Shown: positions 1-64,000 of the stretch, in pieces | Numbering within the stretch: position 1 is the stretch's first letter | How the letters are laid out: each line of letters opens with the position of its first letter | Source: a bacterium | Lineage (GTDB): Bacteria > Patescibacteriota > Minisyncoccia > Phycocordibacterales > JAKAEA01 | DNA length: 64,000 bases | Assembly (NCBI GenBank): GCA_021785065.1 | Contig: JAJYGQ010000017.1 | Location: forward strand, 925 to 64,924 | Reading direction: 5' to 3' | Notes under the pieces: model-generated | What the model saw: only the letters and a program-made list of their open reading frames with translations | What the model was told of the DNA's origin: nothing | The model's database searches: none | Translations under genes and position numbers: made by a program

Positions 1-333
1 ACCAACGCTGTCGCCAACATTAATTTTCTTAATAATATCGCGAGCAGCAATAAATTCTCGGCCGTAAATAATACCGGTACCGTAGGGTGGTAAATCAACA
101 TATACCGCACCTTTATCAATTGCAATAACTAAACCTTCGACGAGATCTCCAACTGATGGCGGTGTTGCGCTATCAGCCAGAATTTTTCCCATCAAAGTTT
201 CTTTTTTAACAACCTCTTTTTGGGAGCGAATTTCTGTTTTTAAATTTTCTTCTTTTTCTTCCGTATCAGTATTAGACGTTATTTTTTCTTGTTCAGTAGC
301 AACTTCTTCAACTACTTTTTTTGTTCGTGGCAT
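1..333 (-). CDS. rpsA: 30S ribosomal protein S1, N-terminal part; partial, continues beyond the window start
   Basis: The minus-strand ATG is the reverse complement of cat at 331-333, and the frame stays open to position 1. The translation MPRTKKVVEEV...SVGDLVEGLVIAIDKGAVYVDLPPYGTGIIYGREF matches the first S1 domain (E. coli [21 protein letters not shown]). It is absent from the ORF track because there is no stop inside the window. Confidence 0.55.
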   Translation of the reverse strand, partial: MPRTKKVVEEVATEQEKITSNTDTEEKEENLKTEIRSQKEVVKKETLMGKILADSATPPSVGDLVEGLVIAIDKGAVYVDLPPYGTGIIYGREFIAARDIIKKINVGDSVG

Positions 334-429
334 ATAATAAAACACAAAAAAACACGTAAGGTCCGTTTAAGTATCGTGGCGGTAGAAACGGGGTTACTTA
401 CATGACTGCTAATAAGGTTCATACTATAT

Positions 430-1125
430 ATGAATGCTAAAAAATTGCAAATACTACCGCGGATTTGTTACACTGACGCTATGATTATTACATCCCAAGG
501 CAACCAGTTTCTAAAACTTCAGGTTGGCGATCTTGTTGTGGCGGTAAATCCGATTTCAAAAGATTCAACGTTGAAGACCAGTCGGTTCGGTGCGGATATT
601 TGTCTTGTTAGCATTAATCACCCGGATTTTAATGGTACAGAACAGGTAGCGCTCGGTGGTAAACAACCACTCGTGATACATGGTCCGGGAGAATATGAGA
701 TTCGCGAAGTTTTTATTCGTGGTTTGCCGTCGCATTCATCCTATGCCCAAACAAAGGGAGGTCTCATGAATACCATTTATCGTTTTATTTTTGATGGTAT
801 TAATATTTGTGTTTTAGGGGCTCTCGATACTGCAAGTTTGCCGGCTGAAACAAAAGAGGATTTAGGGGAAATTGATATTCTCTTTTTACCGATTGGTGGT
901 GATGGTACATTGTCACCGGCGGAAGCATACAAACTAGCGGTATCGCTTGAACCGAAGCTTATTATTCCGCTTGGTTATGATGCGCCTGGTGCCGTTAAAG
1001 ATGCCCTTAAAATTTTTCTTAAAGAAGCCGGTGAAAGTGTGACGGCAGTAGATAAATTAACGCTGAAACGTAAGGACTTAGATGGTAAAGAAGGGGACGT
1101 CGCAGTATTGGCATGCCAGCAATAA
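430..1125 (+). CDS. MBL-fold metallo-hydrolase (Lactamase_B_3-like). The true start may be the internal Met at 481 (MIITSQG).
   Basis: Track ORF. The layout MIITSQGNQFLKLQVGDLVVAVNP...DILFLPIGGDGTLSPAEAYKLAVSLEPKLIIPLGYD is typical of small metallo-beta-lactamase-fold hydrolases. Confidence 0.5.
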   Translation: MNAKKLQILPRICYTDAMIITSQGNQFLKLQVGDLVVAVNPISKDSTLKTSRFGADICLVSINHPDFNGTEQVALGGKQPLVIHGPGEYEIREVFIRGLPSHSSYAQTKGGLMNTIYRFIFDGINICVLGALDTASLPAETKEDLGEIDILFLPIGGDGTLSPAEAYKLAVSLEPKLIIPLGYDAPGAVKDALKIFLKEAGESVTAVDKLTLKRKDLDGKEGDVAVLACQQ

Positions 1126-1128
1126 AAA

Positions 1129-1650
1129 GTGTACACTAGGAGTATGCAAAATCATCTCCACGATTTCATCATTTCCGCTCGTCAATGGCCAGAACATCAT
1201 AGAAAAATGTTTGCGATGGGGGTAAGTAGTGTTATTACGCTCGCTATTGCGGTGGGGTGGGTAGCTACACTACCTGGTCAGTTTGCGGCGCTTCTTAGTG
1301 TGCCACTCCCCACACAAACACAGGCTGCGGCTGTCAGTCTTTCTGTTGTGCCATCACCAACAGCAGCACAAGGAACTCAAGCCACTCCAACACTGCAGAA
1401 TACTTTCCAGCAAGGTTCGCAAATTATTGAATCTATGCAGAAAAATTTTAACACCATTTTTTCTAGTTCAACTCCTCAAAGTAGCACTGCTACATCAGCA
1501 GCACCGACAGTAATAACAATTACAAACTCGTCTTCACAACAAGAAGCTCAAAATAGTAATCCTTATACAAATTTGAAGTACTATGTTTCGAACGGAGTAC
1601 TCATTACTAATTCTTCCGCAGCGGGAACATCTACAGCAACGAGCAGTTAA
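1129..1650 (+). CDS. Hypothetical membrane-anchored protein with a Ser/Thr/Gln-rich low-complexity tail
   Basis: Track ORF with one hydrophobic segment (VSSVITLAIAVGWVATL) followed by a low-complexity S/T/Q region. No recognisable domain. Confidence 0.35.
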   Translation: MYTRSMQNHLHDFIISARQWPEHHRKMFAMGVSSVITLAIAVGWVATLPGQFAALLSVPLPTQTQAAAVSLSVVPSPTAAQGTQATPTLQNTFQQGSQIIESMQKNFNTIFSSSTPQSSTATSAAPTVITITNSSSQQEAQNSNPYTNLKYYVSNGVLITNSSAAGTSTATSS

Positions 1651-1695
1651 TGTTCTTGAGGAAAAGCTTGCAACGTGCTAAAATAAAGGTTTACT

Positions 1696-4182
1696 ATGCC
1701 CGATAAAGGTAAAAAAACAACCGTCGCAGTAGCGGCGGATTCTAATCCGCGAGTAAATGTTATTGATCGCAATATCTCTACCGAGATGCGCGAGGCTTTT
1801 ATCGACTATGCAATGTCGGTAATTACCGATCGCGCATTGCCCGACGTTCGTGATGGTTTAAAGCCAGTGCATCGTCGTATTCTCTACACCTTGCATGAGC
1901 TCGGCTTAACGGCTGGTGCTAAAACTCGTAAGTCGGCGAAAATCGTCGGTGACGTGACTGGTAACTATCACCCGCACGGCACCATTGCGGTGTACGATGC
2001 ATTGGTAAAGCTTGCTCAAGATTTTTCTATGCGTTATCCGCTCGTTATCGGTCAAGGTAACTTCGGTTCCATTGACGGCGATTCGGCTGCCGCTGATCGC
2101 TACACCGAGGCAAAAATGTCCCGGATAGCTAGCGAAATGTTGCGGGATATTGATAAGGAAACCGTTGATTTTCGTCCTAACTACGAAGGCACGCGTAAGG
2201 AGCCGAGCGTGCTTCCAGCCGCAGTCCCTAATCTTTTATTGAACGGCACACTTGGTATTGCTGTTGGTATGGCCACGAACGTGCCGCCGCACAATCTTAA
2301 TGAAATCACCGATGCGGCAGTGCATCTCATTGATAATACCGACGCTACCAACGAAGACCTGATGCAGTTTGTCCAAGGTCCTGATTTTCCCACTGGCGGC
2401 GTGATTTACGGCGAAAAAGACATTCACCATGCGTATGCTAATGGTAAAGGTTCTATTGTAGTGCGCGGCGAAGCGGAAATTATTGAAACGAAGTCGGGCA
2501 GCTACCAAATTATCATTACCTCTATTCCGTATCGCGTGAATAAAGCGTCGCTTATTCAGTCGATTGCTGATCATCATCGCGAGAAAAAACTCGAGGGTCT
2601 GCGCGAATTGCGTGATGAATCAACCGCCGATATTCGCATCGTTATCGAACTAAAAAGTGGAGCCAATCCGCAGGCGGTACTCAATTACCTCTATAAGCAC
2701 ACCCAGCTAGAAGAGCCGTTCCACCTCAACGTGGTGGCGCTTGTTGATGGTGTTCCCCAGACACTCTCCCTCAAAACTATTCTGCAGGAATTTCTTGTGC
2801 ATCGCGGTACGGTGATTCGTCGTCGCACTGAATTCGATCTTCGCCAAGCTCTCGACCGCGAGCACATTTTAATTGGTTTAAAGAAAGCCCTCGACCATAT
2901 CGACGAAATTATTAAGCTCATTAAAAAATCTAAAGATACACCAACGGCGCACGCTGGTTTGATGAAAGAGTTTAAATTTAGCGAGCGGCAAGCCACGGCA
3001 ATTTTGGATATGAAGCTGCAACGCCTGGCTGGTCTGGAGCGCAAGAAAATAGAAGATGAACTCACCGCGGTGCAAGCGCTCATTAAAGAGCTCAAGGAAA
3101 TTTTAGCTAACCCCAAAAAATTACTCGGCATTATTAAAACCGAACTTACTGAAATTAAGAAAAAATATGGCGACGAGCGGCGCACTAAGGTAGTTAAACA
3201 TGCGGCCAAGAGTTTTTCGGCGGAGGATTTGGTGGCCGACGAGGAGTCGGTGCTCGTGCTTACTGCCGGAGGCTATATCAAGCGCACCGATCCGAGCGAG
3301 TACCGTAAGCAGCGGCGCGGGGGAGTGGGAGTTGTTGATTTAGATACCAAAGAGGAAGATTTCGTTACGCACCTTGTCACTACTAATACGCACAGCGATC
3401 TACTCTTCTTTACTGATCGTGGCAAGGTCTACCAAATGAAAATGTATGAGATTCCGGAAGGGCGTCGAGCCACGAAAGGCAAGTCGATTATGAATTTTCT
3501 AGCCCTCGAGCAAGGGGAGCGGGTAACGTCTATTTTGCCGATGCCGAAAGAAACGAAAAAAGGTGACGCTCTCGGTGCCTTAAGCGTGCTTATGGTGACC
3601 CGTGATGGAGTGGCAAAAAAAACAGCCACGAAAGCGTTTGGCGATGTACGCCGCTCGGGCATTATTGCTATCAAGCTTGCAAGTGGCGATCAGCTCGTGT
3701 CTGCCGAATTTGTTGGCCGGGGAGATGACATTGTGCTCGCCACCGCAAAGGGGCAATCAATTCGTTTTAAAGAATCTGATGTGCGTGAGATGGGGCGGGC
3801 GGCGGGTGGGGTGACGGCAATGCGTCTTGATAAAGGTGATCAAATCATCAGTGCTGACGCCGTTAAAAAAGATCTTAAAAATCCTGCTCTGCTCGTCGTT
3901 ATGAAAAACGGTTACGGTAAAAAGACTGAGCTTGGTGAATACAAAGTGCAAAAGCGTGCCGGTTCCGGTATTAAAACCGCTCAAGTAACGAGTAAAACGG
4001 GCGACGTAATTGCCGCAAAAGTTGTTGCTGAAGGAGAAGATGAACTCGTAGCAATGTCAAAAAAGAGTCAGGTAATTCGCGTGGCTATTAATGAGATTCC
4101 CTCACTTGGTCGCCAAACCCAAGGCGTACGCATTATGAAGCTTCGTGAGGGCGATGCTATCGCTGCTGGCGTCATTTTGTAA
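1696..4182 (+). CDS. gyrA: DNA gyrase subunit A
   Basis: Translation carries the canonical GyrA motifs: [26 protein letters not shown], the active-site region, and the C-terminal beta-pinwheel repeats. 828 aa. Confidence 0.95.
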
Positions 4183-4222
4183 TTGTCACAATTTTTTATA
4201 GTGAATTTGCTATACTATACGC

Positions 4223-4750
4223 ATGGCATTTTCTAGCCCGATAGATATTCTTTCACGATTCGGTCTTCACGAAGGACACGTTGTTGCCGATCTCGGTGCG
4301 GGATCGGGGTTCTATACGCTTGCTGCGGCGAAATTGGTTGGTGAAGGCGGTAAGGTATATGCCATTGAAATTCAAAAAGAAGTGCTCGCTCGGCTTGTGC
4401 AGCATGCTCGCCAGGAGCATCTTAAGCATCTTATTTTTATTCATGGTGATGCTGAAAAACCCCAAGGAAGTACCATTGCTGACAGCATGGTTGATGCGGT
4501 ACTGCTGTGTAATGTCCTGTTCCAAACAGAGCAAAAAGCAACATTGCTAGCAGAAGCAAAACGGATTCTCAAACCAGGCGGACGGGTGCTTGTGGTTGAT
4601 TGGGCGGGTAGTTTTGGGGGGACTGGTCCGCAGCCGCAATATGTGGTGATCTCCGATATGGCTCGAGAGCTTTTTAAGCGTGCTGGTTTTGCGGAGGTAG
4701 GTCCTATTCCCGCTGGTGACCACCACTGGGGCTTTATTTTTAGAAAATAA
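4223..4750 (+). CDS. Class I SAM-dependent methyltransferase
   Basis: Motif I is VVADLGAGSGFYTLAAA and motif III-like is ILKPGGRVLVVDW. 175 aa. Confidence 0.65.
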   Translation: MAFSSPIDILSRFGLHEGHVVADLGAGSGFYTLAAAKLVGEGGKVYAIEIQKEVLARLVQHARQEHLKHLIFIHGDAEKPQGSTIADSMVDAVLLCNVLFQTEQKATLLAEAKRILKPGGRVLVVDWAGSFGGTGPQPQYVVISDMARELFKRAGFAEVGPIPAGDHHWGFIFRK

Positions 4751-4751
4751 C

Positions 4752-6080
4752 ATGCTGAGAAAAAAGAACACTAGCGGTATTGCAATGTTTCGCGTCATTT
4801 TACTCGTAGTATTCGGTGCTTTTATTGTAGCTGGAATTTTTTCTTTTGCTTTGTACCGTGGTGGCTCCTCAAGTCAGATGCCCACTATCATCATTTGGGG
4901 CACACTTGATCAAGGTACGATGAGTACACTCATTAACAAAGCAGCTGGCACAAAAGCAAATATCCAATATGTACAAAAAGATCCGACGACATTTAACAGT
5001 GATCTCGTTAATGCGGTAGCTGTTGGTACCGGTCCTGATGTTATTTTAGGTACCCAGGATCAAATTTTTTCAAACAGTAAATTACTCACTATTATTCCTT
5101 ATACCAGTTATCCGCAGCGTACGTTTCTCTCAACATTTATTCCTGAAGCTGATTTGTATTTAGAGTCACAAGGTCTTCTCGCGATTCCTATTGGTGTCGA
5201 TCCACTTATTATGTACTGGAACCGAGCACTCTTTTCTAATGCTGACATTGCTACGCCGCCGACCACGTGGGACCAACTTGTTTCGCTTGTACCCAAACTT
5301 ACCGTAGCCGATAAATCCTACAATATTAGCCAGAGTACAGTTGGTATGGGAGATTACGTGAATGTACAGAATGCACAAGCTATTCTCTCGCTGCTTATGC
5401 TGCAGGCCGGTAATCCTATTGTGAGTATTGATCCAAATGGCAATCTCGTAGCCGCAATTGGAGGAGGAAGCAGTGAGGCTACCGCTGCCGCAAACGCTCT
5501 CTCGTTCTACACACAATTTGCCGATCCCACCTCAGCGACATATAGCTGGAACCGGGCACTCTTGAATTCGCAAGATATGTTTATTGCTAATCAGCTTGCT
5601 ATATATTTTGGTTTTGCCAGTGAGTACAACACTCTTTCGCAGAAAAATCCTAATCTTGATTTTGATGTAGCGACGGTCCCGCAGTTTAGTAAAAATACTA
5701 ACGGCCAATTGGGCGGATCGGGACAATACACCACCTTCGGTAATCTCTACAGTTTTGCTATTCTTCGTCAGTCGCCCAATGCCGCCGCCGCTCTCACTGA
5801 TATTCTCACGCTCACCTCGCAAAACGCGGCGACATTATGGAATTCTTTTACGGGATTACCAGCCGCTCGACTCGATTCTCTAGCGGTTAATCCTGCCAAC
5901 CCAATTGAGCCAATTCTTAGTCAGTCGGCGTTATGGGCTCGTGGCTGGATTGATCCTAATCAAAGTGCAACGAGTCAAATTTTCCAGTCTATGGTAGATA
6001 GTGTTACGTCTGGTCAAGCGGGTCCTTCGCAAGCGGTAATTACTGCGCAAAGTGAACTTAGTACCGCTTTGCAACAATAG
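4752..6080 (+). CDS. Membrane-anchored extracellular solute-binding protein (ABC-type SBP family 1-like, probably sugar or oligosaccharide binding)
   Basis: The track ORF opens at a GTG at 4716, but the first ATG at 4752 lies directly after the preceding stop. It has an N-terminal TM helix, then GTGPDVILGTQDQIF and NPNLDFDVATVPQ segments typical of SBP_bac_1 proteins. No permease or ATPase gene is adjacent. Confidence 0.45.
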   Translation: MLRKKNTSGIAMFRVILLVVFGAFIVAGIFSFALYRGGSSSQMPTIIIWGTLDQGTMSTLINKAAGTKANIQYVQKDPTTFNSDLVNAVAVGTGPDVILGTQDQIFSNSKLLTIIPYTSYPQRTFLSTFIPEADLYLESQGLLAIPIGVDPLIMYWNRALFSNADIATPPTTWDQLVSLVPKLTVADKSYNISQSTVGMGDYVNVQNAQAILSLLMLQAGNPIVSIDPNGNLVAAIGGGSSEATAAANALSFYTQFADPTSATYSWNRALLNSQDMFIANQLAIYFGFASEYNTLSQKNPNLDFDVATVPQFSKNTNGQLGGSGQYTTFGNLYSFAILRQSPNAAAALTDILTLTSQNAATLWNSFTGLPAARLDSLAVNPANPIEPILSQSALWARGWIDPNQSATSQIFQSMVDSVTSGQAGPSQAVITAQSELSTALQQ

Positions 6081-6081
6081 T

Positions 6082-6573
6082 ATGAAAATTTCCATTAAAA
6101 AAATCACCCACATCACAGCGATCTTGCTTGTTTCGGGGATTATCGTAAGTGTTTCTGGTGTTGCGCTTTCGGTGATGGCTGCTCCACAGCCGCCGCTCAC
6201 AAGCGTTGGTGGTTTGGTGCCGTGTGGTAATGGTAGCGGCGCGCAATTAAGTAATAAAAATGGCACCACTAATTTTTATGCTACTGGTAATACTGCTTCA
6301 ACGACCGCTTGCGATTTCGCTGGCTTTGTTGATCTCGTTAAAAACGTTACCAACTTTCTTATTATCCTTTCGGCGCCAATTTTTGTTGGTATTATGATAT
6401 GGGCTGGCATTAAACTGCTTTTAGCACCTGCGAGTCAAGAACAAATTAAAAGAGTTAAGCAGGTTCTTTTTGATACGCTCATCGCCTTTATTATTATTCT
6501 TGCTGGTTGGCTTATTGTGCATGTGATAGCAACAGCACTCTTTAATTCGTCATTTAATATGTTTCAACCATAA
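6082..6573 (+). CDS. Small secreted two-helix membrane protein, VirB2/TrbC-like pilin family; paralog 1 of 5
   Basis: It has a signal peptide and a Cys pair (CGNG...C). Two C-terminal hydrophobic helices (IILSAPIFVGIMIWAGIKLLL and LIAFIIILAGWLIVHVIATALF) are separated by a charged loop (APASQEQIKRVKQ). The ATG at 6082 follows the upstream stop at 6078-6080. Confidence 0.45.
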   Translation: MKISIKKITHITAILLVSGIIVSVSGVALSVMAAPQPPLTSVGGLVPCGNGSGAQLSNKNGTTNFYATGNTASTTACDFAGFVDLVKNVTNFLIILSAPIFVGIMIWAGIKLLLAPASQEQIKRVKQVLFDTLIAFIIILAGWLIVHVIATALFNSSFNMFQP

Positions 6574-6578
6574 TTACT

Positions 6579-7061
6579 ATGATTCGTTATATTTCAAGAG
6601 GATATCTTATTTTTAATATTATTGCGGTGTTTGCGCTCTTTTTTGTTTCGGCGTTGCCGTTGTACCACGCCTCGGCAAATTCACTTCTCAATACCAACAC
6701 CACCCAAAGTCAAGCTGCCTCCTCAAATACAAACACGAGTGGTACGGGCATGGACCTCAATCCATTTAAGGGTGGAACGCTTTGTGACTTTTTAGTAACG
6801 TTACTCGACATTATTACAGAGATCGCGGCGATAGTGGGTGTGCTCGTGCTTATCGGTATTGGCTTTTACTACATACTGGCGCAGGGTAATAAAGAAAAAC
6901 TAGCGACGGCGCACCGTGCTCTTTTTGTAAGTATCATTGCTATCACATTACTTCTTGGCGCGTCTGTATTTGCTCATATTCTCATCACTACGGTTAACGC
7001 AGTTCTTGCGGCTGGCGGCGGCGGGTTTGCGAATCAATCAGCGCTGACGTGTTCACCGTAA
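6579..7061 (+). CDS. VirB2/TrbC-like pilin family protein; paralog 2
   Basis: Signal peptide. The layout CDFLVTLLDIITEIAAIVGVLVLIGIGFYYIL, loop AQGNKEKLATAHR, then ALFVSIIAITLLLGASVFAHIL resembles mature A. tumefaciens VirB2. Confidence 0.45.
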   Translation: MIRYISRGYLIFNIIAVFALFFVSALPLYHASANSLLNTNTTQSQAASSNTNTSGTGMDLNPFKGGTLCDFLVTLLDIITEIAAIVGVLVLIGIGFYYILAQGNKEKLATAHRALFVSIIAITLLLGASVFAHILITTVNAVLAAGGGGFANQSALTCSP

Positions 7062-7107
7062 ATTTTGCGAAGTATGTTATTATTAAAAAACCAAATAATT
7101 CCATAGT

Positions 7108-7521
7108 ATGACCAGCCTGCAACAACTCGTTGATTCACTTATAAAATTAGCAAATACTATAGTACCTCTTCTGCTTTCTGTTGCGGTTATTGTCTTTATT
7201 TGGGGAATAATTCGCTATCTCTGGATTCGTCCCGATAGTCCCGATGAACGAAAGAATCTTCGGAATTTTTTAATTATGGGGGTTATTGCTATTACGGTAA
7301 TTCTATCTATTTGGGGATTATCAACAATGCTTAAAAATACTCTTTTCCCCTCTGCGCCTTGTCCGGTCGGTGTAGCAGGCTGTGGATCGTCGGCCGCGAC
7401 ATCAGGTGGTCCTAGTAGTCCTAATAGTTCCAACAGTTCTAGTAATCCTTCCGGCGTTCAATATAATAACGGTACCTACTACCAGACACAGCCTACTTCT
7501 CCTTTAATACAAGGTGTGTAG
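7108..7521 (+). CDS. VirB2/TrbC-like pilin family protein; paralog 3
   Basis: Helix TIVPLLLSVAVIVFIWGIIRYLWI, loop RPDSPDERKNLR, then NFLIMGVIAITVILSIWG, plus a Gly/Ser/Asn-rich tail. Confidence 0.45.
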   Translation: MTSLQQLVDSLIKLANTIVPLLLSVAVIVFIWGIIRYLWIRPDSPDERKNLRNFLIMGVIAITVILSIWGLSTMLKNTLFPSAPCPVGVAGCGSSAATSGGPSSPNSSNSSSNPSGVQYNNGTYYQTQPTSPLIQGV

Positions 7522-7644
7522 TCGAAATTTGCCTTCAAAGATATCCACAATGCTAGCGATTTGCTTGCTTGCATTTACCAGAGGGCCCCGTATACTTAAA
7601 GTAAATAAAACGTCGTTATTTACACGGCCATTAATTTTAAAAAA

Positions 7645-8073
7645 ATGAGAAAAATTATTTCTTCCGTTGGGCTTATCGCAGGTGGTCTCGTTGCTGTAGC
7701 CGCACCGCTTGTAGCGTTTGGACAACAAAACAATATCGGCTCAGCAGGACAGGGCGCTCTCTACCAATTAAATGGTGTCGTGGGTTCAACGGGAAGTTTG
7801 GTGGCAACATCAAATAATGTCCTTAATATGGTAGTGGGACTCTTAATTACCCTTGCGGTCATTGTCTTTATTGTTAACGTCATTAGATTTGTCTTGAGTA
7901 AAAACGACGAAGAAGCAAGAAAGAATGCCAGAAAATACCTGATCTGGAGCGTTATTGCTATTGCGGTTATTATTGGACTTTTCGGAATTGCAAAACTTCT
8001 TTTGGCGACGTTTGGTATCAACGGTAATAATCTTCAGCAGTCCGATATTCCCACCACACCAATCTATCAGTAA
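7645..8073 (+). CDS. VirB2/TrbC-like pilin family protein; paralog 4
   Basis: Signal peptide. Helix VVGLLITLAVIVFIVNVIRFVL, loop SKNDEEARKNARK, then YLIWSVIAIAVIIGLFGIAKLLL. Confidence 0.45.
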   Translation: MRKIISSVGLIAGGLVAVAAPLVAFGQQNNIGSAGQGALYQLNGVVGSTGSLVATSNNVLNMVVGLLITLAVIVFIVNVIRFVLSKNDEEARKNARKYLIWSVIAIAVIIGLFGIAKLLLATFGINGNNLQQSDIPTTPIYQ

Positions 8074-8085
8074 TCTCCACCCGCG

Positions 8086-8439
8086 GTGAGCATCCCTCAA
8101 TCTTTGGCGGCTACAGGTGTTATTTCAGGAAGTCCTTATTACGCTGCTATACGTGATGATGTGGTAATGCCCATCATCTACCTGGCTTTTGCGGCGGCTC
8201 TACTTGTCTTTATTTGGGGAATGATTCGCTACCTTGTTGCGCTGCATAATGGAGCGGCAGATGAAAAACGTCAGGCAGGGCAGCGACATATGATTTGGGG
8301 CGCCATCGGCATCGCCATCATGATCTCTGTTTTTGGAATTATGCAATTTATTTGGGGCACACTGGCGAGTTTGCCGGGTGGAAGTCAGGGGTTTAATGGC
8401 CAAACAGCGACGCCGCCACCGGAAATCAACGGCTTGTAA
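8086..8439 (+). CDS. VirB2/TrbC-like pilin family protein; paralog 5
   Basis: Helix MPIIYLAFAAALLVFIWGMIRYLVA, loop LHNGAADEKRQAGQRH, then MIWGAIGIAIMISVFGIMQFIWG. It shares the IWG.IRYL motif with paralog 3. Confidence 0.45.
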   Translation: MSIPQSLAATGVISGSPYYAAIRDDVVMPIIYLAFAAALLVFIWGMIRYLVALHNGAADEKRQAGQRHMIWGAIGIAIMISVFGIMQFIWGTLASLPGGSQGFNGQTATPPPEINGL

Positions 8440-8479
8440 TTAAATTAGTTTTGTAAAATTAAAAATTGTCTATAAAAAA

Positions 8480-8516
8480 ACCCTCCCGGAGTGTGGCTCC
8501 AAGGAGGGTAGAGGTG
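8480..8516. terminator. Hairpin ccctcc(N16)ggaggg flanked by an A-run on plus and a T-run on minus; likely a bidirectional intrinsic terminator
   Basis: Plus strand reads aaaaaaaccctcccggagtgtggctccaaggagggt. On the minus strand the hairpin is followed by ttttttt, directly downstream of the stop of the 8534..9508 minus gene. Confidence 0.4.
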
Positions 8517-8533
8517 AGGGGGTGAGAACTTTT

Positions 8534-9508
8534 CTACTGGCGGTGTGTGAACCAGTAGTAAACTCGCCCCCAACAGGGAGAGGAGAAGATGATTCTGGAG
8601 GGAAGGGGAGATATGGATAACCTCTCTCTTCTCCAACCTTCTCTCCATCTCCTTCGGCCCAGCCTATAATAGACTGGGGCCCGGTTTGTGGGGGAGAACA
8701 GGACGTTAATCTTGTTCTCTCTCCGCACAACGGGAGAGATGTTCATGGTGAACACCTCCCCCGGCCACAGCGTCACCTCGTATGCTAGTGGCTGCCGATG
8801 CCGCGGCGCTTTGCGCCGCGGCGGGGGTGCCAGCGGAACCGCTGGCGAAACTGGCGGTGGCATAACCACTGTCGGTTTTGGAGACGGTGGCGCCTGGTGC
8901 ACCACCGTCCGCTGGTTATTGTTAACGTTCTTCACATTAACAATAAACGCGGGTGTCGTTGGTTGTGGCGCTGGCACCACTACCGCGTTTGGTGGCGGCA
9001 GTGGAGAGGTCATCATCACAACTGGTCGTTGTAGTGCTCCCGTCACTGCGGCTACGAGCCACATTACCAGCAGCACAGTCAAGACACTACTGGTGATGAT
9101 GATAATCCACCACCACCATACCGCTCGAATCAGCAATGATACTGCTACTCCGAGCGCGACCGTTGCCACCACGATCCAGAAAAGGATTGTGGTGGGGGGC
9201 ACTACGACTGCTATGAGCAGCAGTAGTAGTGCGCTGGCTATGATAGCCAGCGCGATCTTGCCCGCCAGATCCCACCACCGGTTTGGTGGTGTTGCTGACG
9301 GAGCCGCCGGAGTTGGTGTGGGTGGGGTGCTCCCACCCGAAGCCGGATTACGACGTACCATTTTTTTCTCCTTTTTCTTGGTCCTACTACCGCTTCCTTT
9401 TTTATTAGAAGAAGCGGTAGCGGATGGTTTACCTGTTCCAACTTTCACTGTGGTCACATTGACCACAGTGACTTCAACTCCCCCTTCGGGGCATTTCGGT
9501 TTTGGCAT
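8534..9508 (-). CDS. Hypothetical proline-rich membrane protein
   Basis: An RBS-like aaaagggg lies 8 nt upstream of the ATG at 9508. Three predicted TM helices sit among Pro-rich low-complexity stretches. The C-terminal ~60 aa are Arg-rich and look odd. The antisense ORF 8688..9524 was judged the shadow frame. Confidence 0.35.
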   Translation of the reverse strand: MPKPKCPEGGVEVTVVNVTTVKVGTGKPSATASSNKKGSGSRTKKKEKKMVRRNPASGGSTPPTPTPAAPSATPPNRWWDLAGKIALAIIASALLLLLIAVVVPPTTILFWIVVATVALGVAVSLLIRAVWWWWIIIITSSVLTVLLVMWLVAAVTGALQRPVVMMTSPLPPPNAVVVPAPQPTTPAFIVNVKNVNNNQRTVVHQAPPSPKPTVVMPPPVSPAVPLAPPPRRKAPRHRQPLAYEVTLWPGEVFTMNISPVVRRENKINVLFSPTNRAPVYYRLGRRRWREGWRRERLSISPLPSRIIFSSPCWGRVYYWFTHRQ

Positions 9509-9591
9509 TGCCTGCCCCTTTTAAAAAACAAATCAAAGATCAATACACACCGGCGCGTATTATATAAAATCTATAAAGAAATGTCAAGAGG

Positions 9592-9674
9592 TGGGCGGGG
9601 AGGGACTTGAACCCTCAACCCCTTGCGGGACATGGTCCTAAGCCATGCGCGTCTGCCAATTTCGCCACCCGCCC
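9592..9674 (-). tRNA. tRNA-Leu (anticodon TAG)
   Basis: The reverse complement folds as a type II tRNA. The acceptor stem is gggcggg/cccgccc. The anticodon arm catgg-cttagga-ccatg gives TAG, with a long variable arm, the T-arm gaggg-ttcaagt-ccctc, and discriminator A. Confidence 0.9.
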
Positions 9675-9935
9675 ATTTTTTAAGTGATATTTTTAGAACA
9701 TCAACTTTAAAAGGTAGATAAAATGTAGCACATAATGAGAAAATAATATATAAAAGCTTGACAAAGCTTTGTATTACAAAGTAGGATGGCGGAAGGTTGC
9801 TCTATATTTAGATGACCACAGTTTTGTGAGGAATTTTGTCTTAATATATTAGCGATTTCTTAATTTTTCATACGCGATGTTATGTAACAATGTCGCAATG
9901 TTACTGTCAATGGTTTCGTAATTTACATTTTTAGT

Positions 9936-12900
9936 ATGCCGGTTTTATTAAGGGTGCACATAATTATTATCTCTATGCAAAAATTTAAAAGTTACGTTGG
10001 GCAATTCTGTACGACCCATCGCCAGATAGCGAAAGGGTTAGCTTTTGCGTTTGTCACTGCGCTTTTAGCAACGGGCGGTTTCGCAGTGCATGCCGCATAT
10101 GCTGACTCAGCGACACTCGGCGTGACTCAAATTACGGCGGTGAAGACGTACGCTACTGCTGATGACACTTACGCTAATGGTTGGGAGTGGATATTCGACG
10201 TTACGGTTCCCAGCAACCAGACGCTGTTGCAGATGAAATTTGCTGACTGGACGAATGGTACGAGTGTTATTCCCGCCGCCAACAATATTCAATTTTATTC
10301 TCAGCAATCAACTAACGCTTCCGACGAAGCGCACGCTATTCCTATTACCGCTGCCGACACCTATAGCGGCATTATGTATATCAACCCCAACACTGATCTT
10401 AACGTCAATCAGGCTGGCCGACAGATTCAAATTGTTGTTGAAGCGCGTATTCCCACCGGTTCAACGGGCGGCTCATATTCAACAAGTTACGGCATTAACA
10501 CCACCGCGACCTCAACTATCTCTCTTAGTGATTTAACCCAGACATACGACTCTACGGCGAAGTCGGTGACAGTAACTACTGATCCATCGGGTTTGGCGAC
10601 GCAAGTCACCTACAATGGCTCAGCTACAGCACCAACTGCCGCTGGTACCTATACTGTTGATGCGGTAATAACCGATCCTAATTACACGGGCACTTCTACT
10701 GCGACATTGACTATTAATCCGGCGCAGGTGGCGGTGGTAGCAAATCCTCAAACGAAAGTGTACGACGGTTTGACTACAACCGATCCAGCGTTGACTTACA
10801 CAGCCACCCCAGCGCTCTTCGGTAGCGACACCTTCACAGGCGCGCTCACGCGTACTGCAGGAGAAGGCGTTGGTTCCTATCCCATAACTCAAGGCACACT
10901 CAAACTCGACAGTAACTACGTATTGAACTTTAGTCCGTCGACGTTCGTTATTACCGCCCAGCCTGCAAAAGTGACACTCGGCAACTTGAATCAAGAATAT
11001 GGTTCAACCACTCCGGTTACGGTCACGACAGATCCTTCAGGCCTTGCGACGAGTGTGACGTATAACGGCTCACCGACGGTGCCGACTAATGCGGGCAGTT
11101 ATACTGTTGTCGCAAAAATTACTGATCCTAATTACACGGGCAGCTCGACCGAGACACTCGTTGTTGCGCCGCGACCCATCACTGTTACCGCTACTACCGA
11201 CGACAAGATTTATGACGGCACGACTGCAGCAACTAGCACGCCAACTATCACTTCTGGATATCTCGTTGGTTCTGACACCGCAACACTGACTGAGGCTTTC
11301 CAAAATAAAGACGCGGGCACTGGCAAAACTCTTATCCCGAGCGCAACTATTAGCGATGGTAATGGCGGTGCCAACTACGCGGTTACTCTCGTAAACAATA
11401 CCACCGGCATTATTACATCTGCTCCTGCAACTATTTTAGCGACTGGCGTTGATAAAACATATGATGGCACAACGGCAGCGACAGTTAATTTGAAAGTGCT
11501 TGGTGCCGTTCCTACTGACAGTCTCTCGGCCACCGGCGATGCGGTCTTCGACGGTTCTAATGTTGGACCACACACTATTAATGTAACGAATATTGTGGTT
11601 TCTGGCACAGGCGTTACTTCAAACGATTATTCGTATAACACCTCAACATCTACTACAGCGACTATCAATCCAGCCTCGCTTACTATTACCGCCGATAATG
11701 AATCGAAGACATACGGCGACACCTACACATTTAACGGAACTGAATTTAACGCGACGGGTCTTATAAAAGGTACAAGTGACTCAGTGACATCGGCAACGCT
11801 GACTAGTGCTGGCACTGTAGCAAGCGCGGCTTTTGGAACCTACCCGATCAATATCAGTAATGTTGTTGGTACGGGATTAAGCAATTACAACATTAGCTAC
11901 AATCCAGGAACGTTGACGGTGGGCACCAAGACCGTTACTGCTACCATTACCGCCGAAAGTAAACAGTACGATGGCACTAACACGGCTGACATCACAAGTT
12001 GTACGGTAAACGGCGCGGTAAATGGCGACAATCTTACTTGCACGGCTTCAAATGGAACCTTTAGTGATAAGAATGTTGGTAATGGTAAGACTGTTACTGC
12101 CGATGTTACGCTTGTTGGCACAAATGCCGGTAACTACACCCTGACGTCTCCCGTTACTACAACAGCGAATATTACTGCAGCACCTCTCACGGTAACTGCT
12201 GTGACTGATAACAAAATTTACGACAGCACAGTTGCGGCAACGGGCACGCCATCTATTACCGCTGGCTCTCTTCAGGGTACCGACACCGCAACATTTAGCG
12301 AAGTATTCAAAACAAAAGACGTTGGCAGTAACAAGACACTCATTCCATCCATTTCTATCGATGGTGGGACAGGTAATAGTAACTACAACATTACCTACGT
12401 AAACGATACGACAGGTGTCATCACCGCGCGCCCGCTCTTAGTGACCGCAAAAGGTGTTGATAAAGTCTATGACGGCACCACAGACGCCACAGTAACTCTC
12501 TCTGACAATCGCATTGCTGGTGACAAGCTTACCGACAATTACACCACGGCAACATTTGCCAGTCCGAATGTTGGCAACAATATACCAATTACCGTGACAG
12601 GTATTAGTATTAGCGGTACTGATGCGGGTAACTACACGCTGACCGACACTTCTACAACAACGGCCGCCAATATTACCCCAGCGAAACTCACGATTTTGCC
12701 GTACGGTGTCCAGAAAGTTTACGGTGATGCGATCACGCTGCCAGTACTTCCTCCAGGATTCTTCTCACAAGGTTTACAGGGAACTGATAAGGTGACCTCA
12801 GTAGACCTAACCAGCGCCGGCATCACTTCAACGGCCATCGTTGGAAAATATGACATCTTTGCTAAAGATGCAGTGATTTCGCCTTCCACAAGCTTTGCTA

Positions 12901-14306
12901 ATTACGACATTCAATATGCGACGAATACACTTACAGTAACTAAAGCGCCACTTCTCGGAAAAATTCTCGCATCTAATAAGACGTATGACGGCACCACTGA
13001 TGCCAGCACCACCTGTACCTTTACGGGAATTCTCAATGGCGACAACGTAACCTGCACCACTTCAAACGCTGCATTTGCAACTCGAAACGTTAGTAGCACC
13101 ACGGTGACCGCCGATCTCAATCTCTCTGGTCCTGATGCAGGCAATTACGGAATTAATCCAACAGCAACCACCAACGCTTCTATTAATCCGCTCGCCCTTA
13201 CGGTGACTGCTGTACCGAACACTAAAATTTATGATGGCACCACTGCCGCCGCCGCTCTTCCGACGTTCACGCCCACAATACTCGGTCAGGGCGACACTCC
13301 CGACTTCATAGAGACCTATGACACGGCGACCGCTGGTATAAACAAAACACTAACACCAAGTGGGGTAGTGAATGACGGCAATAATGGTAAAAACTACACG
13401 TACAAATATGTTTCTGTGTCTACTGGCGTTATCTCGAAAGCTAATCAAACTGTTTCTTTCGTTAAATATCCAAGCGGTACTATTAGCGGAAATTCCTTTA
13501 CCGTTAGCGCGACATCAACGTCAGATTTGCCGGTTACCTTTACTGGTGGCACGTCGGGTGTTTGCAGCGTCAACGCCGATGGTACAGTAAATGTTCTAGG
13601 ATCTGGACAGTGTAATGTTATTGCCGAGCAGGCGGGTAATGCTGATTACAATCCCGCATCAACCAATATGACGTTTAGCGTGGTGTATAACGTAACACCT
13701 ACCACAATCACTATTTCATCTGTCTCTCCATCCGCGGCCGCCACCGGCTCTAACGTCACCATCAACTGGACTTCGACGAATGCTCCCACCGGGTCAGCGG
13801 TAGCGCTCACCCTCTTCAATAGTAGCGGTAACGAAGTGGGTGTCTTAACTAAAGACGCCGATAGTACTGGAAGCTATGTTTGGAGCATTCCTACTTGTGT
13901 GTCAGGTCCATCGGGCCCGGGTAGCGGTGGCATTATTCCTATTACCTCCTGTACGCCTACCGATAGCAGCGGTGTCTACGAGACGCCCGTGGGCAACTAC
14001 ACTATTGTAGCCAAGCTCTATACACCGAAAGGTGGCTATGGTGATGGTATGATTGCCCCTTCACCTTCTCTCCAAACTCTCGCGACTTCAGCAGCAATGC
14101 CGTTTACGGTGATACCTGCTCCGACCACTAGGATTGAGTCGTCGCTTAGTTTTGCTGCGCCGTTAATGGTTTCCACCTCAACATCAACGCCATCAACGCC
14201 ACCAACACCAACTTCAACTCCTCCGACTATCGATACTACTTCTACAACCACACCCACAACCGCACCCACAACAACAAGCACAAGCACCTCGACGCCAACG
14301 AAATAG
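9936..14306 (+). CDS. Giant secreted surface protein or adhesin with about ten tandem YDG/MBG-type Ig-like repeats and a Thr/Pro-rich C-terminus
   Basis: 1456 aa. The signal peptide (LAFAFVTALLATGGFAVHAAYA) sits best if the start is the Met at 9975. The unit K(V/I/T)YDGTT...Y.I..G.L....NY.I......LT(I/V) recurs, for example KVYDGLTTTD, KIYDGTTAATSTP, KTYDGTTAATVNL, KQYDGTNTAD, KVYDGTTDATV, KTYDGTTDAST and KIYDGTTAAAALP. The tail reads STSTSTPSTPPTPTSTPPTIDTTSTTTPTT. Confidence 0.8.
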   Translation: MPVLLRVHIIIISMQKFKSYVGQFCTTHRQIAKGLAFAFVTALLATGGFAVHAAYADSATLGVTQITAVKTYATADDTYANGWEWIFDVTVPSNQTLLQMKFADWTNGTSVIPAANNIQFYSQQSTNASDEAHAIPITAADTYSGIMYINPNTDLNVNQAGRQIQIVVEARIPTGSTGGSYSTSYGINTTATSTISLSDLTQTYDSTAKSVTVTTDPSGLATQVTYNGSATAPTAAGTYTVDAVITDPNYTGTSTATLTINPAQVAVVANPQTKVYDGLTTTDPALTYTATPALFGSDTFTGALTRTAGEGVGSYPITQGTLKLDSNYVLNFSPSTFVITAQPAKVTLGNLNQEYGSTTPVTVTTDPSGLATSVTYNGSPTVPTNAGSYTVVAKITDPNYTGSSTETLVVAPRPITVTATTDDKIYDGTTAATSTPTITSGYLVGSDTATLTEAFQNKDAGTGKTLIPSATISDGNGGANYAVTLVNNTTGIITSAPATILATGVDKTYDGTTAATVNLKVLGAVPTDSLSATGDAVFDGSNVGPHTINVTNIVVSGTGVTSNDYSYNTSTSTTATINPASLTITADNESKTYGDTYTFNGTEFNATGLIKGTSDSVTSATLTSAGTVASAAFGTYPINISNVVGTGLSNYNISYNPGTLTVGTKTVTATITAESKQYDGTNTADITSCTVNGAVNGDNLTCTASNGTFSDKNVGNGKTVTADVTLVGTNAGNYTLTSPVTTTANITAAPLTVTAVTDNKIYDSTVAATGTPSITAGSLQGTDTATFSEVFKTKDVGSNKTLIPSISIDGGTGNSNYNITYVNDTTGVITARPLLVTAKGVDKVYDGTTDATVTLSDNRIAGDKLTDNYTTATFASPNVGNNIPITVTGISISGTDAGNYTLTDTSTTTAANITPAKLTILPYGVQKVYGDAITLPVLPPGFFSQGLQGTDKVTSVDLTSAGITSTAIVGKYDIFAKDAVISPSTSFANYDIQYATNTLTVTKAPLLGKILASNKTYDGTTDASTTCTFTGILNGDNVTCTTSNAAFATRNVSSTTVTADLNLSGPDAGNYGINPTATTNASINPLALTVTAVPNTKIYDGTTAAAALPTFTPTILGQGDTPDFIETYDTATAGINKTLTPSGVVNDGNNGKNYTYKYVSVSTGVISKANQTVSFVKYPSGTISGNSFTVSATSTSDLPVTFTGGTSGVCSVNADGTVNVLGSGQCNVIAEQAGNADYNPASTNMTFSVVYNVTPTTITISSVSPSAAATGSNVTINWTSTNAPTGSAVALTLFNSSGNEVGVLTKDADSTGSYVWSIPTCVSGPSGPGSGGIIPITSCTPTDSSGVYETPVGNYTIVAKLYTPKGGYGDGMIAPSPSLQTLATSAAMPFTVIPAPTTRIESSLSFAAPLMVSTSTSTPSTPPTPTSTPPTIDTTSTTTPTTAPTTTSTSTSTPTK
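10441..13400 (+). repeat. Intragenic tandem coding repeats (about 270-nt units, diverged) inside the adhesin gene
   Basis: DNA motifs such as acggcacgactgcagc, tacgacggcacaacggcagcgaca and tatgacggcaccactgatgcc recur at roughly 90-codon spacing. Confidence 0.5.
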
Positions 14307-14328
14307 TGTTGTATAATAAAAATCATCT

Positions 14329-14946
14329 ATGAACATGAACACTTTACTAAAAATCTCATTTTTTTCGGCCGCGACAATTGGTCTTTTGACCTTTAGCCTG
14401 CAGGCCTCCGCGTCTTCTGTAGGGGGAACTCTAACGCCTGGTGGCGGTCTTAGTGGTGTTGGTGTCACCGGTACGGTGGTTACGCCCCCTATCGCCAATC
14501 CTAGTGCTGGTGTCTATACCTCGACGCAAAATGTCACCCTGACGGCCAGCGGCGCCTCGAGCATTCACTTTACGACTGATGGATCCTCACCAACTTGCTC
14601 TACTGGTACGGTTTATTCGAGCGCTATTTCGGTAAGCGTCTCGCAGGTAATAGAAGCTATTTCCTGCTATCCGGGTAACGCCTCATCGACGGTTGCCTCG
14701 TATTTGTACGCGATTAATCCGGGTTCAACCGGTGGTGGCGGGGGTACAACAGGCAGTCCAATTTCGTCACCTAATATCGGCACCACGGGTGGTACAAGTG
14801 GCAGCCAAATCATAGGTATTGCCGATTTTATTCTGCTTATGGAAAACTGGGGTCAAACTGGTCTCGGTAATCCGGCGGACTTCAATAAAGATGGTGCGGT
14901 GAACATCGGCGACTTTATTTGGCTTATGAGTAATTGGAATCAATAA
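14329..14946 (+). CDS. Secreted protein with a CHB_HEX_C-like (Fn3/Ig-like) domain and a C-terminal dockerin-like module
   Basis: Signal peptide. VYTSTQNVTLTASGASSIHFTTDGSSPTCSTGTVYSSAISVS matches the chitobiase/beta-hexosaminidase C-terminal domain signature. The C-terminus reads ADFILLMENWGQTGLGNPADFNKDGAVNIGDFIWLMSNW, a D.N.DG.VN..D calcium loop with a flanking helix, as in dockerin. Confidence 0.6.
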   Translation: MNMNTLLKISFFSAATIGLLTFSLQASASSVGGTLTPGGGLSGVGVTGTVVTPPIANPSAGVYTSTQNVTLTASGASSIHFTTDGSSPTCSTGTVYSSAISVSVSQVIEAISCYPGNASSTVASYLYAINPGSTGGGGGTTGSPISSPNIGTTGGTSGSQIIGIADFILLMENWGQTGLGNPADFNKDGAVNIGDFIWLMSNWNQ

Positions 14947-14951
14947 AATTT

Positions 14952-15677
14952 ATGAATACTAAAAAAATTATTTTTGCTGGCGTAATTACAACTCTCGGCG
15001 TGTTTGCTGTTGCTCTTCCGGCTTTCGCGGCAACTACTGCGTCATTTGTGCCAACTCCTATCAAAGTGGCTACGGGACAGCAATTCAACGTGGTGGTTAT
15101 GGTTAACCCGCAAGGCGTAAAAAATTACGCGGAAAAAGTTGAGGTTGATTATCCTGCCAATCTTCTCCAGGTCATCTCGTTTACACCGGGTAATAGTTGG
15201 ATGACGCTTCAGCAGCCTGGTTATGACTCTATAAACAACAACACGGGCGTGATGATTAAAACAGCTGGCTACCCGACAGGATTTTCATCACAAACACTTT
15301 TCGGTACCATTTTATTTACCGCTAAAAAAGCTGGCAGCGGCACTATCGCTATCGATAATCAATCGATTGCGTTTAAAGCGGGTGCTCAAACTACGACGCT
15401 TACGGGCACTCCGGCGCCGTTTACTATTAGCGTTGCTACTGTACCCGCGGCAAGCACAACTCCCGCTGCTCTTGCTCCGGTTTCTACGGTTAACGGTCAG
15501 GCGATTGCCACCGCTACAACTCCCGCTGGTCTCGCTTCTACCGCTAATTCACAACTTGCGGCCGCTGCCGCAAACGCCGGTGGCGTAGCCTACTGGGTCT
15601 GGATCCTGCTCGTCATCGCGATTATTCTCGTTATTGTACTCTTCATTCTCTACCGCAACCGAAAGGGAAAGATGTAA
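14952..15677 (+). CDS. Membrane-anchored cohesin-domain protein
   Basis: The track ORF starts at a TTG at 14934; the ATG at 14952 gives MNTKKIIFAGVITTLGVFAVALPAFA, a signal peptide. The stretch IKVATGQQFNVVVMVNPQGVKNYAEKVEVDYPANLLQV...LFGTILFTAKKAGSGTIAIDNQSIAF follows the cohesin beta-sandwich pattern (F.V.V......V.YD...L, then LATI.F.A). Then a Thr/Ala linker and the C-terminal TM anchor VAYWVWILLVIAIILVIVLFILYRNRKGKM. Confidence 0.55.
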   Translation: MNTKKIIFAGVITTLGVFAVALPAFAATTASFVPTPIKVATGQQFNVVVMVNPQGVKNYAEKVEVDYPANLLQVISFTPGNSWMTLQQPGYDSINNNTGVMIKTAGYPTGFSSQTLFGTILFTAKKAGSGTIAIDNQSIAFKAGAQTTTLTGTPAPFTISVATVPAASTTPAALAPVSTVNGQAIATATTPAGLASTANSQLAAAAANAGGVAYWVWILLVIAIILVIVLFILYRNRKGKM

Positions 15678-15685
15678 AAATATAG

Positions 15686-15758
15686 TCCGCCCAGCAGGAT
15701 TCGAACCTGCGACCGTTCGCTTAAGAGGCGACTGCTCTACCAACTGAGCTATGGGCGG
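15686..15758 (-). tRNA. tRNA-Lys (anticodon CTT)
   Basis: Reverse complement ccgcccatagctcagttggtagagcagtcgcctcttaagcgaacggtcgcaggttcgaatcctgctgggcgga. The D-arm is gctc-agttggta-gagc, the anticodon loop ctCTTaa, the T-arm gcagg-ttcgaat-cctgc, and the 7-bp acceptor is fully paired. Confidence 0.9.
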
Positions 15759-15799
15759 TGCAGATATGTAGCCTAACAATTTTTCGGCGATTTCGCAAT

Positions 15800-16150
15800 T
15801 TATTTTGCGAGCGTGCCAGGGGCGATGGAGGCGTTTGGTTCAAGAATAGAAAAATTGCCCGCGTCATCAGACACTGCAAAGAGCATGCCGTTTGATTGGT
15901 GACCGCGGATGGTGCGCGGCTCGAGATTGGTGACGAACATGCAGGTGCGGCCAATGAGCGTGGTAGGGTCGGGAAAATAAGCGGCAATACCGGAAACAAT
16001 TTGCCGCGGTGTAGGCTGACCAGCTTCGTCATGCTCGGCAAAATCAACACTAAGCCGCAAGAGCTTATCAGTGTCGGGAATTTTTTCGGCCGTTAAAATT
16101 TTGCCGGCGCGAATTTCTATTTTTTTGAAATCGTCAAGGGTGATAGTCAT
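15800..16150 (-). CDS. csaA: tRNA-binding protein, CsaA/Trbp111 (EMAP/Myf domain) family
   Basis: MTITLDDFKKIEIRAGKILTAEKIPDTDKLLRLSVDFAE...RQIVSGIAAYF matches the YgjH/CsaA pattern ([31 protein letters not shown]). Confidence 0.75.
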   Translation of the reverse strand: MTITLDDFKKIEIRAGKILTAEKIPDTDKLLRLSVDFAEHDEAGQPTPRQIVSGIAAYFPDPTTLIGRTCMFVTNLEPRTIRGHQSNGMLFAVSDDAGNFSILEPNASIAPGTLAK

Positions 16151-16201
16151 ACTACTTTTGATCAGGAGTAATGGAGGGAGTATACCAGATATTATAAAAA
16201 A

Positions 16202-16240
16202 AGCCCGTGCGTTCTCGAGAACGCACGGGCTGCTGTTTTT
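16202..16240 (-). terminator. Intrinsic terminator: perfect 14-bp stem gcccgtgcgttctc/gagaacgcacgggc followed by a T-run on both strands
   Basis: Plus strand reads aaaaaaagcccgtgcgttctcgagaacgcacgggctgctgtttttg. It lies directly downstream of the stop of the 16244..16498 minus gene. Confidence 0.6.
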
Positions 16241-16243
16241 GTA

Positions 16244-16498
16244 CTAGGTCATAACAATAGCGAGAATACTCGCTATAAACATTAGACTCCACACCATGAT
16301 GCCCAATGCCTGATCTAGTGTTATTTCTTTGTCACACACAATGAATGTGACAACTATAACCCCAGATACTATGGCAATAGCATCCAAAAGGTTTTTAGCA
16401 AGACTAATTGATCCCCAACAGCAGGCAGCGACGAGCGCTACTGCTAGCAAGTTACCAATCGCCATAAGCCCCATTCGATGATGTTTTTTAAAAAACAA
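16244..16498 (-). CDS. Hypothetical small membrane protein (84 aa, 2-3 TM helices)
   Basis: Track ORF with hydrophobic helices (LMAIGNLLAVALVAACCWGSISL, IVSGVIVVTFIVC, IMVWSLMFIASILAIVM). It is followed by the strong terminator. Confidence 0.35.
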   Translation of the reverse strand: MFFKKHHRMGLMAIGNLLAVALVAACCWGSISLAKNLLDAIAIVSGVIVVTFIVCDKEITLDQALGIMVWSLMFIASILAIVMT

Positions 16499-16629
16499 TA
16501 GACGACTCCTTTCGCAAAGATCGTAAAGAACAGGTATCGAGCGAACACACTATTCGCTCAGCAGTGAAACAAAATAACATTTTATAGAAATTTTGTCAAT
16601 TTTTTGCAGAATGTCCCGATACTTTTTTG

Positions 16630-16711
16630 TGCCCGGAGTGGGGGTCGAACCCACATTCCTTTCGGAACACGATTTTAAGTCGTGCGCGTATACCAGTTCC
16701 GCCATCCGGGC
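16630..16711 (-). tRNA. tRNA-Leu (anticodon TAA)
   Basis: Reverse complement gcccggatggcggaactggtatacgcgcacgacttaaaatcgtgttccgaaaggaatgtgggttcgacccccactccgggca. The anticodon arm cacga-cttaaaa-tcgtg gives TAA, with a long variable arm and the T-arm gtggg-ttcgacc-cccac. Confidence 0.9.
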
Positions 16712-16717
16712 GTCATG

Positions 16718-16792
16718 AGGCGTAGGCCGGGATCGAACCGGCGCATAGCGGTTTTGCAGACCGCCGCGTTAACCAACTTCGCCACTACGCCG
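16718..16792 (-). tRNA. tRNA-Cys (anticodon GCA)
   Basis: Reverse complement ggcgtagtggcgaagttggttaacgcggcggtctgcaaaaccgctatgcgccggttcgatcccggcctacgcct. The anticodon arm gcggt-ctGCAaa-accgc and the T-arm gccgg-ttcgatc-ccggc are as expected. Confidence 0.9.
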
Positions 16793-17125
16793 TCTATCTT
16801 CCTCCTCGTACGACAGCTCGTCAAGCCGCTGCCGATTCTTTTCGCCGAGGTCGAGCACAAACTCAGTGCTCGGCAAAAAACGAAGCTTGGCTCGCTCGGC
16901 GACGTACGCTCCGAATTCTCTCTTTTTTCTGGCTAAAAAGTCAAGAGCGGCCTGTTCGCGACTCTGTGGTAACACGGTGAGTAAGATGGTCATGGTGTGA
17001 CCGTGGTTACTTTCATGAGCACCGGTAACGGTGATGAGTGATTGTCCTGCCGACTCGCGATTAATAAACTCGGCGGCGAGTTCAGCAAAGAGCGCTTCGG
17101 TTTTTACTGTTTTGAGTGAGCTCAT
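16769..17125 (-). CDS. rbfA: Ribosome-binding factor A
   Basis: MSSLKTVKTEALFAELAAEFINRESAGQSLITVTGAHESNHGHTMTILLTVLP fits the RbfA KH-like fold pattern (LITVT.V.VS.D...A.VY). The C-terminal acidic tail overlaps tRNA-Cys by about 24 nt. Confidence 0.65.
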   Translation of the reverse strand: MSSLKTVKTEALFAELAAEFINRESAGQSLITVTGAHESNHGHTMTILLTVLPQSREQAALDFLARKKREFGAYVAERAKLRFLPSTEFVLDLGEKNRQRLDELSYEEEDRRRSGEVG

Positions 17126-18679
17126 TTATTTTTCTACGACGATAAATGCTTCTAAGCGGTCGCCGGGGGCGATTTCTATTTTTGATTCAACCAGGGCGCC
17201 AAATTCTTGTCCCTCGGGAACTTCAGCAATTTTATTTTTTTGTCGTTGAAGCTCGCGCACTCGACCACGACCAACTTCAAAATCGCGCCGCATAATTTTA
17301 ACCTCGCTGCCAAGTTTGATAAGGCCTTTTTCTACGCGGCCACCAATAACCTGGCGGTCGCGCATCTTACTAAAGAATTTTAGAACTTTAGCAATCCCGA
17401 TTTGTTCGTCGGTTTTTATCTTAGGCACGCTCTGAGCGGCAGTAGCGGCGAACCACTCGGCAAGCTTATAAATAATGTCAAATATTTCTATAGTAACGCC
17501 ACTGGTCTGCGCTAGACCTTTTGCGGCAGTAGCAATGCCAACACCAAAACCAATAATGATGATTCGTTTATCGGCAACAGCGGTCTTAATATCATTTTCA
17601 GTAATATCTCCAATTCCCGCCGTAATAATTTTAATAGTGAGTCGATCGTGGTTGATTTTAGCGATTTCGTGTTTCAGTGCTTCTAAGCCACCGACATTGG
17701 TAGCTTTGATAATAATGGGGAGCGTGGCAGTTGTTGCATCGTCGCTATCGTCTGCGGTAGTATGTGTTTGATTTTTTTTCTGCGGTGTAGGGTGGGTATG
17801 TTGCTCTTCGGCAATGGCGGCCTCAGCTTCTTTTTTTGAAGCAAGTGTACGGAAACGGGTGCCAACTGGCGGTAGCGTATTCCAGCCAAAAAGGCGCACT
17901 GGACTAGAGAAAGTGGCCTGACGGATTGCCGCGCCGGCAGCATTTTCCATAAGGCGTACGGGAGCCCAAGCGGTACCGGCCACAACGGCCGTCCCAGTAG
18001 TAATTGTGCCGTCTTTAATAATGAGCGTGGCGGCAATACCTTTTTTATGATCTACCGAAGATTCAATTACTACACCCTCGGCTGGTTTTGTTGGCGTGCC
18101 CGAAAGCTCGGCAATATCGGCGGCAAGATTAACTAGATCGAGTAGTTCAGGTACGCCCTCGCCGGTTTTTGCGGAAATAGCAACCCACGGTACATCACCA
18201 CCGTATCCTTCAACATATATGTCGTTTTCGGCGAGGCTGGCCTTGGTGCGCTCTACATCTGCACCTTCCTTATCTATTTTATTAATCGCAACCACAAAAG
18301 GAATGCCAGCAGTGCGAATAGCATCACGAGCTTCGATAGTTTGTGGACGAACACCGTCTTCGGCGGATACAACTAGAATAGCCACATCGGCGACTTGCGC
18401 ACCGCGAGAACGAATAGCGGCGAAAGCTGCATGTCCGGGTGTATCCAAAAAAGTGATACGGCGCGTAGTACCGTTAATAGTTCGCTCAACTTCATAGGCA
18501 GAAACCTTCTGAGTAATACCGCCTGCTTCACTGTCGACGATATTAGTGTGACGAATATAATCTAAAAGAGTTGATTTGCCGTGATCAACGTGGCCAAGTA
18601 CAGCTACGACTGGTGGTCGCGGTGTGCGAGTCTCAGTAGAGGAAGCGGTTTTTATTTTTGTATGATTTTTTGTTGACAT
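17126..18679 (-). CDS. infB: Translation initiation factor IF-2, short form (G domain plus domains II-IV only)
   Basis: VAVLGHVDHGKSTLLDYIRHTNIV (G1), DTPGHAAF (G3), NKIDK (G4) and the C-terminal beta-barrels. 517 aa, with only about 30 aa ahead of the G domain. Confidence 0.9.
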   Translation of the reverse strand: MSTKNHTKIKTASSTETRTPRPPVVAVLGHVDHGKSTLLDYIRHTNIVDSEAGGITQKVSAYEVERTINGTTRRITFLDTPGHAAFAAIRSRGAQVADVAILVVSAEDGVRPQTIEARDAIRTAGIPFVVAINKIDKEGADVERTKASLAENDIYVEGYGGDVPWVAISAKTGEGVPELLDLVNLAADIAELSGTPTKPAEGVVIESSVDHKKGIAATLIIKDGTITTGTAVVAGTAWAPVRLMENAAGAAIRQATFSSPVRLFGWNTLPPVGTRFRTLASKKEAEAAIAEEQHTHPTPQKKNQTHTTADDSDDATTATLPIIIKATNVGGLEALKHEIAKINHDRLTIKIITAGIGDITENDIKTAVADKRIIIIGFGVGIATAAKGLAQTSGVTIEIFDIIYKLAEWFAATAAQSVPKIKTDEQIGIAKVLKFFSKMRDRQVIGGRVEKGLIKLGSEVKIMRRDFEVGRGRVRELQRQKNKIAEVPEGQEFGALVESKIEIAPGDRLEAFIVVEK

Positions 18680-19179
18680 GTTGTAATGGCTGCCCGCTCT
18701 TCTTCAGAGAGCTCACGTTCAGATGTAAAGCGGCTAATTGGTTTTCCAAACACGCTGATGCGGTCGCGGGTGTAGAGGCTGGTAATAACAATACCATCAC
18801 CTTGCTCATTTAAAAATGCCGCACTAAAACTATTGTTGCCACCGTCGCCCGTTCCTTTGAAGGGATTATACCGAACGGTGCCAATACTCTGTACACTGTT
18901 TTTTAACCGCTGCTCTACGGTAGTCAGATACTGTCGCATGTCAGTAGTAAATTTTTTAAGCTCGGCGAGATCGGCGGTGGCAGCAACTAAAGCTTCTTCA
19001 ATAGAGGTAATTGGTGTCTTCATATCGTGTTGAAATACATTGCCAATGGCGAGGAGGCGGTTGACTCGTCGATAGAGCCAACCGAGGCGAAGTAGAATAG
19101 CAATGAGTAGAAGGCTAATAACGATAGCGGCGACGGTGAATATGTGTTGACTTATTGTGGTAAAAAAAGCGTTAAACAT
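18652..19179 (-). CDS. Hypothetical membrane-anchored protein (DUF4446-like)
   Basis: N-terminal TM helix (IFTVAAIVISLLLIAILL). RYNPFKGTGDGGNNSFSAAFLNEQGDGIVITSLYTRDRISVFGKPI resembles the DUF4446 core (NPF..GG.QSF..ALLD..GNG.V.T). It lies immediately upstream of infB and overlaps its start by 28 nt. Confidence 0.4.
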   Translation of the reverse strand: MFNAFFTTISQHIFTVAAIVISLLLIAILLRLGWLYRRVNRLLAIGNVFQHDMKTPITSIEEALVAATADLAELKKFTTDMRQYLTTVEQRLKNSVQSIGTVRYNPFKGTGDGGNNSFSAAFLNEQGDGIVITSLYTRDRISVFGKPISRFTSERELSEEERAAITTCQQKIIQK

Positions 19180-19311
19180 AGTGAAAAAGTGGCGAAGGTG
19201 TAAGGAAAATAAAATTCCTTTAAAAAACTTCTAAAATCTTTATGAACCGCCAGTACCATATAATATAGTACACAAACGCATCTTTAGCAAAAATGCGGTA
19301 CCATAGAGCGT

Positions 19312-20544
19312 ATGAAGCGATCCAGAAGAATTTATCTTGATTATGCTGCTGCTACGCCGCTCGATAAGCGGGTGGCAAATGCTATGCGTCCTTATGCGTC
19401 GGATATTTTTGCCAATCCGTCATCTATTCATGAGGAGGGTGTGGTTGCGCGTCGAGTCGTAGATGCCGCGCGGACAAGTATTGCTCGATTGCTCAATATC
19501 CGTTCCGAAGAAATTATTTTTACGGCGAGTGGCACTGAAGCAGATAATTTGGCCATTCTCGGGGTGATACAAAAAGCGCGTGAGAAGGGTGTCGCTACGC
19601 CGCACATTATTACTACGGTAATTGAGCACCCGGCTGTTTTTGAAGCGTGTCACGCGGCCGAGCAATGGGGGATACGCGTTACCTATTTGCCCGTTAATAC
19701 TGCTGGCGTTGTTGACCCTCAAGCAATTGCTCGGGCGCTTACGCCGGAAACGGTGTTGGTGTCGGTGCAATTAGCTAATAGCGAAATTGGCATTATCCAA
19801 TCTCTCCATAGTATTGCTACGGTGATCGCGGAATATAAAAAAAGCAGCGGCAATAACAATCACGCTCTTGGTGATCTTGGATATCCCTATTTCCATACCG
19901 ATGCGAGTCAGGCCCCTAATTATCTTGATGTTTCTTTTCAAAAATACGGCGTCGATATGATGACGCTTGATGCGGCAAAAATCTACGGTCCAAAGGGTAT
20001 TGGCTTGTTGGCAGTAAAACACCAAGTAGCGTTGGCGCCGCGCACGCTTGGTGGCGGGCAGGAGCGAGGATTGCGAGCGGGTACGGAAAACGTGCCGGCG
20101 ATCATTGGTTTCGCTGCTGCGTTATCGCTTGCGACAAAGTTGCGTGAAAGGGAGTATACTCGCTTAAGCGCTTTGCAAAAATATTTTATATACACTCTGA
20201 AAGAAACTTGGCCCGAAAACGTAATTATATTTAGTGATGATTGTCAGAAATATTTACCAAATAGTGTTACTATATGTGTTAGGAGTGGGGAAGAAGCAGA
20301 GCTTATGGTGGTGCGTCTGGATGCTTTGGGTATTGCCTGTTCCGCCGGTAGCGCTTGCACCAATCTCTCTACCGCCGCGTACTCGTATGTAATTGAGGCG
20401 CTTGATACTGCGGCGGCTACCGATTCTTCCCATCAGCCCGCTTGGCGAGATTGTAAAAGTTCCTCAATTCGCTTTAGTTTTGGCCGAAGAACCACCAAGA
20501 AAGACCTTGATTTGACATTAAGAGCTTTACGTTCTATAATTTAA
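19312..20544 (+). CDS. Cysteine desulfurase (NifS/IscS-like, class V aminotransferase fold)
   Basis: IYLDYAAATPLDKRVANAMRPY, the PLP lysine region (MTLDAAKIYGPKGIG) and the C-terminal active-site Cys loop (ACSAGSACTN). Confidence 0.85.
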   Translation: MKRSRRIYLDYAAATPLDKRVANAMRPYASDIFANPSSIHEEGVVARRVVDAARTSIARLLNIRSEEIIFTASGTEADNLAILGVIQKAREKGVATPHIITTVIEHPAVFEACHAAEQWGIRVTYLPVNTAGVVDPQAIARALTPETVLVSVQLANSEIGIIQSLHSIATVIAEYKKSSGNNNHALGDLGYPYFHTDASQAPNYLDVSFQKYGVDMMTLDAAKIYGPKGIGLLAVKHQVALAPRTLGGGQERGLRAGTENVPAIIGFAAALSLATKLREREYTRLSALQKYFIYTLKETWPENVIIFSDDCQKYLPNSVTICVRSGEEAELMVVRLDALGIACSAGSACTNLSTAAYSYVIEALDTAAATDSSHQPAWRDCKSSSIRFSFGRRTTKKDLDLTLRALRSII

Positions 20545-20559
20545 ATTCTACTAAAAAGT

Positions 20560-23313
20560 ATGCCACCACTTAATCATTTCACTACTAAAGCAAAAGAGGC
20601 TATTCGCAAAGCTCATGAGCTGGCCATTGAACGTGGCCAAAACCACGTTAATCCGCTCCATCTATTGGCTGCCCTTATCTTGCAAGAAGAAAGCATGGTA
20701 AATGCTATTCTCGATAAGTTGGAGATTGATACGATTTTATTAACCGATTCGTTGATGGAATCTATTGAGGGGCCAGAAAGCGGCTCGACCCTCAATCCTT
20801 CATATCAAATTTATTTAACGCCAGATTTAGCTCAAGTCATTTCTGATTCAGAGCGCGTGGCCAAATCGCTCAACGATGAATTCATTTCTACTGAGCATAT
20901 GTTTGTTGCCGTTCTTGATGTTGCGGGCGCGGCGCGCGATCTCCTCGCTCGTTTTCGAATTTCTCGCGAGGCGGTGATAAAGGTGCTTGAAGAATTGCGC
21001 GCGAATAAAGTTACTGACGTGCACGCTCCTAAAAAGCCGAAAGCTCTGGCACGCTACACGCGCTCGCTTACTAAGATGGCTGCTGAAAATAAGCTTGATC
21101 CGGTCATTGGTCGCGATAATGAAATTACCCGCATCATCCAAATTCTCTCGCGCCGCACTAAAAATAATCCTATTTTAATTGGTGAGGCTGGGGTTGGTAA
21201 AACGGCTATTGCCGAAGGGTTGGCATTACGAATGGCTCAAGGTGATGTGCCCGAGTCGCTTAAAGATAAAGAGCTTGTGTCGCTCGATCTTGGTTCATTG
21301 GTGGCCGGTACAAAGTACCGCGGTGAATTTGAAGAGCGTTTAAAAAATATTTTAAAGGAAATCGAACGCTCGGCGGGCAAGGTTATTTTGTTTATCGATG
21401 AAATTCATACCATTGTGGGCGCGGGTGGTGCCGAGGGCGCGCTCGATGCCTCTAACATGTTAAAACCCGCTCTGGCTCGCGGTGAACTTCGAGCGATCGG
21501 AGCAACAACCATTAAAGAATATCAAAAGCATATTGAGAAAGATCTTGCCCTCACGCGTCGTTTCCAGCCAGTGCACGTGAACGAGCCGTCGCTTGAGGAC
21601 ACCATTGCTATTTTGCGTGGCTTGAAGGAAAAATATGAACTTTACCACGGCGTACGCATTACCGATGACGCTATCGTGGCGGCTGCTAATCTTTCATCGC
21701 GCTATATCACTGATCGCTATTTGCCCGACAAGGCCGTGGATCTTATCGACGAGTCCGCTTCTTTTTTGAAAATAACTCTCGAAGATATGCCGCCAGTTTT
21801 GCAGGAGACCCACGCCAAAATTATGCGTTTAGAAATCGAGCGTGAGGCGTTGAAAAAGGAAACCGGCAAAACCGCTAAAGAGCGAGTAAAAACCATTGAT
21901 CAAGAGATTGCTAATCTAAAAGAGCAAACGGCCGAAATAGAGCTGAAGTGGAAAAATGAAAAGGAAACACTCGGCGAAATTAAGAGAATTAAAAAAGAGC
22001 TTGAGACGTCTCGTCTTGAAGCGGAAAATGCCGAGGCGCACGCCGACCTCACCAAGGCCGCGGAAATTCGCTATGGCAAAATTCCTCAGCTTGAGAAAAA
22101 TATGGATACGAAATTGAAGCGTCTCAAGAAGTTGCAAAGCTCGCGTCGCATTCTCAAAGAGGAAATCACTCAGGAAGATGTGGCTGATGTAGTGTCGCGC
22201 TGGACGGGTATCCCGGTAACGCGCATGCTTGAAGGTGAAGCAGAAAAACTCAGTCGCATGGAAGAAGAACTTAAAAAGCGTATTGTTGGGCAAGACGATG
22301 CGGTACGTAAAATTGCCGACACGGTGAAACGTTCGCGCGCTGGCATCAGTGATCCCAATCGTCCTATCGGCTCATTTATTTTCTTGGGGCCAACAGGTGT
22401 GGGTAAAACCGAGCTCACCAAAGCGCTCGCTGAATTTATGTTTGATGATGAGAAGGCACTCATTCGCTTGGATATGTCGGAATTTATGGAAAAACACTCG
22501 GTGTCGAAACTAATTGGCGCGCCGGCCGGCTATGTTGGCTATGAAGAAGGCGGTAATTTTACTGAGCTCATTCGCCATCGTCCGTATTCTGTTATTTTGC
22601 TTGATGAAATAGAGAAAGCGCACCCGGAAGTGTTCAATGTATTACTGCAAGTATTAGATAATGGGCAGCTTACCGATGCCAAGGGGCGCCGGGTAAATTT
22701 TCGCAATACTATTATCATTATGACCTCAAACCTCGGAGCAAATTATATCGACAAAATGCAAAAGTTTGGTTTTGGCACTCTTGATCGAAACGCGGCTGGC
22801 AAAAAGCAAGAATCTTTTGTTGCGGACCGTGCTGATTACGAGCAAATTAAAGATCGGGTGATGGAATCGTTGCGTGAGTTTTTCCGCCCAGAATTTCTCA
22901 ATCGTATCGACGACACAATTATTTTTGACATTTTGAATCGCGAGGCGATTCGCAAAATTGTTGAGATCCAAGTTAACCTCGTGAAAGAGCGACTAGCCGC
23001 TAAAGAAATTACGCTCGATATTGTGCCAGAAGTATATGATTATCTTGCTCGCGAAGGGTACAATCCGCAATACGGTGCTCGCCCACTCAAGCGTCTCATT
23101 CAAAATAAAATTTTAACGCCGGTGGCTTCATTTATGATTTCTAAGGGGGTGATGCGCGGCGGGTCAGTTAAAATTAGTCTCAAAGACCCCACTTCTCAAG
23201 ATGGATCCGATTTTGTTTTTGATGTGAAGAAGGGAAGACGAGGTAGCTTATTGCGAGAAAGTCTTATCGATACCACCTTGTCGACGATTACGCCGGAAAG
23301 CGTAAAAAAATAA
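20560..23313 (+). CDS. clpB: ATP-dependent chaperone ClpB
   Basis: Clp N-domain, two AAA+ modules ([15 protein letters not shown], Walker [10 protein letters not shown]; second [15 protein letters not shown]), and a long coiled-coil middle domain specific to ClpB. 917 aa. Confidence 0.9.
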
Positions 23314-23329
23314 AATTACTACACGCAAT

Positions 23330-23878
23330 TTATTGTGTGTTGGCGGCTCGAGCAACTGAAGCTACGGTGGTGGCGAGGGCAGCTCCTGAAGATAGATCAG
23401 CGGTATCTAGTGTGGGGTTCCAGAAAATATATTCAATATCGTGTTTCGCTGAGCGCCACGGGTGCTCGATGGGGCAGCCGGTCTTTTCGCTATTGCTGAT
23501 AGCGGTGTCGTGACCGATATAAAAACCGATGTGGCCGTGCATTTCGCCGCCGCCGAAATCAACTTTTTTCCACACAATGACACTGCCGACGGGCGGCTCG
23601 CTTTCTCCCGGTATCTCATGCCAGCCACTTTCTTGAAGATCTTTGATAGTGGAACCGACAGTGGCGTGCGATTTTTTTATTAATGCCAGGGCAGCGAGTA
23701 CCGAGGAAACAAAATAGGCGCAGGAAAGCTGGCCATCGCGGCCAACGTCAGTTTTAACACCGTCAACGAGAGCGTAAAAGTTGCGATACATTCGCGTACC
23801 GACGCTATTTTTTATAACGGCCAGGTAACTGTCGCGTAAGAGGAATTTGATTGAAGGCTGTTTTTGCATTCTATTCAT
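23330..23878 (-). CDS. Hypothetical protein, possibly a papain-like NlpC/P60-CHAP superfamily hydrolase
   Basis: The track ORF runs to 24028 but overlaps tRNA-Tyr; I trimmed it to the internal ATG at 23878 (MNRMQKQ). A candidate catalytic Cys (LSCAYFVSSVL) and His (GHIGFYIGHDTAIS) are arranged as in NlpC/P60 and CHAP. No signal peptide. Confidence 0.35.
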   Translation of the reverse strand: MNRMQKQPSIKFLLRDSYLAVIKNSVGTRMYRNFYALVDGVKTDVGRDGQLSCAYFVSSVLAALALIKKSHATVGSTIKDLQESGWHEIPGESEPPVGSVIVWKKVDFGGGEMHGHIGFYIGHDTAISNSEKTGCPIEHPWRSAKHDIEYIFWNPTLDTADLSSGAALATTVASVARAANTQ

Positions 23879-23893
23879 TATACTACGTTTGGG

Positions 23894-23977
23894 TGCGCAG
23901 GGAGGGATTTGAACCCCCGTAGCCCGTAGGGCGCCTGATTTACAGTCAGGTGCAATTGACCACTCTGCCACCTGCGC
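23894..23977 (-). tRNA. tRNA-Tyr (anticodon GTA)
   Basis: Reverse complement gcgcaggtggcagagtggtcaattgcacctgactgtaaatcaggcgccctacgggctacgggggttcaaatccctccctgcgca. The anticodon arm cctga-ctGTAaa-tcagg gives GTA, with a long variable arm and an intact acceptor gcgcagg/cctgcgc plus A and CC. Confidence 0.9.
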
Positions 23978-24043
23978 GTTTATACCTACACAAGCTTGTA
24001 TTCTAGTCGCAAAAGCAGTTATAATCAAGTCTATTAAAATTCG

Positions 24044-24919
24044 ATGACCTACTGCTGGCTCAATGGAAAAATTTTACCCACCGAAGAGGCGAGCGTGAAC
24101 GTGCTCGATATTGGTCTTATGCGTGGCTACGCGATTTATGAAGCGTTGACCACGTACGGTGGCAAGCCCTTTATGTTGGCTGATCATTTGCGACGATTTC
24201 GCGCATCGGCCGAGGCGATGCGTCTTGTGGTGCCCGCGAACGATACTGAAATCATCACTGCTATCGCCGAGCTCATCAAGCGCAATGGTTTTAAAGAGAC
24301 GAATGTAAAATTTGTGCTCACGGGCGGCAAAACTATTGCTGGCATAGAATACGATAGTACTAAACCGGTTTTTTATATTCTCGCCGAAGAATTTGTGCCG
24401 GTGCCGGCGAGCGTGGTCACGCAAGGCTGCAAACTTATTACTCACGAGTTTCAGCGTCAGTATCCGGGCTACAAAACCGCCAATTATATTACCGGTGTGA
24501 TGATACAGCCGGCCCGCAAAGCCGCCGGTGCGCTCGAAGTGCTGTTTACCTGGCATGGCAAAATTTCAGAATGTGCCACGAGCAATTTCTTTATCGTGAA
24601 GAGTGGCACTCTCATAACGCCGGTCCACGACATTTTGTTTGGCATTACCCGCAAGGTCGTGTTGGATTTAGCCCGGAAAAATGGCATAGCGGTGGAAGAG
24701 CGAGATGTGGCCGTAGATGAATTGGCAACTGCTGATGAAGCGCTCATCAGTTCGAGCTTTAAAGAGGTGGTGCCGGTGGTGAAGATTGATGAAAAAACTA
24801 TTGGCGATGGCCGGGTTGGACCAGTTGCTAAGAAATTGGTAACTCTTTTTCGAGATTTTTCTCATGGTGGCGCTCTTGCTTCGGATCTCAAGGTTCCAGC
24901 GGCTGCCGTTACCTCATAA
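24044..24919 (+). CDS. Class IV aminotransferase (branched-chain or D-amino-acid aminotransferase family)
   Basis: WLNGKILPTEEASVNVLDIGLMRGYAIYEALTTYGGKPFMLADHLRRFRASA fits the fold-type IV PLP enzyme N-terminal signature. Confidence 0.75.
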   Translation: MTYCWLNGKILPTEEASVNVLDIGLMRGYAIYEALTTYGGKPFMLADHLRRFRASAEAMRLVVPANDTEIITAIAELIKRNGFKETNVKFVLTGGKTIAGIEYDSTKPVFYILAEEFVPVPASVVTQGCKLITHEFQRQYPGYKTANYITGVMIQPARKAAGALEVLFTWHGKISECATSNFFIVKSGTLITPVHDILFGITRKVVLDLARKNGIAVEERDVAVDELATADEALISSSFKEVVPVVKIDEKTIGDGRVGPVAKKLVTLFRDFSHGGALASDLKVPAAAVTS

Positions 24920-24974
24920 CTTGCTTTTTTCGCTCAAATATAGTATTTTTTTCTAACAATCAAATTTTACACGT

Positions 24975-25133
24975 ATGTCCCAAGACCGACTCATAAAACT
25001 TGCCTGCCAAACCTGCAAACGCATCAACTACTGGAGCAGCAAAAATAAGCGCAAAGTAGAGCGCAAAATCGAGCTCAAAAAGTACTGTGCCTGGTGCCGC
25101 AAAAAGACCACCCACAAGGAGACGAAGAAATAG
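24975..25133 (+). CDS. rpmG: 50S ribosomal protein L33
   Basis: A 52-aa ORF below the track cutoff. MSQDRLIKLACQTCKRINYWSSKNKRKVERKIELKKYCAWCRKKTTHKETKK has two CxxC pairs and the LELKKYC..C.KHT.HKE pattern of L33. Confidence 0.8.
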   Translation: MSQDRLIKLACQTCKRINYWSSKNKRKVERKIELKKYCAWCRKKTTHKETKK

Positions 25134-25145
25134 TCGATTGTATTC

Positions 25146-26351
25146 TTGGCCGCGGCGTTCTATGATGCCGCTATGGAGCCGCTCGCTTCTAAAATTAGAC
25201 CCGCCAAGCTAGCCGACTTTGTCGGTCAGGAACATTTAGTAGGAAAGGGCAAACCGCTGGCGCTTGCTATTACCGAGCAGCATCTTTTTTCTTTTATTTT
25301 GTGGGGGCCGCCAGGGACAGGGAAGACGACGTTGGCACGGATCTACGCCAATGCGCTTGATGCTCATCTCTACGAACTTTCAGCAGTGTCGGCGGGTAAG
25401 GAGGATGTGCGGACCATTGTCGAAGACCGTAGTATTTTGGATCAGCGGCCAAAAGTTCTTTTTCTCGACGAAATTCATCGTTTTAATAAAGCTCAGCAGG
25501 ATTTTCTTTTACCGTACGTGGAGAGCGGACGGCTCACGCTGGTTGGCGCGACCACTGAGAATCCAAGCTTCGAAGTTATTCCCGCGCTTCTCTCGCGCTG
25601 TCGCGTTTTCGTGCTCAATGAATTTTCGGAGGCGGAGATGGAGAAAATTATCACCCGTGCCGCGAAAAATTTAAAAGTGAAAATCGACAAGGCCGCGCGC
25701 GACTGGCTTGCCGGTATGGCTAACGGCGATGCTCGCCAAGCTATCACCGTTTTGGAAAACGCTCACCAGCTCTACGGCGCGACACTTTCTCTTGAAGCGC
25801 TCAAAGAAACCATTCAGAGTAAATTTTTACGTTTCGATAAAAAGGGTGAAGAACACTACAACGTGATCAGTGCGTTTATAAAAAGTATGCGGGCGAGCGA
25901 CGCCGATGCCGCGCTCTATTATCTCGCTCGCATGCTCGACGCCGGCGAAGATCCGAAATTTATCGCTCGGCGGATGGTGGTGTTTGCTTCGGAAGATATC
26001 GGCTTAGCTCAGCCCACGGCGCTCGTGGTGGCTAACGACGTATTTCGCGCGGTGGAAACTATCGGCTTGCCCGAGTGCGCTATTAATCTTGCCCATGGTG
26101 TCTCATATCTGGCTGGCGCGCCAAAAGATCGCCGCTCTTATGATGCCCTGCAAGCCGCCCAAGCTGACGTTAAAAAGTATGGCAACTTGCCGGTGCCGCT
26201 GCGCTTACACAACGCACCCACTAAGCTTATGGAGGAGCTTGGCTACCACGCGGGTTACGAGAAATACAGCGCGGAAAGCTACTTACCCGAAAAACTCGCC
26301 GCACTCGGCACAAAATATCTCAAGCGCGACAAAAAGAAAAACGAAAAATAA
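25146..26351 (+). CDS. rarA: Replication-associated recombination protein A (RarA/MgsA AAA+ ATPase)
   Basis: SKIRPAKLADFVGQEHLVGKGKPL, Walker A LWGPPGTGKTTLARI, Walker B VLFLDEIHRFNKAQQD and the C-terminal MgsA helical domain. Confidence 0.85.
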   Translation: MAAAFYDAAMEPLASKIRPAKLADFVGQEHLVGKGKPLALAITEQHLFSFILWGPPGTGKTTLARIYANALDAHLYELSAVSAGKEDVRTIVEDRSILDQRPKVLFLDEIHRFNKAQQDFLLPYVESGRLTLVGATTENPSFEVIPALLSRCRVFVLNEFSEAEMEKIITRAAKNLKVKIDKAARDWLAGMANGDARQAITVLENAHQLYGATLSLEALKETIQSKFLRFDKKGEEHYNVISAFIKSMRASDADAALYYLARMLDAGEDPKFIARRMVVFASEDIGLAQPTALVVANDVFRAVETIGLPECAINLAHGVSYLAGAPKDRRSYDALQAAQADVKKYGNLPVPLRLHNAPTKLMEELGYHAGYEKYSAESYLPEKLAALGTKYLKRDKKKNEK

Positions 26352-26406
26352 AAAAGCAAGTTTTTCAAAACCGCCCTTCTCTGGTACTATGAATTCTGTT
26401 CAGTCT

Positions 26407-26478
26407 GGGCCTATAGTTTCAATGGTAAAACAGCGGTCTCCAAAACCGTAGTTCCCCGTTCGAGTCGGGGTGGGCCCG
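26407..26478 (+). tRNA. tRNA-Trp (anticodon CCA)
   Basis: gggcctatagtttcaatggtaaaacagcggtctccaaaaccgtagttccccgttcgagtcggggtgggcccg. The anticodon arm cggtc-tCCAaaa-ccg gives CCA; the T-arm is ccccg-ttcgagt-cgggg. Confidence 0.9.
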
Positions 26479-26560
26479 CAGCGAGGCGTTACTAGAAAGC
26501 GGCTGGAACCGCATTTACCGTGATATACTCTTATAATAAGATTTATTCACATATTACCAC

Positions 26561-26605
26561 ACTGTTCCAGACAGCCCGCCAGCTCGTGCGTAGCACGAAA
26601 GGTGT
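26561..26605 (+). repeat. Direct repeat copy 1 (45 nt) with hairpin core ctcgtgc-gtag-cacgaaa; upstream of the SNF2-MTase gene
   Basis: actgttccagacagcccgccagctcgtgcgtagcacgaaaggtgt matches 31376..31420 at about 37 of 45 positions. The 32-nt core gcccgcca.ctcgtgcgtagcacgaaagg.gt has two mismatches. Confidence 0.6.
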
Positions 26606-26684
26606 CAAGCCAATGACTTTTTAACTCTGGATAGACTGATAGCGGGTTACGCAGACCAGGGCCTGTATGTGTATAATGTAAAAT

Positions 26685-29600
26685 ATGGAATCTCCAGAAA
26701 AACCTTCTTCAGCAGATAATCTAAAAGATGAAGTATCCCAGGTTGAACAAGACAAGGAGATAGATAAAAAAAGTCTGGAACTTTCTCCTACGAGTGGGCA
26801 ACTAATTGGTAAGGAAGTTATAAAGCATGAATATGCCCGCGCAGATTGGAAAAACAGGCGAGAATTGTCGGATACTTTTCGTACGGGGACCGATGTGATT
26901 GATAGATTAGTGCAGGAGTATTTGGACCTGCATCCTGAGGCGAAATCAGAGGACATCGAAACAGCTAAGAAAAAAGAAACTGGCTTTGTTACTGTCTACT
27001 ATTCTCCCAAGGTGCAATCGTATCTTGAGGAAAAGTTACGAGTATCGTTGCCACCTAGTAACTGGGTACCATTCCCAATTCTTGTTGAAAAGCTGGGTAT
27101 TTCTGCTCCTACTGTTGTCAAATTAGTGAATGCTTATTCTAAAGATTTTCCGAAGATTGCTCAGACAGAAACCGGTACATACAAAGAAGAGAAGGGGCAT
27201 AGGCGGTTATTTTATTCACCTCTATTTGCTGAGTTGCTAAAAAAAGAGTTTGATAAATACCCGGCCGCACCTCAGAATTGGAAGACCCAGATGCAAATGG
27301 CCTCTGAAGAGGGTGTTGATTTCGCACGCCTAGATAAATTTTTAAAAGAGTATTCCATGCAACATTCCCAGGAAGAACATAAGGGTATGTTTCGAAATGG
27401 GCGCAATCAAGTATATGAGCATTATTCACCGCAGGTAGCTGCGTATATACATCAAGAATTACAACGGTACGAAGACACCCCTGAAGGATGGATAAATAGA
27501 AACAAACTCGCTAAAAGACTCAATGTTGTCGATGCGACCGTCCAAAGAATTATCGATAGCTACCTAGCAACCCACCCTAATTCGAAGGATGTTAAAAAAG
27601 CAAAGAGTGATAGGGGGCTGGTTCTTAATGTTTTCTCGCCCGTTATCCAAGAATATGTCGCGGCTACACTGGCTGCTTCTTTAGAAAGTCGCAATAAAGA
27701 GAAAGAACCAGAACCTTCCGCGCCAGAAGACTGGAAGATGGTCAGTGATATTGCAAGTGAGTTAAAAGTAAGCAGAGACATAGTAACAAAAACCATCAAA
27801 GAATATTTTCAGACTCATTCTGAGGAAGGTAGTAAGAAAAAATATCCTGCGACAACTTCTTGGAAGACAGGAAGTATTGTTACTAGACCCGTTGTTCATT
27901 ATTCACCAGCTGTTGTTGATTATTGTCGAACGGTAATTGAAGGCTTAAAAAGCAATATGGCTCAAGAAGGATGGTTAACAGTAAGCGATCTTCAGGAAGT
28001 TCTCGGAATATCGTGGACGACTATAAATTCGTTAATAAAAAAATACCAGACACAAAGCACGGACCCCCAGCTCCCTAAGAGACGTAGAAATCCAAGGGGA
28101 AAGATGTGGAAATATTATCCACCGGTAGTTGTAGAATGGTTAAAAAACGAGGTGGCAAAACATCCCCGTGCACCTAAAGACTGGAAAATTCTTGGCGAGC
28201 TCTCAGAGCAATTTAGTGTCTCCCAGGATACTCTCCGGCGTTTAGTCGAAAGACAGGCAGCGTTAAATCCTGACAGTGTCGTGATCAAAGAACTCAGGAA
28301 TGATCGAGGTGTTGTGTGCACCTTTTACTCACCAGAGACCATATTGCAACTCAAACAGTCTCTTGAACAGCATACTAAAGGGAAAAGTGAGCTTGAGAAC
28401 AAGTTAACAGGTCTCCTTGCAAACCCTGAAAAGGAGGAAGGTCGCAAATTCCGTGAAATGCTCGGACTCTTCGGTCCTTCTAACTTTCTAGATATACTCT
28501 ATGTCTTGCATCCAGAGTTTAGGGATCTTCCGGTAGACCATGTTAAGGGGAAATTAACAGAATATCTTGGTAACTACCTGTTAACTGCTATACCATTTTC
28601 AGTAGATGCTCTCGAGAAAAACCTACCGTCCTTAAAACAGGAAAACCTAAGACGCGGTCTTGCCGAGGTTATAAAGGGTGATTGTCTCAATTTTTATTTG
28701 CTTGAAAAAAAGCAATCGCCTCTTAGGGATGATCTTGAGATATTTCAATTGTATTTTGACGATTTAACTTCAAGGACAGCGAATAACCAAAACCTCGACC
28801 TCAATCAAGTAGTAGCAGAAGTCAGGGAATATTATCAATCAGTTACAGGTTCGTGGGTGAAACCGACAAGGATCATTGAATCCCTAAGCGCTGATAGGCC
28901 GTTCCCCGACATTTATCAGCAAATTAATCGGCAGGAAATCAAAGATAAGAAACGTCTTCTTATTGCTGACGAAATGGGGGTAGGTAAAAGCGCTTCCGTT
29001 ATTCTTGCTAAAGAATCATTGGGAGTAAAAACCGCTCTTGCTGTAGTTCCTAGTAATGTTGTTGCTACATGGGAAAAATATCTTTCTGATACTGTTGGTG
29101 ATGATGGTCGACAGCTAGGCTATTTTAAGCCCGGCCAAGCACCGAGGGTGCTTACTATACGTAGCTCTGACGATCTTATGCGTCTTAACGATGGCTATGA
29201 TTACATTCTTATTTCACAAGAACGTTTGAATGATGCGAACGCTGAGGAGCTTCAAAAACTTGATTACGGAATGCTTATTGTAGATGAAGTCCATAAACTT
29301 AAAAATGTTCGTGATGGTAAGCGAGCAAATCATCTACTAAACCTAGCCGAAAAAATAGAAGGAGATGATAAGTACTTAGTAATGCTTTCGGGTACACCTG
29401 TGCCAAATAAAGTTGAAGATGTTGCAATGCTGCTTAAACTTTTGCATCCCGACCGTTTTGCCCAGGAAGATAGTAAGCGTCTCGTAAGCGCCATTTTGAA
29501 TGGCAGTATTGTCAATATACGTTCTTTGCTCATACCGCACATGCAGATGAAAGGCTTGGCTGAACACGTAGAAATGCCAAACCTTACAGAGGCTACCATT

Positions 29601-31316
29601 TCTATTCCGTTAAGTCGCCAAGAAGAAGATATTTATCAAGTTCTTCTTGAAGAAGACGAACTCACGCCCACACAAAAACTTCAGATTCTTCGACAATTTC
29701 TTCTCAATCATCGCTTGCTAGACATCACCCCCGGTGTGCCAGAAGCAAAAATTGAAAAAACACAAGCAGAAATATCTAAAGCGTTCGAAACAAATAATAA
29801 AGTAATTTTGTTTGTGAATGATTATATTGAGGGTGTATTGAGGGGCGAAAATTCTGTCTTAAGTCAGCTTGCTCTGCCTCCGGGTGTAATAGTGCGAGCC
29901 ATTCATGGCAACACTTCTCCAGAAGAACGTCAGTCTATTCAAGAAGAACTCAACAATTCGTCCCAAAGACTGCTTTTGGCAGTAAGTGGTAATACTGCTG
30001 ATGTGGGAGTTGATTATTCAGGCGCTGAAAGAGTTTTCTTTTATAATGAACCGTGGACAAAAGCAGCCTATGAGCAACAGCTTGCACGTGTATATCGGCC
30101 GGGCGTCACTAAAGATATTCAAGCTGACATTTTTGTTACAGAAGGCACGCTTGAACAAGGTATACATCACTACGTTGAAGTAAAAAATAAAGCAATAGAA
30201 AAGTTGCTTAAAGGCATTCCTATTACCGAGCTGGAAGCAGAGCTGCTGAAAGCTAGTGAAAGAGGTGATAATACAGATCTGGATGTTAATCCTGAATTGG
30301 CCCAGTATTATTTTTCTTCTTTTGATAAGCTCAATAGGATTTTTGCCTCAGTGAAGGAAATAGGTGAAAAGAATTTTACGGAATTCCTGCAGCGACATGG
30401 TGAAGAGTATGCGGAATGCTACCTTAACCTGGGTAGCCGAAGTTATCAGTCGAACGCAAGTCGAGTATCCGCAACAGTCATCAGTGCTCTTGGGCGACAA
30501 GATGGAATTGAAAATCCTAAAATTCTGGATATTGCCTCAGGTCCTGAAATGCTCAAGAAACATTCGGGCGAAGGTTTACAGAAAAACATAACGAGTCTGG
30601 ACATTAATCCCGCACACTTCAAAGATTCAGAGGAAGGCACGACGGTAGTGGGCAGTTTTACTAAAATGCCTTTTCCGGATGGTAGTTTTGATTATACAAA
30701 CCTGTCTTTGGCATTACAATATACAAAGTTTGTACCCAGTCGAGGTGAATATGAACGTATCCGGGTTCTCAAGGAGGCGGCCAGGGTGTTAAAAACGGGT
30801 GGCAAACTGGTTCTAAACATGCCGTACTCGTTAGACTTTAAGAATTATCAAAAATTTAAAGAATTTAGTGAATTATTTGGTTTACGAGTCGTGGACGAAT
30901 ATTCAGATGAAGTACAGGTAGGTAATTCCTATCATTCTCGTGTAATAACTCTTCAGAAAGTCGAAGGCATTGATCAGAGTATTGACGAAATCATCAGGAA
31001 TATGTTTCGTGAAGACTGGGATGGTCTTAAACTTGTTCCGAAAGAAGCGCGTCTTAAGGATTCTCGTAAAATTATCTCTCAATTTAAGATAAGTAATAAA
31101 CAGCTCGATATTTCTTTTAACGAACAGGACAAAAAAATTATTGCTGAAGAAAGAGATGCTCTTGAGAAGGCTGCCGACCTCAAAGAAAAATATGGGGCAA
31201 TAGATCGCATTGATGGAGGGCAGATTCAGGAACATGGTTTTGTCCGGCTTAAGCTGGACAAGAAATACATTCTATTTAAGAAACTTTCTGATGGTAGCGT
31301 AGTGATTGTAAAATAG
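26685..31316 (+). CDS. Large multidomain protein: about seven HTH-like repeats, an SNF2-family ATPase/helicase (N and C lobes) and a C-terminal class I SAM methyltransferase (Methyltransf_11-like)
   Basis: 1543 aa. Repeats of 70-85 aa (aa ~45-560) share YSP....L......P..W......LA..L.VS..TV..LI..Y...HP. SNF2 motifs are LLIADEMGVGKSASV (I) and MLIVDEVHKLKN (II), with a helicase-C lobe (LLLAVSGNTADVGVDYSGAERVFFYNEPW, QQLARVYRPG). The MTase has ILDIASGPEML (motif I), MPFPDGSFDY (motif II) and VLKTGGKLVLNMPYS (motif III), and no DPPY/NPPY motif. The gene is about 41% GC against about 52% for its neighbours. Confidence 0.75.
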   Translation: MESPEKPSSADNLKDEVSQVEQDKEIDKKSLELSPTSGQLIGKEVIKHEYARADWKNRRELSDTFRTGTDVIDRLVQEYLDLHPEAKSEDIETAKKKETGFVTVYYSPKVQSYLEEKLRVSLPPSNWVPFPILVEKLGISAPTVVKLVNAYSKDFPKIAQTETGTYKEEKGHRRLFYSPLFAELLKKEFDKYPAAPQNWKTQMQMASEEGVDFARLDKFLKEYSMQHSQEEHKGMFRNGRNQVYEHYSPQVAAYIHQELQRYEDTPEGWINRNKLAKRLNVVDATVQRIIDSYLATHPNSKDVKKAKSDRGLVLNVFSPVIQEYVAATLAASLESRNKEKEPEPSAPEDWKMVSDIASELKVSRDIVTKTIKEYFQTHSEEGSKKKYPATTSWKTGSIVTRPVVHYSPAVVDYCRTVIEGLKSNMAQEGWLTVSDLQEVLGISWTTINSLIKKYQTQSTDPQLPKRRRNPRGKMWKYYPPVVVEWLKNEVAKHPRAPKDWKILGELSEQFSVSQDTLRRLVERQAALNPDSVVIKELRNDRGVVCTFYSPETILQLKQSLEQHTKGKSELENKLTGLLANPEKEEGRKFREMLGLFGPSNFLDILYVLHPEFRDLPVDHVKGKLTEYLGNYLLTAIPFSVDALEKNLPSLKQENLRRGLAEVIKGDCLNFYLLEKKQSPLRDDLEIFQLYFDDLTSRTANNQNLDLNQVVAEVREYYQSVTGSWVKPTRIIESLSADRPFPDIYQQINRQEIKDKKRLLIADEMGVGKSASVILAKESLGVKTALAVVPSNVVATWEKYLSDTVGDDGRQLGYFKPGQAPRVLTIRSSDDLMRLNDGYDYILISQERLNDANAEELQKLDYGMLIVDEVHKLKNVRDGKRANHLLNLAEKIEGDDKYLVMLSGTPVPNKVEDVAMLLKLLHPDRFAQEDSKRLVSAILNGSIVNIRSLLIPHMQMKGLAEHVEMPNLTEATISIPLSRQEEDIYQVLLEEDELTPTQKLQILRQFLLNHRLLDITPGVPEAKIEKTQAEISKAFETNNKVILFVNDYIEGVLRGENSVLSQLALPPGVIVRAIHGNTSPEERQSIQEELNNSSQRLLLAVSGNTADVGVDYSGAERVFFYNEPWTKAAYEQQLARVYRPGVTKDIQADIFVTEGTLEQGIHHYVEVKNKAIEKLLKGIPITELEAELLKASERGDNTDLDVNPELAQYYFSSFDKLNRIFASVKEIGEKNFTEFLQRHGEEYAECYLNLGSRSYQSNASRVSATVISALGRQDGIENPKILDIASGPEMLKKHSGEGLQKNITSLDINPAHFKDSEEGTTVVGSFTKMPFPDGSFDYTNLSLALQYTKFVPSRGEYERIRVLKEAARVLKTGGKLVLNMPYSLDFKNYQKFKEFSELFGLRVVDEYSDEVQVGNSYHSRVITLQKVEGIDQSIDEIIRNMFREDWDGLKLVPKEARLKDSRKIISQFKISNKQLDISFNEQDKKIIAEERDALEKAADLKEKYGAIDRIDGGQIQEHGFVRLKLDKKYILFKKLSDGSVVIVK

Positions 31317-31375
31317 ATCGGCTCAGTTTTGTAACTAATGTTTTTTTGTTATAATCTCTCCAATTCCGTTCTAAT

Positions 31376-31420
31376 ACTGTCGTACACGGCCCGCCAACTC
31401 GTGCGTAGCACGAAAGGCGT
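31376..31420 (+). repeat. Direct repeat copy 2 (45 nt), 60 nt downstream of the SNF2-MTase stop and about 170 nt upstream of the next gene
   Basis: actgtcgtacacggcccgccaactcgtgcgtagcacgaaaggcgt. An extended -10 tgttataat lies at about 31347-31355, just upstream. Confidence 0.6.
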
Positions 31421-31592
31421 TTGGTTAGTTAGCGCAGATGTTGAACGTCACACTTATAGCAAGTCTATTTGCATAGTGAAATTAAGTCGTTATTGTAGGA
31501 TTTATTAGGCTATTTTTTCCTATTTGTATAGGTGTTATAAAGTTTCTACGCCACTGTCATTATGAGTGTGTGGGGTAATTTTATTAAGAATT

Positions 31593-31907
31593 ATGTTTAA
31601 AAAAGCCTTATTTTTAATAGCTGTAGCAGGTTTGGTAGCGGGTACTTTTGCTGTACCTGCGGGACATATTTTAGCGTGGGGTTATTATGGTGGTTATCAA
31701 AATTATAATGGCTACCATTACTATAATGGCTACCATTATTACGGCGGCTATTACTATACGCCAATGTATTATACGTATCCATCTTGTTCGTGGAATTGTT
31801 CTTCATCCTACAATCACTACTACAATTACAACTATAACTATAACCACTACTACAACTACAACAATCATTACAATTATAACTACAACTACAATCACACGTA
31901 CTGGTAG
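31593..31907 (+). CDS. Secreted Tyr/Asn-rich low-complexity repeat protein
   Basis: The ATG at 31593 gives the signal peptide MFKKALFLIAVAGLVAGTFAVPAG; the track ORF begins at an upstream GTG at 31566. The mature part is YYGGYQNYNGYHYYNGYHYYGGYYY...NYNYNYNHYYNYNNHYNYNYNYN, encoded by in-frame hexanucleotide-like repeats (tacaac/tataac). The locus is AT-rich. Confidence 0.4.
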   Translation: MFKKALFLIAVAGLVAGTFAVPAGHILAWGYYGGYQNYNGYHYYNGYHYYGGYYYTPMYYTYPSCSWNCSSSYNHYYNYNYNYNHYYNYNNHYNYNYNYNHTYW

Positions 31908-31964
31908 TGTGGTAAAAGTAGTAAAAACTGATAGTAAAAAAATTAAACAGTCTCTAAAAAGTTT

Positions 31965-32660
31965 TTAATCAAGATTTTTTATCGCTGCTTCCATATTGCT
32001 CAGGTTAGCAAACGGCGGATAGACGACGCCGTTGACGATGAGGAAGGGCGGTGTGGTGGTGGCGGGAATAGGGGGAAGCGCGATAAGACTTTGCACGGCT
32101 ACCCAATCGTCATTGTAATTAAAGGAGTAAATGTGAGCGCCGGGATACTGCTGCTTGATGGCTTGCAAAATGTAACCCTGACCGACGCATTGGGCGCAGG
32201 TGCCGGTGGGATAGAAATATAAAATAAATGGACGCGTCGTGCTGTTGGGGATTTTGCAGTGATGGGTGATGGTCTGTTCTAAATTGTAATCTTTAATTTC
32301 CATGAGCGAATAATAGCGCTCGAGGCGGAAGAGATCGGGATTATCGGGGCCGAGCTGGCCTTGTAAAAAGGAGAGTTTACTCTGCAGATCATTGAGGCTA
32401 GCGGCGATGCTTGCAGCAGTCGTGGTGGCTGATGCGCCGGCGCTGGTGGTGGACGCGCAGAGTGAGGCGTTGAGATTGGCGGTCAAGATATCGGTTCGTG
32501 CTTGCAATGCGAGAATTTGGGTGGCAATGGCGTCCTCCTCGTTTTTGACCGCGGCAGTTTTTTGGATATTGATGTAGGTGCTGATGAGCCACGCGCCAGC
32601 AAAAATCACAATAGTGATAATGAGTGCAGCGATATAGAGTTTAATGGGGATACGTTTCAT
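31965..32660 (-). CDS. Membrane-anchored thioredoxin-fold protein with a CxxC motif (DsbA-like)
   Basis: N-terminal TM helix, a coiled-coil-like segment, then ILYFYPTGTCAQCVGQ with a CAQC active-site-like motif and downstream cis-Pro-like features. Confidence 0.45.
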   Translation of the reverse strand: MKRIPIKLYIAALIITIVIFAGAWLISTYINIQKTAAVKNEEDAIATQILALQARTDILTANLNASLCASTTSAGASATTTAASIAASLNDLQSKLSFLQGQLGPDNPDLFRLERYYSLMEIKDYNLEQTITHHCKIPNSTTRPFILYFYPTGTCAQCVGQGYILQAIKQQYPGAHIYSFNYNDDWVAVQSLIALPPIPATTTPPFLIVNGVVYPPFANLSNMEAAIKNLD

Positions 32661-32681
32661 TTCGTGCTGTGTGCATGCTAG

Positions 32682-34034
32682 CTAGAGCGCGGTGCGAGAG
32701 GTGGATGGGGCCACGGCTCGCTCACGTTGCCAGCTGGGGGTGCGAGAGCGAGCGGCGTTGTAGACAGATTTTATGAGCCAAAACGGTGCCATAAGGGGAA
32801 AGGTGAAAAAGTATAGGAAGATCGAAGGCGAGAAGCGCGAACGCTCACCGGAAAGAGCGTGCGCCTCAATGACGATGCCAATCATAAGTGCATAAATTAA
32901 AACAGTGAGGAGGAGATATGCGGGAGTGCTGACAAAAAACCAATTCCAGTGCCACGGAGAAAAGGTGAAGCCAATTGTTTCTAGACGCACTGACCACTGC
33001 CACACCATAACGCCGAAACGATAGAGTAATAGTGCGACAGAAATAACCGCGCTCAAGATGAGTGCCAAGCCAAGCGGCGCGGTAAACATCGCCATGTTGC
33101 CATAGCGCGGGCGCAATAAAATCCAGTGATAGTCGCGCAAATTCATGAGGAAACCCGAGGTCCAGCGAACGCGCTGCTTGTATAATTTCTTCACTGTGTC
33201 GGGGCCGGTGGTGTATACAACGGCGTCGTGAGCGTTTTCAATGTGCAGGTGTTTCGACTGAATGCGGAAGGCCATCTCCATATCCTCGGTATTGTGCGCG
33301 TGACGAAAGAGGCCGATGTGGGTAAAAAGGTCGCGGCGAAAAAGGGAAAACGGCCCAGGCGTCACGTAAATAGCGCCAATGAGCGACTGCACTTTTCGGA
33401 TAAAAATACCGATAAGATATTCAACGCGCTGCACAACCTGAGCGAACGTGCGTGGACGATAAATCTTCATAGCCGGTGTGACCGCGGCGGTCATATGTGG
33501 GCGGGTGCCTAAAGACGTTTGCCAATCGCCAAAATAGGGAATCATTCGCTTGAGCGCATTTGGTTCAACAAATGAATCAGCGTCGAGGCAGCCGATGATG
33601 TCGGTGGTGGTGTGTTGGATGGCGTAATTGAGAGCGGTGTATTTGCCGCCATTTTCTTTTCGGTGAGCGGCGACGATGCCGGGGTAACGTTCTTGATATT
33701 TTTGAATTACCTGCCAGGTGTTGTCTTGTGAACCATCATCGATAACGCTCACGCGTAATTTTCCGGCAGGGTATTCTAGTCGCAAGAGCGATTCAATAGT
33801 TTTACCAACAGTCGCTTCTTCGTTGTAACAGGGCACGGCGATAGTAACTGACGGGTAGCTGCGTTCGTCTGCAGCAGCATGCGCGCGAGTGCGCGCCCGG
33901 ATTTTTCGGCGATTGACGAGATACGTGCCCAAAATAAACGTTTGAAAATAAAGGCCGACAAAGAGAAACACATAAAGAATAACGGTCTGCACGGTGTTCA
34001 TAAAGGTGCTTTTTAGTATAGCAAAATAAGGCAT
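32682..34034 (-). CDS. Membrane glycosyltransferase family 2, processive type (cellulose, chitin or hyaluronan synthase-like)
   Basis: TIAVPCYNEE, VSVIDDGSQDNT (DxD), GCLDADSF and the QRVRW motif (QRVRWTSGF), plus multiple TM helices at both ends. 450 aa. Confidence 0.8.
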   Translation of the reverse strand: MPYFAILKSTFMNTVQTVILYVFLFVGLYFQTFILGTYLVNRRKIRARTRAHAAADERSYPSVTIAVPCYNEEATVGKTIESLLRLEYPAGKLRVSVIDDGSQDNTWQVIQKYQERYPGIVAAHRKENGGKYTALNYAIQHTTTDIIGCLDADSFVEPNALKRMIPYFGDWQTSLGTRPHMTAAVTPAMKIYRPRTFAQVVQRVEYLIGIFIRKVQSLIGAIYVTPGPFSLFRRDLFTHIGLFRHAHNTEDMEMAFRIQSKHLHIENAHDAVVYTTGPDTVKKLYKQRVRWTSGFLMNLRDYHWILLRPRYGNMAMFTAPLGLALILSAVISVALLLYRFGVMVWQWSVRLETIGFTFSPWHWNWFFVSTPAYLLLTVLIYALMIGIVIEAHALSGERSRFSPSIFLYFFTFPLMAPFWLIKSVYNAARSRTPSWQRERAVAPSTSRTAL

Positions 34035-34057
34035 TTTGGGCTATAATCAGCCGTACT

Positions 34058-35197
34058 ATGAAAAATATCGTTATTAATGACCCGGAGGAACAGGCACTTA
34101 TTGCGGCATTGGAAAAACGCAGCGATGTGAAGGCTGAGAGAATCAAGCGACTGCTCCGTCTTCCTGATTTGACCAAAAAAGAACATTCGCCAGTAAAAAT
34201 TTTGTTTGATCAAATCAAAGCGTTACCGCGATTTAAAGATTTTGATCTAGTAGATTTTCCAAGGATTGTGACCGTTGAGCAAAATTTTGATCTTTTGAAT
34301 GCGCCGGCGGATCATCCAAGTCGGCGAGAAACGGATACGTATTATGTTGATCAAAATCATGTGTTGCGAACGCAAGCGACGGTGATGTGGTCATTTTATT
34401 TGAAAGATAAGGAAATTCTTGAGAAGTTGGAAAGGGAAGGCGAAATAAAAGCTCTCTCAACTGGTATTGTGTTTCGAAAAGATGAAATTGACCGAAATCA
34501 CTATCCAGCATTTCATCAAATAGACGGCCTCTATGTGTGCAAGCGATCGAAAAAAACCATTACCCAAAAAGATTTAGAGGATGTGCAGGTTGATTTAGCA
34601 AAAAGTATTTTCGGCACCGATATCGAATATCAATTTTTGACGGACACCTTTCCCTTTACTGATCCGTCCGTTGAAATGGATATAAAATTCAACGGCGATT
34701 GGCTTGAGGTCAACGGCGCTGGCTTGGTGCACCCTCAAGTTTTGAGAAATTTTGGACTTGATCCCGAGATGTATAACGGCTGGGCGTTCGGTTTCGGTGA
34801 CCGACTGGCAATGATCAAGATGGGTATTCCCGACATTAGAATTTTATGGTCGGACGACCCACGCATCACGAGTCAATTCAAAGATATCAACAGCACGTTC
34901 AAAGAGGTGAGTAAATATCCGGCGGTGGTCCGCGATATCTCTTTTGTGATTGACGCGAGCATTAGCTTGAATAATTACTATGAAATTGTGCGTGACATTG
35001 CTGGTAATTTAATAGAGGAAGTGCAACTCATTGATACCTTTAAAAATGAGCAGAAATTTGGAGCGGGTAAAGTGTCGTATACATTTCGTATAGTGTACCG
35101 CTCGTTGGAGCGGACGCTTACTAACAGCGAAGTGAACGATATTCACGAGGGAATTAGAAAGAAAACTGAGCAGGAATTCAAGGCGATCTTGCGCTAA
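34058..35197 (+). CDS. pheS: Phenylalanine--tRNA ligase, monomeric type: PheS-like catalytic core fused to a C-terminal FDX-ACB anticodon-binding domain
   Basis: Class II motif 2 is GIVFRKDEIDRNHYPAFHQIDGLYV and motif 3 is GWAFGFGDRLAMIKMGIPDIRILWSDDPR. A further ~105 aa (YPAVVRDISFVID...GKVSYTFRIVYRSLERTLTNSEVNDIHEGI) match the ferredoxin-fold anticodon-binding domain normally found at the PheT C-terminus. Confidence 0.8.
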   Translation: MKNIVINDPEEQALIAALEKRSDVKAERIKRLLRLPDLTKKEHSPVKILFDQIKALPRFKDFDLVDFPRIVTVEQNFDLLNAPADHPSRRETDTYYVDQNHVLRTQATVMWSFYLKDKEILEKLEREGEIKALSTGIVFRKDEIDRNHYPAFHQIDGLYVCKRSKKTITQKDLEDVQVDLAKSIFGTDIEYQFLTDTFPFTDPSVEMDIKFNGDWLEVNGAGLVHPQVLRNFGLDPEMYNGWAFGFGDRLAMIKMGIPDIRILWSDDPRITSQFKDINSTFKEVSKYPAVVRDISFVIDASISLNNYYEIVRDIAGNLIEEVQLIDTFKNEQKFGAGKVSYTFRIVYRSLERTLTNSEVNDIHEGIRKKTEQEFKAILR

Positions 35198-35285
35198 AAT
35201 CTCTGTCTTTTCTAGGTCCTTTGTGCTAGAATATAAGCTATAAAAGCGCTTGCTTCGGCGAGCGCTCGATAATTTCTTAATCTAA

Positions 35286-37992
<2,707 letters not shown>

Positions 37993-38073
37993 TTGACAAT
38001 TATTTTACATATGGTACAATAAGTCCGACAGTTAAAGATCGGGTATTTTAGGAGTTTAATTTTAAAAACTACC

Positions 38074-39012
38074 ATGACTAAAAAATTCATATTTATGGCC
38101 GTTTCTTTGAGCCTTGTAGTGGGTGGTAGTTTCGCTATAGCTTCTCATAAAGTATCTGCAGACGGTTGGTATAATGGTGGAAACTATAATTGTGGTTGTG
38201 ATAACCCTGTGCCGCCAATAGTATATGCTCCACCGCCTATCTATGTTCCTCCTCCAGTTTATACGCCTATTCCTGTGGCCTATGCTCCTACTCCTGTGTA
38301 TGCTCCACCGCCAACCTATACACCACCTCCAACCTACACACCTCCGCCGACCTACACTCCTCCTCCTGTAGTGTATGCTCCTGCTCCGATATACACACCT
38401 CCGCCAGTAGTGCAGGTTGTGCAAACGGCTCCGCTGCAAGTTGTCTGTCAGGCGATCCCAGCAGTTGCGCCAATTGGTTCAACGATTACGTGGCGAGCGT
38501 ATGTGTCAGGTGGGTATGGGTACTACAATAATAATTACTCGGTGAGTTGGACGGGTACTGATGGTTTGTTAGCAAATTCTAGTACGCTTATTTCTAAGAC
38601 GTACATTACGCCCGGCCAAAAAGTAGCGACCGTCACGGTCTACCAAAATGGTCAGACTGTTACGGCAAGCTGTTCTAGCTATGTAACTGCTATTGCTCCG
38701 GCCGCGCCGATTTATACGACGCCTCCGACAGTGCCTCCGACCGGCAATCGCGTCTACCTCAATCAAGTGCCGTATACGGGTGCGGGTAGCGTTACTCGAG
38801 TTAGTCTCTTCTTGGCCTTCTTGGCGTTCTGGAGTATCTTAGTAGCCTGGATAGTTATGAAGCGTCGTCGGGCTGCGCGATTGGCTGCACTTGGTGTGGA
38901 AAATGCTCCTACTCCTCGCAGCGTGGTAGCGCCACTACAAACTTCTTCGGTGAGAATTTCAAGTGGAAACTTCCTCACCGATCACGTCAACCAGTTACGA
39001 CAAGCTCTATAA
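38074..39012 (+). CDS. Secreted Pro/Thr-rich surface protein with a C-terminal sorting-signal-like segment
   Basis: Signal peptide and PPTYTPPPTYTPPPTYTPPP repeats, then an Ig-like segment. The tail reads NQVPYTGAG followed by the hydrophobic stretch SLFLAFLAFWSILVAWIVM and KRRR, the LPXTG-like architecture, though with about 45 further residues after it. Confidence 0.5.
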   Translation: MTKKFIFMAVSLSLVVGGSFAIASHKVSADGWYNGGNYNCGCDNPVPPIVYAPPPIYVPPPVYTPIPVAYAPTPVYAPPPTYTPPPTYTPPPTYTPPPVVYAPAPIYTPPPVVQVVQTAPLQVVCQAIPAVAPIGSTITWRAYVSGGYGYYNNNYSVSWTGTDGLLANSSTLISKTYITPGQKVATVTVYQNGQTVTASCSSYVTAIAPAAPIYTTPPTVPPTGNRVYLNQVPYTGAGSVTRVSLFLAFLAFWSILVAWIVMKRRRAARLAALGVENAPTPRSVVAPLQTSSVRISSGNFLTDHVNQLRQAL

Positions 39013-39020
39013 AGTAATCT

Positions 39021-39054
39021 AAAAAAACAGACGCCCCGCGGCGTCTGTTTTTTT
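39021..39054. terminator. Bidirectional intrinsic terminator between convergent genes
   Basis: aaaaaaacagacgcc-ccgc-ggcgtctgttttttt is an 8-bp GC-rich stem flanked by A7 and T7. It overlaps the thrS stop. Confidence 0.6.
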
Positions 39055-40813
39055 ATGTTCGATTTTTATTTTCCGTCGCAAGGCGCTCAATAATTTCTTT
39101 AACAGGCGAGCTACCGACTTGGCCGTGATCACGACTTTCAAGAGTAGCTTCTTGGGCGGCAATTTCTTTGTCACCCACAACAAGCCAATAAGGAATTTTT
39201 TCTACTTTTGCCGCGCGAATTTTTTTACCAAGTGATTCGTCGGAAAGGTCGAGCGTCGCACGAATTCCAGCCGCCTGCAGTTCGTCGTGAATTTTTTGCG
39301 CGAACGCTTGATGAGCTTGGCCGATGGGAAAAATGCGCGCTTGCACCGGCGAAAGCCAGAGTGGAAAGGCGCCGGCGGTGTGCTCAATGAGCGTGGCCAT
39401 AAAGCGCTCAATCGAACCCATAATAGCGCAGTGAATCATCACTACGTCGTCTTTCTTGCCCTCTTCGTTAATGTAGGTGAGGCCAAAATTTTGCGGCATA
39501 TTAAAGTCGAGCTGAATGGTAGCCACCTGTAAGGTGCGACCCAGAGAATCGGTGGCTATGAAGTCGATTTTTGGTCCATACATTGCCGCTTCACCTTTGC
39601 CGTCGATAAAATCAGTGACGCCGCGCTTTTTTATAAGGGCGGTAAGTTGAGCTTCAGCGTCTTGCCAAATTTCAGGAGTGCCAAGATGTTTTTCAAAATG
39701 TTCAGGGTCGTGGCGCGACAAGCGAATGTGTAGATTTTTAAAGTTGAGGGTGTGATAGAAGGTGTCGATAATATCCCAAATCGCAAACACTTCCTGCTCG
39801 ATCTGATTTTTTCGACAAAAAACATGGGCGTCGTCTTGGGTAATCGAGAGTACGCGCGACAAGCCGGACAGCTCACCAGATTGTTCATCGCGATAGACCA
39901 TAGTGGTTTCGCAATAACGCTGGGGCATATCGCGATAGCTGTGCGGGGCGGCGGCAAAAATCTGGGTATGGTGCGGACAGTTCATGGGCTTCAGGGCATA
40001 GAGCTTCTTTTCGCGGGTGGTGATTTTGAAAAGTTCCTCGCTGAATTTTTTCCAGTGACCCGAGGTTTCGTAGAGATCTTTTTTGGTGATGTGAGGAATC
40101 GTCACTTTCGTATAACCGCGGGCGCGGCGCAGTTCCCACACGTAATCATTCAAAAGTTCGCGGATGAGCGTGCCCTTGGGGGTCCACAGTGGCAGGCCTG
40201 GGCCAACGAGTGGGGAAAAAACAAAAAGGCCGAGTTCTTTACCGAGCTTTTTGTGATCTCGCTTTTCGGCTTCGGAACGCTCGGCGAGGTAGGCATCGAG
40301 CATTTTTTTATTTTCAAAAGCGAGGCCGTAGATGCGGGTGAGCATCGGATTTTTTTCATCACCGCGCCAATAGGCGCCAGCGATGCGGTCAAGAGTAAAG
40401 CTGTCAGCGGGAATATCGCGCGCGGGATTTTCACTGTGGCCACCGCGACAGAGGTCGGTAAAATTGCCGGCGGTGTAGAGGGTAATTTCTTCTTTTTTGC
40501 CGACAATCTCGTCAATTAATTCTAGTTTGAAAGGATTAGCCGAGAAATTTTTTTTCGCTTCTGCCTCGCTCACTTTCTTACCCCTAAACTCTTTCCAGGT
40601 TGGCAAAAGCTCGCGCATCTTTTTCTCAATCGCCGGTAAATCTTTATCAGAAATAGGGGCGCTGAATTTAAAATCGTAATAGAAGCCGGTGTCGATAGCA
40701 GGGCCAAGAGTGGGTTCTGCATCAGGATAGAGCTCAAGTACAGCCGCGGCAAGCAGGTGGGCAAGCGAATGGCGTTGGGGCTCGAGACCGCGAGAATTTT
40801 CGGCGTTTTTCAT
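39053..40813 (-). CDS. thrS: Threonine--tRNA ligase; short form lacking the N-terminal TGS and N2 region
   Basis: The class II core has zinc-site and motif regions (HRDxxH-like SLAHLLAAAVLELYP, FRGE-like, GPxIDxGFY) and a C-terminal anticodon-binding domain. 586 aa. Confidence 0.85.
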   Translation of the reverse strand: MKNAENSRGLEPQRHSLAHLLAAAVLELYPDAEPTLGPAIDTGFYYDFKFSAPISDKDLPAIEKKMRELLPTWKEFRGKKVSEAEAKKNFSANPFKLELIDEIVGKKEEITLYTAGNFTDLCRGGHSENPARDIPADSFTLDRIAGAYWRGDEKNPMLTRIYGLAFENKKMLDAYLAERSEAEKRDHKKLGKELGLFVFSPLVGPGLPLWTPKGTLIRELLNDYVWELRRARGYTKVTIPHITKKDLYETSGHWKKFSEELFKITTREKKLYALKPMNCPHHTQIFAAAPHSYRDMPQRYCETTMVYRDEQSGELSGLSRVLSITQDDAHVFCRKNQIEQEVFAIWDIIDTFYHTLNFKNLHIRLSRHDPEHFEKHLGTPEIWQDAEAQLTALIKKRGVTDFIDGKGEAAMYGPKIDFIATDSLGRTLQVATIQLDFNMPQNFGLTYINEEGKKDDVVMIHCAIMGSIERFMATLIEHTAGAFPLWLSPVQARIFPIGQAHQAFAQKIHDELQAAGIRATLDLSDESLGKKIRAAKVEKIPYWLVVGDKEIAAQEATLESRDHGQVGSSPVKEIIERLATENKNRT

Positions 40814-40878
40814 AAGATTAATTTCTAGAATTACTCTCCATCATAGCAGCTTTACTTGCGCTTTGAAAGTGTCGCGGT

Positions 40879-43800
40879 TTACAGTGCTTTGGCTTTTTCT
40901 ATAACAATGCTCGGCGCATCATTGCGTTTAGAGAGGCGCCCTTTAACGGCGATACAGGCATCGGGCATAAATAACTCGGGGTATTGCTTAAGGGTTTTAG
41001 GAAACACCACACCTTCCATAGAGCCGGTGTAGTCAGCGATTTTTATGAAGAGCATTTTTTCATTTTTCTTTGTTGAAAATTGCTTCACCTCTTCCAGCAG
41101 ACCGTAGGCGACGATAGAGGCGCCCTCCGGCATTTCTTTAAGGCGAGCGATGGGCGAGGTGGTGCCGTCTTTTTGTTTTGCTTCAAGTTTTTCGCGGTGT
41201 GCGTCGAGTGGGTGACCCGAAACATAAAGGCCGAGCAATTCTTTTTCCCAAGCGAGTCGCTCGGTGGGGTTGGCGATGGCGGCAGGCTTGAGGCGGAGCG
41301 TTGGCACACTGGACGTGTCACTCATTAATGTGAAGAGCGAATCTTCGCCGTTGCCCGCTGCGGCTGCTTCTTTGCTATAAGCGAGCAGATCATCGATATT
41401 ACCGAGCAGTTGACCGCGTTCGCATTTTTGCGTTTCATCGAGCGGCAACTCATCAAGAGCACCAGCTTTGATAAGCGCCTCGAGCGACTTGCGGTTGAGG
41501 TTGCGATCTTTAACTCGTGTTAAGAAATCAGTAAGCGATTGAAAGGTGCCACCCGCTTTGCGTTCAGCAATGATAGCGTCAGCGATTCCTTCACCAACAT
41601 TTTTAATAGTGTAGAGGCCGAAACGAATGGCGTCAGCGCCAGCAGCGCCTTGGTAATTTTTAATAACCGTAAAGCCGCCAAAACTTTCGTTAATATCCGG
41701 CGGGAGCACGGGAATTTTCATTCGTATGCATTCGGCGATAGTTTCCGCAATGGTTTCAATATTGCCGCTTTCGGCGGTGAGCACGGCACACATATACACC
41801 GCCGGAAAATTCGCTTTCATATACGCGGTTTGATAGGCCACGCGACCGTAGCTCGCGGCGTGAGCCTTATTGAAACCGTAGGCGGCAAACGGCTCAATCA
41901 ATTTCCAGAGAGTCTCGGCTTTTTGCGGACTCATGCCGTGTTCGAGCAAGCCTTTCATGAGCTTGTCTTTTTCGGCTTGCATGACTTCAGGAATTTTTTT
42001 ACCCATCGCCTTGCGAAATTTATCAGCCTCCAACCACGAATAGCCGGCAAGTTTGATGGCGGTGAGCAATACGTCGTCCTGATACACGAGCAAGCCGTAC
42101 GAAAAACCAAGATACTCTTTCATGCGCGGGTCAAGATAGGTAACAAGCGCGGGATTGTGTTTACGCTCGATGTATTGAGGGATTACTTCCATCGGTCCGG
42201 GGCGATAGAGAGCCACCATTGCGTTAATATCGTGAATCGTGCTCGGCCGCAGCTCTTTAAGAAAGCGCGTCATACCGCTGCCATTTAACTGAAAGAGGCC
42301 AATCGTCTCGCCGCGCGCGAGCATTTTGAAAGTTTTTGTATCATCGAGCGGAATGTGTTCAATATCGACGTCGGCGTTTTCTATTTTTTTAGCCAACTTG
42401 ACGGCGTCAGCGAGGATAGCTAGGTTGCGAATGCCGAGAAAGTCGAATTTTAGCAGGCCAGCATCTTCAACCGACCACATATCGTATTGAGTGATGATTT
42501 TTCCGCCGCTGCCGTCGCCAGAACTTTTAGGATCAATTTGCAGTGGCACGAAATCGGTGAGGGTGGTAGGCGCCATCACCACACCGGCAGCGTGCACGGA
42601 AATGTGGCGAGCGCGCCCCTCGATTTTTTTCGCCGTGTCGATAATTTCTCGCACCTCTGTTTCATCGTCATAAATTTTTTGCAATTCTGGCTCAAGTTCC
42701 ATAGCTTTAGCGATGGTCATCGGCATACCTTGGCTGCCCATAGGAATGAGTTTAGCGATGCGATCGCCGGTAGTGTATGGATAGCCCAATGCGCGCGCCA
42801 CATCGCGTACCGAGCCGCGAGCCATCATCGTGCCAAACGTACCAATCTGAGCAACTTTCTCATAACCGTATTTTTGCTTAGCGTATTCCAGCATCTCGTC
42901 GCGACGATTGTCGGCATAATCCATATCGATATCGGGCGCGCTTGGTCGCTCGGGGTTCAAGAAGCGCTCGAAAGGTAAATGATATTCGAGTGGATCAACG
43001 TTGGTGATGCCAGCAAGATAGGTAGCAAGCGAACCAGCCACCGAGCCGCGAATGGTCGTAAGAATTCCTTGTTCGTGGGCGTGACGAAGCAGGTCGGCCA
43101 CGACAAGAAAATAAGGGGCGTAGCCTTTAGTCTTAATAACGGAAAGCTCGTACTCAATGCGCTCGCGTACTTTTTTAAGCTGCTCGGCATCAGTATATTT
43201 TTTATCAAAACCGCGTTTGAAAAAACCCTGCTCGACCGATTGGCGCAACGCTTCGTCGGCGCTCGTGATGCCGGCGGGCAGAGCGAAATCGGGGAATACC
43301 CATTTACCAAGAGTGATTTCTATATCGCACATTTCGGCGATTTTTGCGCTGTTTTCTATGGCTTCCGGCGTACTTTTAAAAAGTTTCTCGGCCGCTTCGC
43401 CGGAAATAAAAGAAAAATTTTCTTCAGCGTCTTCAAAACCGCCGCGCTCTAAAGCGTCCCCATTTTGCTGGATCGATTGCAGGGTTTCGCGTGCCAAGCG
43501 ATCATCTTGCGAGAGGTAGTACACGTCGTGCGCGGCAACCAGCGGCACCTGAGCGCGTTTGGAAAATGCCACCAACTTTTCCATCGCTTCTTCGTGATTG
43601 GGAATTTCCGGATGGTGGGTGAGCTCAAGAAAAAATGTATCAGCACCAAAAACTTTTTGATAATACTTTACTAGTTCAAGCGCTTTCTCTTCATCGGCAG
43701 CCTTGAGGGCAGCCACAATGTCGCCAGAAAATGAGGGAGAAATACACACCAAGCCCTCGGCATATTTTTCTAAAAGTTCACGATCGACGCGTGGTTTGTA

Positions 43801-44148
43801 ATAGAATCCTTCTAAATAAGAGTCGGTGACTAGGCGCAGTAAATTTTTATAGCCAATCGTATTTTTCGCAAGAAGGACGAGTCGCTGGCGGCGATTGTCG
43901 ACGCCGGTTTGTTTGTCGTGGCGAGTGCGCGCTGCCATGTAGCAGTCAACGCCGATGATTGGTTTAATTTCTTGTTTTTTACATTCTTTATAAAATTCAA
44001 TAGCGCCGTAGAGATTACCGTTATCAGTCAGAGCAAGCGCTTGCATGCCCGCGGCTTTAGCGGCGTCCACAAGCTCATCGACTTTAGGTAAAGCCGAGAG
44101 CAAGGAATAGTGCGAATGGACGTGTAGGTGAACGAATCGAGAAGACAT
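40879..44148 (-). CDS. dnaE: DNA polymerase III alpha subunit
   Basis: PHP domain start MSSRFVHLHVHSHYSLL, then polymerase palm and fingers motifs and an OB fold. 1089 aa. Confidence 0.9.
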   Translation of the reverse strand: MSSRFVHLHVHSHYSLLSALPKVDELVDAAKAAGMQALALTDNGNLYGAIEFYKECKKQEIKPIIGVDCYMAARTRHDKQTGVDNRRQRLVLLAKNTIGYKNLLRLVTDSYLEGFYYKPRVDRELLEKYAEGLVCISPSFSGDIVAALKAADEEKALELVKYYQKVFGADTFFLELTHHPEIPNHEEAMEKLVAFSKRAQVPLVAAHDVYYLSQDDRLARETLQSIQQNGDALERGGFEDAEENFSFISGEAAEKLFKSTPEAIENSAKIAEMCDIEITLGKWVFPDFALPAGITSADEALRQSVEQGFFKRGFDKKYTDAEQLKKVRERIEYELSVIKTKGYAPYFLVVADLLRHAHEQGILTTIRGSVAGSLATYLAGITNVDPLEYHLPFERFLNPERPSAPDIDMDYADNRRDEMLEYAKQKYGYEKVAQIGTFGTMMARGSVRDVARALGYPYTTGDRIAKLIPMGSQGMPMTIAKAMELEPELQKIYDDETEVREIIDTAKKIEGRARHISVHAAGVVMAPTTLTDFVPLQIDPKSSGDGSGGKIITQYDMWSVEDAGLLKFDFLGIRNLAILADAVKLAKKIENADVDIEHIPLDDTKTFKMLARGETIGLFQLNGSGMTRFLKELRPSTIHDINAMVALYRPGPMEVIPQYIERKHNPALVTYLDPRMKEYLGFSYGLLVYQDDVLLTAIKLAGYSWLEADKFRKAMGKKIPEVMQAEKDKLMKGLLEHGMSPQKAETLWKLIEPFAAYGFNKAHAASYGRVAYQTAYMKANFPAVYMCAVLTAESGNIETIAETIAECIRMKIPVLPPDINESFGGFTVIKNYQGAAGADAIRFGLYTIKNVGEGIADAIIAERKAGGTFQSLTDFLTRVKDRNLNRKSLEALIKAGALDELPLDETQKCERGQLLGNIDDLLAYSKEAAAAGNGEDSLFTLMSDTSSVPTLRLKPAAIANPTERLAWEKELLGLYVSGHPLDAHREKLEAKQKDGTTSPIARLKEMPEGASIVAYGLLEEVKQFSTKKNEKMLFIKIADYTGSMEGVVFPKTLKQYPELFMPDACIAVKGRLSKRNDAPSIVIEKAKAL

Positions 44149-44171
44149 AGTAGGATTATACTATCAGACGT

Positions 44172-44783
44172 ATGGCTGCGCATTCTTATGTTATTGGGAT
44201 CGATGAAGTTGGTCGCGGTCCGCTGGCTGGGCCGGTGACGCTCTGTGCCTGCGCCGTTTCCGCACAAACACTTGCGCGCGTTTTTTCTCACGACATGCGA
44301 GGAATTAAAGACTCTAAAAAATTAACGCCCGCCGCGCGCGAAATTTTTTTCGCGATGGCAAAACGTTTGCGGCGCGAGAAAAAAATCAACTATGCCGTGT
44401 CGCACGTGAGCGCTTCGGTGATTGACCGCAAGGGGATTGCTCAGGCGATTGCTATAGCGATTGCCCGCTGTTTACAGAAACTTAATATTTCTCCTCACCA
44501 TGTTCATATTTTTCTTGATGGTAGCTTGAGGGCGCCGCAAAAATTTACTCATCAGAAAACTATCATCGGTGGCGACCAGTCGGTGCCAATTATCTCCCTT
44601 GCGTCAGTTATCGCAAAAGTGACTCGCGATAGAAAAATGACGCGCTTAGCGAAACAGTTTCCGCACTATGGTTTGGAGGTACACAAGGGTTATGGCACCT
44701 TGGTCCATCGTCGGGCTATTCAAAAATACGGTCTTTCGGCGCTCCACCGCCGCACTTTTTGTCAAAAATTCCTTGACAAATAG
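44172..44783 (+). CDS. rnhB: Ribonuclease HII
   Basis: YVIGIDEVGRGPLAGPV opening motif and conserved DSK and GSLRA regions. 203 aa. Confidence 0.85.
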   Translation: MAAHSYVIGIDEVGRGPLAGPVTLCACAVSAQTLARVFSHDMRGIKDSKKLTPAAREIFFAMAKRLRREKKINYAVSHVSASVIDRKGIAQAIAIAIARCLQKLNISPHHVHIFLDGSLRAPQKFTHQKTIIGGDQSVPIISLASVIAKVTRDRKMTRLAKQFPHYGLEVHKGYGTLVHRRAIQKYGLSALHRRTFCQKFLDK

Positions 44784-44808
44784 GCTCTAATATGCTATCA
44801 TTACGCCG

Positions 44809-44847
44809 GCTCTAAAGAATGGTTCTTTAGAGAATTTTTGTTTTTTG
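44809..44847 (+). terminator. Intrinsic terminator after rnhB
   Basis: ctctaaagaa-tgg-ttctttagag is a perfect 10-bp stem followed by aatttttgtttttt. Confidence 0.55.
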
Positions 44848-44860
44848 AAAGGAGGCCGTT

Positions 44861-45823
44861 ATGGCCACGCGTATTACCCAAATTCTGTTTCCAACCAATT
44901 GCAGCGTTGGGGACCTGATCGGCCTCCATCTGTTGCGACGGTGTGGGGAGACCACATTTCCTGGCGTTGCTACGGCACGTTTGGAAACATTTAATGGTAA
45001 TCTCGGCGATCAAACCCACCAAAAGTGGATTGACCGTGGGATTTTCGTAATTGGCATAAAGCCATACGAAAGTCCGGCTTTTGTGTCGATTGCAGAAATT
45101 CTCAATCTGCACAAACACCCATTCTATGGTCACCTCATAAAAAGGGTGTGGCCGGAATTTTGCTCGACGTGCGAGAGTTCTGCCGAAATCGGCAAAATCC
45201 TCGCGCATCTACGAAAGCACAATCCGGCGGGGCTTCTGCCTTGGACGGCGGCGATTTTTAACGCCGACCTCGAGAGACAGAAAGCTTTCCTTAAGGCGCA
45301 GAGTCAGTTGTCCGCGCCTCCTTCTAGGAAGGAGGAAGAACAACTGCCTTCCGGTAGCATTCACTTTGAAGTCGTGGTGCCGGCAGATAAGTCGGCGCTA
45401 CCAATCAAGGGTGTTGTTGTCGCTTCTGATAGCGACAACATGATTGCTGCTGCCCGTTCCCGGCGGATCGCTATCCTAATTCAGGTGCGATCCACGGGGC
45501 ATACCCATCTCTTTTGCTTCTCTCCCGCCATCGACATGAAGTTTGTCGTAGCAGAGATGCGGAAGAAGATACTGAGGTTAGCAGGTCAGAGTAAGAAGGC
45601 CGTTGCTAGTATCACTGCCGAACACCTCCAAGAAGAGGGGGTCATTTCTGAAGTCCCCAATGTGAACTTCACGATTCGGCGCGATATCGACGGGCGGGTT
45701 ACTGGTCAGTCGGTGGTGAATACTCATACGGAAAATCCGATTGGGTTACCTCCAGCAGATATTGAGGCTGTAATCCGGCGCTCGATATTTGTGAACGGTA
45801 ACATTGAGGTGACGGCAGCATAG
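44861..45823 (+). CDS. Hypothetical protein with no recognisable domain
   Basis: 320-aa track ORF. A consensus RBS aaaggagg lies 7 nt upstream of the ATG. The gene is bracketed by predicted terminators on both sides. Confidence 0.5.
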   Translation: MATRITQILFPTNCSVGDLIGLHLLRRCGETTFPGVATARLETFNGNLGDQTHQKWIDRGIFVIGIKPYESPAFVSIAEILNLHKHPFYGHLIKRVWPEFCSTCESSAEIGKILAHLRKHNPAGLLPWTAAIFNADLERQKAFLKAQSQLSAPPSRKEEEQLPSGSIHFEVVVPADKSALPIKGVVVASDSDNMIAAARSRRIAILIQVRSTGHTHLFCFSPAIDMKFVVAEMRKKILRLAGQSKKAVASITAEHLQEEGVISEVPNVNFTIRRDIDGRVTGQSVVNTHTENPIGLPPADIEAVIRRSIFVNGNIEVTAA

Positions 45824-45844
45824 CTGTTCCGCCACCCCAACCCA

Positions 45845-45885
45845 GCCCTGCGGCGAGAAATCGTTGCGGGGCTTTTTATTGTGTG
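45845..45885 (+). terminator. Intrinsic terminator after the 44861 gene
   Basis: agccctgcggcg-agaaat-cgttgcggggct is a 12-bp stem with three G-U pairs, followed by ttttt. Confidence 0.45.
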
Positions 45886-45928
45886 AATTCTTGCGTAAAA
45901 AAGGGTTTTCGGGTAGAATGGCTGGTCT

Positions 45929-46156
45929 ATGGTTAATCACATGCGACATACTCGGGCTCACACCGGTAACCGCCGTTCTCATCATGGCTTGAAAAATCAG
46001 GCTTTGGGTTTTTGCTCTAAATGCGGCTCAGCCAAGCCGGCACATGCAATGTGTCCTCACTGCGGCTTTTATCGCGATCGCACGGTGGTAGATGTCCAAG
46101 CCGCTCTCCTCAAGAAAACTGAACGCCAAAAGAAGCGCGCCGCCAAGACTGCGTAA
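45929..46156 (+). CDS. rpmF: 50S ribosomal protein L32
   Basis: RRSHHGLKNQALGFCSKCGSAKPAHAMCPHCGFYRDRTVV matches L32 ([40 protein letters not shown]). The start may be the Met at 45941. Confidence 0.75.
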   Translation: MVNHMRHTRAHTGNRRSHHGLKNQALGFCSKCGSAKPAHAMCPHCGFYRDRTVVDVQAALLKKTERQKKRAAKTA

Positions 46157-46186
46157 TACACAGCCCCTCTATTTTGTCTAAGCAGC

Positions 46187-47128
46187 ATGCGTGCTACACT
46201 GAAAGGAAATTCGGCTATGGCGAATCGGCACCTTTCACGTTCACTCGTTCTCCAGTCCCTGTATGAATGGGACTTTAATCATCATGGCGATGCTGACATC
46301 GCTGCTATTATTAAACGTAATCAACAAGAGTTTGGTGAAAATCAAACTGATGAACAATTTGCGCAAACGCTTGCTCGCGGTGTGCTGGCGAAACGCGGTG
46401 AGCTCGACACGATTATCGCGAAGGCCGCGCCCGATTGGCCTTTGGAAAAAATTTCTGTAATGGATCGTAATATTTTGCGCATCGGCCTCTACGAGCTGCT
46501 GTTTTCTGATCGCGCTGAAGTGCCAGCAAAAGTGGCGATCAATGAGGCTATTGAATTGGCAAAAGCCTACGGCGGCGAAACGTCGGGGCGCTTTGTGAAT
46601 GGTGTTGTCGGCGCGGTGTATAAAGAAATTGGCGAGCCAGGTAAGGAGGAAGTTTCTAAACGACAAAATGGTGCCGGTGCCGCCGGCGGCAAAAAAGAAA
46701 TCCCCACTCAGCACCTGGGCGGCGCGGTAGTGTTTGCGCGCGAAGGTGAAGAGGTGTACTTGGCACTGGTGCACGATGTCTTTGGGCACTGGACCTTGTC
46801 GAAGGGTGGTATCGATGCGGGTGAAAGTGTTGAAGATGGTACGTTGCGAGGCATTCGCGAAGAGCTCGGTCTTAAAGATTTAACTATTAAAGATAAACTC
46901 GACGAAAACACTTATACCGCTTACAATCCCGAGAGCGGCAAAAAGAAAAAACACGTTACTTACTTCTTACTCCAATCGCCGTTTACGGATTTAAAGCTTG
47001 AAGAGAAAGGCGGCCTCGACGATGCTAAGTGGTTTAAGCTTAAAGATATTTTAGATCTTAATTTTTACAACGATATTTTGCCTATTGTCACAAAAGCAAT
47101 AAATTTGATTTTAGCGCAAAAAAGTTGA
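46187..47128 (+). CDS. nusB: Transcription antitermination factor NusB fused to a C-terminal NUDIX hydrolase domain
   Basis: The N-terminal ~150 aa are NusB; VPAKVAINEAIELAK matches E. coli VPYKVAINEAIELAK almost exactly. A Gly-rich linker follows, then a NUDIX fold with the box GGIDAGESVEDGTLRGIREELGL. 313 aa in a single frame. Confidence 0.8.
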   Translation: MRATLKGNSAMANRHLSRSLVLQSLYEWDFNHHGDADIAAIIKRNQQEFGENQTDEQFAQTLARGVLAKRGELDTIIAKAAPDWPLEKISVMDRNILRIGLYELLFSDRAEVPAKVAINEAIELAKAYGGETSGRFVNGVVGAVYKEIGEPGKEEVSKRQNGAGAAGGKKEIPTQHLGGAVVFAREGEEVYLALVHDVFGHWTLSKGGIDAGESVEDGTLRGIREELGLKDLTIKDKLDENTYTAYNPESGKKKKHVTYFLLQSPFTDLKLEEKGGLDDAKWFKLKDILDLNFYNDILPIVTKAINLILAQKS

Positions 47129-47835
47129 ATACTCTGTATATGGTAAAGGATTTTTCCCGATTTGAAGAAAGTGTGGGGGTGGTATTTAAAGATAAGACGC
47201 TGTTGCAGCAAGCGTTTACGCATCGCTCGTACTTGAATGAGAATAAAGCAGTTGGCCTGGCTGATAACGAGCGCTTGGAATTTCTGGGCGATGCCGTGTT
47301 GCAATTAGCAGTGACGAGTCATCTTTTTAAACTCTATCCCGATCGGCCGGAAGGTGAGCTCACGAGCGTTCGGTCGGCATTGGTTAATACCCAGACGCTC
47401 AGCAAGTTGGCGACTGATGCTGGCATGAATGATTTTCTCTTGCTTTCGCGCGGTGAACAAAAAGATACGGGCCGCGCCCGCACTATTATTTTGGCTGATG
47501 CGTTTGAAGCGCTTATTGGCGCGATGTATCTTGACCAAGGATACGCGGCGGCTGAGCAATTTATCGCCGCGAAAATTTTTCCGCTGGCAGCGGATGTGGT
47601 GGCTGAAAAAGCATGGCTCGATGCCAAATCGCGTTTTCAGGAAGCGGCCCAAGAGCACGTTGGTACTACCCCCGCCTATAAAACGATAAAAGAAAGCGGG
47701 CCCGATCACGATCGTATCTTTACCGTCGGCGTCTACCTAGGTAAGGAATTAATCGCGAGTGGCGAGGGCGCGTCGAAACAAGAAGCTGAACAAGAAGCGG
47801 CGCGTAAAGCGCTTGCTGCGCGCGGTTGGGCATAA
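47125..47835 (+). CDS. rnc: Ribonuclease III
   Basis: Signature ERLEFLGDAVLQLAVTSHLF and a C-terminal dsRBD. 236 aa. Confidence 0.9.
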   Translation: MNTLYMVKDFSRFEESVGVVFKDKTLLQQAFTHRSYLNENKAVGLADNERLEFLGDAVLQLAVTSHLFKLYPDRPEGELTSVRSALVNTQTLSKLATDAGMNDFLLLSRGEQKDTGRARTIILADAFEALIGAMYLDQGYAAAEQFIAAKIFPLAADVVAEKAWLDAKSRFQEAAQEHVGTTPAYKTIKESGPDHDRIFTVGVYLGKELIASGEGASKQEAEQEAARKALAARGWA

Positions 47836-47845
47836 TTTTATTTGC

Positions 47846-50140
47846 ATGCGTCTCAAATCTCTCGAAATCAGCGGGTTCAAATCGTTTGCGAAAAAAGCAA
47901 CGCTAGAATTTTCCACGCCGATTACAGCGATTGTTGGGCCCAATGGCTCAGGCAAATCCAACGTGGCCGAAGCGTTTCGTTTTGTGCTCGGCGAGCAGTC
48001 GATGAAATCACTGCGCGGCAAGCGTGGCGAGGATTTGATTTTTAACGGCGGCGCGGCTGGCGGCCGACTCAATCGAGCGGCGGTCACTCTGCTTTTTGAA
48101 AATACTGATCGGGCACTCAATCTTGATTTTGATGAGGTATCACTGGCGCAGATCGTGCACCGCGATTCAGCGAATGATTATGCTATCAACAATTCGCCGG
48201 CGCGTTTGAAAGATATCGTTGAATTGCTGGCGGGCGCTCATATCGGTTCGTCGGGTCATCATATTATTTCGCAGGGTGAGGCTGACCGAATTTTGAATGC
48301 TAATTTGAAAGAGCGGCGCGAGATGATTGAAGACGCGCTCGGTTTAAAAATTTATCACTACAAGCGCGAGGAGAGCGAACGTAAGCTCGAGAAAACAGCG
48401 GAGAACATGAAGCAGGTGGAAAGTTTGCGTAAGGAAATTGCGCCGCATTTGCGCTTTTTGGAAAAACAGATGGAGAAGGTGGAAAAGACGGAAAAATTGC
48501 GCGGCGATCTCGTTGAGCAGGCAAAAGAATATTTTAAACGTGAAGAAATTTATGTGCGGGTGCACGGTGTGCGTTTGGCCAAAGAGGATCAACCAGTCGC
48601 TCGGCGCAAGGGTGAACTCGATCGGGAACTTACAGCAGCGAAGGCAGTGTTGGAGAAAGCGGCAACGCACGATGGTAAAAAAGACGCGACGACGAGTGCC
48701 TTACTTGATGTTGAGAGAAAAGTAGCGGCGGTGCGAGCGGAGCGAGAGGAGCTGTCGCACCGTGTTGGTCGGTTGGAAGGCGAAATTGCTTCGGAAGAAC
48801 GAACTATTCGCCGCGAAGAGGCGCTAGCAAAGAGTGAAGCGGGGAAAACCGTGCCGTTTGTTGAAATCGAAGCGGCTATTGCCACGGTGCACGAACGCTT
48901 AGCTGAGGCAGAAACGGCGAGCGACCCAAGTTTGTTCAAGAAAATTTCAATTTCTATTAAAGATTTTCTCAAGCAGTTTTTGCATCGCTATCACGATGCC
49001 GCTCAAAACGATTCTGTTATTGCGGCTAGTCGCGCTGACATCGAGCGACTCACCGCCGAGCGCACAGCGGCATCCGACAAAGCAAAAGCTCTGGCGGATG
49101 TTGAAACAGATTTAGTTGCTGAAATTGATCGCTTGCGCGAGACGATTGAAAAAGAAAAAGACACCAATCGCGACGCTGAGAAAGCGGTATTTCGCATTAT
49201 GGCCGAGCTCAATGAAATTAGTTCTAAACGAGCGACAATTCGCGCGCACCAAGAAACACTCGCTGCCATAGAAACCGCATTCAAGCATGACCTTGGTGAT
49301 GTGGCGACGTTGGCTGGGCGTGCCGTGCTTGATTTTGCACATTTCGCCATTGCTGGTGTTTCTGATGAAGATATTGCGAGTGAAGCGCGCGAGCGCCAAG
49401 AAGAGCGCCGCAAACAAATCGAGCGGCTAAAAATTCGTATTGAAGAAGCGGGCGCGGCTGGCGGCGAAGAGATTGCAAAAGAATATCGTGAGGCTAAAGA
49501 GCGCGATGAATTTCTTTCGCGCGAATTAGCTGATTTGGAAAAATCGGCGGAAACATTACAGACACTTATTGCTGACTTGGTAGAAAAACTTGATACTGAT
49601 TTTAAAAATGGCGTGCAGAAAATAAACGAGCAGTTCGGCAAATTTTTTACCCTTATGTTTGGTGGTGGCCAAGCCAAGCTCGAAGTAGTAAAAGCGCCGA
49701 CTCGAGTGCGCGCTAAAAAGTCCGACGATCTCGCCGACCTTACCGACTCATCAGAAGAAGAACTGATTGACGATGAAGACACCGAAGAGGGTATTGATAT
49801 CGCCGTTAGTCTCCCTAAAAAGCGCATTAAGGGTCTCACCATGCTTTCCGGCGGCGAGCGCGCGCTCACCTCCATCGCGCTTCTCTTTGCGATCTCTCAA
49901 GTTAATCCGCCACCCTTTATTATTCTTGACGAAACCGACGCGGCGCTCGACGAAGCCAACTCGCGCAAATATGGCGATATGATCGAAAACCTCTCGAAAT
50001 TTTCGCAGCTGATTTTAATTACCCATAATCGCGAGACGATGTCGCGCGCTGGCGTGCTCTATGGCGTTACCATGGGCAGCGACGGTGCCTCGAAACTTCT
50101 CTCTATAAAATTTGACGAAGCGGTGGCTGTGGCAAAGTAG
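47846..50140 (+). CDS. smc: SMC-family chromosome segregation ATPase; shortened, with a reduced coiled coil and no obvious hinge
   Basis: The ATG at 47846 is in frame with track ORF 47759. The head reads MRLKSLEISGFKSFAKKATLEFSTPITAIVGPNGSGKSNVAEAFRFVLGEQS, the C-terminal signature is LSGGERALTSIALLFAISQVNPPPFIILDETDAALD, and the middle is a long coiled coil. About 764 aa. Confidence 0.75.
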   Translation: MRLKSLEISGFKSFAKKATLEFSTPITAIVGPNGSGKSNVAEAFRFVLGEQSMKSLRGKRGEDLIFNGGAAGGRLNRAAVTLLFENTDRALNLDFDEVSLAQIVHRDSANDYAINNSPARLKDIVELLAGAHIGSSGHHIISQGEADRILNANLKERREMIEDALGLKIYHYKREESERKLEKTAENMKQVESLRKEIAPHLRFLEKQMEKVEKTEKLRGDLVEQAKEYFKREEIYVRVHGVRLAKEDQPVARRKGELDRELTAAKAVLEKAATHDGKKDATTSALLDVERKVAAVRAEREELSHRVGRLEGEIASEERTIRREEALAKSEAGKTVPFVEIEAAIATVHERLAEAETASDPSLFKKISISIKDFLKQFLHRYHDAAQNDSVIAASRADIERLTAERTAASDKAKALADVETDLVAEIDRLRETIEKEKDTNRDAEKAVFRIMAELNEISSKRATIRAHQETLAAIETAFKHDLGDVATLAGRAVLDFAHFAIAGVSDEDIASEARERQEERRKQIERLKIRIEEAGAAGGEEIAKEYREAKERDEFLSRELADLEKSAETLQTLIADLVEKLDTDFKNGVQKINEQFGKFFTLMFGGGQAKLEVVKAPTRVRAKKSDDLADLTDSSEEELIDDEDTEEGIDIAVSLPKKRIKGLTMLSGGERALTSIALLFAISQVNPPPFIILDETDAALDEANSRKYGDMIENLSKFSQLILITHNRETMSRAGVLYGVTMGSDGASKLLSIKFDEAVAVAK

Positions 50141-50245
50141 ATTCTGTGAGTCGTCAATCTTGACCAAGATATTGAATTTGTTAAAATTAGAGTACAGTGT
50201 GCTTCGGCACCCACTCACGTGATCTAGGGTTGTGTGAGAAGAAGT

Positions 50246-50280
50246 GAAAAGCCATTAAAGCATATCTTTAATGGCTTTTC
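50246..50280. terminator. Perfect 15-bp inverted repeat hairpin between smc and the toxin gene
   Basis: gaaaagccattaaag-catat-ctttaatggcttttc. It overlaps the stop of the 50255..50635 minus gene and lies about 100 nt after the smc stop. Confidence 0.5.
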
Positions 50281-50635
50281 TCGTGATTTCGAAAAATTTT
50301 TTATCTAAAATACCTACTTTTTCTACTAAACGTCGACTGTCTATTGTTCGTAATTGAGAGATAATCACACACGATTTTTTACCCGATATATTGCCTATAA
50401 AAATTCTATATGGATGTTTATATATAGAGGTACTAAGAGGTACGACAAGACATATTTCTCCTAATGCTTTTATAATAATAATCGGTCGAATAAAATTTCT
50501 TCCAACACCATTTTGCTCAGAACCAATATTTTTTCCAAGTATACACCACCAAATTTCTCTAGGTCGGTAATATCGAGGTTTATGTGTCAAAACAATAAAT
50601 TTTTTCTTGCTGTTCCAAACGTCAAACTGGTCCAT
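50255..50635 (-). CDS. MazF/EndoA (PemK)-family mRNA interferase toxin-like protein with a ~25-aa N-terminal extension; no cognate antitoxin nearby
   Basis: REIWWCILGKNIGSEQNGVGRNFIRPIIII and CVIISQLRTIDSRRLVEKVGILDKKFFEITRKAI parallel B. subtilis EndoA ([26 protein letters not shown] and [33 protein letters not shown]). The gene sits in an AT-rich patch of about 30% GC. Confidence 0.55.
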   Translation of the reverse strand: MDQFDVWNSKKKFIVLTHKPRYYRPREIWWCILGKNIGSEQNGVGRNFIRPIIIIKALGEICLVVPLSTSIYKHPYRIFIGNISGKKSCVIISQLRTIDSRRLVEKVGILDKKFFEITRKAIKDML

Positions 50636-50700
50636 GTATATACTCTAATGGACGGAGAATAAAAATCTCGTAAATTTTTTATCGAGAAAATATAAAAAAA

Positions 50701-52758
50701 TTACGAAACGATGGCGTAGTCGAGGGTTTTGGAATCGAGGTCGGCGCGGACAACGCGGTAGCGGACGCTGTCGCCGAGGCGAAATTTTCGGCGGGTGCGC
50801 TCGCCTTCAACGGTGTAGGTGCGCGGATTAAACACGTAGTAATCGTCGCCGAGTTCGCGTAGCGGCACCATGCCTTCGCAGCGAGTAGCAGTATCTTCTA
50901 TATAAATGCCCCAGTCGGTGACGCCGGAAATGGTGCCGGAAAATTCTTGGCCGATGCGCTCGCTCATATATTCTACTTGCTTGTATTTGATGCTAGCGCG
51001 CTCGGCTTCAGCGGCAACAATTTCGCGTTCGCTCGCATGAGCTGACACTGCTTCAAGATCTTTAAACACTTTCTGGGTGCCTTCAAGAACGCCGGCTAAA
51101 ACGCGGTGCACGACAAGGTCGGTGTAACGGCGAATGGGCGAGGTAAAATGGGTATAAAATGAAAAGCCGAGGCCAAAGTGACCGATGTTTTTAGTGGAAT
51201 AAGCAGCCTTGGCCATCGAGCGAATAGTGGCGGTTTTAATGAGCGATTCTTCCGGTACACCTTTAACGCTTTCAAGCAGGATGTTGATGTCGCGCGCGGT
51301 GATCTTGCCGTGTTTGACAGGCAAGTGAAAGCCAAGCGCCTGCAAAAAGAGGGCAAGCTCTTGCAGGCGTTCACGCTCGGGCAGATCGTGAATGCGATAA
51401 ATAGATGCCCCAGCGGCACCGTGCACGTGTTCGCCCGCGCCATTGCCGTGTTTTTTGTAAATAAATTCAGCGACTTCGCGGTTGGCCAGCAACATAAATT
51501 CTTCAACAAGCTTGTGGGTGTCGAGACGCTCTTTTTTGATAATTGCAATCGGCTTGCCGTGCTCGTCGAGCTTGAATTTCACTTCGTCTTGTTCAAAGTC
51601 GATGGCGCCGCGCTTATAATTTTCTTGCTGCATTTTTTTAGCGATGCGGTTTAAAGTAGTGAGTGTTTCAGCGTGTTCGTGCCCAGCGCCGGTGCTGCCA
51701 TTCAAAATATCCTGCGCACTTTCGTAGCTGAAGCGGTGGTTGCTGTTTATAACCGTGCGACCAAACCAGCGTTCGTGGATGTGGCCGGCGTCGTCCATAA
51801 TAAAAATAGCGGAAAAAGCAAAACGGTCTTCATGAGGATTGAGGCTGCATAAGTCGTTGGAAAGCACTTCAGGGAGCATGGGAATCGTGCGGTCAACGAG
51901 GTAGACGCTAAAGCTACGCTTCAAGGCCTCCGTGTCGAGTGGTGTGCCGGGGCGCACATAGTAAGAAACGTCAGCGATGTGCACGCCGATTTCGTAGCGG
52001 CCAGCGTGGGGGCCGCTTTCAATTTTTTTATACGAGAGGGCATCGTCGAAATCTTTGGCGTCGATAGGGTCGATAGTAAAAGTGACGGTGTCGCGCATAT
52101 CTCGGCGGCGGGCGATTTCTTCGGCGCGTAGCGGCTTTTCCGTTTGCTCGATTTTGTGGGCTTCGGCAGTGACGGCCTCGGGAAATGTTTGATCGATACC
52201 ACGGTCTAGGAGGATCGATTGGATTTCCACCTCGTGCTCGCCTTTGGTGCCGATGAGTTCAACGAGTGCGCCGGTAGGGTAGTGCTCATTAGCTTGCCAG
52301 TGGGCGAGTGTTACTAACACTTTTTCATTTTTACGATTGGAAGCGTTGGCAATGAGTGGATCGTTCGCGGGAATAAGAAAATCGACATAGGCGCGACGAT
52401 CATCGGGGCGTACCCACCATTGATTGTCGTGTTGCACTAGGGTGCCAACAAACTGCGTACGAGCGCGCCGCACGATGCACTCTACTTGGCCGGCCATTTG
52501 CACGAAATCGCCTTTTTCCACGCTGGTGCGGCGCGCGGAACGCCCCTTGCGTACATCAAAATATTTTCCCGTAATACGCACTTCTACCTCGTCGCCATTA
52601 AGGGCGGTGTTTATGAACTCTGGCGTGACAACGATTTCCTGATCACGTTTTTTTGTTTGAGGTGTGCCAGCAAGGGTAACAAAACCGAATCCTTTAGAGT
52701 TAGTTCTGATAGTGCCAATAGCGCTTTTTGTGCTCGGCGGTTGATTTTTTTGATCCAT
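50701..52758 (-). CDS. rnr: Ribonuclease R (RNB family 3'-5' exoribonuclease with an S1 domain)
   Basis: Cold-shock-like OB folds, the RNB catalytic domain (DFDDALS...) and a C-terminal S1 domain. 685 aa. Confidence 0.85.
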   Translation of the reverse strand: MDQKNQPPSTKSAIGTIRTNSKGFGFVTLAGTPQTKKRDQEIVVTPEFINTALNGDEVEVRITGKYFDVRKGRSARRTSVEKGDFVQMAGQVECIVRRARTQFVGTLVQHDNQWWVRPDDRRAYVDFLIPANDPLIANASNRKNEKVLVTLAHWQANEHYPTGALVELIGTKGEHEVEIQSILLDRGIDQTFPEAVTAEAHKIEQTEKPLRAEEIARRRDMRDTVTFTIDPIDAKDFDDALSYKKIESGPHAGRYEIGVHIADVSYYVRPGTPLDTEALKRSFSVYLVDRTIPMLPEVLSNDLCSLNPHEDRFAFSAIFIMDDAGHIHERWFGRTVINSNHRFSYESAQDILNGSTGAGHEHAETLTTLNRIAKKMQQENYKRGAIDFEQDEVKFKLDEHGKPIAIIKKERLDTHKLVEEFMLLANREVAEFIYKKHGNGAGEHVHGAAGASIYRIHDLPERERLQELALFLQALGFHLPVKHGKITARDINILLESVKGVPEESLIKTATIRSMAKAAYSTKNIGHFGLGFSFYTHFTSPIRRYTDLVVHRVLAGVLEGTQKVFKDLEAVSAHASEREIVAAEAERASIKYKQVEYMSERIGQEFSGTISGVTDWGIYIEDTATRCEGMVPLRELGDDYYVFNPRTYTVEGERTRRKFRLGDSVRYRVVRADLDSKTLDYAIVS

Positions 52759-52818
52759 TAGGTTGGCAGTATACCAGACTATTGACCTTTTGCCATCCCT
52801 CTGCTACTATAGCTGCCT

Positions 52819-53163
52819 ATGTTAAAAATCAGATTGCAACGAGTGGGACGCGTACACGAACCTACCTTTCGCGTGGTCGTGACTGATTCACGCAACAGCA
52901 CTAAAAGTGGCCGAGCTCTAGAAATTGTCGGTTCACATGATTCACGCGATAAGAGCAAAACAGTGCTCAATGTTGACCGTATCAAGCACTGGATTTCCGT
53001 GGGGGCACAGCCGACGATAACGATGCACAATATGCTTGTTTCTAAAAAAATTATTGAGGGTAAGAAAATTAACGCGCTGCCCAAGAAGCTTCCGCAAAAA
53101 AATGAAGCCGAGCAGCAGGCCGAACAGCAGCCGACTACCGAAACCCCAGCCGCTACGAGTTAA
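52819..53163 (+). CDS. rpsP: 30S ribosomal protein S16
   Basis: The start MLKIRLQRVGRVHEPTFRVVVTDSRNSTKSGRALEIVG is canonical S16, followed by a basic and acidic tail. Confidence 0.9.
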   Translation: MLKIRLQRVGRVHEPTFRVVVTDSRNSTKSGRALEIVGSHDSRDKSKTVLNVDRIKHWISVGAQPTITMHNMLVSKKIIEGKKINALPKKLPQKNEAEQQAEQQPTTETPAATS

Positions 53164-53194
53164 AGTATTTCTCAAGCATTCTCCACAGGAGCGA

Positions 53195-53223
53195 TTGACA
53201 CCTTTTGTTGATATCGCTACAAT
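53195..53223 (+). promoter_or_regulatory. Consensus sigma-70-like promoter TTGACA-17 nt-TACAAT upstream of the KH-domain gene
   Basis: ttgaca at 53195-53200, a 17-nt spacer, then tacaat at 53218-53223. A 7-bp hairpin (attcgtc-ccc-gacgaat) follows in the presumed leader. Confidence 0.45.
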
Positions 53224-53299
53224 CCTCACTAGCTGCAGGCATCAGCTCTGCCGCATTACTAATTAACGATTCGTCCCCGACGAATTACCGAACATCATT

Positions 53300-53614
53300 A
53301 TGGAAAAGGAAGGCGATGCACAATTTCTAGATTACGTTATTAAGGCTCTTGTAGATAATCCTAACGACGTTAAAATTACACGTACCGTTGATGAGATGGG
53401 CGTATTACTTACGCTTACCGTCAACGCTGCTGACATGGGGAAAATTATCGGTCGCTCAGGTAACACCGCTAAAGCCGTTCGCACGCTTTTGCGTGTTGTC
53501 GGTATGAAGAATAATGCCCGCGTCAATCTTAAAATTAATGAACCGGAAGGTGGTTCGACGCGCGAGTCCGCGACAAAGTCGGTGGACGAGGCGATGGAAG
53601 ATATCAAGCTCTAA
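53300..53614 (+). CDS. KH-domain RNA-binding protein (YlqC/UPF0109 family)
   Basis: The GKIIGRSGNTAKAVRTLL GxxG loop sits inside a KH fold. It holds the usual position between rpsP and trmD. Confidence 0.8.
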   Translation: MEKEGDAQFLDYVIKALVDNPNDVKITRTVDEMGVLLTLTVNAADMGKIIGRSGNTAKAVRTLLRVVGMKNNARVNLKINEPEGGSTRESATKSVDEAMEDIKL

Positions 53615-53704
53615 AAATAAAAACACTTCTCTTGGCTGGAGGGTAGCAGGGAACGCCGTCGAGAAGTGTTTTTATTTTGTATGGAACTATGCTATTGTCA
53701 CGGC

Positions 53705-54370
53705 ATGCGATTTCATGTTATTACGCTGTTTCCTGGGGCGTTTGGCTCGTATCTCGGCGAGTCGATTTTGAAGCGGGCCATTGAAGATAAAAAAATTTCC
53801 GTCGCGTTTTACAATCCACGTGATTTTGCTGCGGGCACGCGTGGCCGGGCAGTGCGTGTTGACAAGCGACCCTACGGCGGCGGCCCGGGTATGGTGATTG
53901 AAGCGTTACCGGTTATTAAGGCAATAGAAAAAGCCCTCGCAACAATACAAAAAAAATCAAAAAAACCTAAAGTAAAAATTATTTGGCTCTCGCCGGGTGG
54001 CATGCAATTTGATACTGGTGTCGCGGAGACAGTAGCAAAAAAATATACCGACATCATCATCGTTTCCGGCCGCTACGAAGGTATTGACGCTCGGGTTAAA
54101 AAAATTTTCAAATGCGACATTGTCTCGGTGGGGCCGTTTGTGCTGACTGGCGGTGAGTTGCCAGCCATGCTTATTATCGATTGTGTCAGTCGACAGGTGG
54201 CGGGTGTGTTGGGTGATCCTACGTCTGTTGAGGAACGACGCGTAGCGAGCAGAGATGTCTATACTCGTCCAGAAGTATTTGAATATAAAGGTAAAAAATA
54301 TCGCGTGCCCAAAGTACTACTATCGGGCAATCATGCCACCATTAACACCTGGAAGCGTTCACAAAAGTAA
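53705..54370 (+). CDS. trmD: tRNA (guanine37-N1)-methyltransferase
   Basis: The ATG at 53705 gives MRFHVITLFPGAF. SPOUT fold motifs include GGGPGMV, SGRYEGIDARV and VGPFVLTGGELPAMLIIDCVSR. Confidence 0.85.
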   Translation: MRFHVITLFPGAFGSYLGESILKRAIEDKKISVAFYNPRDFAAGTRGRAVRVDKRPYGGGPGMVIEALPVIKAIEKALATIQKKSKKPKVKIIWLSPGGMQFDTGVAETVAKKYTDIIIVSGRYEGIDARVKKIFKCDIVSVGPFVLTGGELPAMLIIDCVSRQVAGVLGDPTSVEERRVASRDVYTRPEVFEYKGKKYRVPKVLLSGNHATINTWKRSQK

Positions 54371-54389
54371 GCGTGATATACTAGGGGTT

Positions 54390-55286
54390 ATGATACGCAA
54401 TCGCCGCTTCATTTTAAGTATCGGTATCGCTCTTATTTTACTCGGACTCATCATTTGGGGTATTGTGTGGCTCGTGGTGGGGCGATCAACACAGCCCTTG
54501 CTTCCTCTCAATGCTCCTGGTACCACATTACCAGGTACGGGTCCCATTACTATCGTTCTCTCGCCAGATTTTGGCGATGCTGTTCTTTCGCTCGGGGGTA
54601 TGCTTGCCCAGCACACACGTCCGGCGATTGTTGTTACGTTTTTTACTGGTGAACCTACGCCGGCTACCAGTACGACGATTGACATGGAAAGCGGTTTTAC
54701 TAATAGTACCATCGCGGGTAATGTACGAGTGGCCGAAAATGATCAGGCCCTCAGCTCATTGGGAGCGGTCGCTGAAAATTATGGTTATCTCGGAAGTGAG
54801 TACGGTCAGCCGATAGCTAGCGACGTTTTAGAAAGTGATATTACACAAAACATTCAAGCCCTCCTAGTTGCTAATACGGGGCGACAGGTGTACGTATACG
54901 GTCCTGCCGATTTTGGTGCACAGACAAGCGCCGATGATGCGGTGGTTCACAACGCGTTTACTGATACGGTGAATGGTTTCCCGGGCACAAACGTGCATTT
55001 CTTCTATTACGAACCCTACCCGGCGGTTGCACTTTGGAATGCAACTGCAACAAGCTCATTGAGAAATTTTCTACAAAATGAAACAGGATTATTCTTAACG
55101 ACGACCAATATTGCTCTTTCTTCAAATCAAGTTAGCGCGAAAATTTCCGCGCTGCAAAAATATCACTCATTGGCGCAAATGTATCAAAAACAAGGCACTA
55201 ATATTGTGCAAGGGGCGCAAAATTTTACCGCGACCCGGTGCGCTGGGCAGGCGTGCGAGGTGGTGTACACCATCGGACAAAATTAA
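54390..55286 (+). CDS. Hypothetical membrane-anchored protein with an LmbE/PIG-L-like fold and a degenerate metal-binding motif
   Basis: The ATG at 54390 has agggg 5 nt upstream; the track ORF starts earlier and overlaps trmD. TM anchor. ITIVLSPDFGDAVLSLGGMLA parallels the PIG-L VLVIAAHPDDEVLGCGG, but with SPDFGD in place of HPDDE. Confidence 0.35.
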   Translation: MIRNRRFILSIGIALILLGLIIWGIVWLVVGRSTQPLLPLNAPGTTLPGTGPITIVLSPDFGDAVLSLGGMLAQHTRPAIVVTFFTGEPTPATSTTIDMESGFTNSTIAGNVRVAENDQALSSLGAVAENYGYLGSEYGQPIASDVLESDITQNIQALLVANTGRQVYVYGPADFGAQTSADDAVVHNAFTDTVNGFPGTNVHFFYYEPYPAVALWNATATSSLRNFLQNETGLFLTTTNIALSSNQVSAKISALQKYHSLAQMYQKQGTNIVQGAQNFTATRCAGQACEVVYTIGQN

Positions 55287-56175
55287 TCTTTTTCTGTACC
55301 TTTTTAAAATCGGGAGGAAACCAGTGTATGTGTTGATCGCGGCGAAACCAGGCGAGTTGGCGTTTGGCATAGTGCCAAATCGCGCTTTCTAATTCTCGTT
55401 GCATCTCTTGCCGGGAAATTTTTTTCTGTAAAAAGCGCGCGAGCGAGCGATACTCTAAACCGAGCAGCTCCATTTTTTGATACGAAAGACCAGCGGCATG
55501 CACGTGGCGGGCTTCGGCAATCATTCCTTGACGCAGACGGGCCAGGAGGCGCGTATGAATTTTTTCTTTGAGAATATGCGGGGGAAGCGTGAGGCCGATA
55601 GTAAGGGACGTATATCGTGAGCGTGAGTGAAGGTGAGGTACTGTGCCTGTTGCCGCAACAATTTCTAGAGCGCGAATAAGTCGTCGGGGATTGTGTCGAT
55701 CAATCGTTGCAGCTCGCCGCGGATCTTTTTTAAGCAACATCGCGTAAAGTTCCGCAGCATTTTTATGAGCAAGTTTTTTACGTAGTGGCACATTAGGGGG
55801 TACATCGGGGAAAAAAATACCTCGCACAAGGGCATCAATGTAAAATCCGGTGCCACCGCAAATAATAGGCACGTTGCCGCGCTGCACAATATCTTCAATT
55901 ATTTTTTCTGCCTGTGTTCGAAAAATTTCTGCCGTAAATTGCTTTGCGGTACCAACAGTACGTGGTGAAGCAACGTTAAGCATATAGTGAGGTACGCCTC
56001 GCATTTCGCGTCGCGTTATTTTTCCGGTGCCAATGTTGAGGTCGCGATAGATCTGGCGCGAGTCAGCAGAGATGACTTCGCCGCCAATGAGTTTAGCGAG
56101 GGCAACAGCAAAAGCACTTTTACCAACAGCCGTCGGCCCGACAATAACAATAATTTTAGGCTTATTTTTAAGCAC
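55225..56175 (-). CDS. miaA: tRNA dimethylallyltransferase
   Basis: IVIVGPTAVGKSAFAVALAKLIGGEVISADSRQIYRDLNIGTGKITRREMRGVPHYMLNV is the canonical MiaA N-terminus with its P-loop. The gene converges on the preceding gene with a 62-nt overlap. Confidence 0.85.
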   Translation of the reverse strand: MLKNKPKIIVIVGPTAVGKSAFAVALAKLIGGEVISADSRQIYRDLNIGTGKITRREMRGVPHYMLNVASPRTVGTAKQFTAEIFRTQAEKIIEDIVQRGNVPIICGGTGFYIDALVRGIFFPDVPPNVPLRKKLAHKNAAELYAMLLKKDPRRAATIDRHNPRRLIRALEIVAATGTVPHLHSRSRYTSLTIGLTLPPHILKEKIHTRLLARLRQGMIAEARHVHAAGLSYQKMELLGLEYRSLARFLQKKISRQEMQRELESAIWHYAKRQLAWFRRDQHIHWFPPDFKKVQKKINFVRWCTPPRTPAQRTGSR

Positions 56176-56322
56176 ACATGGATGCTATCACAGCTTTCGA
56201 TAATGCTGTAGTGGTAATTTTTTTGCAACAGTAAAAGGATTTTGTGAAGCTTGTATTATTTATAATTTTGTGCTATTTTATAGCCTGTTTTGTGTGTTCT
56301 TTGCTAATGAAAGGAGCAAAAG

Positions 56323-57222
56323 ATGAATACAAAGCGTGTACCCGTTACGGCCCTCGTGGGGCTATTGTTGGTTGGATGTGGAGGGGTGGCGCAGGCGAAC
56401 GTGTCGATGAATTTCGACACACTGACCACGTCCCCCTACATCAACTTTAGCAATCTCTACTCCGGCAGTCCGCCGAGTGAGAGTGCTAATCTCTCGGCGT
56501 ATCAGACGGATACGCCGGGGGCGTGGTATGGTGGGAACTACGTTCCTGACCAGTTCCAGATCACGCCGTTCAATGGCGGGAGTGTACTGCAAATGGGGAT
56601 TGCCCCGTCGCAGTATCAGTCGCCGGGCACCGGCGGCTTCAGTTCCCTGAACTTCCAGGGGATGAGGTACGATACAAATCTGTCTGGTACAACCCAGACG
56701 ATGAGTATTCAATTATATGTCGACCCCAACTGGGGTTCGACGACAACTGTCGACGTCGGTATGGCGGCAGTTGGCGTCAACAATGCCAACAGCGTGGTGA
56801 GCAATCCAGCGATTGCTTACCTGAATGCTGATTCGTCGGATCCCATTCCGGGGTATTCGTCGGCAGGGTTCTACTCCTACGACTATTCGTCAGCGAAGTG
56901 GAATTTCCTGGCCGCGGCAAACAGCGGCTTCAACACCGTGAGCTTCACGCTCACGTCTGGGTCGGGTATCCAATATTACCTGAATGGTGCTGCGGTTGGC
57001 AGCTTGTACGCTGACACCGTGACAACGTCGTTGCAGAGCGTCATGTTGTACGCTCTCAATCCCGCTGGCTCGTTGGAATCGCCGGACTCGCTATACGAGT
57101 TTGATAATTTTTCAGCGAACAATACGCCGGTGCCGGAGGGGTCAACACTCTTGCTACTGCTTCCGGCGACTTTCTTGTTACTTCGGCGCGGGCGCCTCAC
57201 GGAGAAGGTGCTCTCCCGATAA
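56323..57222 (+). CDS. Secreted protein with a C-terminal PEP-CTERM-like anchor
   Basis: RBS aaaggagc upstream. Signal peptide MNTKRVPVTALVGLLLVGCGGVAQA. The C-terminus is NNTPVPEGSTLLLLLPATFLLLRRGRL: a VPEG motif, a hydrophobic helix and an Arg cluster. Confidence 0.45.
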   Translation: MNTKRVPVTALVGLLLVGCGGVAQANVSMNFDTLTTSPYINFSNLYSGSPPSESANLSAYQTDTPGAWYGGNYVPDQFQITPFNGGSVLQMGIAPSQYQSPGTGGFSSLNFQGMRYDTNLSGTTQTMSIQLYVDPNWGSTTTVDVGMAAVGVNNANSVVSNPAIAYLNADSSDPIPGYSSAGFYSYDYSSAKWNFLAAANSGFNTVSFTLTSGSGIQYYLNGAAVGSLYADTVTTSLQSVMLYALNPAGSLESPDSLYEFDNFSANNTPVPEGSTLLLLLPATFLLLRRGRLTEKVLSR

Positions 57223-57331
57223 GGCGGCCTTCTCTCTCCCTCTCGTGGCGGAGCAGCAATGTTCCGCAGCCCACAAATCACTAAGTTGGTTTGTGGGTTT
57301 TTTATTTTTATTTCTACATTATTTTTTATGG

Positions 57332-57413
57332 TGCCGGGAGGGAGAATCGAACTCCCATGGATTGCTCCGCACGATTTTGAGTCGTGTGCGTCTACCAATT
57401 CCGCCATCCCGGC
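57332..57413 (-). tRNA. tRNA-Leu (anticodon CAA)
   Basis: Reverse complement gccgggatggcggaattggtagacgcacacgactcaaaatcgtgcggagcaatccatgggagttcgattctccctcccggca. The anticodon arm cacga-ctCAAaa-tcgtg gives CAA, with a long variable arm and the T-arm gggag-ttcgatt-ctccc. Confidence 0.9.
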
Positions 57414-57503
57414 GTGTTGCGCTCGAATGAGCTCCTCACAGCATACCCGATTTTTGCCGAAAATCAATTTGTGATAAAATATGTGTACGATAATTTTTTA
57501 ACT

Positions 57504-58532
57504 ATGTCCCACTTTCACCAAGATTCCATTTTTTGGATTGATACTGATAAGATCAAGCCGAACCCGTTTCAGCCGCGACGCGAATTTGACCCAGTGGCGC
57601 TGCAGGCCCTTGCGGATTCGATTCGCCAGTATGGTGTGCTGCAGGCTTTGGTGGTGACGCGCAAGGAAGTGGTGAAGCCCGATGGCGGGCTCAACACGGA
57701 ATACGAACTTATTGCCGGTGAGCGCCGTTTGCGCGCCGCGCGTTTAGCTGGCGTGCGCGAAGTGCCGTGTCTCATTAAGGTGGGCGAAGAAAATGATTTA
57801 TTGAAACTTGAGCTTGCGATTATTGAAAATGTGCAGCGTGAAGATTTGAACGCTGTTGACCGAGCCCGCGCCTTTCGCCGTCTTATCGATGAATTTAGTT
57901 TTAAGCAAATGCATATTGCCGAGAAAATCGGTAAGAGCCGCGAGTATGTGGCCAACACGTTACGCATTCTCGATTTGCCTGAAGTGATGCTGGCCGCGGT
58001 TTCGGCGGGTACTATTAGCGAAGGGCATACGCGGCCGCTTTTGATGCTTGCGTCGCGACCGGCCGAGCAAGAAACGCTCTTTAAAGAAATTATTGCTAAG
58101 AAATTAACGGTGCGCGATGCTGAGCGTATTGCTCGCCATATTGCCGTGGAGCGAGCTCATAAAAAGAATCCTCTGTTTGACCAAGATATGATTGATATTG
58201 AGCGCAAGCTTGCCGACACGCTGGGCACGCGCGTGCATATTGAAAAGCGCGAGAGTGGCGGCAAGGTGACCATTGATTTCTTTTCTAAGGACGATTTACA
58301 AATGCTCTTGAATTTGGTGAATGGGACGATGGCGTCGACGGCAGTGGGGGCGGCGGGAGTGACAGGAGCGGCGCAAACACCAGCTGCCACTGGTGCCGTC
58401 GCCCCTGAAACCGTTTCTTCAGAAGTTTCTGAAGCTGCACAACCGGCGCGTGCTGAAGATGACCGAACGCCCGCTGAAATTAAGCAAGAAGAAAACGAGG
58501 ATATCTATTCCATTAAAAATTTCAGTCTATAG
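57504..58532 (+). CDS. parB: ParB/Spo0J-family partition protein with a low-complexity Ala/Gly/Thr then acidic C-terminal tail
   Basis: The track ORF was trimmed to the ATG at 57504 to clear the tRNA. Motifs include IKPNPFQPRREFD, the ParB box GERRLRAARLAG and the HTH LRILDLPE. No parA is adjacent. Confidence 0.75.
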   Translation: MSHFHQDSIFWIDTDKIKPNPFQPRREFDPVALQALADSIRQYGVLQALVVTRKEVVKPDGGLNTEYELIAGERRLRAARLAGVREVPCLIKVGEENDLLKLELAIIENVQREDLNAVDRARAFRRLIDEFSFKQMHIAEKIGKSREYVANTLRILDLPEVMLAAVSAGTISEGHTRPLLMLASRPAEQETLFKEIIAKKLTVRDAERIARHIAVERAHKKNPLFDQDMIDIERKLADTLGTRVHIEKRESGGKVTIDFFSKDDLQMLLNLVNGTMASTAVGAAGVTGAAQTPAATGAVAPETVSSEVSEAAQPARAEDDRTPAEIKQEENEDIYSIKNFSL

Positions 58533-58545
58533 CCTTTAGAAAATT

Positions 58546-60741
58546 TTATTTCTTCTTTCGAGCGAAGCCGCGTGGTTTTTTGGGTTCGCGGAGAATTTGC
58601 AGAGCGCGCTCGAGGCCGATAGTGTAGACATCATCGGTTTTGAGTGAGCGGAAATCGCCGTCGCGGACGATGTAGGGGCCGAAGCGGCCGCTCGACGCCA
58701 CCACTTCTTTGCCGGTGTCAGGATCAATGCCGAGCGTTCGGGGCAAGCTAAGATATTTGAGAGCATCTTCAACAGTCACTGTGCTTGGGTCTTTGGTTTT
58801 GGGAATGCTCGCCATTTTAGGCTTCGCGGCTTTTTGACCCTTTACTTTTTTAGGCATTTCGCCGAGTTGCACATAAGGGCCAAAGCGGCCGATTTTAACG
58901 AAGATAGGAAAATTGCTCGAAGGGTCGGTGCCGATAGGTTTGTCGGTAGCAATTTCTTTACCCTCAAGGGTGAGAGCGCCAGTGCAATCGGGAAAACGAG
59001 AACAGCTTAAAAACTTGCCGTTTTTGCCAAGTTTAATAATCATCGCCGCGCCGCAGGTTGGGCATTTGAATTGGGCCGGGGCGGGGCCAAGGTCGGTGAT
59101 TTTTTTAGAACTTTTTGATTTTTTTTGGATCTCTTTGGTGAAAGGTTTATAGAAGGCGGAAAGCACGGGCACGTATTCTTTTTCGCCGCTAGCAATTTCA
59201 TCGAGCTCATTTTCCATCTCCGCGGTGAACGAATCGCTCACATAGTGGCCAAAATTATTTTCCAAAAAAGTGCTTACCACGTCGCCAGTATCAGTGGGTT
59301 TCAAGGCGCGATCGACTTTTTCCACGTAGCCACGGTCGAGTAGTGTCTTAATAATAGAAGCGTAGGTGCTCGGCCGACCGATGCCGCGCGCTTCGAGCTC
59401 TTTTACCAAGCCCGCTTCAGAGTAGCGTGCCGGTGGCTGGGTTTGTTTTTCATCGGTGTGCATGTCGACGAGCGTTAGTGCATCGCCAGCAGCAACTTTT
59501 GGCAAAATTACATCATCTTGTTGAGCGCTCGGGTCAACGCGCAGCCAGCCGTCGAAAAGAATACGCGAGCCGTTCACGGTGAAGTCGGGGATTTTTTCGG
59601 CGCTCGTGATGTTTGCCGTCACTCTGGTGCGTAGGGTTTTCGCGTCGGCCATTTGCGAAGCCACGGCGCGCTGCCAAATGAGCTGATAGAGTCGCTTCTG
59701 CTCATCGGTGTGGCCGGCGCTCGCTCGGGCCACGCTCGTGGGACGAATCGCTTCGTGTGCCTCTTGAGCGTTTTTGCTCTTGGTGTGGTATTGACGCACT
59801 TCTAAATATTTTTCGCCGTATTCTTTGCGGACGAGGCCGGAAATTTGGCCGATTGCCTGACCGCTGAGGGTGGTGCTGTCGGTGCGCATATAGGTGATGA
59901 GACCGGCCTCATAGAGTTTCTGGGCCACGAGCATAGTACGCGACGGAGAAAAACCAAGGCGCGAGCTCGCCGTTTGCTGGAGGGTGGAGGTGGTAAACGG
60001 CGCTCGCGGCGCGCGCTTCACTTCAGTTTCTTTAATATCAGTAATTTGCCAAGGATTTTTTTGGCCGAGTGCTAAAATTCGCTCCACTTCTTTTTTATCG
60101 CGCGGCTCTTCGGAACAAACGAGCGGCAAAGGTTTTTTATCGGCGGTTTTTGTCTCGGCACTAATCACCCAAAATGTTTCCGGTACGAAGGCGCGAATTT
60201 CTCGCTCACGCTCCATTAAGATGCGCAGGGCAGGTGACTGCACGCGGCCGGCCGAAAGGCCATAGCGTACCTTTTTCCAAATCAAGCCGGAAAGGTCGTA
60301 GCCAACCAGGCGATCCAAAACGCGGCGCGCCTCCTGAGCTTCTTTGAGGCGCATATCTATAGAGCGCGGATGCAGCAAGGCTTCGGCCACGGCGTCTTTG
60401 GTGATTTCGTGGAAGACCACGCGCTGAGGCTTCTTGAGGTGCGCGGCTTGGGCCACGTGCCAAGCAATCGCTTCGCCTTCGCGATCAGGGTCGGTCGCGA
60501 GCAGCACCTCGTCCGCTTTTTTGGCAAGTTGCTCAATCTCGTGCACCACCTTTTCTTTTCCTTTAGAAATTTCGTAGTGTGGCGCGAAGTCGTGCTCAAT
60601 GTCGATAGCTTTTTTATTACTCTTCGGTAAATCGCGGATGTGGCCGACCGACGCCACTACTTCGTAGCGCTCGCCGTTGCCAGCCAAATATTTTGAAATA
60701 GTTTTTGCCTTTGAAGGCGACTCAACGATTAATAACTTCAT
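58546..60741 (-). CDS. topA: DNA topoisomerase I
   Basis: The start MKLLIVESPSKAKTISKYL is the Met at 60741. It has a TOPRIM domain, the active-site Tyr region and a C-terminal zinc ribbon (CPTCGAAMIIKLGKNGKFLSCSRFPDC). Confidence 0.9.
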   Translation of the reverse strand: MKLLIVESPSKAKTISKYLAGNGERYEVVASVGHIRDLPKSNKKAIDIEHDFAPHYEISKGKEKVVHEIEQLAKKADEVLLATDPDREGEAIAWHVAQAAHLKKPQRVVFHEITKDAVAEALLHPRSIDMRLKEAQEARRVLDRLVGYDLSGLIWKKVRYGLSAGRVQSPALRILMEREREIRAFVPETFWVISAETKTADKKPLPLVCSEEPRDKKEVERILALGQKNPWQITDIKETEVKRAPRAPFTTSTLQQTASSRLGFSPSRTMLVAQKLYEAGLITYMRTDSTTLSGQAIGQISGLVRKEYGEKYLEVRQYHTKSKNAQEAHEAIRPTSVARASAGHTDEQKRLYQLIWQRAVASQMADAKTLRTRVTANITSAEKIPDFTVNGSRILFDGWLRVDPSAQQDDVILPKVAAGDALTLVDMHTDEKQTQPPARYSEAGLVKELEARGIGRPSTYASIIKTLLDRGYVEKVDRALKPTDTGDVVSTFLENNFGHYVSDSFTAEMENELDEIASGEKEYVPVLSAFYKPFTKEIQKKSKSSKKITDLGPAPAQFKCPTCGAAMIIKLGKNGKFLSCSRFPDCTGALTLEGKEIATDKPIGTDPSSNFPIFVKIGRFGPYVQLGEMPKKVKGQKAAKPKMASIPKTKDPSTVTVEDALKYLSLPRTLGIDPDTGKEVVASSGRFGPYIVRDGDFRSLKTDDVYTIGLERALQILREPKKPRGFARKKK

Positions 60742-60850
60742 ACAGTGTCTACCATTAATACTACGAGCGGCTTTTTTTGGCAAATTTTGCACGAGTAAAA
60801 CAGGGGATAGCGCTTAGAAAAATTTTGAGAAAAAGTTTTCGAAAATTTTA

Positions 60851-62023
60851 TTATAAACCGCCCAAATTTACTCCATGCTGCTGAGCGTGACCGACAGCGT
60901 TCCCATTGTCTTGACCCTTACCAGGATGAATCCAATCGGTTACTGATGCGCCACTTTGTTGGGCAGAATGAACGAGGTTGCTAATAGGGTCGCCGTTGCT
61001 ACTATTCTGTCCATTATTTTGACTATCGTTCTGGTTGAAATTTTGATTGTTATGCTGCGGCTGGTATGAATTTTCTGATGCACTATTTTGTGCGGATGTT
61101 GTTGTGGAAGCTGAAGAAGCGATACGTGCCGAAATAAAACTTGGTATTTTTTCTTGCGGTTGATTAATTGAAGCGTGGAATATTTGCTGGTGTCCGTGAT
61201 CTTTACCAGGACCAGGATTAGAAACTTCTACTGTTGTGCTGGCGGTGTTTGCTTGCGAACTTGTGGCAGCACTTTGATTAGTATTTTGTTGGGCATTAAT
61301 TTGCTCATGTATTTGTAGGCCAAAAGCATGGCCGTGGCTGCGGGCTATGGCGTCGAGCTGATTGAGGATTTGGGCGTGAGCATCCATATTTGCTTGAAAT
61401 TGGGCGCTAATATTTTGCGCCTGACTCGGATTGGTTTTAACAATCGAAGCGAGAGCGGTGTTGAGTGCTGCAGTGTGTTGAGCGAGCAAGTCAGAAAGTT
61501 GCTGCTCTTTCGCACTGTTGAGCTGGCCGGTTTTTGCTAGCATCTCGCCTTCTTGGAGGCGTTCGTTAGCAAAACTTACCGCGAGCGCCGCTTTAGCAGC
61601 TGGTGAAAATGCCAATGCTTCTTGCAGTGGTTCAGTCACATCAATTTTAACAGGGTAGAGAATATCGCCGGGGACGCTGCCTTGGGCAGCAAAAGCTACG
61701 CCGGTTCCAGAACAGATGAGAATGAGTACCGCAGCAACAAAAGCGTAGGTAAAACGTTGCTGGCGAGGGATAAAACCAACCGCCGATTTAAATCCTGAAG
61801 TAGTCCACAGGGCGATTGACGTCACGCTCCACCAACTTGCGGTTTTTCCTGTCGCGCTCGGCGAAGTGCGATCAAAGACACGCGAAAGCATTGCCCGCTT
61901 TTCGTCGCGCGTTAAATGGGTTTTGCGAAGCTCGCGCGCTCCAGCACGCACGCGTTCGTCGAGTTTCGGATTACCAGTATGCGGTTGAAATGAATGATTG
62001 TTCATAATTTTATGCGACGGCAT
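60851..62023 (-). CDS. Putative anti-sigma factor: membrane protein with a DUF5667-like extracytoplasmic domain and a Gln/Asn/Ser-rich tail
   Basis: One TM helix (FTYAFVAAVLILICSGTGVAFAA) is followed by PGDILYPVKIDVTEPLQEAL, which is DUF5667-like, and a low-complexity Q/N/S tail. The start overlaps the ECF sigma stop by 14 nt. Confidence 0.45.
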   Translation of the reverse strand: MPSHKIMNNHSFQPHTGNPKLDERVRAGARELRKTHLTRDEKRAMLSRVFDRTSPSATGKTASWWSVTSIALWTTSGFKSAVGFIPRQQRFTYAFVAAVLILICSGTGVAFAAQGSVPGDILYPVKIDVTEPLQEALAFSPAAKAALAVSFANERLQEGEMLAKTGQLNSAKEQQLSDLLAQHTAALNTALASIVKTNPSQAQNISAQFQANMDAHAQILNQLDAIARSHGHAFGLQIHEQINAQQNTNQSAATSSQANTASTTVEVSNPGPGKDHGHQQIFHASINQPQEKIPSFISARIASSASTTTSAQNSASENSYQPQHNNQNFNQNDSQNNGQNSSNGDPISNLVHSAQQSGASVTDWIHPGKGQDNGNAVGHAQQHGVNLGGL

Positions 62024-62585
62024 CGCCGTGAATAGTGTAGCCAGTTTGCTCGCGCAATTTTTTCAGCGCCCGATTGATGCGGACGGAGGTGGCGTTGGTT
62101 GATATGCCTAGTATCTCGCCAATTTCGCCCGGCGGCAAACCTTCCACAAATCGCAGATAGAGCACCTGGCGGTCGCTCGGCTCGAGGGCGTTAATCTGCT
62201 CGAGGAGGAAACGGCCCTCGGCGCCGACAGGCATATGCTCCGCTGTTGCCGCAAAAGACGTTTCGTCGGGCACATCGGCGGTGTCGTGCTCATCGTCATC
62301 GCTCGTAAGCGCCTCAAGCGACACACTTTTGCGCGCGCGGTACCAATCTATAATAAGGTGATTGGCGACGGTGAATAAAAACGCGCGGGGATTGTGCATA
62401 GGCTTTGCCGTTTCCGGCTCCTCCTCATTTTTTAAAAACGTTTTCCAAAGTCGCACAAATGTCTCCTCGGCAATATCCATCGCGTGCTCGCGATCGGAAA
62501 CTCGGGCCAGGCAGAAGCGAAAAATAGCATCAACTTGGGCGTTGTAGATTTCGGTAAATTGTTTTTTAAGGCTTTCTATAGACAT
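62010..62585 (-). CDS. ECF-subfamily RNA polymerase sigma-70 factor
   Basis: Region 2 is FTEIYNAQVDAIFRFCLARVSDREHAMDIAEETFVRLWK and region 4 is RQVLYLRFVEGLPPGEIGEILGISTNATSVRINRALKKL. Confidence 0.8.
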   Translation of the reverse strand: MSIESLKKQFTEIYNAQVDAIFRFCLARVSDREHAMDIAEETFVRLWKTFLKNEEEPETAKPMHNPRAFLFTVANHLIIDWYRARKSVSLEALTSDDDEHDTADVPDETSFAATAEHMPVGAEGRFLLEQINALEPSDRQVLYLRFVEGLPPGEIGEILGISTNATSVRINRALKKLREQTGYTIHGDAVA

Positions 62586-62736
62586 ATAACGTTGGGAGAG
62601 GCTATTCTTTACCTAACAATAAAATACATTCTCCATTTCGTCTAGGTAAGGAATATGGCGGCGCAACGTTATTTTAGAGGTATCACCACACGGTCACAAG
62701 CTGTTGATATCATTTATCACTAATTTATTTTTTATT

Positions 62737-63639
62737 ATGAACATTCGTTTTACTCATATTTTCGGTGGTGTAGTTGCGGCGACACTTTTTGCTGCGCTAC
62801 CTTTCGCTGCATTCGCGGATGCACCAAGTATGCCGGGCCACGGTCATGGTCGCGGTCACGCCTATGGTCTTATTGGTAAAGAAGTTGTGGCGAATGAAGA
62901 TACTACTTCTACCGAGAGTGAATTCCATAATTTTCTCGGCTCATTCCATGGTCTTTCAAAATATTTTGCGCCACAGCATGCCGTGTTTAATGACGACCGA
63001 GATGATGCTACCACGACTCTTCCCACTACCAACCTAACCATTACCAATGTTACCGTGAACGAGATCAGCTCAACCACGGCGCGCATCAGCTGGTTTAGCA
63101 ATTTGTCAGGCAATACAGAAGTGTGGCTGGGCACTACAACGCCAGTGAGTAGCTCCAACACGCCAACGCTCGATATCGGCAACAACACCTTCTATCATAC
63201 CGCTACGCTCACCGGACTTACCGCGAGCACGACCTACTACCTAGTAGTGGGTACTAAAGCGAGCGTTAATGGTTCTATGGCCACTTCATCAGGAATTACA
63301 TTCACCACTTCGCCCACGCCCGTTTTAGCTCCTGTCATTCATTCGATCTTTGGACCAACGAGTGTCGTAGCTGGTCAAAGCAATACCTGGACAATCAACG
63401 TGTCCGATGCGAATGCTGGAAATCTTACCTACTTAGTCACATGGGGTGACACTACCGGCACAACGACGCTCGTCTCGGTGAGCACACCGCCAGCCGCGCA
63501 AACCGTTACCTTCAGTCACATCTACGCCAACCCAGGCACGTACACCACCACCTTCTTGATTCGTGACGCTGCTGGTTTAACTGCGAGCTCCTCGATCAAT
63601 ATCATTGCCACCTCAACCGCCACAACAACGTCGAGCTAA
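62737..63639 (+). CDS. Secreted protein with a fibronectin type III domain and a second Ig/PKD-like domain
   Basis: The ATG at 62737 gives the signal peptide MNIRFTHIFGGVVAATLFAALPFAAFA. fn3 features are TITNVTVNEISSTTARISWFS...TYYLVV. Confidence 0.5.
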   Translation: MNIRFTHIFGGVVAATLFAALPFAAFADAPSMPGHGHGRGHAYGLIGKEVVANEDTTSTESEFHNFLGSFHGLSKYFAPQHAVFNDDRDDATTTLPTTNLTITNVTVNEISSTTARISWFSNLSGNTEVWLGTTTPVSSSNTPTLDIGNNTFYHTATLTGLTASTTYYLVVGTKASVNGSMATSSGITFTTSPTPVLAPVIHSIFGPTSVVAGQSNTWTINVSDANAGNLTYLVTWGDTTGTTTLVSVSTPPAAQTVTFSHIYANPGTYTTTFLIRDAAGLTASSSINIIATSTATTTSS

Positions 63640-63691
63640 TGCTCGCGTACTCGCTCTAGCATTAAGCGATTGAGGCAGGCGCCTAAACAAC

Positions 63692-63719
63692 AAAAGCCCT
63701 CCGACGGGGCTTTTGTTTT
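63692..63719. terminator. Bidirectional intrinsic terminator between convergent genes
   Basis: aaaagccc-tccgac-gggcttttgtttt. Confidence 0.5.
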
Positions 63720-63762
63720 GGAAAATATTTTTGAGAAAAATAAATAGCGGTCGCGCGAACGT

Positions 63763-64000
63763 TCATTGGATGCTTTCAATGTCGTGCAAAATCTCGGCGG
63801 CGTGGTTGGCGGGATCGACTTTCGGATAGACGCGCAGGATGGTGCCGGCTTTGTGCGTCGTGCCGCCGACACTCGTATCGCTGGCGGCGATAAGGTAGGA
63901 GACGCGCGCCGTGCCGCCTTTGAACACGCCGCTCTCGCGAATCGCGCCATACGCGCGGATGGTCGCTTTCGTGGGGTCGGCGAGAAGGGTAAACGGCAGA
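63763..64000 (-). CDS. bcp: Thiol peroxidase, Bcp/peroxiredoxin family (C-terminal part; the gene continues beyond the window end)
   Basis: The minus frame ending at the stop (the reverse complement of tca at 63763-63765) translates as LPFTLLADPTKATIRAYGAIRESGVFKGGTARVSYLIAASDTSVGGTTHKAGTILRVYPKVDPANHAAEILHDIESIQ. That is the typical Bcp C-terminus (FPLLSDPD...TFLID..G.I). It is not in the ORF track because the start is missing. Confidence 0.55.
   Translation of the reverse strand, partial: LPFTLLADPTKATIRAYGAIRESGVFKGGTARVSYLIAASDTSVGGTTHKAGTILRVYPKVDPANHAAEILHDIESIQ

Follow-up and report, generated by a model that had tools for sequence, protein, structure and literature searches.

A tandem array of VirB2-like pilin-family genes in fixed class order behind a solute-binding protein gene in a patescibacterial genome

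Five tandem genes in the DNA analyzed here (a stretch of 64 kb, referred to as the window) encode proteins which, as judged from profile searches, are members of the VirB2-like T4SS-pilin family PF18895, already known from ultra-small episymbiotic bacteria. Comparison with the corresponding genes of related lineages indicates that they represent paralogue classes of ancient origin, each tied to its position, and not the outcome of recent antigenic diversification. The original prediction for this array overlooked its tight and conserved coupling to an upstream gene of the solute-binding type (Table 1). VirB2-like arrays in Patescibacteria have already been published (PMC12102498, PMC10633639, PMC12857230). 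What seems to be new is a fixed-order set always found right after the gene of a sugar-binding-type surface protein and never beside a secretion motor; this coupled array is apparently an undescribed conserved genomic variant.

Table 1. Genes of the array and its upstream neighbours, in window positions.
Gene	Product	Position	Strand	Length	Remark
Methyltransferase	small class I SAM-dependent methyltransferase	4223-4750	+	175 aa	generic methyltransferase matches only
SBP	membrane-anchored MalE-like (oligosaccharide-type) solute-binding protein (SBP)	4785-6080	+	431 aa from ATG	Pfam SBP_bac_1, E 6e-15
g1	class 1 pilin-like protein	6082-6573	+	163 aa from ATG	
g2	class 2 pilin-like protein	6579-7061	+	160 aa	
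g3	class 3 pilin-like protein	7108-7521	+	137 aa	
g4	class 4 pilin-like protein	7645-8073	+	142 aa	
g5	class 5 pilin-like protein	8086-8439	+	117 aa	final array gene

The ORF listing of the window confirmed the five consecutive genes proposed on the + strand at 6082-8439, here g1 to g5. The proposed size range of 117-173 aa holds for g2 to g5, while g1 measures 163 aa from its ATG and reaches 173 aa only with a GTG start at 6052, which falls inside the gene upstream of it. The same five genes were called by independent gene callers in other assemblies of the same organism, and for the start of g5 one gene caller prefers a shorter form of 90 aa. The intergenic gaps from the SBP gene through g5 are, in order, 1, 5, 46, 123 and 12 nt.

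Hydropathy and the alignment of the five proteins revealed in each of them two hydrophobic helices with a short K/R/E/D-rich loop in between, which is the architecture of helix 1, charged loop and helix 2 that had been predicted, and the motifs quoted in its favour were also found (FIWGIIRYL, LIGIGFYYIL and GLFGIAKLLL). The AF2 model of g4 shows the same hairpin (H48-84 and H89-122, pLDDT ~85). Thus, the two-helix transmembrane hairpin of ~70 residues with a short charged loop that defines PF18895 was observed by hydropathy, by alignment and in the g4 model, and the K/R-rich loop agrees with the positive-inside rule. A signal peptide had been claimed for all five proteins, but an N-terminal Sec-type signal was only present in g1, g2 and g4. 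In g3 and g5, the segment preceding the first helix lies at the very start of the protein and no longer ORF is possible; this leaderless state is kept in their orthologues.

Outside the hairpin, the proteins differ in layout. In g1 (hydrophobic segments 7-35, 88-118 and 124-157 by hydropathy), the signal peptide is followed by an exposed segment with a conserved VPCG...C motif and then by the hairpin. In g2, a low-complexity N/S/T linker separates the signal peptide from a hairpin that has conserved Cys residues on either side (TLCDF ... LTCSP). In the leaderless g3, the CPxGxxGC motif that comes after the hairpin is conserved, and the tail is rich in Ser, Pro and Asn. In g4, a Gly/Asn/Ser linker connects the signal peptide to the hairpin.

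Family membership was evaluated with whole-protein HMM scores against PF18895 (T4SS_pilin), for which the gathering cut-off is 26.6 bits. PF18895 was the best Pfam match for all five proteins, in line with the prediction of a VirB2-like T4SS-pilin family rather than type IV pilins. Three of them scored above the curated cut-off, namely g3 (39.2 bits, E 7.5e-10), g4 (36.8 bits, E 4.3e-9) and g5 (30.1 bits, E 5.3e-7), with g1 slightly under it (24.0 bits, E 4e-5) and g2 giving a weak match also under it (15.3 bits, E 0.021). Since all five match the same Pfam family, the resemblance among them is not due to chance. Type IV pilins were considered and rejected: none of the five N-termini carries a class III G/FTLIE-type signal, and the Pfam scan of g1 to g5 gave no type IV pilin or N-methylation family match.

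The search against the TrbC/VirB2 family PF04956, proposed as a check of the original prediction, was only partly favourable. At a gathering cut-off of 27.9 bits, g2 was the only window protein to match and it remained under the cut-off (14.1 bits, E 0.057), although 10 of the 46 orthologues from nine lineages matched at E <= 0.01 (best 6.2e-8), among them position-2 (g2-type) proteins. Since this family is matched by orthologues and not by the window proteins at the cut-off, the link to TrbC/VirB2 holds at the family level only. All five proteins also gave weak to near-threshold matches to the NCBIfam family of a Mycoplasma ICE pilin-like protein (NF045849), every one below its cut-off of 40 bits; for g4, the score was 36.1 bits (E 3.7e-9). 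In profile comparison by hhalign, the 46-sequence family profile aligned with VirB2 in register over the whole hairpin, including the 'N-I/V-x-x-F' segment before the first helix, but weakly (13% probability), and the five window cores alone gave no match to VirB2. The family profile found no solved pilin among PDB sequences. Likewise, a Foldseek search of the PDB with the g4 model gave nothing at E <= 0.001, solved VirB2/TraA pilins included, as the hairpin is too simple for a fold search; what it listed were unspecific helical hairpins such as those of 14-3-3 and ferritin-like proteins, an outcome that is uninformative and does not count as a negative.

It could be argued that these are unrelated small membrane proteins (holins, bacteriocin-immunity proteins or generic two-TM proteins) which resemble pilins by composition only, given that two-helix hairpins are structurally non-specific and that g1 and g2 score under the PF18895 cut-off. 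Nevertheless, the family matches are consistent, with 43 of the 46 orthologues from the nine lineages matching PF18895 at E <= 0.01. The holin or immunity alternative left open by the original prediction was not sustained either, as PHROGs returned no holin or immunity family; the sole match at E <= 0.01 was a weak one of g2 (E 0.0059) to a family of function unknown. In addition, the array occupies a conserved housekeeping site between gyrA and rbfA/infB, and among the Pfam-annotated neighbours in the window, which are housekeeping genes, there is no phage or bacteriocin gene. The reading as unrelated membrane proteins is largely refuted already and is considered exceedingly improbable.

Antigenic or host-range variation has been proposed for the VirB2 paralogues of Bartonella and Anaplasma, and the original prediction described the present genes in the same terms, as an antigenically diversified array, i.e., a cassette of interchangeable major pilins. 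Host-range or antigenic versatility of patescibacterial arrays is also suggested by Quinonero-Coronel et al. (PMC12102498). Three observations would fit such a cassette: the paralogues are only ~25% identical (23-27% global identity of the others to g1), the copy number of class 3/4 differs between lineages from 1 to 4, and sequence change is faster in the exposed N- and C-terminal tails than in the hairpin cores (47-74% versus 78-84% identity to the nearest relative). However, each paralogue has its own positional orthologue in the relatives, with scores of 93-223 bits on the diagonal (93-197 bits for g2) against at most 60 bits off it, while paralogues within the window reach at most 54 bits and show no trace of recent duplication or gene conversion. 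Identity between positional orthologues is 44-65% for g1, 50-66% for g3 and 53-75% for g5, and the hairpin cores are conserved like IF-2 (79% identical to the nearest relative).

The array order is equally conserved. Class 1 opens most arrays, the last gene is of class 5 in most related loci, and the order 1-2-(3/4)n-5 is kept even where the neighbouring gene is only ~40% identical. Since this order is conserved across ~50 metagenomic loci (~90 lineages were examined in all), recent antigenic diversification is not the explanation of the paralogy. The Cys motifs and the presence or absence of a leader are class-specific and conserved, and classes so unlike in architecture are not equivalent. 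Taken together, a cassette of interchangeable pilins appears very unlikely. When the genome contigs were scanned with a narrower family alignment, one relative was matched (MAG WY1.bin115).

The array is preceded by the SBP gene, whose stop codon ends 1 nt before the start of g1; an alternative, earlier GTG start of the SBP gene lies at 4716. The AF2 model of the SBP (pLDDT 90.8) has an N-terminal helix at residues 2-26, and Foldseek related it with E ~1e-21 to oligosaccharide-binding SBPs and MalE. SBP homologues bear the names Patescibacteria, Paceibacterota, Minisyncoccia or Parcubacteria, and the window is assigned to a CPR genome, probably one of the Paceibacteria/Parcubacteria lineage. 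Pilin-like genes lie directly 3' of the SBP gene in all 43 testable metagenomic loci and in all 9 lineages for which gene tables were used. By ORF count, at least 2 pilin-like genes follow it in 43 of the 43 loci and at least 4 in 36 of them. The two are tightly adjacent in the relatives and often overlap.

The methyltransferase gene immediately precedes that of the SBP at 58 of the 62 metagenomic loci and in 8 related lineages, where its product is 40-70% identical; its place 5' of the module is conserved, and a functional tie to the array is putative. The same string of methyltransferase, SBP and pilin-like genes recurs in 9 lineages according to their gene tables, and the conserved string methyltransferase, SBP, class 1, class 2, class 3/4 (1-4 copies) and class 5 is probably an operon. 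On the downstream side, SPFH-like and lysozyme-like neighbours are present in other lineages and absent at the window locus. The convergent downstream gene at 8534-9508 was considered as part of the module and rejected, as only its C-terminal 100 aa are conserved with the nearest relative and it has no family match.

Since an SBP could belong to an ABC importer, the genes of a cognate permease and ATPase were sought over a distance of 10 kb. Whereas the SBP fold was clearly recognized, no BPD_transp or ABC_tran gene was present within 10 kb in the gene tables of the 9 lineages. T4SS genes were equally missing. As the original prediction had stated for the window, no VirB4, VirD4, VirB6 or PrgI was recognized in its 64 kb, which come from a contig of 67.7 kb, among ORFs of at least 110 aa, a few of which lack any Pfam match. 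The adjacent VirB1, VirB3 and VirB4 genes that mark a T4SS cluster around TrbC/VirB2 are not found at the array, and the 8-10 kb around ~90 related loci (9 lineages by gene tables and 80 metagenomic loci) yielded neither VirB4 nor VirD4.

These observations could be explained by a membrane or cell-wall complex independent of a T4SS, in which the five hairpin classes and the MalE-like SBP form a fixed hetero-oligomer for the capture or uptake of host oligosaccharides; VirB4 would not be involved, and the complex would resemble a 'bindosome' or a new SBP-dependent conduit. The SBP gene is never missing and sits tightly against the array, the SBP model has, with confidence, the predicted fold of a MalE-type oligosaccharide-binding protein, and neither an ABC permease/ATPase nor a T4SS gene turned up in the 8-10 kb around any related locus. 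That the classes keep a fixed order implies that their stoichiometric roles are fixed as well, and the polypeptides of 3, 6 or 16 fused hairpins that occur in the pilin-like family would suit a side-by-side bundle. The Sulfolobus bindosome, in which binding proteins are assembled with pilin-like proteins, offers a precedent (PMC3047682), although it is built on type IV pilin-like and not VirB2-like proteins. On the other hand, an energy source or permease is not evident, and gene adjacency by itself is no proof of physical interaction. The family is also tied to virB4 clusters in >1000 genomes (PMC12102498) and is essential alongside the T4SS genes of S. epibionticum (PMC10633639). On balance, such a complex is rather unlikely.

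The best explanation, to which we give slightly better than an even chance, is that g1 to g5 are ancient VirB2-like pilin classes in a probable operon with the SBP, assembled by a T4SS into a heteromer in which each class has its own role. In the cytoplasmic membrane, each protein would form a hairpin whose two termini face outward while its basic loop is on the inner side; g1, g2 and g4 would be routed via Sec with cleavage of the signal peptide, and g3 and g5 without a leader. The subunits would then be pulled from the membrane into one heteromeric, envelope-spanning structure or pilus. The likeliest assembly machine would be a T4SS of the VirB4/VirB6 type, which most Patescibacteria encode elsewhere, usually near dnaA. 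The classes may fulfil different structural roles (e.g., base, shaft and tip) instead of being interchangeable antigenic variants, and such distinct, fixed roles are proposed because of the positional orthology, the conserved order, the class-specific Cys motifs and leaders, and the IF-2-like conservation of the cores. A likely partner is the co-translated protein of sugar-binding type, which would either bind host-surface glycans as a receptor or adhesin or serve as a substrate-capture device.

Against a T4SS pilus, apart from the missing T4SS genes and the weak similarity to VirB2 noted above, two of the five proteins have no signal peptide, unlike canonical VirB2/TrbC. To our knowledge, a pilus of such proteins has been observed in no Patescibacterium, and we know of no described T4SS with an invariant SBP coupling. 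In its favour, PMC12102498 reports VirB4 in 2417 of 3035 Patescibacteria assemblies, and virB4 in the vicinity of PF18895 genes in 1135 of 1948. In S. epibionticum, the array of PF18895 genes located in the T4SS cluster is essential (PMC10633639, PMC12857230), while the function of that T4SS has been described as completely unknown (PMC11665869). A further possibility is that the SBP and the five fixed-order hairpin classes constitute an undescribed envelope apparatus of Paceibacteria-type CPR for sugar capture or uptake, bindosome-like or pilus-borne, either independent of VirB4 or an import-side extension of a T4SS. This is regarded as quite unlikely. If true, it would provide a concrete substrate class, host-surface oligosaccharides, for the patescibacterial T4SS/pilin system.

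A large part of bacterial diversity consists of Patescibacteria, which spend their lives attached to host cells. In the one patescibacterial species tested, the T4SS and the pilin array are essential. In the large lineage represented by this locus, the pilin-like genes are a fixed five-class set rather than a loose variable family, and the set is hard-wired to the gene of an oligosaccharide-type binding protein, separate from the secretion ATPase. If this coupling is functional, it yields a testable hypothesis on what the apparatus recognizes or takes up, and it also counts against the antigenic-variation reading; if it is mere conserved synteny, the locus is one more ordinary case of the published array type.

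Compared with classical VirB2/TrbC proteins (VirB2 of the Agrobacterium T-pilus, TrbC of RP4), the window proteins are likewise small and have a pair of hydrophobic helices joined by a short basic loop, and g1, g2 and g4 share the signal peptide. In contrast, two classes lack a leader, the window proteins have additional Cys motifs and low-complexity tails, and the host is a monoderm; on plasmids, virB2 is found between virB1 and virB3, whereas no VirB1, VirB3 or VirB4 gene is adjacent to the window array. The closest curated family outside CPR is the Mbov_0395/MMCAP2_0565 protein of Mycoplasma ICEs (NF045849). It also belongs to wall-less or monoderm bacteria and to a Gram-positive-type conjugation system (MPF-FATA class), but it is a single gene in the ICE conjugation module and not a five-class chromosomal array.

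Two archaeal systems are functional analogies only. The Sulfolobus bindosome (PMC3047682) is a precedent for sugar-binding surface proteins combined with small pilin-like proteins, and the Ced DNA-import system (PMC11868833) for conjugation-type machinery used for import. The former relies on type IV pilin-like proteins and an ATPase of its own and the latter on CedB/VirB4, and neither has the gene architecture of the window.

The nearest relatives in kind are the arrays of other Patescibacteria. Southlakia epibionticum ML1 SEML1_0014-0019 belongs to the same Pfam family, PF18895 (Wang et al. 2023, PMC10633639), and its tandem genes, too, encode five to six hairpin proteins that differ in sequence but resemble each other in structure, again in an episymbiont that is a monoderm (PMC10633639, PMC12857230). 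It lies inside a T4SS cluster, near a PrgI-family gene and, according to a review (PMC12857230), VirB4- and VirB6-like genes, whereas the window array has a gyrA-methyltransferase-SBP context with no T4SS gene found nearby. A survey of Patescibacteria reported 441 VirB2-like arrays of 2-11 genes each with ~25% identity (Quinonero-Coronel et al. 2025, PMC12102498), an array being defined there as at least two PF18895/PF04956 genes, in tandem or one gene apart, of low mutual identity in a Patescibacteria genome. With five tandem genes of 23-27% identity and a CPR origin, the window array is of this type, and like those arrays it consists of tandem PF18895/PF04956 genes on a CPR chromosome. The accessions of its relatives are absent from the supplementary tables of that survey, which makes no mention of a solute-binding protein or gyrA beside the arrays, while the window array has both. 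Set against the published picture, the window array is thus made of orthologous classes in fixed order, coupled to an SBP and located away from virB4.

The five consecutive same-strand genes predicted at 6082-8439 (g1-g5) were found there, and further assemblies of this organism have the same genes called. Packing is operon-like, with 1 nt between the stop of the gene for a solute-binding protein (SBP) and the start of g1, and gaps of 5, 46, 123 and 12 nt for g1-g2, g2-g3, g3-g4 and g4-g5. The original length range of 117-173 aa holds at its lower end (g5), while g1 reaches 173 aa only if translation starts at a GTG (6052) that lies within the upstream gene. Two strongly hydrophobic stretches, each about 30 residues long, are present in every protein and are separated by a short loop rich in K, R, E and D. 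This part of the architecture attributed to the genes is common to all five, while an N-terminal Sec-type signal peptide with an AxA-like site is present in g1, g2 and g4 only. The g3 and g5 proteins begin directly with the amphipathic segment preceding helix 1, a longer ORF is impossible, and the leaderless N-terminus is kept in their orthologues. Global identity of g2-g5 to g1 is 23-27%, and the best BLASTP score between paralogue pairs is at most 54 bits.

Features of the window, with PF18895 scores of the array proteins (cut-off 26.6 bits)
Feature	Position	Strand	Length and remarks	PF18895 (bits)
methyltransferase		 	175 aa; upstream of SBP; generic class I SAM methyltransferase	
SBP	4785-6080		431 aa; directly upstream of g1; Pfam SBP_bac_1 match	
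g1	6082-6573	+	163 aa counted from ATG	24.0 (just under)
g2	6579-7061	+	160 aa	15.3 (under)
g3	7108-7521	+	137 aa	39.2 (over)
g4	7645-8073	+	142 aa	36.8 (over)
g5	8086-8439	+	117 aa	30.1 (over)
Pro-rich protein	8534-9508	-	324 aa; convergent	
surface-protein set	9590-15758			
tRNA-Leu	9590-9674			
surface protein	9936-14306		1456 aa; YDG and MBG repeats	
tRNA-Lys	15685-15758			
CHAP ORF	23330-24028	-	weak CHAP-domain match	
tRNA-Tyr	23892-23977	-		
SNF2 fusion	26685-31316	+	1543 aa	
high-GC region	32001-36000		GC 0.51; GC skew 0.14-0.20	
sortase and following ORF	37297-39012	+	sortase 37297-37992, then 312 aa ORF	

PF18895 (T4SS_pilin) is the top Pfam family for each of g1-g5, and g2 also gives a marginal match to PF04956 (TrbC/VirB2 pilin; E 0.057). 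All five resemble, below its cut-off, the NCBIfam 'Mbov_0395 family pilin-like conjugal transfer protein' of Mycoplasma ICEs, with the best score for g4 (36.1 bits, E 3.7e-9). Among 46 orthologues from nine lineages, 43 matched PF18895, 10 matched PF04956 (best E 6.2e-8) and one matched CagC. Judged by sequence, the predicted kinship with VirB2/TrbC is therefore right at the level of the family; for the individual window proteins it is not demonstrable. The type IV pilin leader motif is absent from g1-g5, in agreement with the view that they are not type IV pilins. A holin-like or bacteriocin-immunity function, once offered as an alternative, is very improbable: a PHROGs search of g1-g5 returned no holin family, and its sole match, a weak one, linked g2 to a family without known function. 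The array family is very large, since a 40-sequence profile recovered 74,166 cluster representatives at E <=1e-3, and 16,455 at E <=1e-10, out of 1.84 billion searched. Many of the best 150 family matches carry 2-16 hairpin repeats. Three 'polypilins' from the representative library (P0163, 368 aa; P0168, 552 aa; P0239, 1775 aa) each form one unbroken chain, with 3, 6 and 16 PF18895-like hairpins in tandem, respectively.

In the AlphaFold2 model of g4, the N-terminal part is disordered and leads into a helical hairpin (H48-84 and H89-122, pLDDT ~85). Foldseek comparison of this model with the PDB gave only non-specific helical proteins, none at E <=0.001, and is uninformative about solved pilins because the hairpin is too simple for a fold search. 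The family profile matched no solved pilin among PDB sequences. As a reference for VirB2, eight annotated VirB2/TrbC genes of conjugative plasmids were taken, all flanked by virB1 and virB3. The profile of 46 array proteins aligned in register with the VirB2/TrbC profile for 62 columns, starting at the pre-helix 'NIxxF' segment and finishing at the end of helix 2, with a weak score (P 0.0022, probability 13%).

The window represents normal chromosomal sequence from a reduced genome, with genes for gyrA, gyrB, IF-2, ClpB, the Pol III alpha subunit, SMC, RNase R, topoisomerase I, ThrRS, PheRS, ParB, a sortase and seven tRNAs. Its lack of T4SS components was confirmed for ORFs of at least 110 aa, none of which matched a T4SS family. 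Upstream of g1 the gene order is gyrA, methyltransferase, SBP. The AlphaFold2 model of SBP is confident (pLDDT 90.8), with an N-terminal membrane helix at residues 2-26, and its Foldseek matches (E ~1e-21) are MalE and oligosaccharide-binding SBPs, including mannooligosaccharide, trehalose/maltose, acarbose and beta-1,2-glucan binders.

For g4 and for the five-protein profile, the nearest homologues are on contigs of 0.5-0.63 Mb. Gene tables of nine lineages showed a single string, (gyrA)-methyltransferase-SBP-five PF18895-type genes, with six pilin-type genes in one lineage and SBP identities to the window of 74% down to 37%. At one locus an integrated element displaces gyrA and leaves the methyltransferase-SBP-pilin string intact. 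The tables list no T4SS family and no ABC permease or ATPase within 10 kb in any of the nine lineages. An SBP-alignment scan of JGI metagenomes gave more than 535 relatives, from which 80 loci were kept for local HMM searches. At least two pilin-like ORFs directly follow the SBP gene in each of the 43 loci that have 3 kb or more of downstream sequence, and at least four in 36, with 5 and 6 the commonest counts; these are lower bounds, because some divergent classes score under the HMM threshold. In 30 of these 43, the start of the leading pilin-like ORF falls no further than 25 nt from the SBP stop, and the methyltransferase lies directly 5' of SBP in 58/62 metagenomic loci. Flanking ORFs of at least 450 aa in these loci (n = 74) were gyrA, IF-2 or SBP in 55 cases; the other 19 were MurJ, PBP, Mur ligase, ABC exporter, P-type ATPase, MurA-like, SPFH-like or of no family, and none of the 74 was VirB4 or VirD4. 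SBP homologues at ~40% identity carry the names Patescibacteria group, Candidatus Paceibacterota, Minisyncoccia or Parcubacteria, so that the window probably belongs to this section of the CPR.

Downstream of many related arrays lie two extra genes on the opposite strand (e.g., loci L031 13420-14880 (-), L010 13542-14744 (-) and L029 12087-13619 (-)). One encodes an SPFH/Band_7-like membrane protein (27 related loci) and the other a ~500 aa protein with a weakly matching SLT_3 lysozyme-like domain (8 related loci). Both were undetectable in the window and in the nearest relative.

Compared by BLASTP with three relatives, each of g1-g5 has its best match at its own position (93-223 bits), with off-diagonal scores of 60 bits or less. 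Identity to the nearest relative is 65-80% for whole proteins, 78-84% for hairpin cores and 47-74% for the more variable exposed tails; it is 91% for gyrA, 79% for IF-2, 74% for SBP and 70% for the methyltransferase. With class-specific HMMs for the five positional types, the order in metagenomic loci is class 1, class 2, class 3/4 (1-4 copies), class 5. Class 1 conserves VPCG...C ahead of helix 1, class 2 one Cys immediately preceding helix 1 and a second close to the C-terminus, and class 3 CPxGxxGC past helix 2; a leader is missing from classes 3 and 5. The N-terminus of P0168 carries a GPCG...C motif resembling class 1. Positional orthology, conserved class order and class-specific features indicate, at the sequence level, that g1-g5 are ancient classes whose distinct roles would be maintained by selection. 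The antigenic diversification suggested originally, in which the genes would form a variation cassette, found no support and is improbable, since these same features do not fit interchangeable variants.

The positive-inside rule and the signal peptides of classes 1, 2 and 4 suggest that g1-g5 would insert in the membrane with the two termini outside and the basic loop on the inner side. They might then be assembled into one heteromeric structure, envelope-spanning or a pilus. The likeliest assembly machine would be a VirB4-type T4SS encoded elsewhere in the genome, given the family-level link to virB4 clusters and the 80% VirB4 base rate in the phylum (2417/3035 Patescibacteria assemblies, PMC12102498). 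The MalE-like SBP is a plausible partner as glycan receptor, adhesin or in substrate capture. Taken as one model, this is somewhat favored. The main alternative, a T4SS-independent complex of SBP and five hairpins that captures or takes up host oligosaccharides, seems unlikely, even with the invariant SBP-array coupling, the absence of ATPase and permease nearby and the existence of polypilins in its favor; the Sulfolobus bindosome (PMC3047682) would be a loose precedent.

Beyond the array, the convergent Pro-rich protein has several hydrophobic segments and a W-rich stretch, and gave no family match; conservation with the equivalently placed gene of the nearest relative is confined to the C-terminal 100 aa (47%). 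The 1456 aa surface protein is followed 3' by a CHB_HEX_C/Fn3_assoc protein and a cohesin-like protein. This tRNA-flanked set recurs in a second assembly of the organism but is missing at this position from the nearest relative, and may be a strain-specific adhesin island adjoining the pilin array. The SNF2 fusion joins a winged-helix HTH, an SNF2-type helicase and a SAM methyltransferase domain; it lies in the GC minimum of the window (0.38-0.44 at 26-32 kb), and the region may be a defence or mobile island. Since the CHAP ORF overlaps tRNA-Tyr at its 5' end, its true start lies further downstream. The 312 aa ORF after the sortase gene has no family match, and the pair fits a monoderm envelope and a candidate sortase substrate. 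The high GC and strong skew at 32001-36000 surround a GT2 glycosyltransferase gene and pheS.

The window array is an instance of a published kind. Of the VirB4-positive assemblies, 1948 were reported to have VirB2-like genes (PF18895/PF04956), which in 1135 of these lie close to virB4; 441 pilin arrays of 2-11 genes each (mean identity 25%) were described, and versatility towards hosts was proposed by analogy with Bartonella/Anaplasma (PMC12102498). The system's role has been called completely unknown (PMC11665869). Those reports and PMC10633639 and PMC12857230 mention no solute-binding protein beside the arrays, and PMC12102498 contains none of the words 'solute', 'SBP' and 'gyrA'; no paper in the literature searched brings the terms together. 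Within that literature, the SBP-coupled, T4SS-distant, fixed-order architecture is undescribed. In S. epibionticum, the array SEML1_0014-0019, essential by Tn-seq (PMC10633639) and highlighted as a possible pilus in a monoderm (PMC12857230), is likewise PF18895 but lies inside the T4SS cluster, whereas no T4SS gene was recognised near the window array; this separation, together with the conserved sugar-binding-type coupling, makes it worth targeted follow-up.

Follow-up and report, generated by a model that had tools for sequence, protein, structure and literature searches.

The closest described counterparts of the gene pair analyzed here are OlpA and OlpC of Clostridium thermocellum and ScaE of Ruminococcus flavefaciens, where a cell-bound protein with just one cohesin tethers dockerin-bearing proteins straight to the cell surface. 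Anchors of this type are fixed to the cell by SLH modules or by an LPXTG signal for sortase. Cohesin–dockerin recognition outside cellulose degradation is found in the glycoside-hydrolase/toxin complexes of Clostridium perfringens (cohesins 2vo8, 2jh2, and 2w1n; FIVAR–dockerin 2jnk/2ozn), where the modules reside on large secreted enzymes and join these enzymes to each other, and the Archaeoglobus fulgidus cohesin 2xdh is likewise non-cellulosomal. Canonical type I dockerins (PF00404) are C-terminal modules of ~50–60 aa, built from two segments that each comprise an F-hand loop (DxNxDGxxxxxD) and a helix. Patescibacteria (CPR) account for a large share of bacterial diversity, and the prevailing view is that most of them live in attachment to other cells. 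Non-cellulosomal cohesin–dockerin pairs were reportedly reviewed by Peer et al. in 2009 (FEMS Microbiol Lett 291:1).

The gene pair lies in a 64-kb window, that is, the whole stretch of DNA that was analyzed, which derives from a tiny-genome member of the Patescibacteria (Table 1). Both open reading frames reported in the initial annotation, and the peptides quoted from them, are present on the + strand at these positions. Only 5 nt separate gene 1 from gene 2, and 22 nt separate the upstream adhesin gene from gene 1. Gene callers place the adhesin start at 9975, giving a product of 1443 aa. For gene 2, the frame is likewise open from a TTG at 14934, but the homologues begin at the ATG. By HMM search, the window contains one dockerin and one cohesin. 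A promoter and terminator scan gave no signal above chance, and an Rfam search returned tRNAs only. Nothing in the 64-kb window points to cellulolysis, in agreement with the early view that the organism is unlikely to be cellulolytic.

Table 1. Positions of the adhesin gene, of genes 1 and 2, and of their predicted segments within the window.
Feature	Position	Strand	Length, residues, and basis
Giant secreted Ig-repeat adhesin-like protein gene	9936..14306	+	1456 aa counted from first ATG
Module X in adhesin	10086..10535	+	residues 51-200, ~140 aa
Gene 1	14329-14946	+	205 aa
Gene 1 predicted signal peptide MNMNTLLKISFFSAATIGLLTFSLQASA	14329..14412	+	residues 1-28; n-region, hydrophobic core, AxA pattern
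Gene 1 mature N-terminal peptide	14413..14499	+	residues 29-57; disordered in monomer model
Gene 1 CHB_HEX_C_1 / Fn3_assoc beta-sandwich	14500..14700	+	residues 58-124; Pfam and AF2
Gene 1 C-terminal dockerin module	14803..14943	+	residues 159-205; last 47 residues
Gene 1 dockerin repeat-2 calcium loop	14878-14913	+	D184-D195, canonical
Gene 2	14952-15677	+	241 aa counted from ATG
Gene 2 predicted signal peptide (...LPAFA/ATTASF)	14952..15029	+	residues 1-26; AF2 helix 3-20
Gene 2 cohesin-fold beta-sandwich	15030..15446	+	residues 27-165; Pfam, AF2, Foldseek
Gene 2 Ala/Thr/Pro-rich disordered stalk	15447..15584	+	residues 166-211
Gene 2 C-terminal TM helix, basic tail RNRKGKM, stop codon	15585..15677	+	TM residues ~212-234

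Genes 1 and 2 most probably encode a cognate dockerin–cohesin pair by which a secreted protein is tethered at the Patescibacteria cell surface. In the predicted topology, the gene 2 product would be exported through Sec and would stay membrane-bound by means of the TM helix at its C-terminus; its basic tail would face the cell interior, and its single cohesin would be held outside on a flexible stalk of ~45 residues. The gene 1 product would be secreted, and its C-terminal dockerin would bind the gene 2 cohesin, presumably in a calcium-dependent manner, through one intact calcium site and two conserved helices; the CHB_HEX_C domain of gene 1 would be displayed at the surface as a result. The pair would then represent one version of a modular two-gene cassette, cargo–dockerin followed by cohesin–TM, which occurs widely among Patescibacteria with cargoes of very different kinds.

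The pairing is conserved across related genomes. The comparative set consisted of 49 related loci, taken from species-representative genomes of GTDB that almost all carry a Patescibacteria label. Of these loci, 45 were assessable; three loci at a contig edge (L013, L040, and L056) and one N-masked locus (L047) were left out of the pairing count. An ORF ending in a dockerin lies immediately upstream of a cohesin–TM ORF in 43 of the 45 assessable loci. One of the two exceptions has a truncated cohesin (L054), and the other is a true orphan, an intact cohesin with no dockerin neighbour (L042). Every dockerin match in ~600 kb of flanking sequence falls inside a cassette, immediately upstream of the cohesin gene, the sole exception coming from L041, where one cassette has two dockerin genes and the first lies ahead of the second. 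An apparent dockerin–cohesin fusion ORF in L048 was rejected as an artefact of an N-masked stretch translating as X. The flanking genes differ from locus to locus, and the pair therefore moves as a unit. The cargo proteins range from ~115 to 1478 aa and comprise YDG/MBG adhesin, subtilase S8, beta-helix/NosD, BNR, ice-binding-like, Big_2/4/5, and SpaA_2 types, with Ig-repeat proteins among them; no glycoside-hydrolase catalytic domain was found among these cargoes. Because the dockerin ORF and the cohesin–TM ORF are paired in 43/45 loci with such varied cargo, the pair in the window is one case of a widespread and apparently undescribed 1:1 cargo–dockerin/cohesin–anchor cassette, of which no account was found in the literature on dockerin or cohesin in Patescibacteria, CPR, or Parcubacteria. 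The mini scaffold for surface display that had been proposed initially is thus strengthened by synteny as a display device, and is redefined as a 1:1 anchor–cargo pair rather than a multi-cohesin scaffold.

The adjacency of the two genes could instead serve co-expression only: both modules would be true homologues of dockerin and cohesin, but the dockerin would target a glycan or protein on the surface of a host or prey cell, or a distant cohesin, and the cohesin–TM protein would capture other ligands. An adhesin function has been proposed for non-cellulosomal dockerins that have no known cohesin partner (PMC10066038), host glycans have been suggested as the target of an essential Saccharibacterium protein with a dockerin domain (PMC10633639), and the intact orphan cohesin of L042 is consistent with a separate role for this module. 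However, the adjacency persists despite the varied cargoes and flanking genes, all detected dockerins sit inside cassettes, and the 1:1 arrangement matches the prediction from a dedicated partner. The paralogous cassettes of the L053 genome also diverge in both modules (43% identity for the dockerin and 31% for the cohesin). Across 42 pairs, dockerin and cohesin distances co-vary (Mantel r 0.46, reached in 0/2000 permutations), a correlation confounded by shared descent. A target elsewhere is accordingly unlikely, and a cognate pair is the preferred reading.

The initial annotation described gene 2 as encoding a signal peptide, a cohesin-like beta-sandwich, and a C-terminal TM anchor, and the analysis recovered all three as a signal-like helix, a cohesin fold, and a hydrophobic helix followed by RNRKGKM. 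Against Pfam Cohesin (PF00963), gene 2 scores 22.6 bits (E 1.3e-4, profile positions 9–126 of 139), below the 24.1-bit cut-off, and 5/33 homologues match at E<0.01 (best 6.1e-8); precomputed PF00963 matches are available for three homologues. Judged by sequence profile, the Pfam Cohesin match is borderline for the window copy and significant for the family. A structure search was needed for the cohesin identity, because searching PDB by sequence alone proved insufficient: the cohesin family profile returned no cohesin from PDB sequences, the best match being a lambda tail protein (E 0.03). The AF2 model has a confident cohesin fold, with pLDDT mostly >90 over ~residues 30–165, and each of its best 50 Foldseek matches in PDB is a cohesin, with types I, II, and III and non-cellulosomal examples represented (probability 1.00, E down to 9e-10); the sandwich is therefore not a generic fold of the Ig or invasin kind. 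The highest target-normalised TM-scores belong to the non-cellulosomal cohesins 2vo8 (0.80), 2jh2 (0.77–0.78), and 2xdh (0.76). The family shares the invariant motifs KTAGYPGG and FGTIxFxAKK and a nearly invariant AATT junction after the signal peptide. At a 50% identity level it divides into no fewer than 529 clusters (E<=1e-30), nearly all of 230–270 aa, with one cohesin per protein.

Beyond the cohesin, the gene 2 stalk is a low-complexity segment with pLDDT <50 at residues 177–211 and a length that varies across homologues. The hydrophobic segment that follows is modelled as a helix over residues 214–238 and reaches a Kyte–Doolittle 19-residue maximum of 3.45; a C-terminal TM segment with a basic tail recurs across the related loci, where nearly every complete cohesin protein has it. 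A hydrophobic helix followed by an Arg/Lys tail at the extreme C-terminus is also the layout of a tripartite sorting signal, which a sortase- or exosortase-like enzyme might cut to leave the cohesin covalently bound to the wall, as in Ruminococcus flavefaciens ScaE, with the display of the cargo unchanged. In one subset of the homologues the helix is immediately preceded by a conserved LGTG[NS], and others carry a conserved Q-x-A-A motif ~10 residues upstream of it. However, the window copy (...NAGGVAYWVWILL...YRNRKGKM) has no LPXTG-type motif at its C-terminus, no NCBIfam sorting-domain model matches gene 2, and there is no sortase gene among the window genes examined, which cover part of the window. 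Covalent attachment is therefore quite improbable, and retention by the TM helix is preferred.

Gene 1 was initially described as ending in a single dockerin-like repeat behind a CHB_HEX_C-like domain. The latter assignment holds, with Pfam matches to CHB_HEX_C_1 (E 4e-12, residues 58–123) and Fn3_assoc (E 3e-8) and with pLDDT >95 in the AF2 model. A C-terminal dockerin is indeed present, but it is not single: it consists of two repeats, with both helices retained (residues 164–172, in the IADFILLMENWGQ segment, and 193–201, in the IGDFIWLMSNWNQ segment; AF2 pLDDT >90) and the first calcium loop decayed. The DxNxDG loop is thus the second half of a two-repeat dockerin rather than an isolated EF-hand-like loop. 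The repeat-2 loop DFNKDGAVNIGD is canonical, with ligands D184, N186, D188, N192, and D195, whereas the repeat-1 loop GTSGSQIIGIAD has G, S, S, G, and D at the five ligand positions, four of which are lost; 9/16 residues are identical between the two segments, as counted by eye. The loss of first-loop ligands is common to ~21/48 close homologues, the remainder having both loops, and it means that affinity or binding mode may differ from those of canonical dockerins. In the family alignment, the duplicated segment reads DxNxDGKVDILDFxxLMxNWG ... ADFNxDGKVDIxDFxxLMxNWT at the extreme C-terminus. The C-terminal placement is the same in 42/42 paired cargo proteins, and in the window copy the dockerin follows a disordered Gly-rich linker (residues 133–158) in a protein that begins with a signal peptide. 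This signal peptide, modelled as a helix over residues 6–22, is kept in 48/48 homologues, and the idea that gene 1 and the giant adhesin gene are one split gene was rejected because gene 1 carries this conserved signal peptide of its own.

Against Pfam Dockerin_1 (PF00404), the window dockerin scores 12.8 bits (E 0.15, second repeat only), below the 22.9-bit cut-off, and NCBIfam dockerin_GC matches it at E 0.018. At the homologous position, 28/48 family members match Dockerin_1 at E<0.01 (best 4.2e-11), and cargo proteins elsewhere exceed the cut-off (e.g., 45.2 bits in L017 and 31.6 bits in L053). The Pfam comparison suggested at the outset therefore has a divided outcome, in which the window copies of both modules fall under the curated cut-offs, members of both families match, and the evidence at family level is strong. 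When the dockerin profile was compared with PDB, solved dockerins ranked first (2y3n_B, 4fl4_A, 5lxv_B, 2jnk_A, and 1daq), and EF-hand proteins scored almost as high. Foldseek matched the gene 1 model to Ig/Fn3-like modules, one of them from an Akkermansia glycosidase; these matches concern the Ig/Fn3-like domain only and include no dockerin, the 45-residue dockerin being too small to surface. A whole-database search with a dockerin-only profile returned only short fragments, and no cargo census was drawn from it. It is very improbable that the labels are over-read and that a generic EF-hand-type calcium-binding or structural motif ends gene 1 and a generic Ig-like surface domain makes up gene 2, as might be argued from the sub-threshold Pfam scores of both window copies, the calmodulins among the dockerin-profile matches (E ~1e-3 to 1e-4), the EF-hand Pfam matches of several gene 1 homologues, and the weak matches of some cohesin-family members to HYDIN_VesB_CFA65-like_Ig and fn3_5, since the structural matches of gene 2 include no other beta-sandwich family, solved dockerins lead the profile search, two tandem ~22-residue segments with a short linker recur at the extreme C-terminus of architecturally unrelated extracellular proteins, and conserved pairing is the hallmark of a cohesin–dockerin system.

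Both genes of this dockerin–cohesin pair are, by comparison with the L058 orthologues, under purifying selection, with dN/dS values of ~0.07–0.12 that are close to those of RbfA and IF-2; the value for the dockerin module is ~0.09.

The description of the neighbouring gene as a giant adhesin is borne out, because the upstream 1456-aa product carries YDG x9, MBG_3 x2, and MBG_2 x5 domains (Pfam). The protein starts with a signal-like segment, contains the unannotated module X, and finishes in a C-terminal tail rich in Thr, Ser, and Pro, with no obvious anchor. No HMM match to dockerin or cohesin was found in this protein, so any link to the gene pair must be indirect. At CHB-type loci with upstream sequence, a large dockerin-less surface protein always precedes the small dockerin gene; comparison of these upstream adhesins gave no common conserved C-terminal module. 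Module X, with the conserved motifs GWxW...KFADW...GRQIQ...SYSTSYG, was recovered by jackhmmer from 15 loci (E 1e-29 to 1e-74), each time in a protein that lacks a dockerin and is encoded ahead of a small dockerin gene, and nowhere else. It has no match in Pfam and nothing convincing among PDB sequences, where lysozymes and a putative cell-adhesion protein came out on top (best E 0.04), and the idea that it is a second cohesin was rejected on this ground and on an hhalign probability of 0.3%. The small dockerin proteins share an N-terminal motif after the signal peptide, SE[VI]TG[TN]L[ST]TG. The SE[VI]TG[TN]L motif is accompanied by an upstream module X at 14/14 loci, some of them without a CHB domain, and 29 loci have neither, in a tabulation whose regular expression was written after the data had been seen and which is confounded by shared descent. 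The mature small protein of L035 consists only of the N-terminal peptide, a Gly linker, and the dockerin, and the giant protein of L024 shares the YDG/MBG repeats, bears a dockerin itself, and lacks module X.

The constant position of the small dockerin protein after a dockerin-less module-X adhesin hints at an adaptor role. In this tentative extension to the subtype, the mature N-terminal peptide of gene 1 may bind module X of the adhesin, and the chain would run from the adhesin through the adaptor (gene 1) and the cohesin anchor to the membrane. The system would then be an operon-encoded form of modular display, three-part in the window subtype, in which module X is held by the N-terminal peptide of the adaptor, perhaps by strand complementation, and the dockerin docks into the cohesin anchor; this is a possibility that we consider doubtful at present. 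The peptide (residues 29–57) has pLDDT 53–67 in the AF2 model, and in the window clade it is fast-evolving (dN/dS ~0.26) and degenerate in motif (SSVGGTLTPGG...), which makes the adaptor idea weaker for this copy. If true, the three-part system would constitute a new protein–protein coupling module and an entry point for studying how host-attachment proteins are mounted by ultra-small episymbiotic bacteria, and the possible link between adaptor and module X would open the anchoring of giant CPR adhesins to direct testing.

The occurrence of the same pairing beside varied cargoes suggests a general way in which Patescibacteria hang proteins on their surface. The cassette would provide a genomic rule for recognizing surface-displayed proteins, namely an ORF ending in this dockerin followed by a cohesin gene, and would extend cohesin–dockerin biology to a 1:1, gene-linked, membrane-anchored arrangement with non-CAZyme cargo. 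It would also offer many natural, possibly orthogonal, small cohesin–dockerin pairs for protein engineering.

Compared with the known systems, the window dockerin has the C-terminal, two-segment layout of type I dockerins, and its internal symmetry, as in those modules, would allow a dual binding mode. It differs from them in the first loop, which lacks calcium ligands in the window clade, and from clostridial dockerins in the helix signature DFxxLMxNW[GT] of its family. In C. thermocellum dockerins, recognition involves a Ser-Thr pair; the window family has hydrophobic residues at those positions. The C. perfringens dockerin 2jnk is matched by the window-family dockerin profile, but pairs of the C. 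perfringens type are not known to involve a dedicated TM-anchored single-cohesin protein encoded beside its cargo, and no description of a conserved two-gene cassette for non-cellulosomal pairs was found in the literature. Cohesins of the OlpA/OlpC/ScaE type (3ul4_A, 4dh2_A, and 2zf9) are among the top structural matches of gene 2. Whereas those anchors serve many genome-scattered dockerin CAZymes, here one dockerin gene lies directly before each cohesin gene, the cargo is not cellulolytic, the host belongs to the Patescibacteria, and anchoring is predicted to depend on a TM helix and a basic tail at the C-terminus. In contrast to a cellulosome, which is organized by a scaffoldin, the cassette has one cohesin per protein, with no multi-cohesin scaffoldin and no CAZyme integration; it is not a cellulosome and would work like an anchoring cohesin.

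Genes 1 and 2 likely constitute a dedicated anchor–cargo pair, in which the cohesin of gene 2 would be exposed on the outer side of the membrane at the end of a flexible stalk, held by a C-terminal transmembrane (TM) helix, and the secreted CHB_HEX_C protein of gene 1 would dock onto this cohesin through its dockerin, presumably in a calcium-dependent manner. Both open reading frames of the initial annotation were confirmed, as was the giant adhesin gene beside them; gene 2 starts at the ATG at 14952, where its homologues begin, and not at the TTG at 14934. The spacing is operon-like, with 22 nt between the adhesin ORF and gene 1, and 5 nt between the stop codon of gene 1 and gene 2.

Coordinates of features in the window and at related loci in other genomes (L numbers)
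Feature	Position	Strand	Length	Description
Gene 1	14329-14946	+	205 aa	CHB_HEX_C and dockerin
Gene 2	14952-15677 (from ATG)	+	241 aa	cohesin and TM helix
Giant adhesin ORF	9936-14306		1456 aa	Pfam YDG x9, MBG_3, MBG_2
tRNA-Lys gene	15685-15758	-		downstream of gene 2, opposite strand
tRNA-Leu gene	9590-9674	-		other side of the three-gene adhesin/dockerin/cohesin unit
T4SS_pilin cluster ORFs	6052-6573, 7108-7521, 7645-8073			Pfam PF18895; small paralogous genes clustered at 6052-8073, upstream of the adhesin operon by a few kb; L001 gene calls place another small ORF near 8170-8440
Helicase-type ORF	26685-31316	+	1543 aa	HTH domains, SNF2/helicase core, C-terminal methyltransferase domain
Module X, window	10086-10535		~140 aa	adhesin residues 51-200; common to CHB-type upstream ORFs
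Module X, elsewhere	L003:4975-5418, L010:6666-7079, L052:6239-6646, others
Post-signal peptide, window	14413-14475			gene 1 residues 29-49
Post-signal peptide, elsewhere	L035:2884-3294, L022:7521-7955, others
Tract shared with L058	~15553-15800 (L058 ~2800-3050)			98% DNA identity
Two-dockerin cassette	L041:5215-8696
Divergent cassettes (Parcubacteria)	L053:7286-8756 and L053:11093-14904			~2.3 kb apart

The Pfam Cohesin match of gene 2 lies near the threshold (22.6 bits, with the cut-off at 24.1; E 1.3e-4), 5 of its 33 homologues match the same family (best 6e-8), and a sequence-profile search of the PDB with the gene 2 family did not find a cohesin. An AF2 model built from the homologue alignment has pLDDT values mostly above 90 over residues 30–165, and its 50 best Foldseek matches in the PDB are all cohesins, with E-values down to 9e-10. 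Ranked by target-normalised TM-score, non-cellulosomal cohesins come out highest, namely those of C. perfringens (2vo8, 0.80; 2jh2, 0.77–0.78) and Archaeoglobus (2xdh, 0.76), and the anchoring cohesins of OlpA, OlpC and ScaE are also among the matches. All 33 homologues share one architecture, in which a signal peptide and a ~140-aa domain precede a low-complexity stalk, and the protein ends in a TM helix with a basic tail; the model shows disorder in the stalk and a C-terminal helix at residues 214–238. The cohesin-like domain, signal peptide and TM anchor originally described for gene 2 are thereby borne out.

Gene 1 matches CHB_HEX_C_1 (E 4e-12) and Fn3_assoc in Pfam, together with a sub-threshold Dockerin_1 match (E 0.15); in NCBIfam, the sole addition is a weak match to dockerin_GC (E 0.018). 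The C-termini of the 48 homologues alignable end to end carry a duplicated dockerin segment, and 28 of them match Dockerin_1 (best 4e-11), in agreement with the CHB_HEX_C-like domain and dockerin initially annotated. When two profiles, one of the gene 1 family and one restricted to the dockerins of 38 loci, were compared with the PDB, solved dockerins ranked first with both (2y3n_B, 4fl4_A, 5lxv_B, 2jnk_A, 5nrk_B, 1daq, and 3ul4_B), with calmodulin-type EF-hands scoring only slightly lower, which is unsurprising given the F-hand loops. The count of a single dockerin-like repeat did not stand. Of the two calcium loops, the first has degenerated (GTSGSQIIGIAD), as in about 21 close relatives, and the second keeps the canonical form (DFNKDGAVNIGD); the two helices (IADFILLMENWGQ and IGDFIWLMSNWNQ) are also retained, and are modelled by AF2 at residues 164–172 and 193–201 (pLDDT >90) after a disordered Gly-rich linker. 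Gene 1 therefore encodes a dockerin of two repeats, in one of which the calcium site has decayed.

A scan of the cohesin alignment against one genome per GTDB species yielded 49 loci, nearly all labelled Patescibacteria, Parcubacteria, Paceibacterota or related candidate phyla, and dockerin, cohesin, and CHB HMMs were built and run on the six-frame ORFs of all loci. The ORF ending directly before the cohesin ORF has a terminal dockerin at 43 of the 49; three loci at contig edges and one N-masked locus were left out as not assessable, and the exceptions are one truncated cohesin and one true orphan (L042). The dockerins detected at these loci all belong to such cassettes and sit directly upstream of the cohesin gene, bar one in L041, which is followed by the other dockerin gene of its cassette. 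L041, with a single cohesin gene behind two dockerin genes, and the two tandem cassettes of L053 would make useful natural tests of pair specificity. As the window holds just one dockerin and one cohesin, there is no multi-cohesin scaffold; of the "mini scaffold for surface display" first proposed, the membrane-anchored display is what the pairing supports. The evidence supports a 1:1 display cassette, gene-linked and membrane-anchored, that is built on a cohesin–dockerin pair and occurs widely in Patescibacteria.

An exhaustive profile search places the cohesin–TM family at 529 clusters at 50% identity (E ≤ 1e-30) or 832 (E ≤ 1e-10), with members nearly all of 230–270 aa, and a hydrophobic helix with a basic tail forms the C-terminus of almost every complete cohesin protein. 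In twelve loci (L019, L021, L033, L035, L037–L040, L047, L053, L055, and L057), LGTG[NS] directly precedes this helix, a layout like that of a sorting signal; gene 2 of the window lacks LGTG[NS]. The dockerin is at the extreme C-terminus of all cargo proteins, which range from ~115 to 1478 aa and include a subtilase (L025), beta-helix/NosD proteins (L030, L039), and BNR/sortilin (L034), ice-binding-like (L051), DUF5018 (L041), Big_2/Big_4 (L011), MBG_2/Big_5 (L015), Ig/HYR/Big_3 (L017), and SpaA_2 (L050) proteins. The order of large Ig-repeat surface protein, CHB–dockerin and cohesin–TM genes is the same on homologue contigs and the flanking genes differ; the unit is bracketed by tRNA genes in the window and by unrelated genes elsewhere, suggesting that the cassette relocates between genomic sites.

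Across 42 pairs, dockerin distances correlate with cohesin distances (Mantel r 0.46, reached by 0 of 2000 permutations), and the paralogous L053 cassettes differ in both modules (dockerin 43%, cohesin 31% identity), although shared descent of adjacent genes would give the same pattern. Comparison with L058, the closest orthologous locus, shows purifying selection on both genes, with dN/dS roughly 0.07–0.12 at near-saturated dS, similar to RbfA and IF-2, and each of the two modules has a dN/dS of ~0.09. The near-identical tract shared with L058 covers the final ~125 nt of gene 2, then the tRNA-Lys gene, and runs on for another ~40 nt; dS is 0.05 in the TM and tail codons versus ~1–2 elsewhere in the two genes. 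The pattern may reflect either a tRNA-anchored recombination tract or constraint at the nucleotide level.

The window adhesin has no dockerin. At all CHB-type loci with upstream sequence, a large dockerin-less MBG/YDG/Ig-repeat ORF (388–1644 aa) ends a few nt before the small dockerin gene. The C-termini of these ORFs are unrelated to one another; their common module X (GWxW...KFADW...GRQIQ...SYSTSYG) is usually N-terminal, sometimes C-terminal, and was found by jackhmmer only in dockerin-less proteins directly upstream of small dockerin genes (15 loci). Module X has no Pfam match and no convincing PDB sequence match (best E ~0.04), and a cohesin-like identity was ruled out, as it shows no similarity to the cohesin family. 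At these loci, the small dockerin proteins carry a conserved peptide, SE[VI]TG[TN]L[ST]TG, right after the signal-peptide cleavage site (preceded by A), whether with a CHB domain, another domain or none; the mature L035 protein comprises just this peptide, followed by a Gly linker and the dockerin. The motif is accompanied by module X upstream in 14/14 loci, neither occurs in 29, and module X without the motif occurs in one, a frameshifted assembly; this table is a lead and not a test, because the loci are related by phylogeny and the data had been inspected before the regular expression was drawn up. L024 encodes a protein of the same kind as the window's giant ORF (YDG x11/MBG/HYR), with its own dockerin and no module X. 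Because of this complementary pattern, the small dockerin protein might, tentatively, be an adaptor between module-X adhesins and the cohesin anchor, but the window's version of the peptide (SSVGGTLTPGG) is degenerate and fast-evolving. A second small dockerin subfamily (L019, L033, L037, and L053), with an FPHxFYG...GKYGG domain instead of CHB_HEX_C, is also preceded by large dockerin-less proteins, which end in ...GYWVxxN.

No description of the cassette was found in a literature search that covered only a minority of subscription papers, so an earlier description may exist. Non-cellulosomal dockerins have been described as possible adhesins in Omnitrophota (PMC10066038), and one dockerin-domain protein is essential in a Saccharibacterium (PMC10633639). 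The cassette system is not a cellulosome; functionally, it is closest to single-cohesin anchoring proteins (OlpA, OlpC, and ScaE) and to non-cellulosomal cohesin–dockerin pairs (C. perfringens enzymes, A. fulgidus). It differs from known systems in its anchor, which is a TM helix instead of SLH or sortase, in its strict 1:1 gene adjacency, non-CAZyme cargo and Patescibacteria host lineage, and in its dockerin, which has a DFxxLMxNW helix signature and, in the window's clade, has lost one calcium site.

Follow-up and report, generated by a model that had tools for sequence, protein, structure and literature searches.

Direct repeats around an orphan SNF2-methyltransferase gene in a Patescibacteria genome as probable remnants of serial insertion at tRNA-Trp

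Integration sites in tRNA and tmRNA genes were reportedly surveyed by Williams in 2002. The attC sites of integrons are imperfect palindromes of 57-141 nt that are conserved in structure, not in sequence. In Dehalococcoides, several small islands lie in tandem downstream of one small-RNA gene, ssrA, each bounded by a direct repeat of the gene 3' end, with a conserved motif immediately upstream that is not alignable with the gene (McMurdie et al. 2011, PMC3146451). Their cargo is strain-specific and interrupts synteny, the serine integrase DsiB is present in 16 islands, and many islands devoid of an integration module were taken to be either cis-mobilizable or fixed (PMC3146451). The CIMEs described together with site-specific accretion (ICESt1/ICESt3 of Streptococcus thermophilus) have attL/attR flanks and no integration or transfer genes (PMC5704250).

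Here we describe a pair of direct repeats next to tRNA-Trp in a 64-kb stretch of DNA from a Patescibacteria genome, hereafter the window. We consider it probable that they are att-type direct repeats left by a series of site-specific insertions at tRNA-Trp, and that the locus, which no longer has an integrase, is CIME-like. The locus resembles the ssrA islands of Dehalococcoides in its tandem repeats of an RNA-gene end, the conserved motif upstream, the variable cargo, and the islands without an integration module. It differs from them in that the target is tRNA-Trp and not tmRNA, the host belongs to a Patescibacteria lineage, the repeat reaches ~24 nt past the RNA gene into a palindromic trailer, and in none of the four genomes sampled here was an intact integration module seen. 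As in a CIME, the segment carrying the SNF2 gene is flanked by att-type repeats without integration or transfer genes; unlike for known CIMEs, a functional relative among ICEs or IMEs that uses the same att site was not identified here, and the mobility of the segment is only predicted. With the classical tRNA-linked islands and prophages (P4-type) the locus shares the insertion at the tRNA 3' end, the intact tRNA, a far boundary that repeats the tRNA end, the atypical composition and the variable cargo, whereas the single-gene segment of 4.8 kb, the lack of an integrase and an identity block situated mostly downstream of the tRNA set it apart. The features of the locus are listed below in window coordinates; L086, L089/L090 and L100 denote loci of related genomes, L100 being the closest relative.

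26407-26479, plus strand: intact tRNA-Trp with CCA anticodon (ARAGORN; Rfam tRNA, 57.4 bits)
26480-26560, plus strand: spacer of 81 nt between the tRNA and copy 1, another tRNA trailer type (AGCGAGGCG…AGCGGCTGGAACCGCATTTACCG), too small for an ORF
26561-26605, plus strand: copy 1 of the repeat, composed of a diverged left arm ACTGTTCCAGACA, the core GCCCGCCAG, the palindrome and AAGGTGT (profile match 26546-26639)
26584-26598, plus strand: inverted repeat in copy 1, TCGTGC-GTA-GCACGA, 0 mismatches
26603-26635, plus strand: right-hand arm after copy 1, GTGTCAAGCCAATGACTTTTTAACTCTGGATAGA, common to the native L086 tRNA-Trp trailer and L100 junction A
26685-31316, plus strand: SNF2-HTH-methyltransferase (SNF2-MTase) ORF of 1543 aa with several HTH motifs, an SNF2 helicase core and a class I SAM methyltransferase domain (Pfam)
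31347-31394, plus strand: left arm of copy 2, TGTTATAAT…CAATTCCGTTCTAATACTGTCGTACACG-GCCCGC, running into the first 6 nt of the core
31376-31420, plus strand: copy 2 of the repeat, composed of the arm end, the core GCCCGCCAA, the palindrome and AAGGCGT (profile match 31349-31442)
31399-31413, plus strand: inverted repeat in copy 2, TCGTGC-GTA-GCACGA, perfect (inverted-repeat search)
31593-31907, plus strand: small secreted Tyr/Asn/His/Gly-rich ORF of 104 aa beyond the last repeat (translation; gene call in L001)
31965-32660, minus strand: 231-aa ORF, the first conserved gene past the variable region, followed by GT2 and PheRS

The original prediction of a 45-nt direct repeat around the SNF2-MTase gene is borne out as to the plus strand and the 32-nt core GCCCGCCARCTCGTGCGTAGCACGAAAGGYGT with its two mismatches (30/32 identical), and the identity, given there as about 37/45, is 38/45 (84%). 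The copies differ at 7/45 positions, indicating that the insertion event was not recent. The statement that the motif is found nowhere else in the window holds as well: the core has exactly two occurrences in the 64 kb with up to 3 mismatches tolerated (0.00 in shuffled sequence), a profile derived from ten homologous copies found the same two sites alone, and looser palindrome and half-motif searches of the window gave no extra copies. The stem-loop had been drawn as ctcgtgc-gtag-gcacgag and has to be shortened to an inverted repeat of six perfect pairs and a 3-nt loop, in which both window copies have C·A as a seventh pair, where L086 and the metagenomic locus L096 have C-G.

The origin of the repeats can be traced to the end of a tRNA gene. 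The last bases of the window tRNA-Trp, GGGCCCGC, are the start of the repeat core, the first 6-8 nt of which, GCCCGC[CA], correspond to the tRNA-Trp 3' end, and both copies begin with GCCCGCCA, i.e., the acceptor 3' strand, the discriminator and CCA. This tRNA end within the core had been missed by the original prediction. The window's own present tRNA shares GCCCGC alone with the copies, while the full 32-nt core equals the tRNA-Trp end and trailer of L086 and L096. In L086, the tRNA-Trp ends in GCCCG-CCA, is directly followed by the palindrome CTCGTGC-nnn-GCACGAG and then by GTCAgGaCAATGA, so that the continuation reads CCA-ACTCGTGC-AGC-GCACGAG-ACGCGTCAGGACAATGA. Read from the sequences, the tRNA-Trp of L086 is the same as that of the window over 73 nt, and the 3' 39 nt are identical by alignment. 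A local alignment of copy 1 (26574-26635) with L086 11308-11369 extends over 63 columns (z = 14.1 against shuffles), and copy 2 aligns with the L086 tRNA-Trp trailer over 33 columns (z 12.6). Since the L086 tRNA-Trp runs straight into the repeat sequence, each window copy appears, from this homology, to be a displaced tRNA-Trp 3' end together with a trailer containing a 15-17-bp palindrome.

The same trailer follows a different tRNA-Trp in a different context in L096 (27/30 identical to the L086 trailer), which points to its horizontal spread rather than vertical inheritance. A tRNA-Trp was present in 19 of the loci compared, and among these the trailer occurred solely in L086-L088, which belong to one genome, and L096. 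L086-L088 were obtained by exact-protein look-up and not by MgsA similarity, the 80 Patescibacteria loci collected via MgsA being too distant at ~70% identity. The tRNA-Trp at 26407-26479 is the anchor and the integration target, with copy 1 starting 82 nt and the SNF2 ORF 206 nt downstream of it. The spacer between the tRNA and copy 1 is homologous to the tRNA-Trp trailer of L089/L090 (AGTGAAGCA…AGCGGCCGGAATCGTATTTCCGG), and we interpret it as what is left of an insertion that came later to the tRNA end and has since been gutted. Copy 1 borders the SNF2 segment towards the tRNA and is a junction where two successive insertions meet, not a simple attL; copy 2 is the distal, attR-like boundary, and its conserved left arm is the element-side arm of the distal site.

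The original prediction had named comparison with related genomes as a check, and this uncovered a tRNA-Trp-linked variable region with different cargo in each genome. The synteny ClpB–Aminotran_4–MgsA–tRNA-Trp … 23x-aa ORF–GT2–PheRS is common to the window, L086, L089/L090 and L100, and between these flanks each genome holds unrelated genes divided by 1-3 further repeat copies with both arms conserved. The variable stretch comprises three unrelated ORFs in L100, a Fic gene with a metallophosphatase-like and a SET-domain ORF in L089, and parts of a DGR with a truncated large serine recombinase in L086. The further copies are A, B and C in L100, two in L089, one of which repeats 21 nt of L089's own tRNA end and trailer, and one in L086 that abuts the 236-aa ORF; all copies in the relatives lie within the tRNA-Trp variable stretch. 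Conservation of both flanking arms spans genomes that share only ~75% DNA identity in MgsA. The left arm of copy 2 matches L089 copy 3 at 29/34 positions over 34 nt, L089 copy 2 at 24/27 over 27 nt, and L100 junction B at 78% over 82 nt, TGTTATAAT included, and at the right edge of the variable region in L086, copy 2 is matched at 22/22 positions. The palindrome has constant arms, CTCGTG/CACGAG, and a 5-nt centre differing from genome to genome and mostly constant within one; this centre is not the same in the two L086 copies, which are thus not products of one exchange within the palindrome.

Homologues of the 231-aa ORF occupy the same position with 77% (L100), 53% (L089 contig) and 52% (L086 contig) identity, and the small Tyr/Asn-rich ORF has a counterpart at the same position in L100 (11093-10761; tblastn, 53% over 113 aa), indicating that it probably predates the SNF2 insertion. 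A strictly empty site, with tRNA-Trp directly followed by the small ORF, was not found in the related loci. Two short contigs with a closer MgsA, L098 and L099, were considered as empty-site evidence and rejected, as they hold no tRNA-Trp and an unrelated ORF follows MgsA. The SNF2 protein is an orphan whose sole close match among 5.8 billion proteins is itself; exact look-ups of it for reaching related loci gave nothing, tblastn against the syntenic loci of L086, L089, L090, L091 and L100 gave no homologue, and PADLOC returned generic SNF2 matches only. The G+C content between the copies (26606-31375) is 40.8%, compared with 47.8% upstream, 46.2% downstream and 47.3% in the whole window. Assembly breaks at 31169/31170, inside the SNF2 gene, were discarded as a sign of strain variation, because the two same-strain contigs merely abut.

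Taken as an island, the segment lies next to an intact tRNA, has a repeat of the tRNA end at its distal boundary, shows variable content between syntenic flanks and is atypical in G+C, and there is no integrase gene inside it. Taken as a CIME, it consists of two copies flanking a single non-recombinase gene without recombination and transfer genes. In the SNF2 protein, the sole ORF between the copies, a Pfam search found no recombinase domain even at E ≤ 1, nor did those ORFs of the 64-kb window that were Pfam-scanned or annotated, 20 other window ORFs included, yield an integrase; the truncated serine recombinase is restricted to the L086 stretch. The search of viral contigs with 19- to 27-nt patterns gave 0 matches, i.e., no free element or attP, and 11 loci of viral contigs with relatives of the truncated L086 recombinase contained no tRNA-Trp-like attP. 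Two GCCCGCCA 8-mers in those viral loci were rejected as att candidates, as neither shows signs of a tRNA-Trp-like site and the L104 8-mer makes up one half of an inverted repeat of unrelated sequence.

We hypothesize that the ancestral tRNA-Trp ended in the repeat sequence, a state that L086 and L096 retain. The SNF2-HTH-methyltransferase segment would then have been inserted by site-specific recombination, duplicating the shared sequence into a proximal copy 1 and a distal copy 2, and a later event at the tRNA end would have moved copy 1 81 nt further off, leaving behind the L089-type trailer and a diverged arm. The order of these events, the type of recombinase and the exact crossover point are those that we infer. 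Without a recombinase gene of its own, the segment would be a fixed CIME-like remnant, mobile solely with a recombinase supplied in trans. All modules in the four genomes sampled are unusually small (0.1-9 kb) and none contains an intact recombinase gene, which is somewhat unexpected for classical islands in decay. The earlier idea of attL/attR-like boundaries is largely supported by the homology to the tRNA-Trp end, the cargo that varies among relatives and the lower G+C; it is weakened by the missing integrase and strictly empty site, and has to be modified for copy 1.

The modules could instead belong to an active platform, in which the two-armed sites of ~75-100 nt are working recombination sites and capture at tRNA-Trp is integron-like, with the recombinase encoded elsewhere in these tiny genomes; this we regard as unlikely. 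Equally unlikely is the accompanying proposal that cassettes of 1-3 genes (SNF2-MTase, Fic, SET-domain ORF, DGR parts) are exchanged and that the palindrome just after CCA is the crossover site. The 2-4 sites in each of four genomes do separate very small modules, both arms are far better conserved than expected under neutrality, and the constant palindrome arms with a variable 5-nt centre are what a crossover spacer would be expected to look like. As with integron cassettes, a conserved inverted-repeat site closes each of the small modules, which share one strand (that of the tRNA) in the window and L089, and the array adjoins a fixed anchor. Unlike in integrons, there is no IntI or attI, some modules are multi-gene with mixed orientation, and unlike attC, the sites are conserved in sequence, have only a 15-17-nt palindrome and a core derived from the tRNA end. 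The array lies between MgsA/RarA and tRNA-Trp at one end and the 231-aa ORF and GT2 at the other, none of these genes being an integrase. The mixed gene orientations and two different palindrome centres of L086 also speak against such a platform, tandem accretion followed by decay gives the same pattern without a new system (PMC3146451, PMC5704250), and a circular cassette or variation within a population was not observed.

Less likely still is that the flanks are old conserved chromosomal sequence between which cargo is swapped without any site-specific recombinase, either by homologous recombination after DNA uptake or by local duplication or gene conversion of the tRNA trailer. The conserved arms on both sides of each module could provide the homology, an integrase is absent, and copy 2 and L100 junction B look orthologous. 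However, the arms are only ~30-45 nt long, which is short for efficient homologous exchange, and the duplicated unit starts exactly at the tRNA 3' end, a hallmark of site-specific insertion. The trailer shared with the unrelated tRNA-Trp of L096 and the recombinase remnant in L086 do not fit this explanation either.

The original prediction had also offered a shared cis-regulatory leader, an RNA hairpin or operator. Such an element might act as a hairpin in the leader RNA or be bound, as a DNA operator, by a dimeric HTH protein, perhaps the SNF2-HTH protein with its several HTH motifs, and would co-regulate the SNF2-MTase and Tyr/Asn-rich genes; our data make this just as improbable as the swapping of cargo. 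The TATAAT-like boxes on which it drew exist (TTATAAT at 26531-26537 and the extended -10 TGTTATAAT at 31347-31355, the latter retained in L100 junction B), each copy lies downstream of one of them and upstream of a gene, and the palindrome is a perfect 6-3-6. The boxes end 24 and 21 nt before the repeats rather than 25-35 nt, show no -35 match by reading, and were not listed by the sigma-70 scan, and there are closer -10-like boxes for both genes, TATAAT at 26672-26677, 7 nt before the SNF2 ATG, and TGTTATAAA at ~31533 for the small ORF. Rfam recognized only tRNAs in the whole window at the gathering score, and the hits of both leaders at E ≤ 10 were noise (E > 4). RNA folding of the two leaders and the two elements yields the 6-bp hairpin, with an energy of the element alone no better than that of shuffles (z -1.1, copy 1); none of its pairs changed on both sides in ten copies, equal to the shuffled controls, and the innermost pair is broken in L100. 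In the relatives, the repeat precedes unrelated genes or abuts the stop of a convergent gene, and the repeat sequence itself is accounted for by the tRNA-Trp end and trailer. Transcription through the repeats may occur; if the -10-like boxes, situated in the conserved AT-rich arm, are active, transcripts of the next gene would carry the core hairpin as a passive 5' leader.

A generic dispersed repeat (REP/MITE-like) present twice by chance, as a short, intergenic, palindrome-containing sequence might suggest, is scarcely credible, given only two copies in 64 kb, the position of all copies in relatives within the tRNA-Trp stretch, 0 matches of an exact 20-mer of the repeat in 185,579 species genomes, and six matches in a JGI metagenome pattern scan, of which one is a true tRNA-Trp trailer (L096) and the other five, in GC-rich sequence without a tRNA nearby, are read as chance.

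Serial site-specific insertion at tRNA-Trp, our preferred reading, replaces an apparent new RNA or operator motif with a concrete history of the locus. The mechanism is familiar, and the finding is mainly of annotation value; if an exchange of cassettes proved true, a previously undescribed gene-capture array in Patescibacteria would be at hand. Under the best reading, the orphan 1543-aa SNF2-HTH-methyltransferase arrived by horizontal transfer as cargo of an insertion hotspot at tRNA-Trp, and in a small Patescibacteria clade the same hotspot holds differing accessory genes, such as Fic, a SET-domain ORF, DGR parts and toxin genes. The mobile-element biology of ultra-small uncultured bacteria is poorly charted, and a hotspot with recognisable boundaries provides a handle on their accessory genes and eventually on the recombinase.

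The SNF2-HTH-MTase gene of the window is bracketed by two 45-nt direct repeats, which lie at the positions and on the strand originally predicted, and a tRNA-Trp gene overlooked in that prediction ends 82 nt upstream of copy 1.

Features around the repeat pair in the window
26407-26479, tRNA-Trp gene
26531-26537, TATAAT-like box before copy 1
26561-26605, plus strand, copy 1, tRNA-proximal direct repeat
26672-26677, nearer -10-like box TATAAT, 7 nt before the SNF2 ATG
26685-31316, SNF2-HTH-MTase gene
31347-31355, TGTTATAAT box before copy 2
31376-31420, plus strand, copy 2, distal direct repeat
near 31533, nearer -10-like box TGTTATAAA, closer to the small Tyr/Asn-rich gene
31593-31907, small Tyr/Asn-rich ORF beyond copy 2

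The copies are identical at 38/45 positions. Their inverted repeat is TCGTGC-GTA-GCACGA, with 6 pairs and a 3-nt loop, in place of the proposed 7-pair stem ctcgtgc-gtag-gcacgag. With up to 3 mismatches tolerated, the 64 kb contain the 32-nt core GCCCGCCARCTCGTGCGTAGCACGAAAGGYGT exactly two times, and dinucleotide-preserving shuffles contain no match. A site profile scanned over the window and the other fetched loci found no copies beyond those described here. A 20-mer of the repeat had no match in 185,579 species-representative genomes, and a generic dispersed repeat is the less likely reading.

Long contigs of related genomes were reached via MgsA homologues (84-85% identity). The tRNA-Trp of one of them, L086, equals that of the window over all 73 nt and runs unbroken into …GGGCCCG-CCA-ACTCGTGC-AGC-GCACGAG-ACGCGTCAGGACAATGATATTTAAGG…. 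Copy 1 aligns with this tRNA end and trailer over 63 columns (GCCCGCCAGCTCGTGCGTAGCACGAAAGGTGTCAAGCCAATGACTTTTTAA…; z = 14.1 against shuffles) and copy 2 over 33 columns (z = 12.6 against shuffles). Since the L086 tRNA continues into the repeat and both copies align there, the motif is, by sequence comparison, the acceptor 3' strand of tRNA-Trp with discriminator and CCA, followed by a natively trailing palindrome. In JGI metagenomes, a scan revealed this trailer immediately after another tRNA-Trp, one with unrelated surroundings (contig L096); it is identical to the L086 trailer at 27/30 positions, which suggests that the trailer spread horizontally and was not inherited vertically. When the tRNA ends were compared (window 26479, L086 11315, L096 1853), CCA was not encoded in the window gene (…GCCCG|CAG) but was encoded in the otherwise identical L086 gene (…GCCCG-CCA) and in the displaced copies; CCA encoding thus depends on which inserted DNA abuts the tRNA.

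The alignment of ten copies defines a conserved left arm (AATTCCGTTCTAATACTGTC…ACG), a tRNA-like part (GCCCGCCA), a palindrome with constant arms CTCGTG/CACGA(G/A) and, at internal junctions, a right arm GTCa.g.cAATGA.tTTTAa..TtTGCATAGA. The 5-nt palindrome centre differs between genomes, being CGTAG in the window, AGGCG or CGGCG in L100 (the closest relative), CAGCG at the L086 tRNA and CGATG in L096. The MgsA genes of these genomes share only ~75% DNA identity, so the site arms are clearly better conserved than neutral divergence would allow.

The host belongs to the Patescibacteria (CPR), its MgsA/RarA matching mainly Paceibacterota, Taylorbacteria and Saccharibacteria MAGs at ~70-74% identity. 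Housekeeping genes flank the locus upstream (ClpB, class IV aminotransferase, MgsA, tRNA-Trp) and downstream (a 231-aa ORF, 77% identical to its L100 counterpart, GT2 glycosyltransferase, monomeric PheRS, GyrB). Both flanks are kept in four related genomes including that of the window, and the content between them differs in each.

Content between the conserved flanks (tRNA-Trp and the 23x-aa ORF)
L086: 9 kb containing genes for reverse transcriptase and bAvd, components of a diversity-generating retroelement (DGR), and a truncated large serine recombinase
L089/L090 (L089 12477-16348): Fic, a 297-aa ORF, a metallophosphatase-like ORF (weak Pfam match), a SET-domain ORF
L090 (9498-9902): PemK toxin gene between MgsA and tRNA-Trp
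L100: a group of three small ORFs, followed by three further, unrelated ORFs (248, 364 and 185 aa)
Window: a remnant of 81 nt, followed by the SNF2-HTH-MTase gene

The L089/L090 cargo consists of typical accessory or addiction genes. Further copies of the site lie within these stretches: three in L100 (A, B and C), of which B matches window 31341-31422 at 78% over 82 nt, TGTTATAAT included; two in L089, one repeating 21 nt of its own tRNA end and trailer; and one in L086, directly abutting a 236-aa ORF and identical to copy 2 at 22/22 positions. The L086 stretch (11521-20246) holds reverse-transcriptase fragments, bAvd and a recombinase without the catalytic N-terminal domain. Full-length relatives of this recombinase are encoded on the viral contigs L102 and L104. 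In each, ~300-450 nt of non-coding sequence immediately precede the gene (1950-2300 and 6150-6470) and include shared blocks (…ATGACGGGTT…, …TAGTCTGCATAGCT…); this sequence may represent a structured RNA or an att region. The monomeric PheRS of the window (34058-35197, 379 aa) is of mitochondrial type, with a class II core and an FDX-ACB anticodon-binding domain, and is also kept in L089/L090 and L100; bacteria normally have an α2β2 PheRS, and the monomeric type is unusual. At 46187-47128, a NusB domain and a NUDIX hydrolase domain are joined in a single ORF.

The sole ORF between the copies encodes 1543 aa, in which an SNF2 helicase core and a class I SAM methyltransferase domain are combined with four or more HTH motifs. 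Among 5.8 billion proteins its only close match is itself, the best other relatives reaching at most 31% identity over 6% of its length; PADLOC gave generic SNF2 matches only (ZorD, BrxH, DpdE, DrmD), and tblastn found no homologue in the L086, L089/L090 or L100 loci. The G+C content between the copies is 40.8%, against 47.8% upstream and 46.2% downstream. Contigs from separate assemblies of apparently one sample break at an identical base (~31169/31170) inside the 3' end of the SNF2 gene, where L001-L003 start (NCBI, ENA, Logan) and L084/L085 end (NCBI, Logan), and simply abut. The small ORF beyond copy 2 is 53% identical to L100 11093-10761, just past the last L100 copy, and probably predates the SNF2 insertion. 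By eye it has a hydrophobic signal-peptide-like N-terminus; its mature part is almost all Tyr, Asn, His and Gly (YNYNYN… runs), and no Pfam family matched.

This anatomy is the expected product of serial site-specific insertion at a tRNA gene 3' end. Each insertion would leave the tRNA intact and push the old end and trailer to the far side of the incoming segment, and element-borne arms would come to flank the shared core on either side. The window tRNA would formerly have ended in a palindromic trailer, as that of L086 does now; insertion of the SNF2 segment would have left copy 1 next to the tRNA and copy 2 at the distal end; and a later event at GCCCGC, of which only 81 nt would survive, would have separated the tRNA from copy 1 by a diverged arm and a trailer of L089 type. 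We infer this order, the recombinase class and a crossover within GCCCGC or at the palindrome centre; the homologies, arms, differences in cargo and shift in composition are direct observations. The locus has the position, repeat, variability and composition of a tRNA-linked island, and the SNF2 segment lacks an internal integrase. Neither the segment nor the Pfam-scanned or annotated ORFs of the window yielded a recombinase, which makes the segment a remnant resembling a cis-mobilizable element (CIME).

An active, undescribed integron-like platform for cassette capture, the most novel of the readings, would be considerably more interesting than a scar, and the very small integrase-less modules, the well-preserved arms and the variable palindrome centre speak for it. 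However, neither a recombinase nor a circle or population variant came to light, and accretion with decay accounts for the same data. Such a platform is improbable. Cargo swapping by homologous recombination is likewise less likely than serial insertion. The original prediction was right in substance about the boundaries of an inserted element, but its other reading, a shared leader or operator, is unsupported: the sequence derives from a tRNA end, the site in relatives precedes unrelated genes or abuts a convergent stop codon, no Rfam family matches, the ten copies hold no compensatory pairs and the folding energy is unremarkable. The TATAAT-like boxes predicted before the copies do exist, yet they are absent from the sigma-70 scan list and lack a -35 match by inspection; if they fire, the hairpin would merely be carried as a leader. 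No Shine-Dalgarno sequence was seen by inspection before the SNF2 ATG (26672-26687), and the gene may, judging from its start region, be expressed from a leaderless mRNA.

The closest described case to the serial insertions is that of the tandem ssrA islands of Dehalococcoides, with direct repeats of the RNA gene 3' end, each immediately preceded by a conserved motif not alignable with the gene, and strain-specific cargo; many of these islands are without integration modules and were interpreted as cis-mobilizable or fixed (PMC3146451). The CIME/accretion model of streptococcal ICEs follows the same logic (PMC5704250). In contrast to these systems, tRNA-Trp serves as the target in a CPR host, most of the identity block falls in the palindrome downstream of the tRNA, and none of the sampled genomes holds an intact integration module. 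The proposed mechanism is already known, and the tRNA-Trp locus would add another case, in the CPR.
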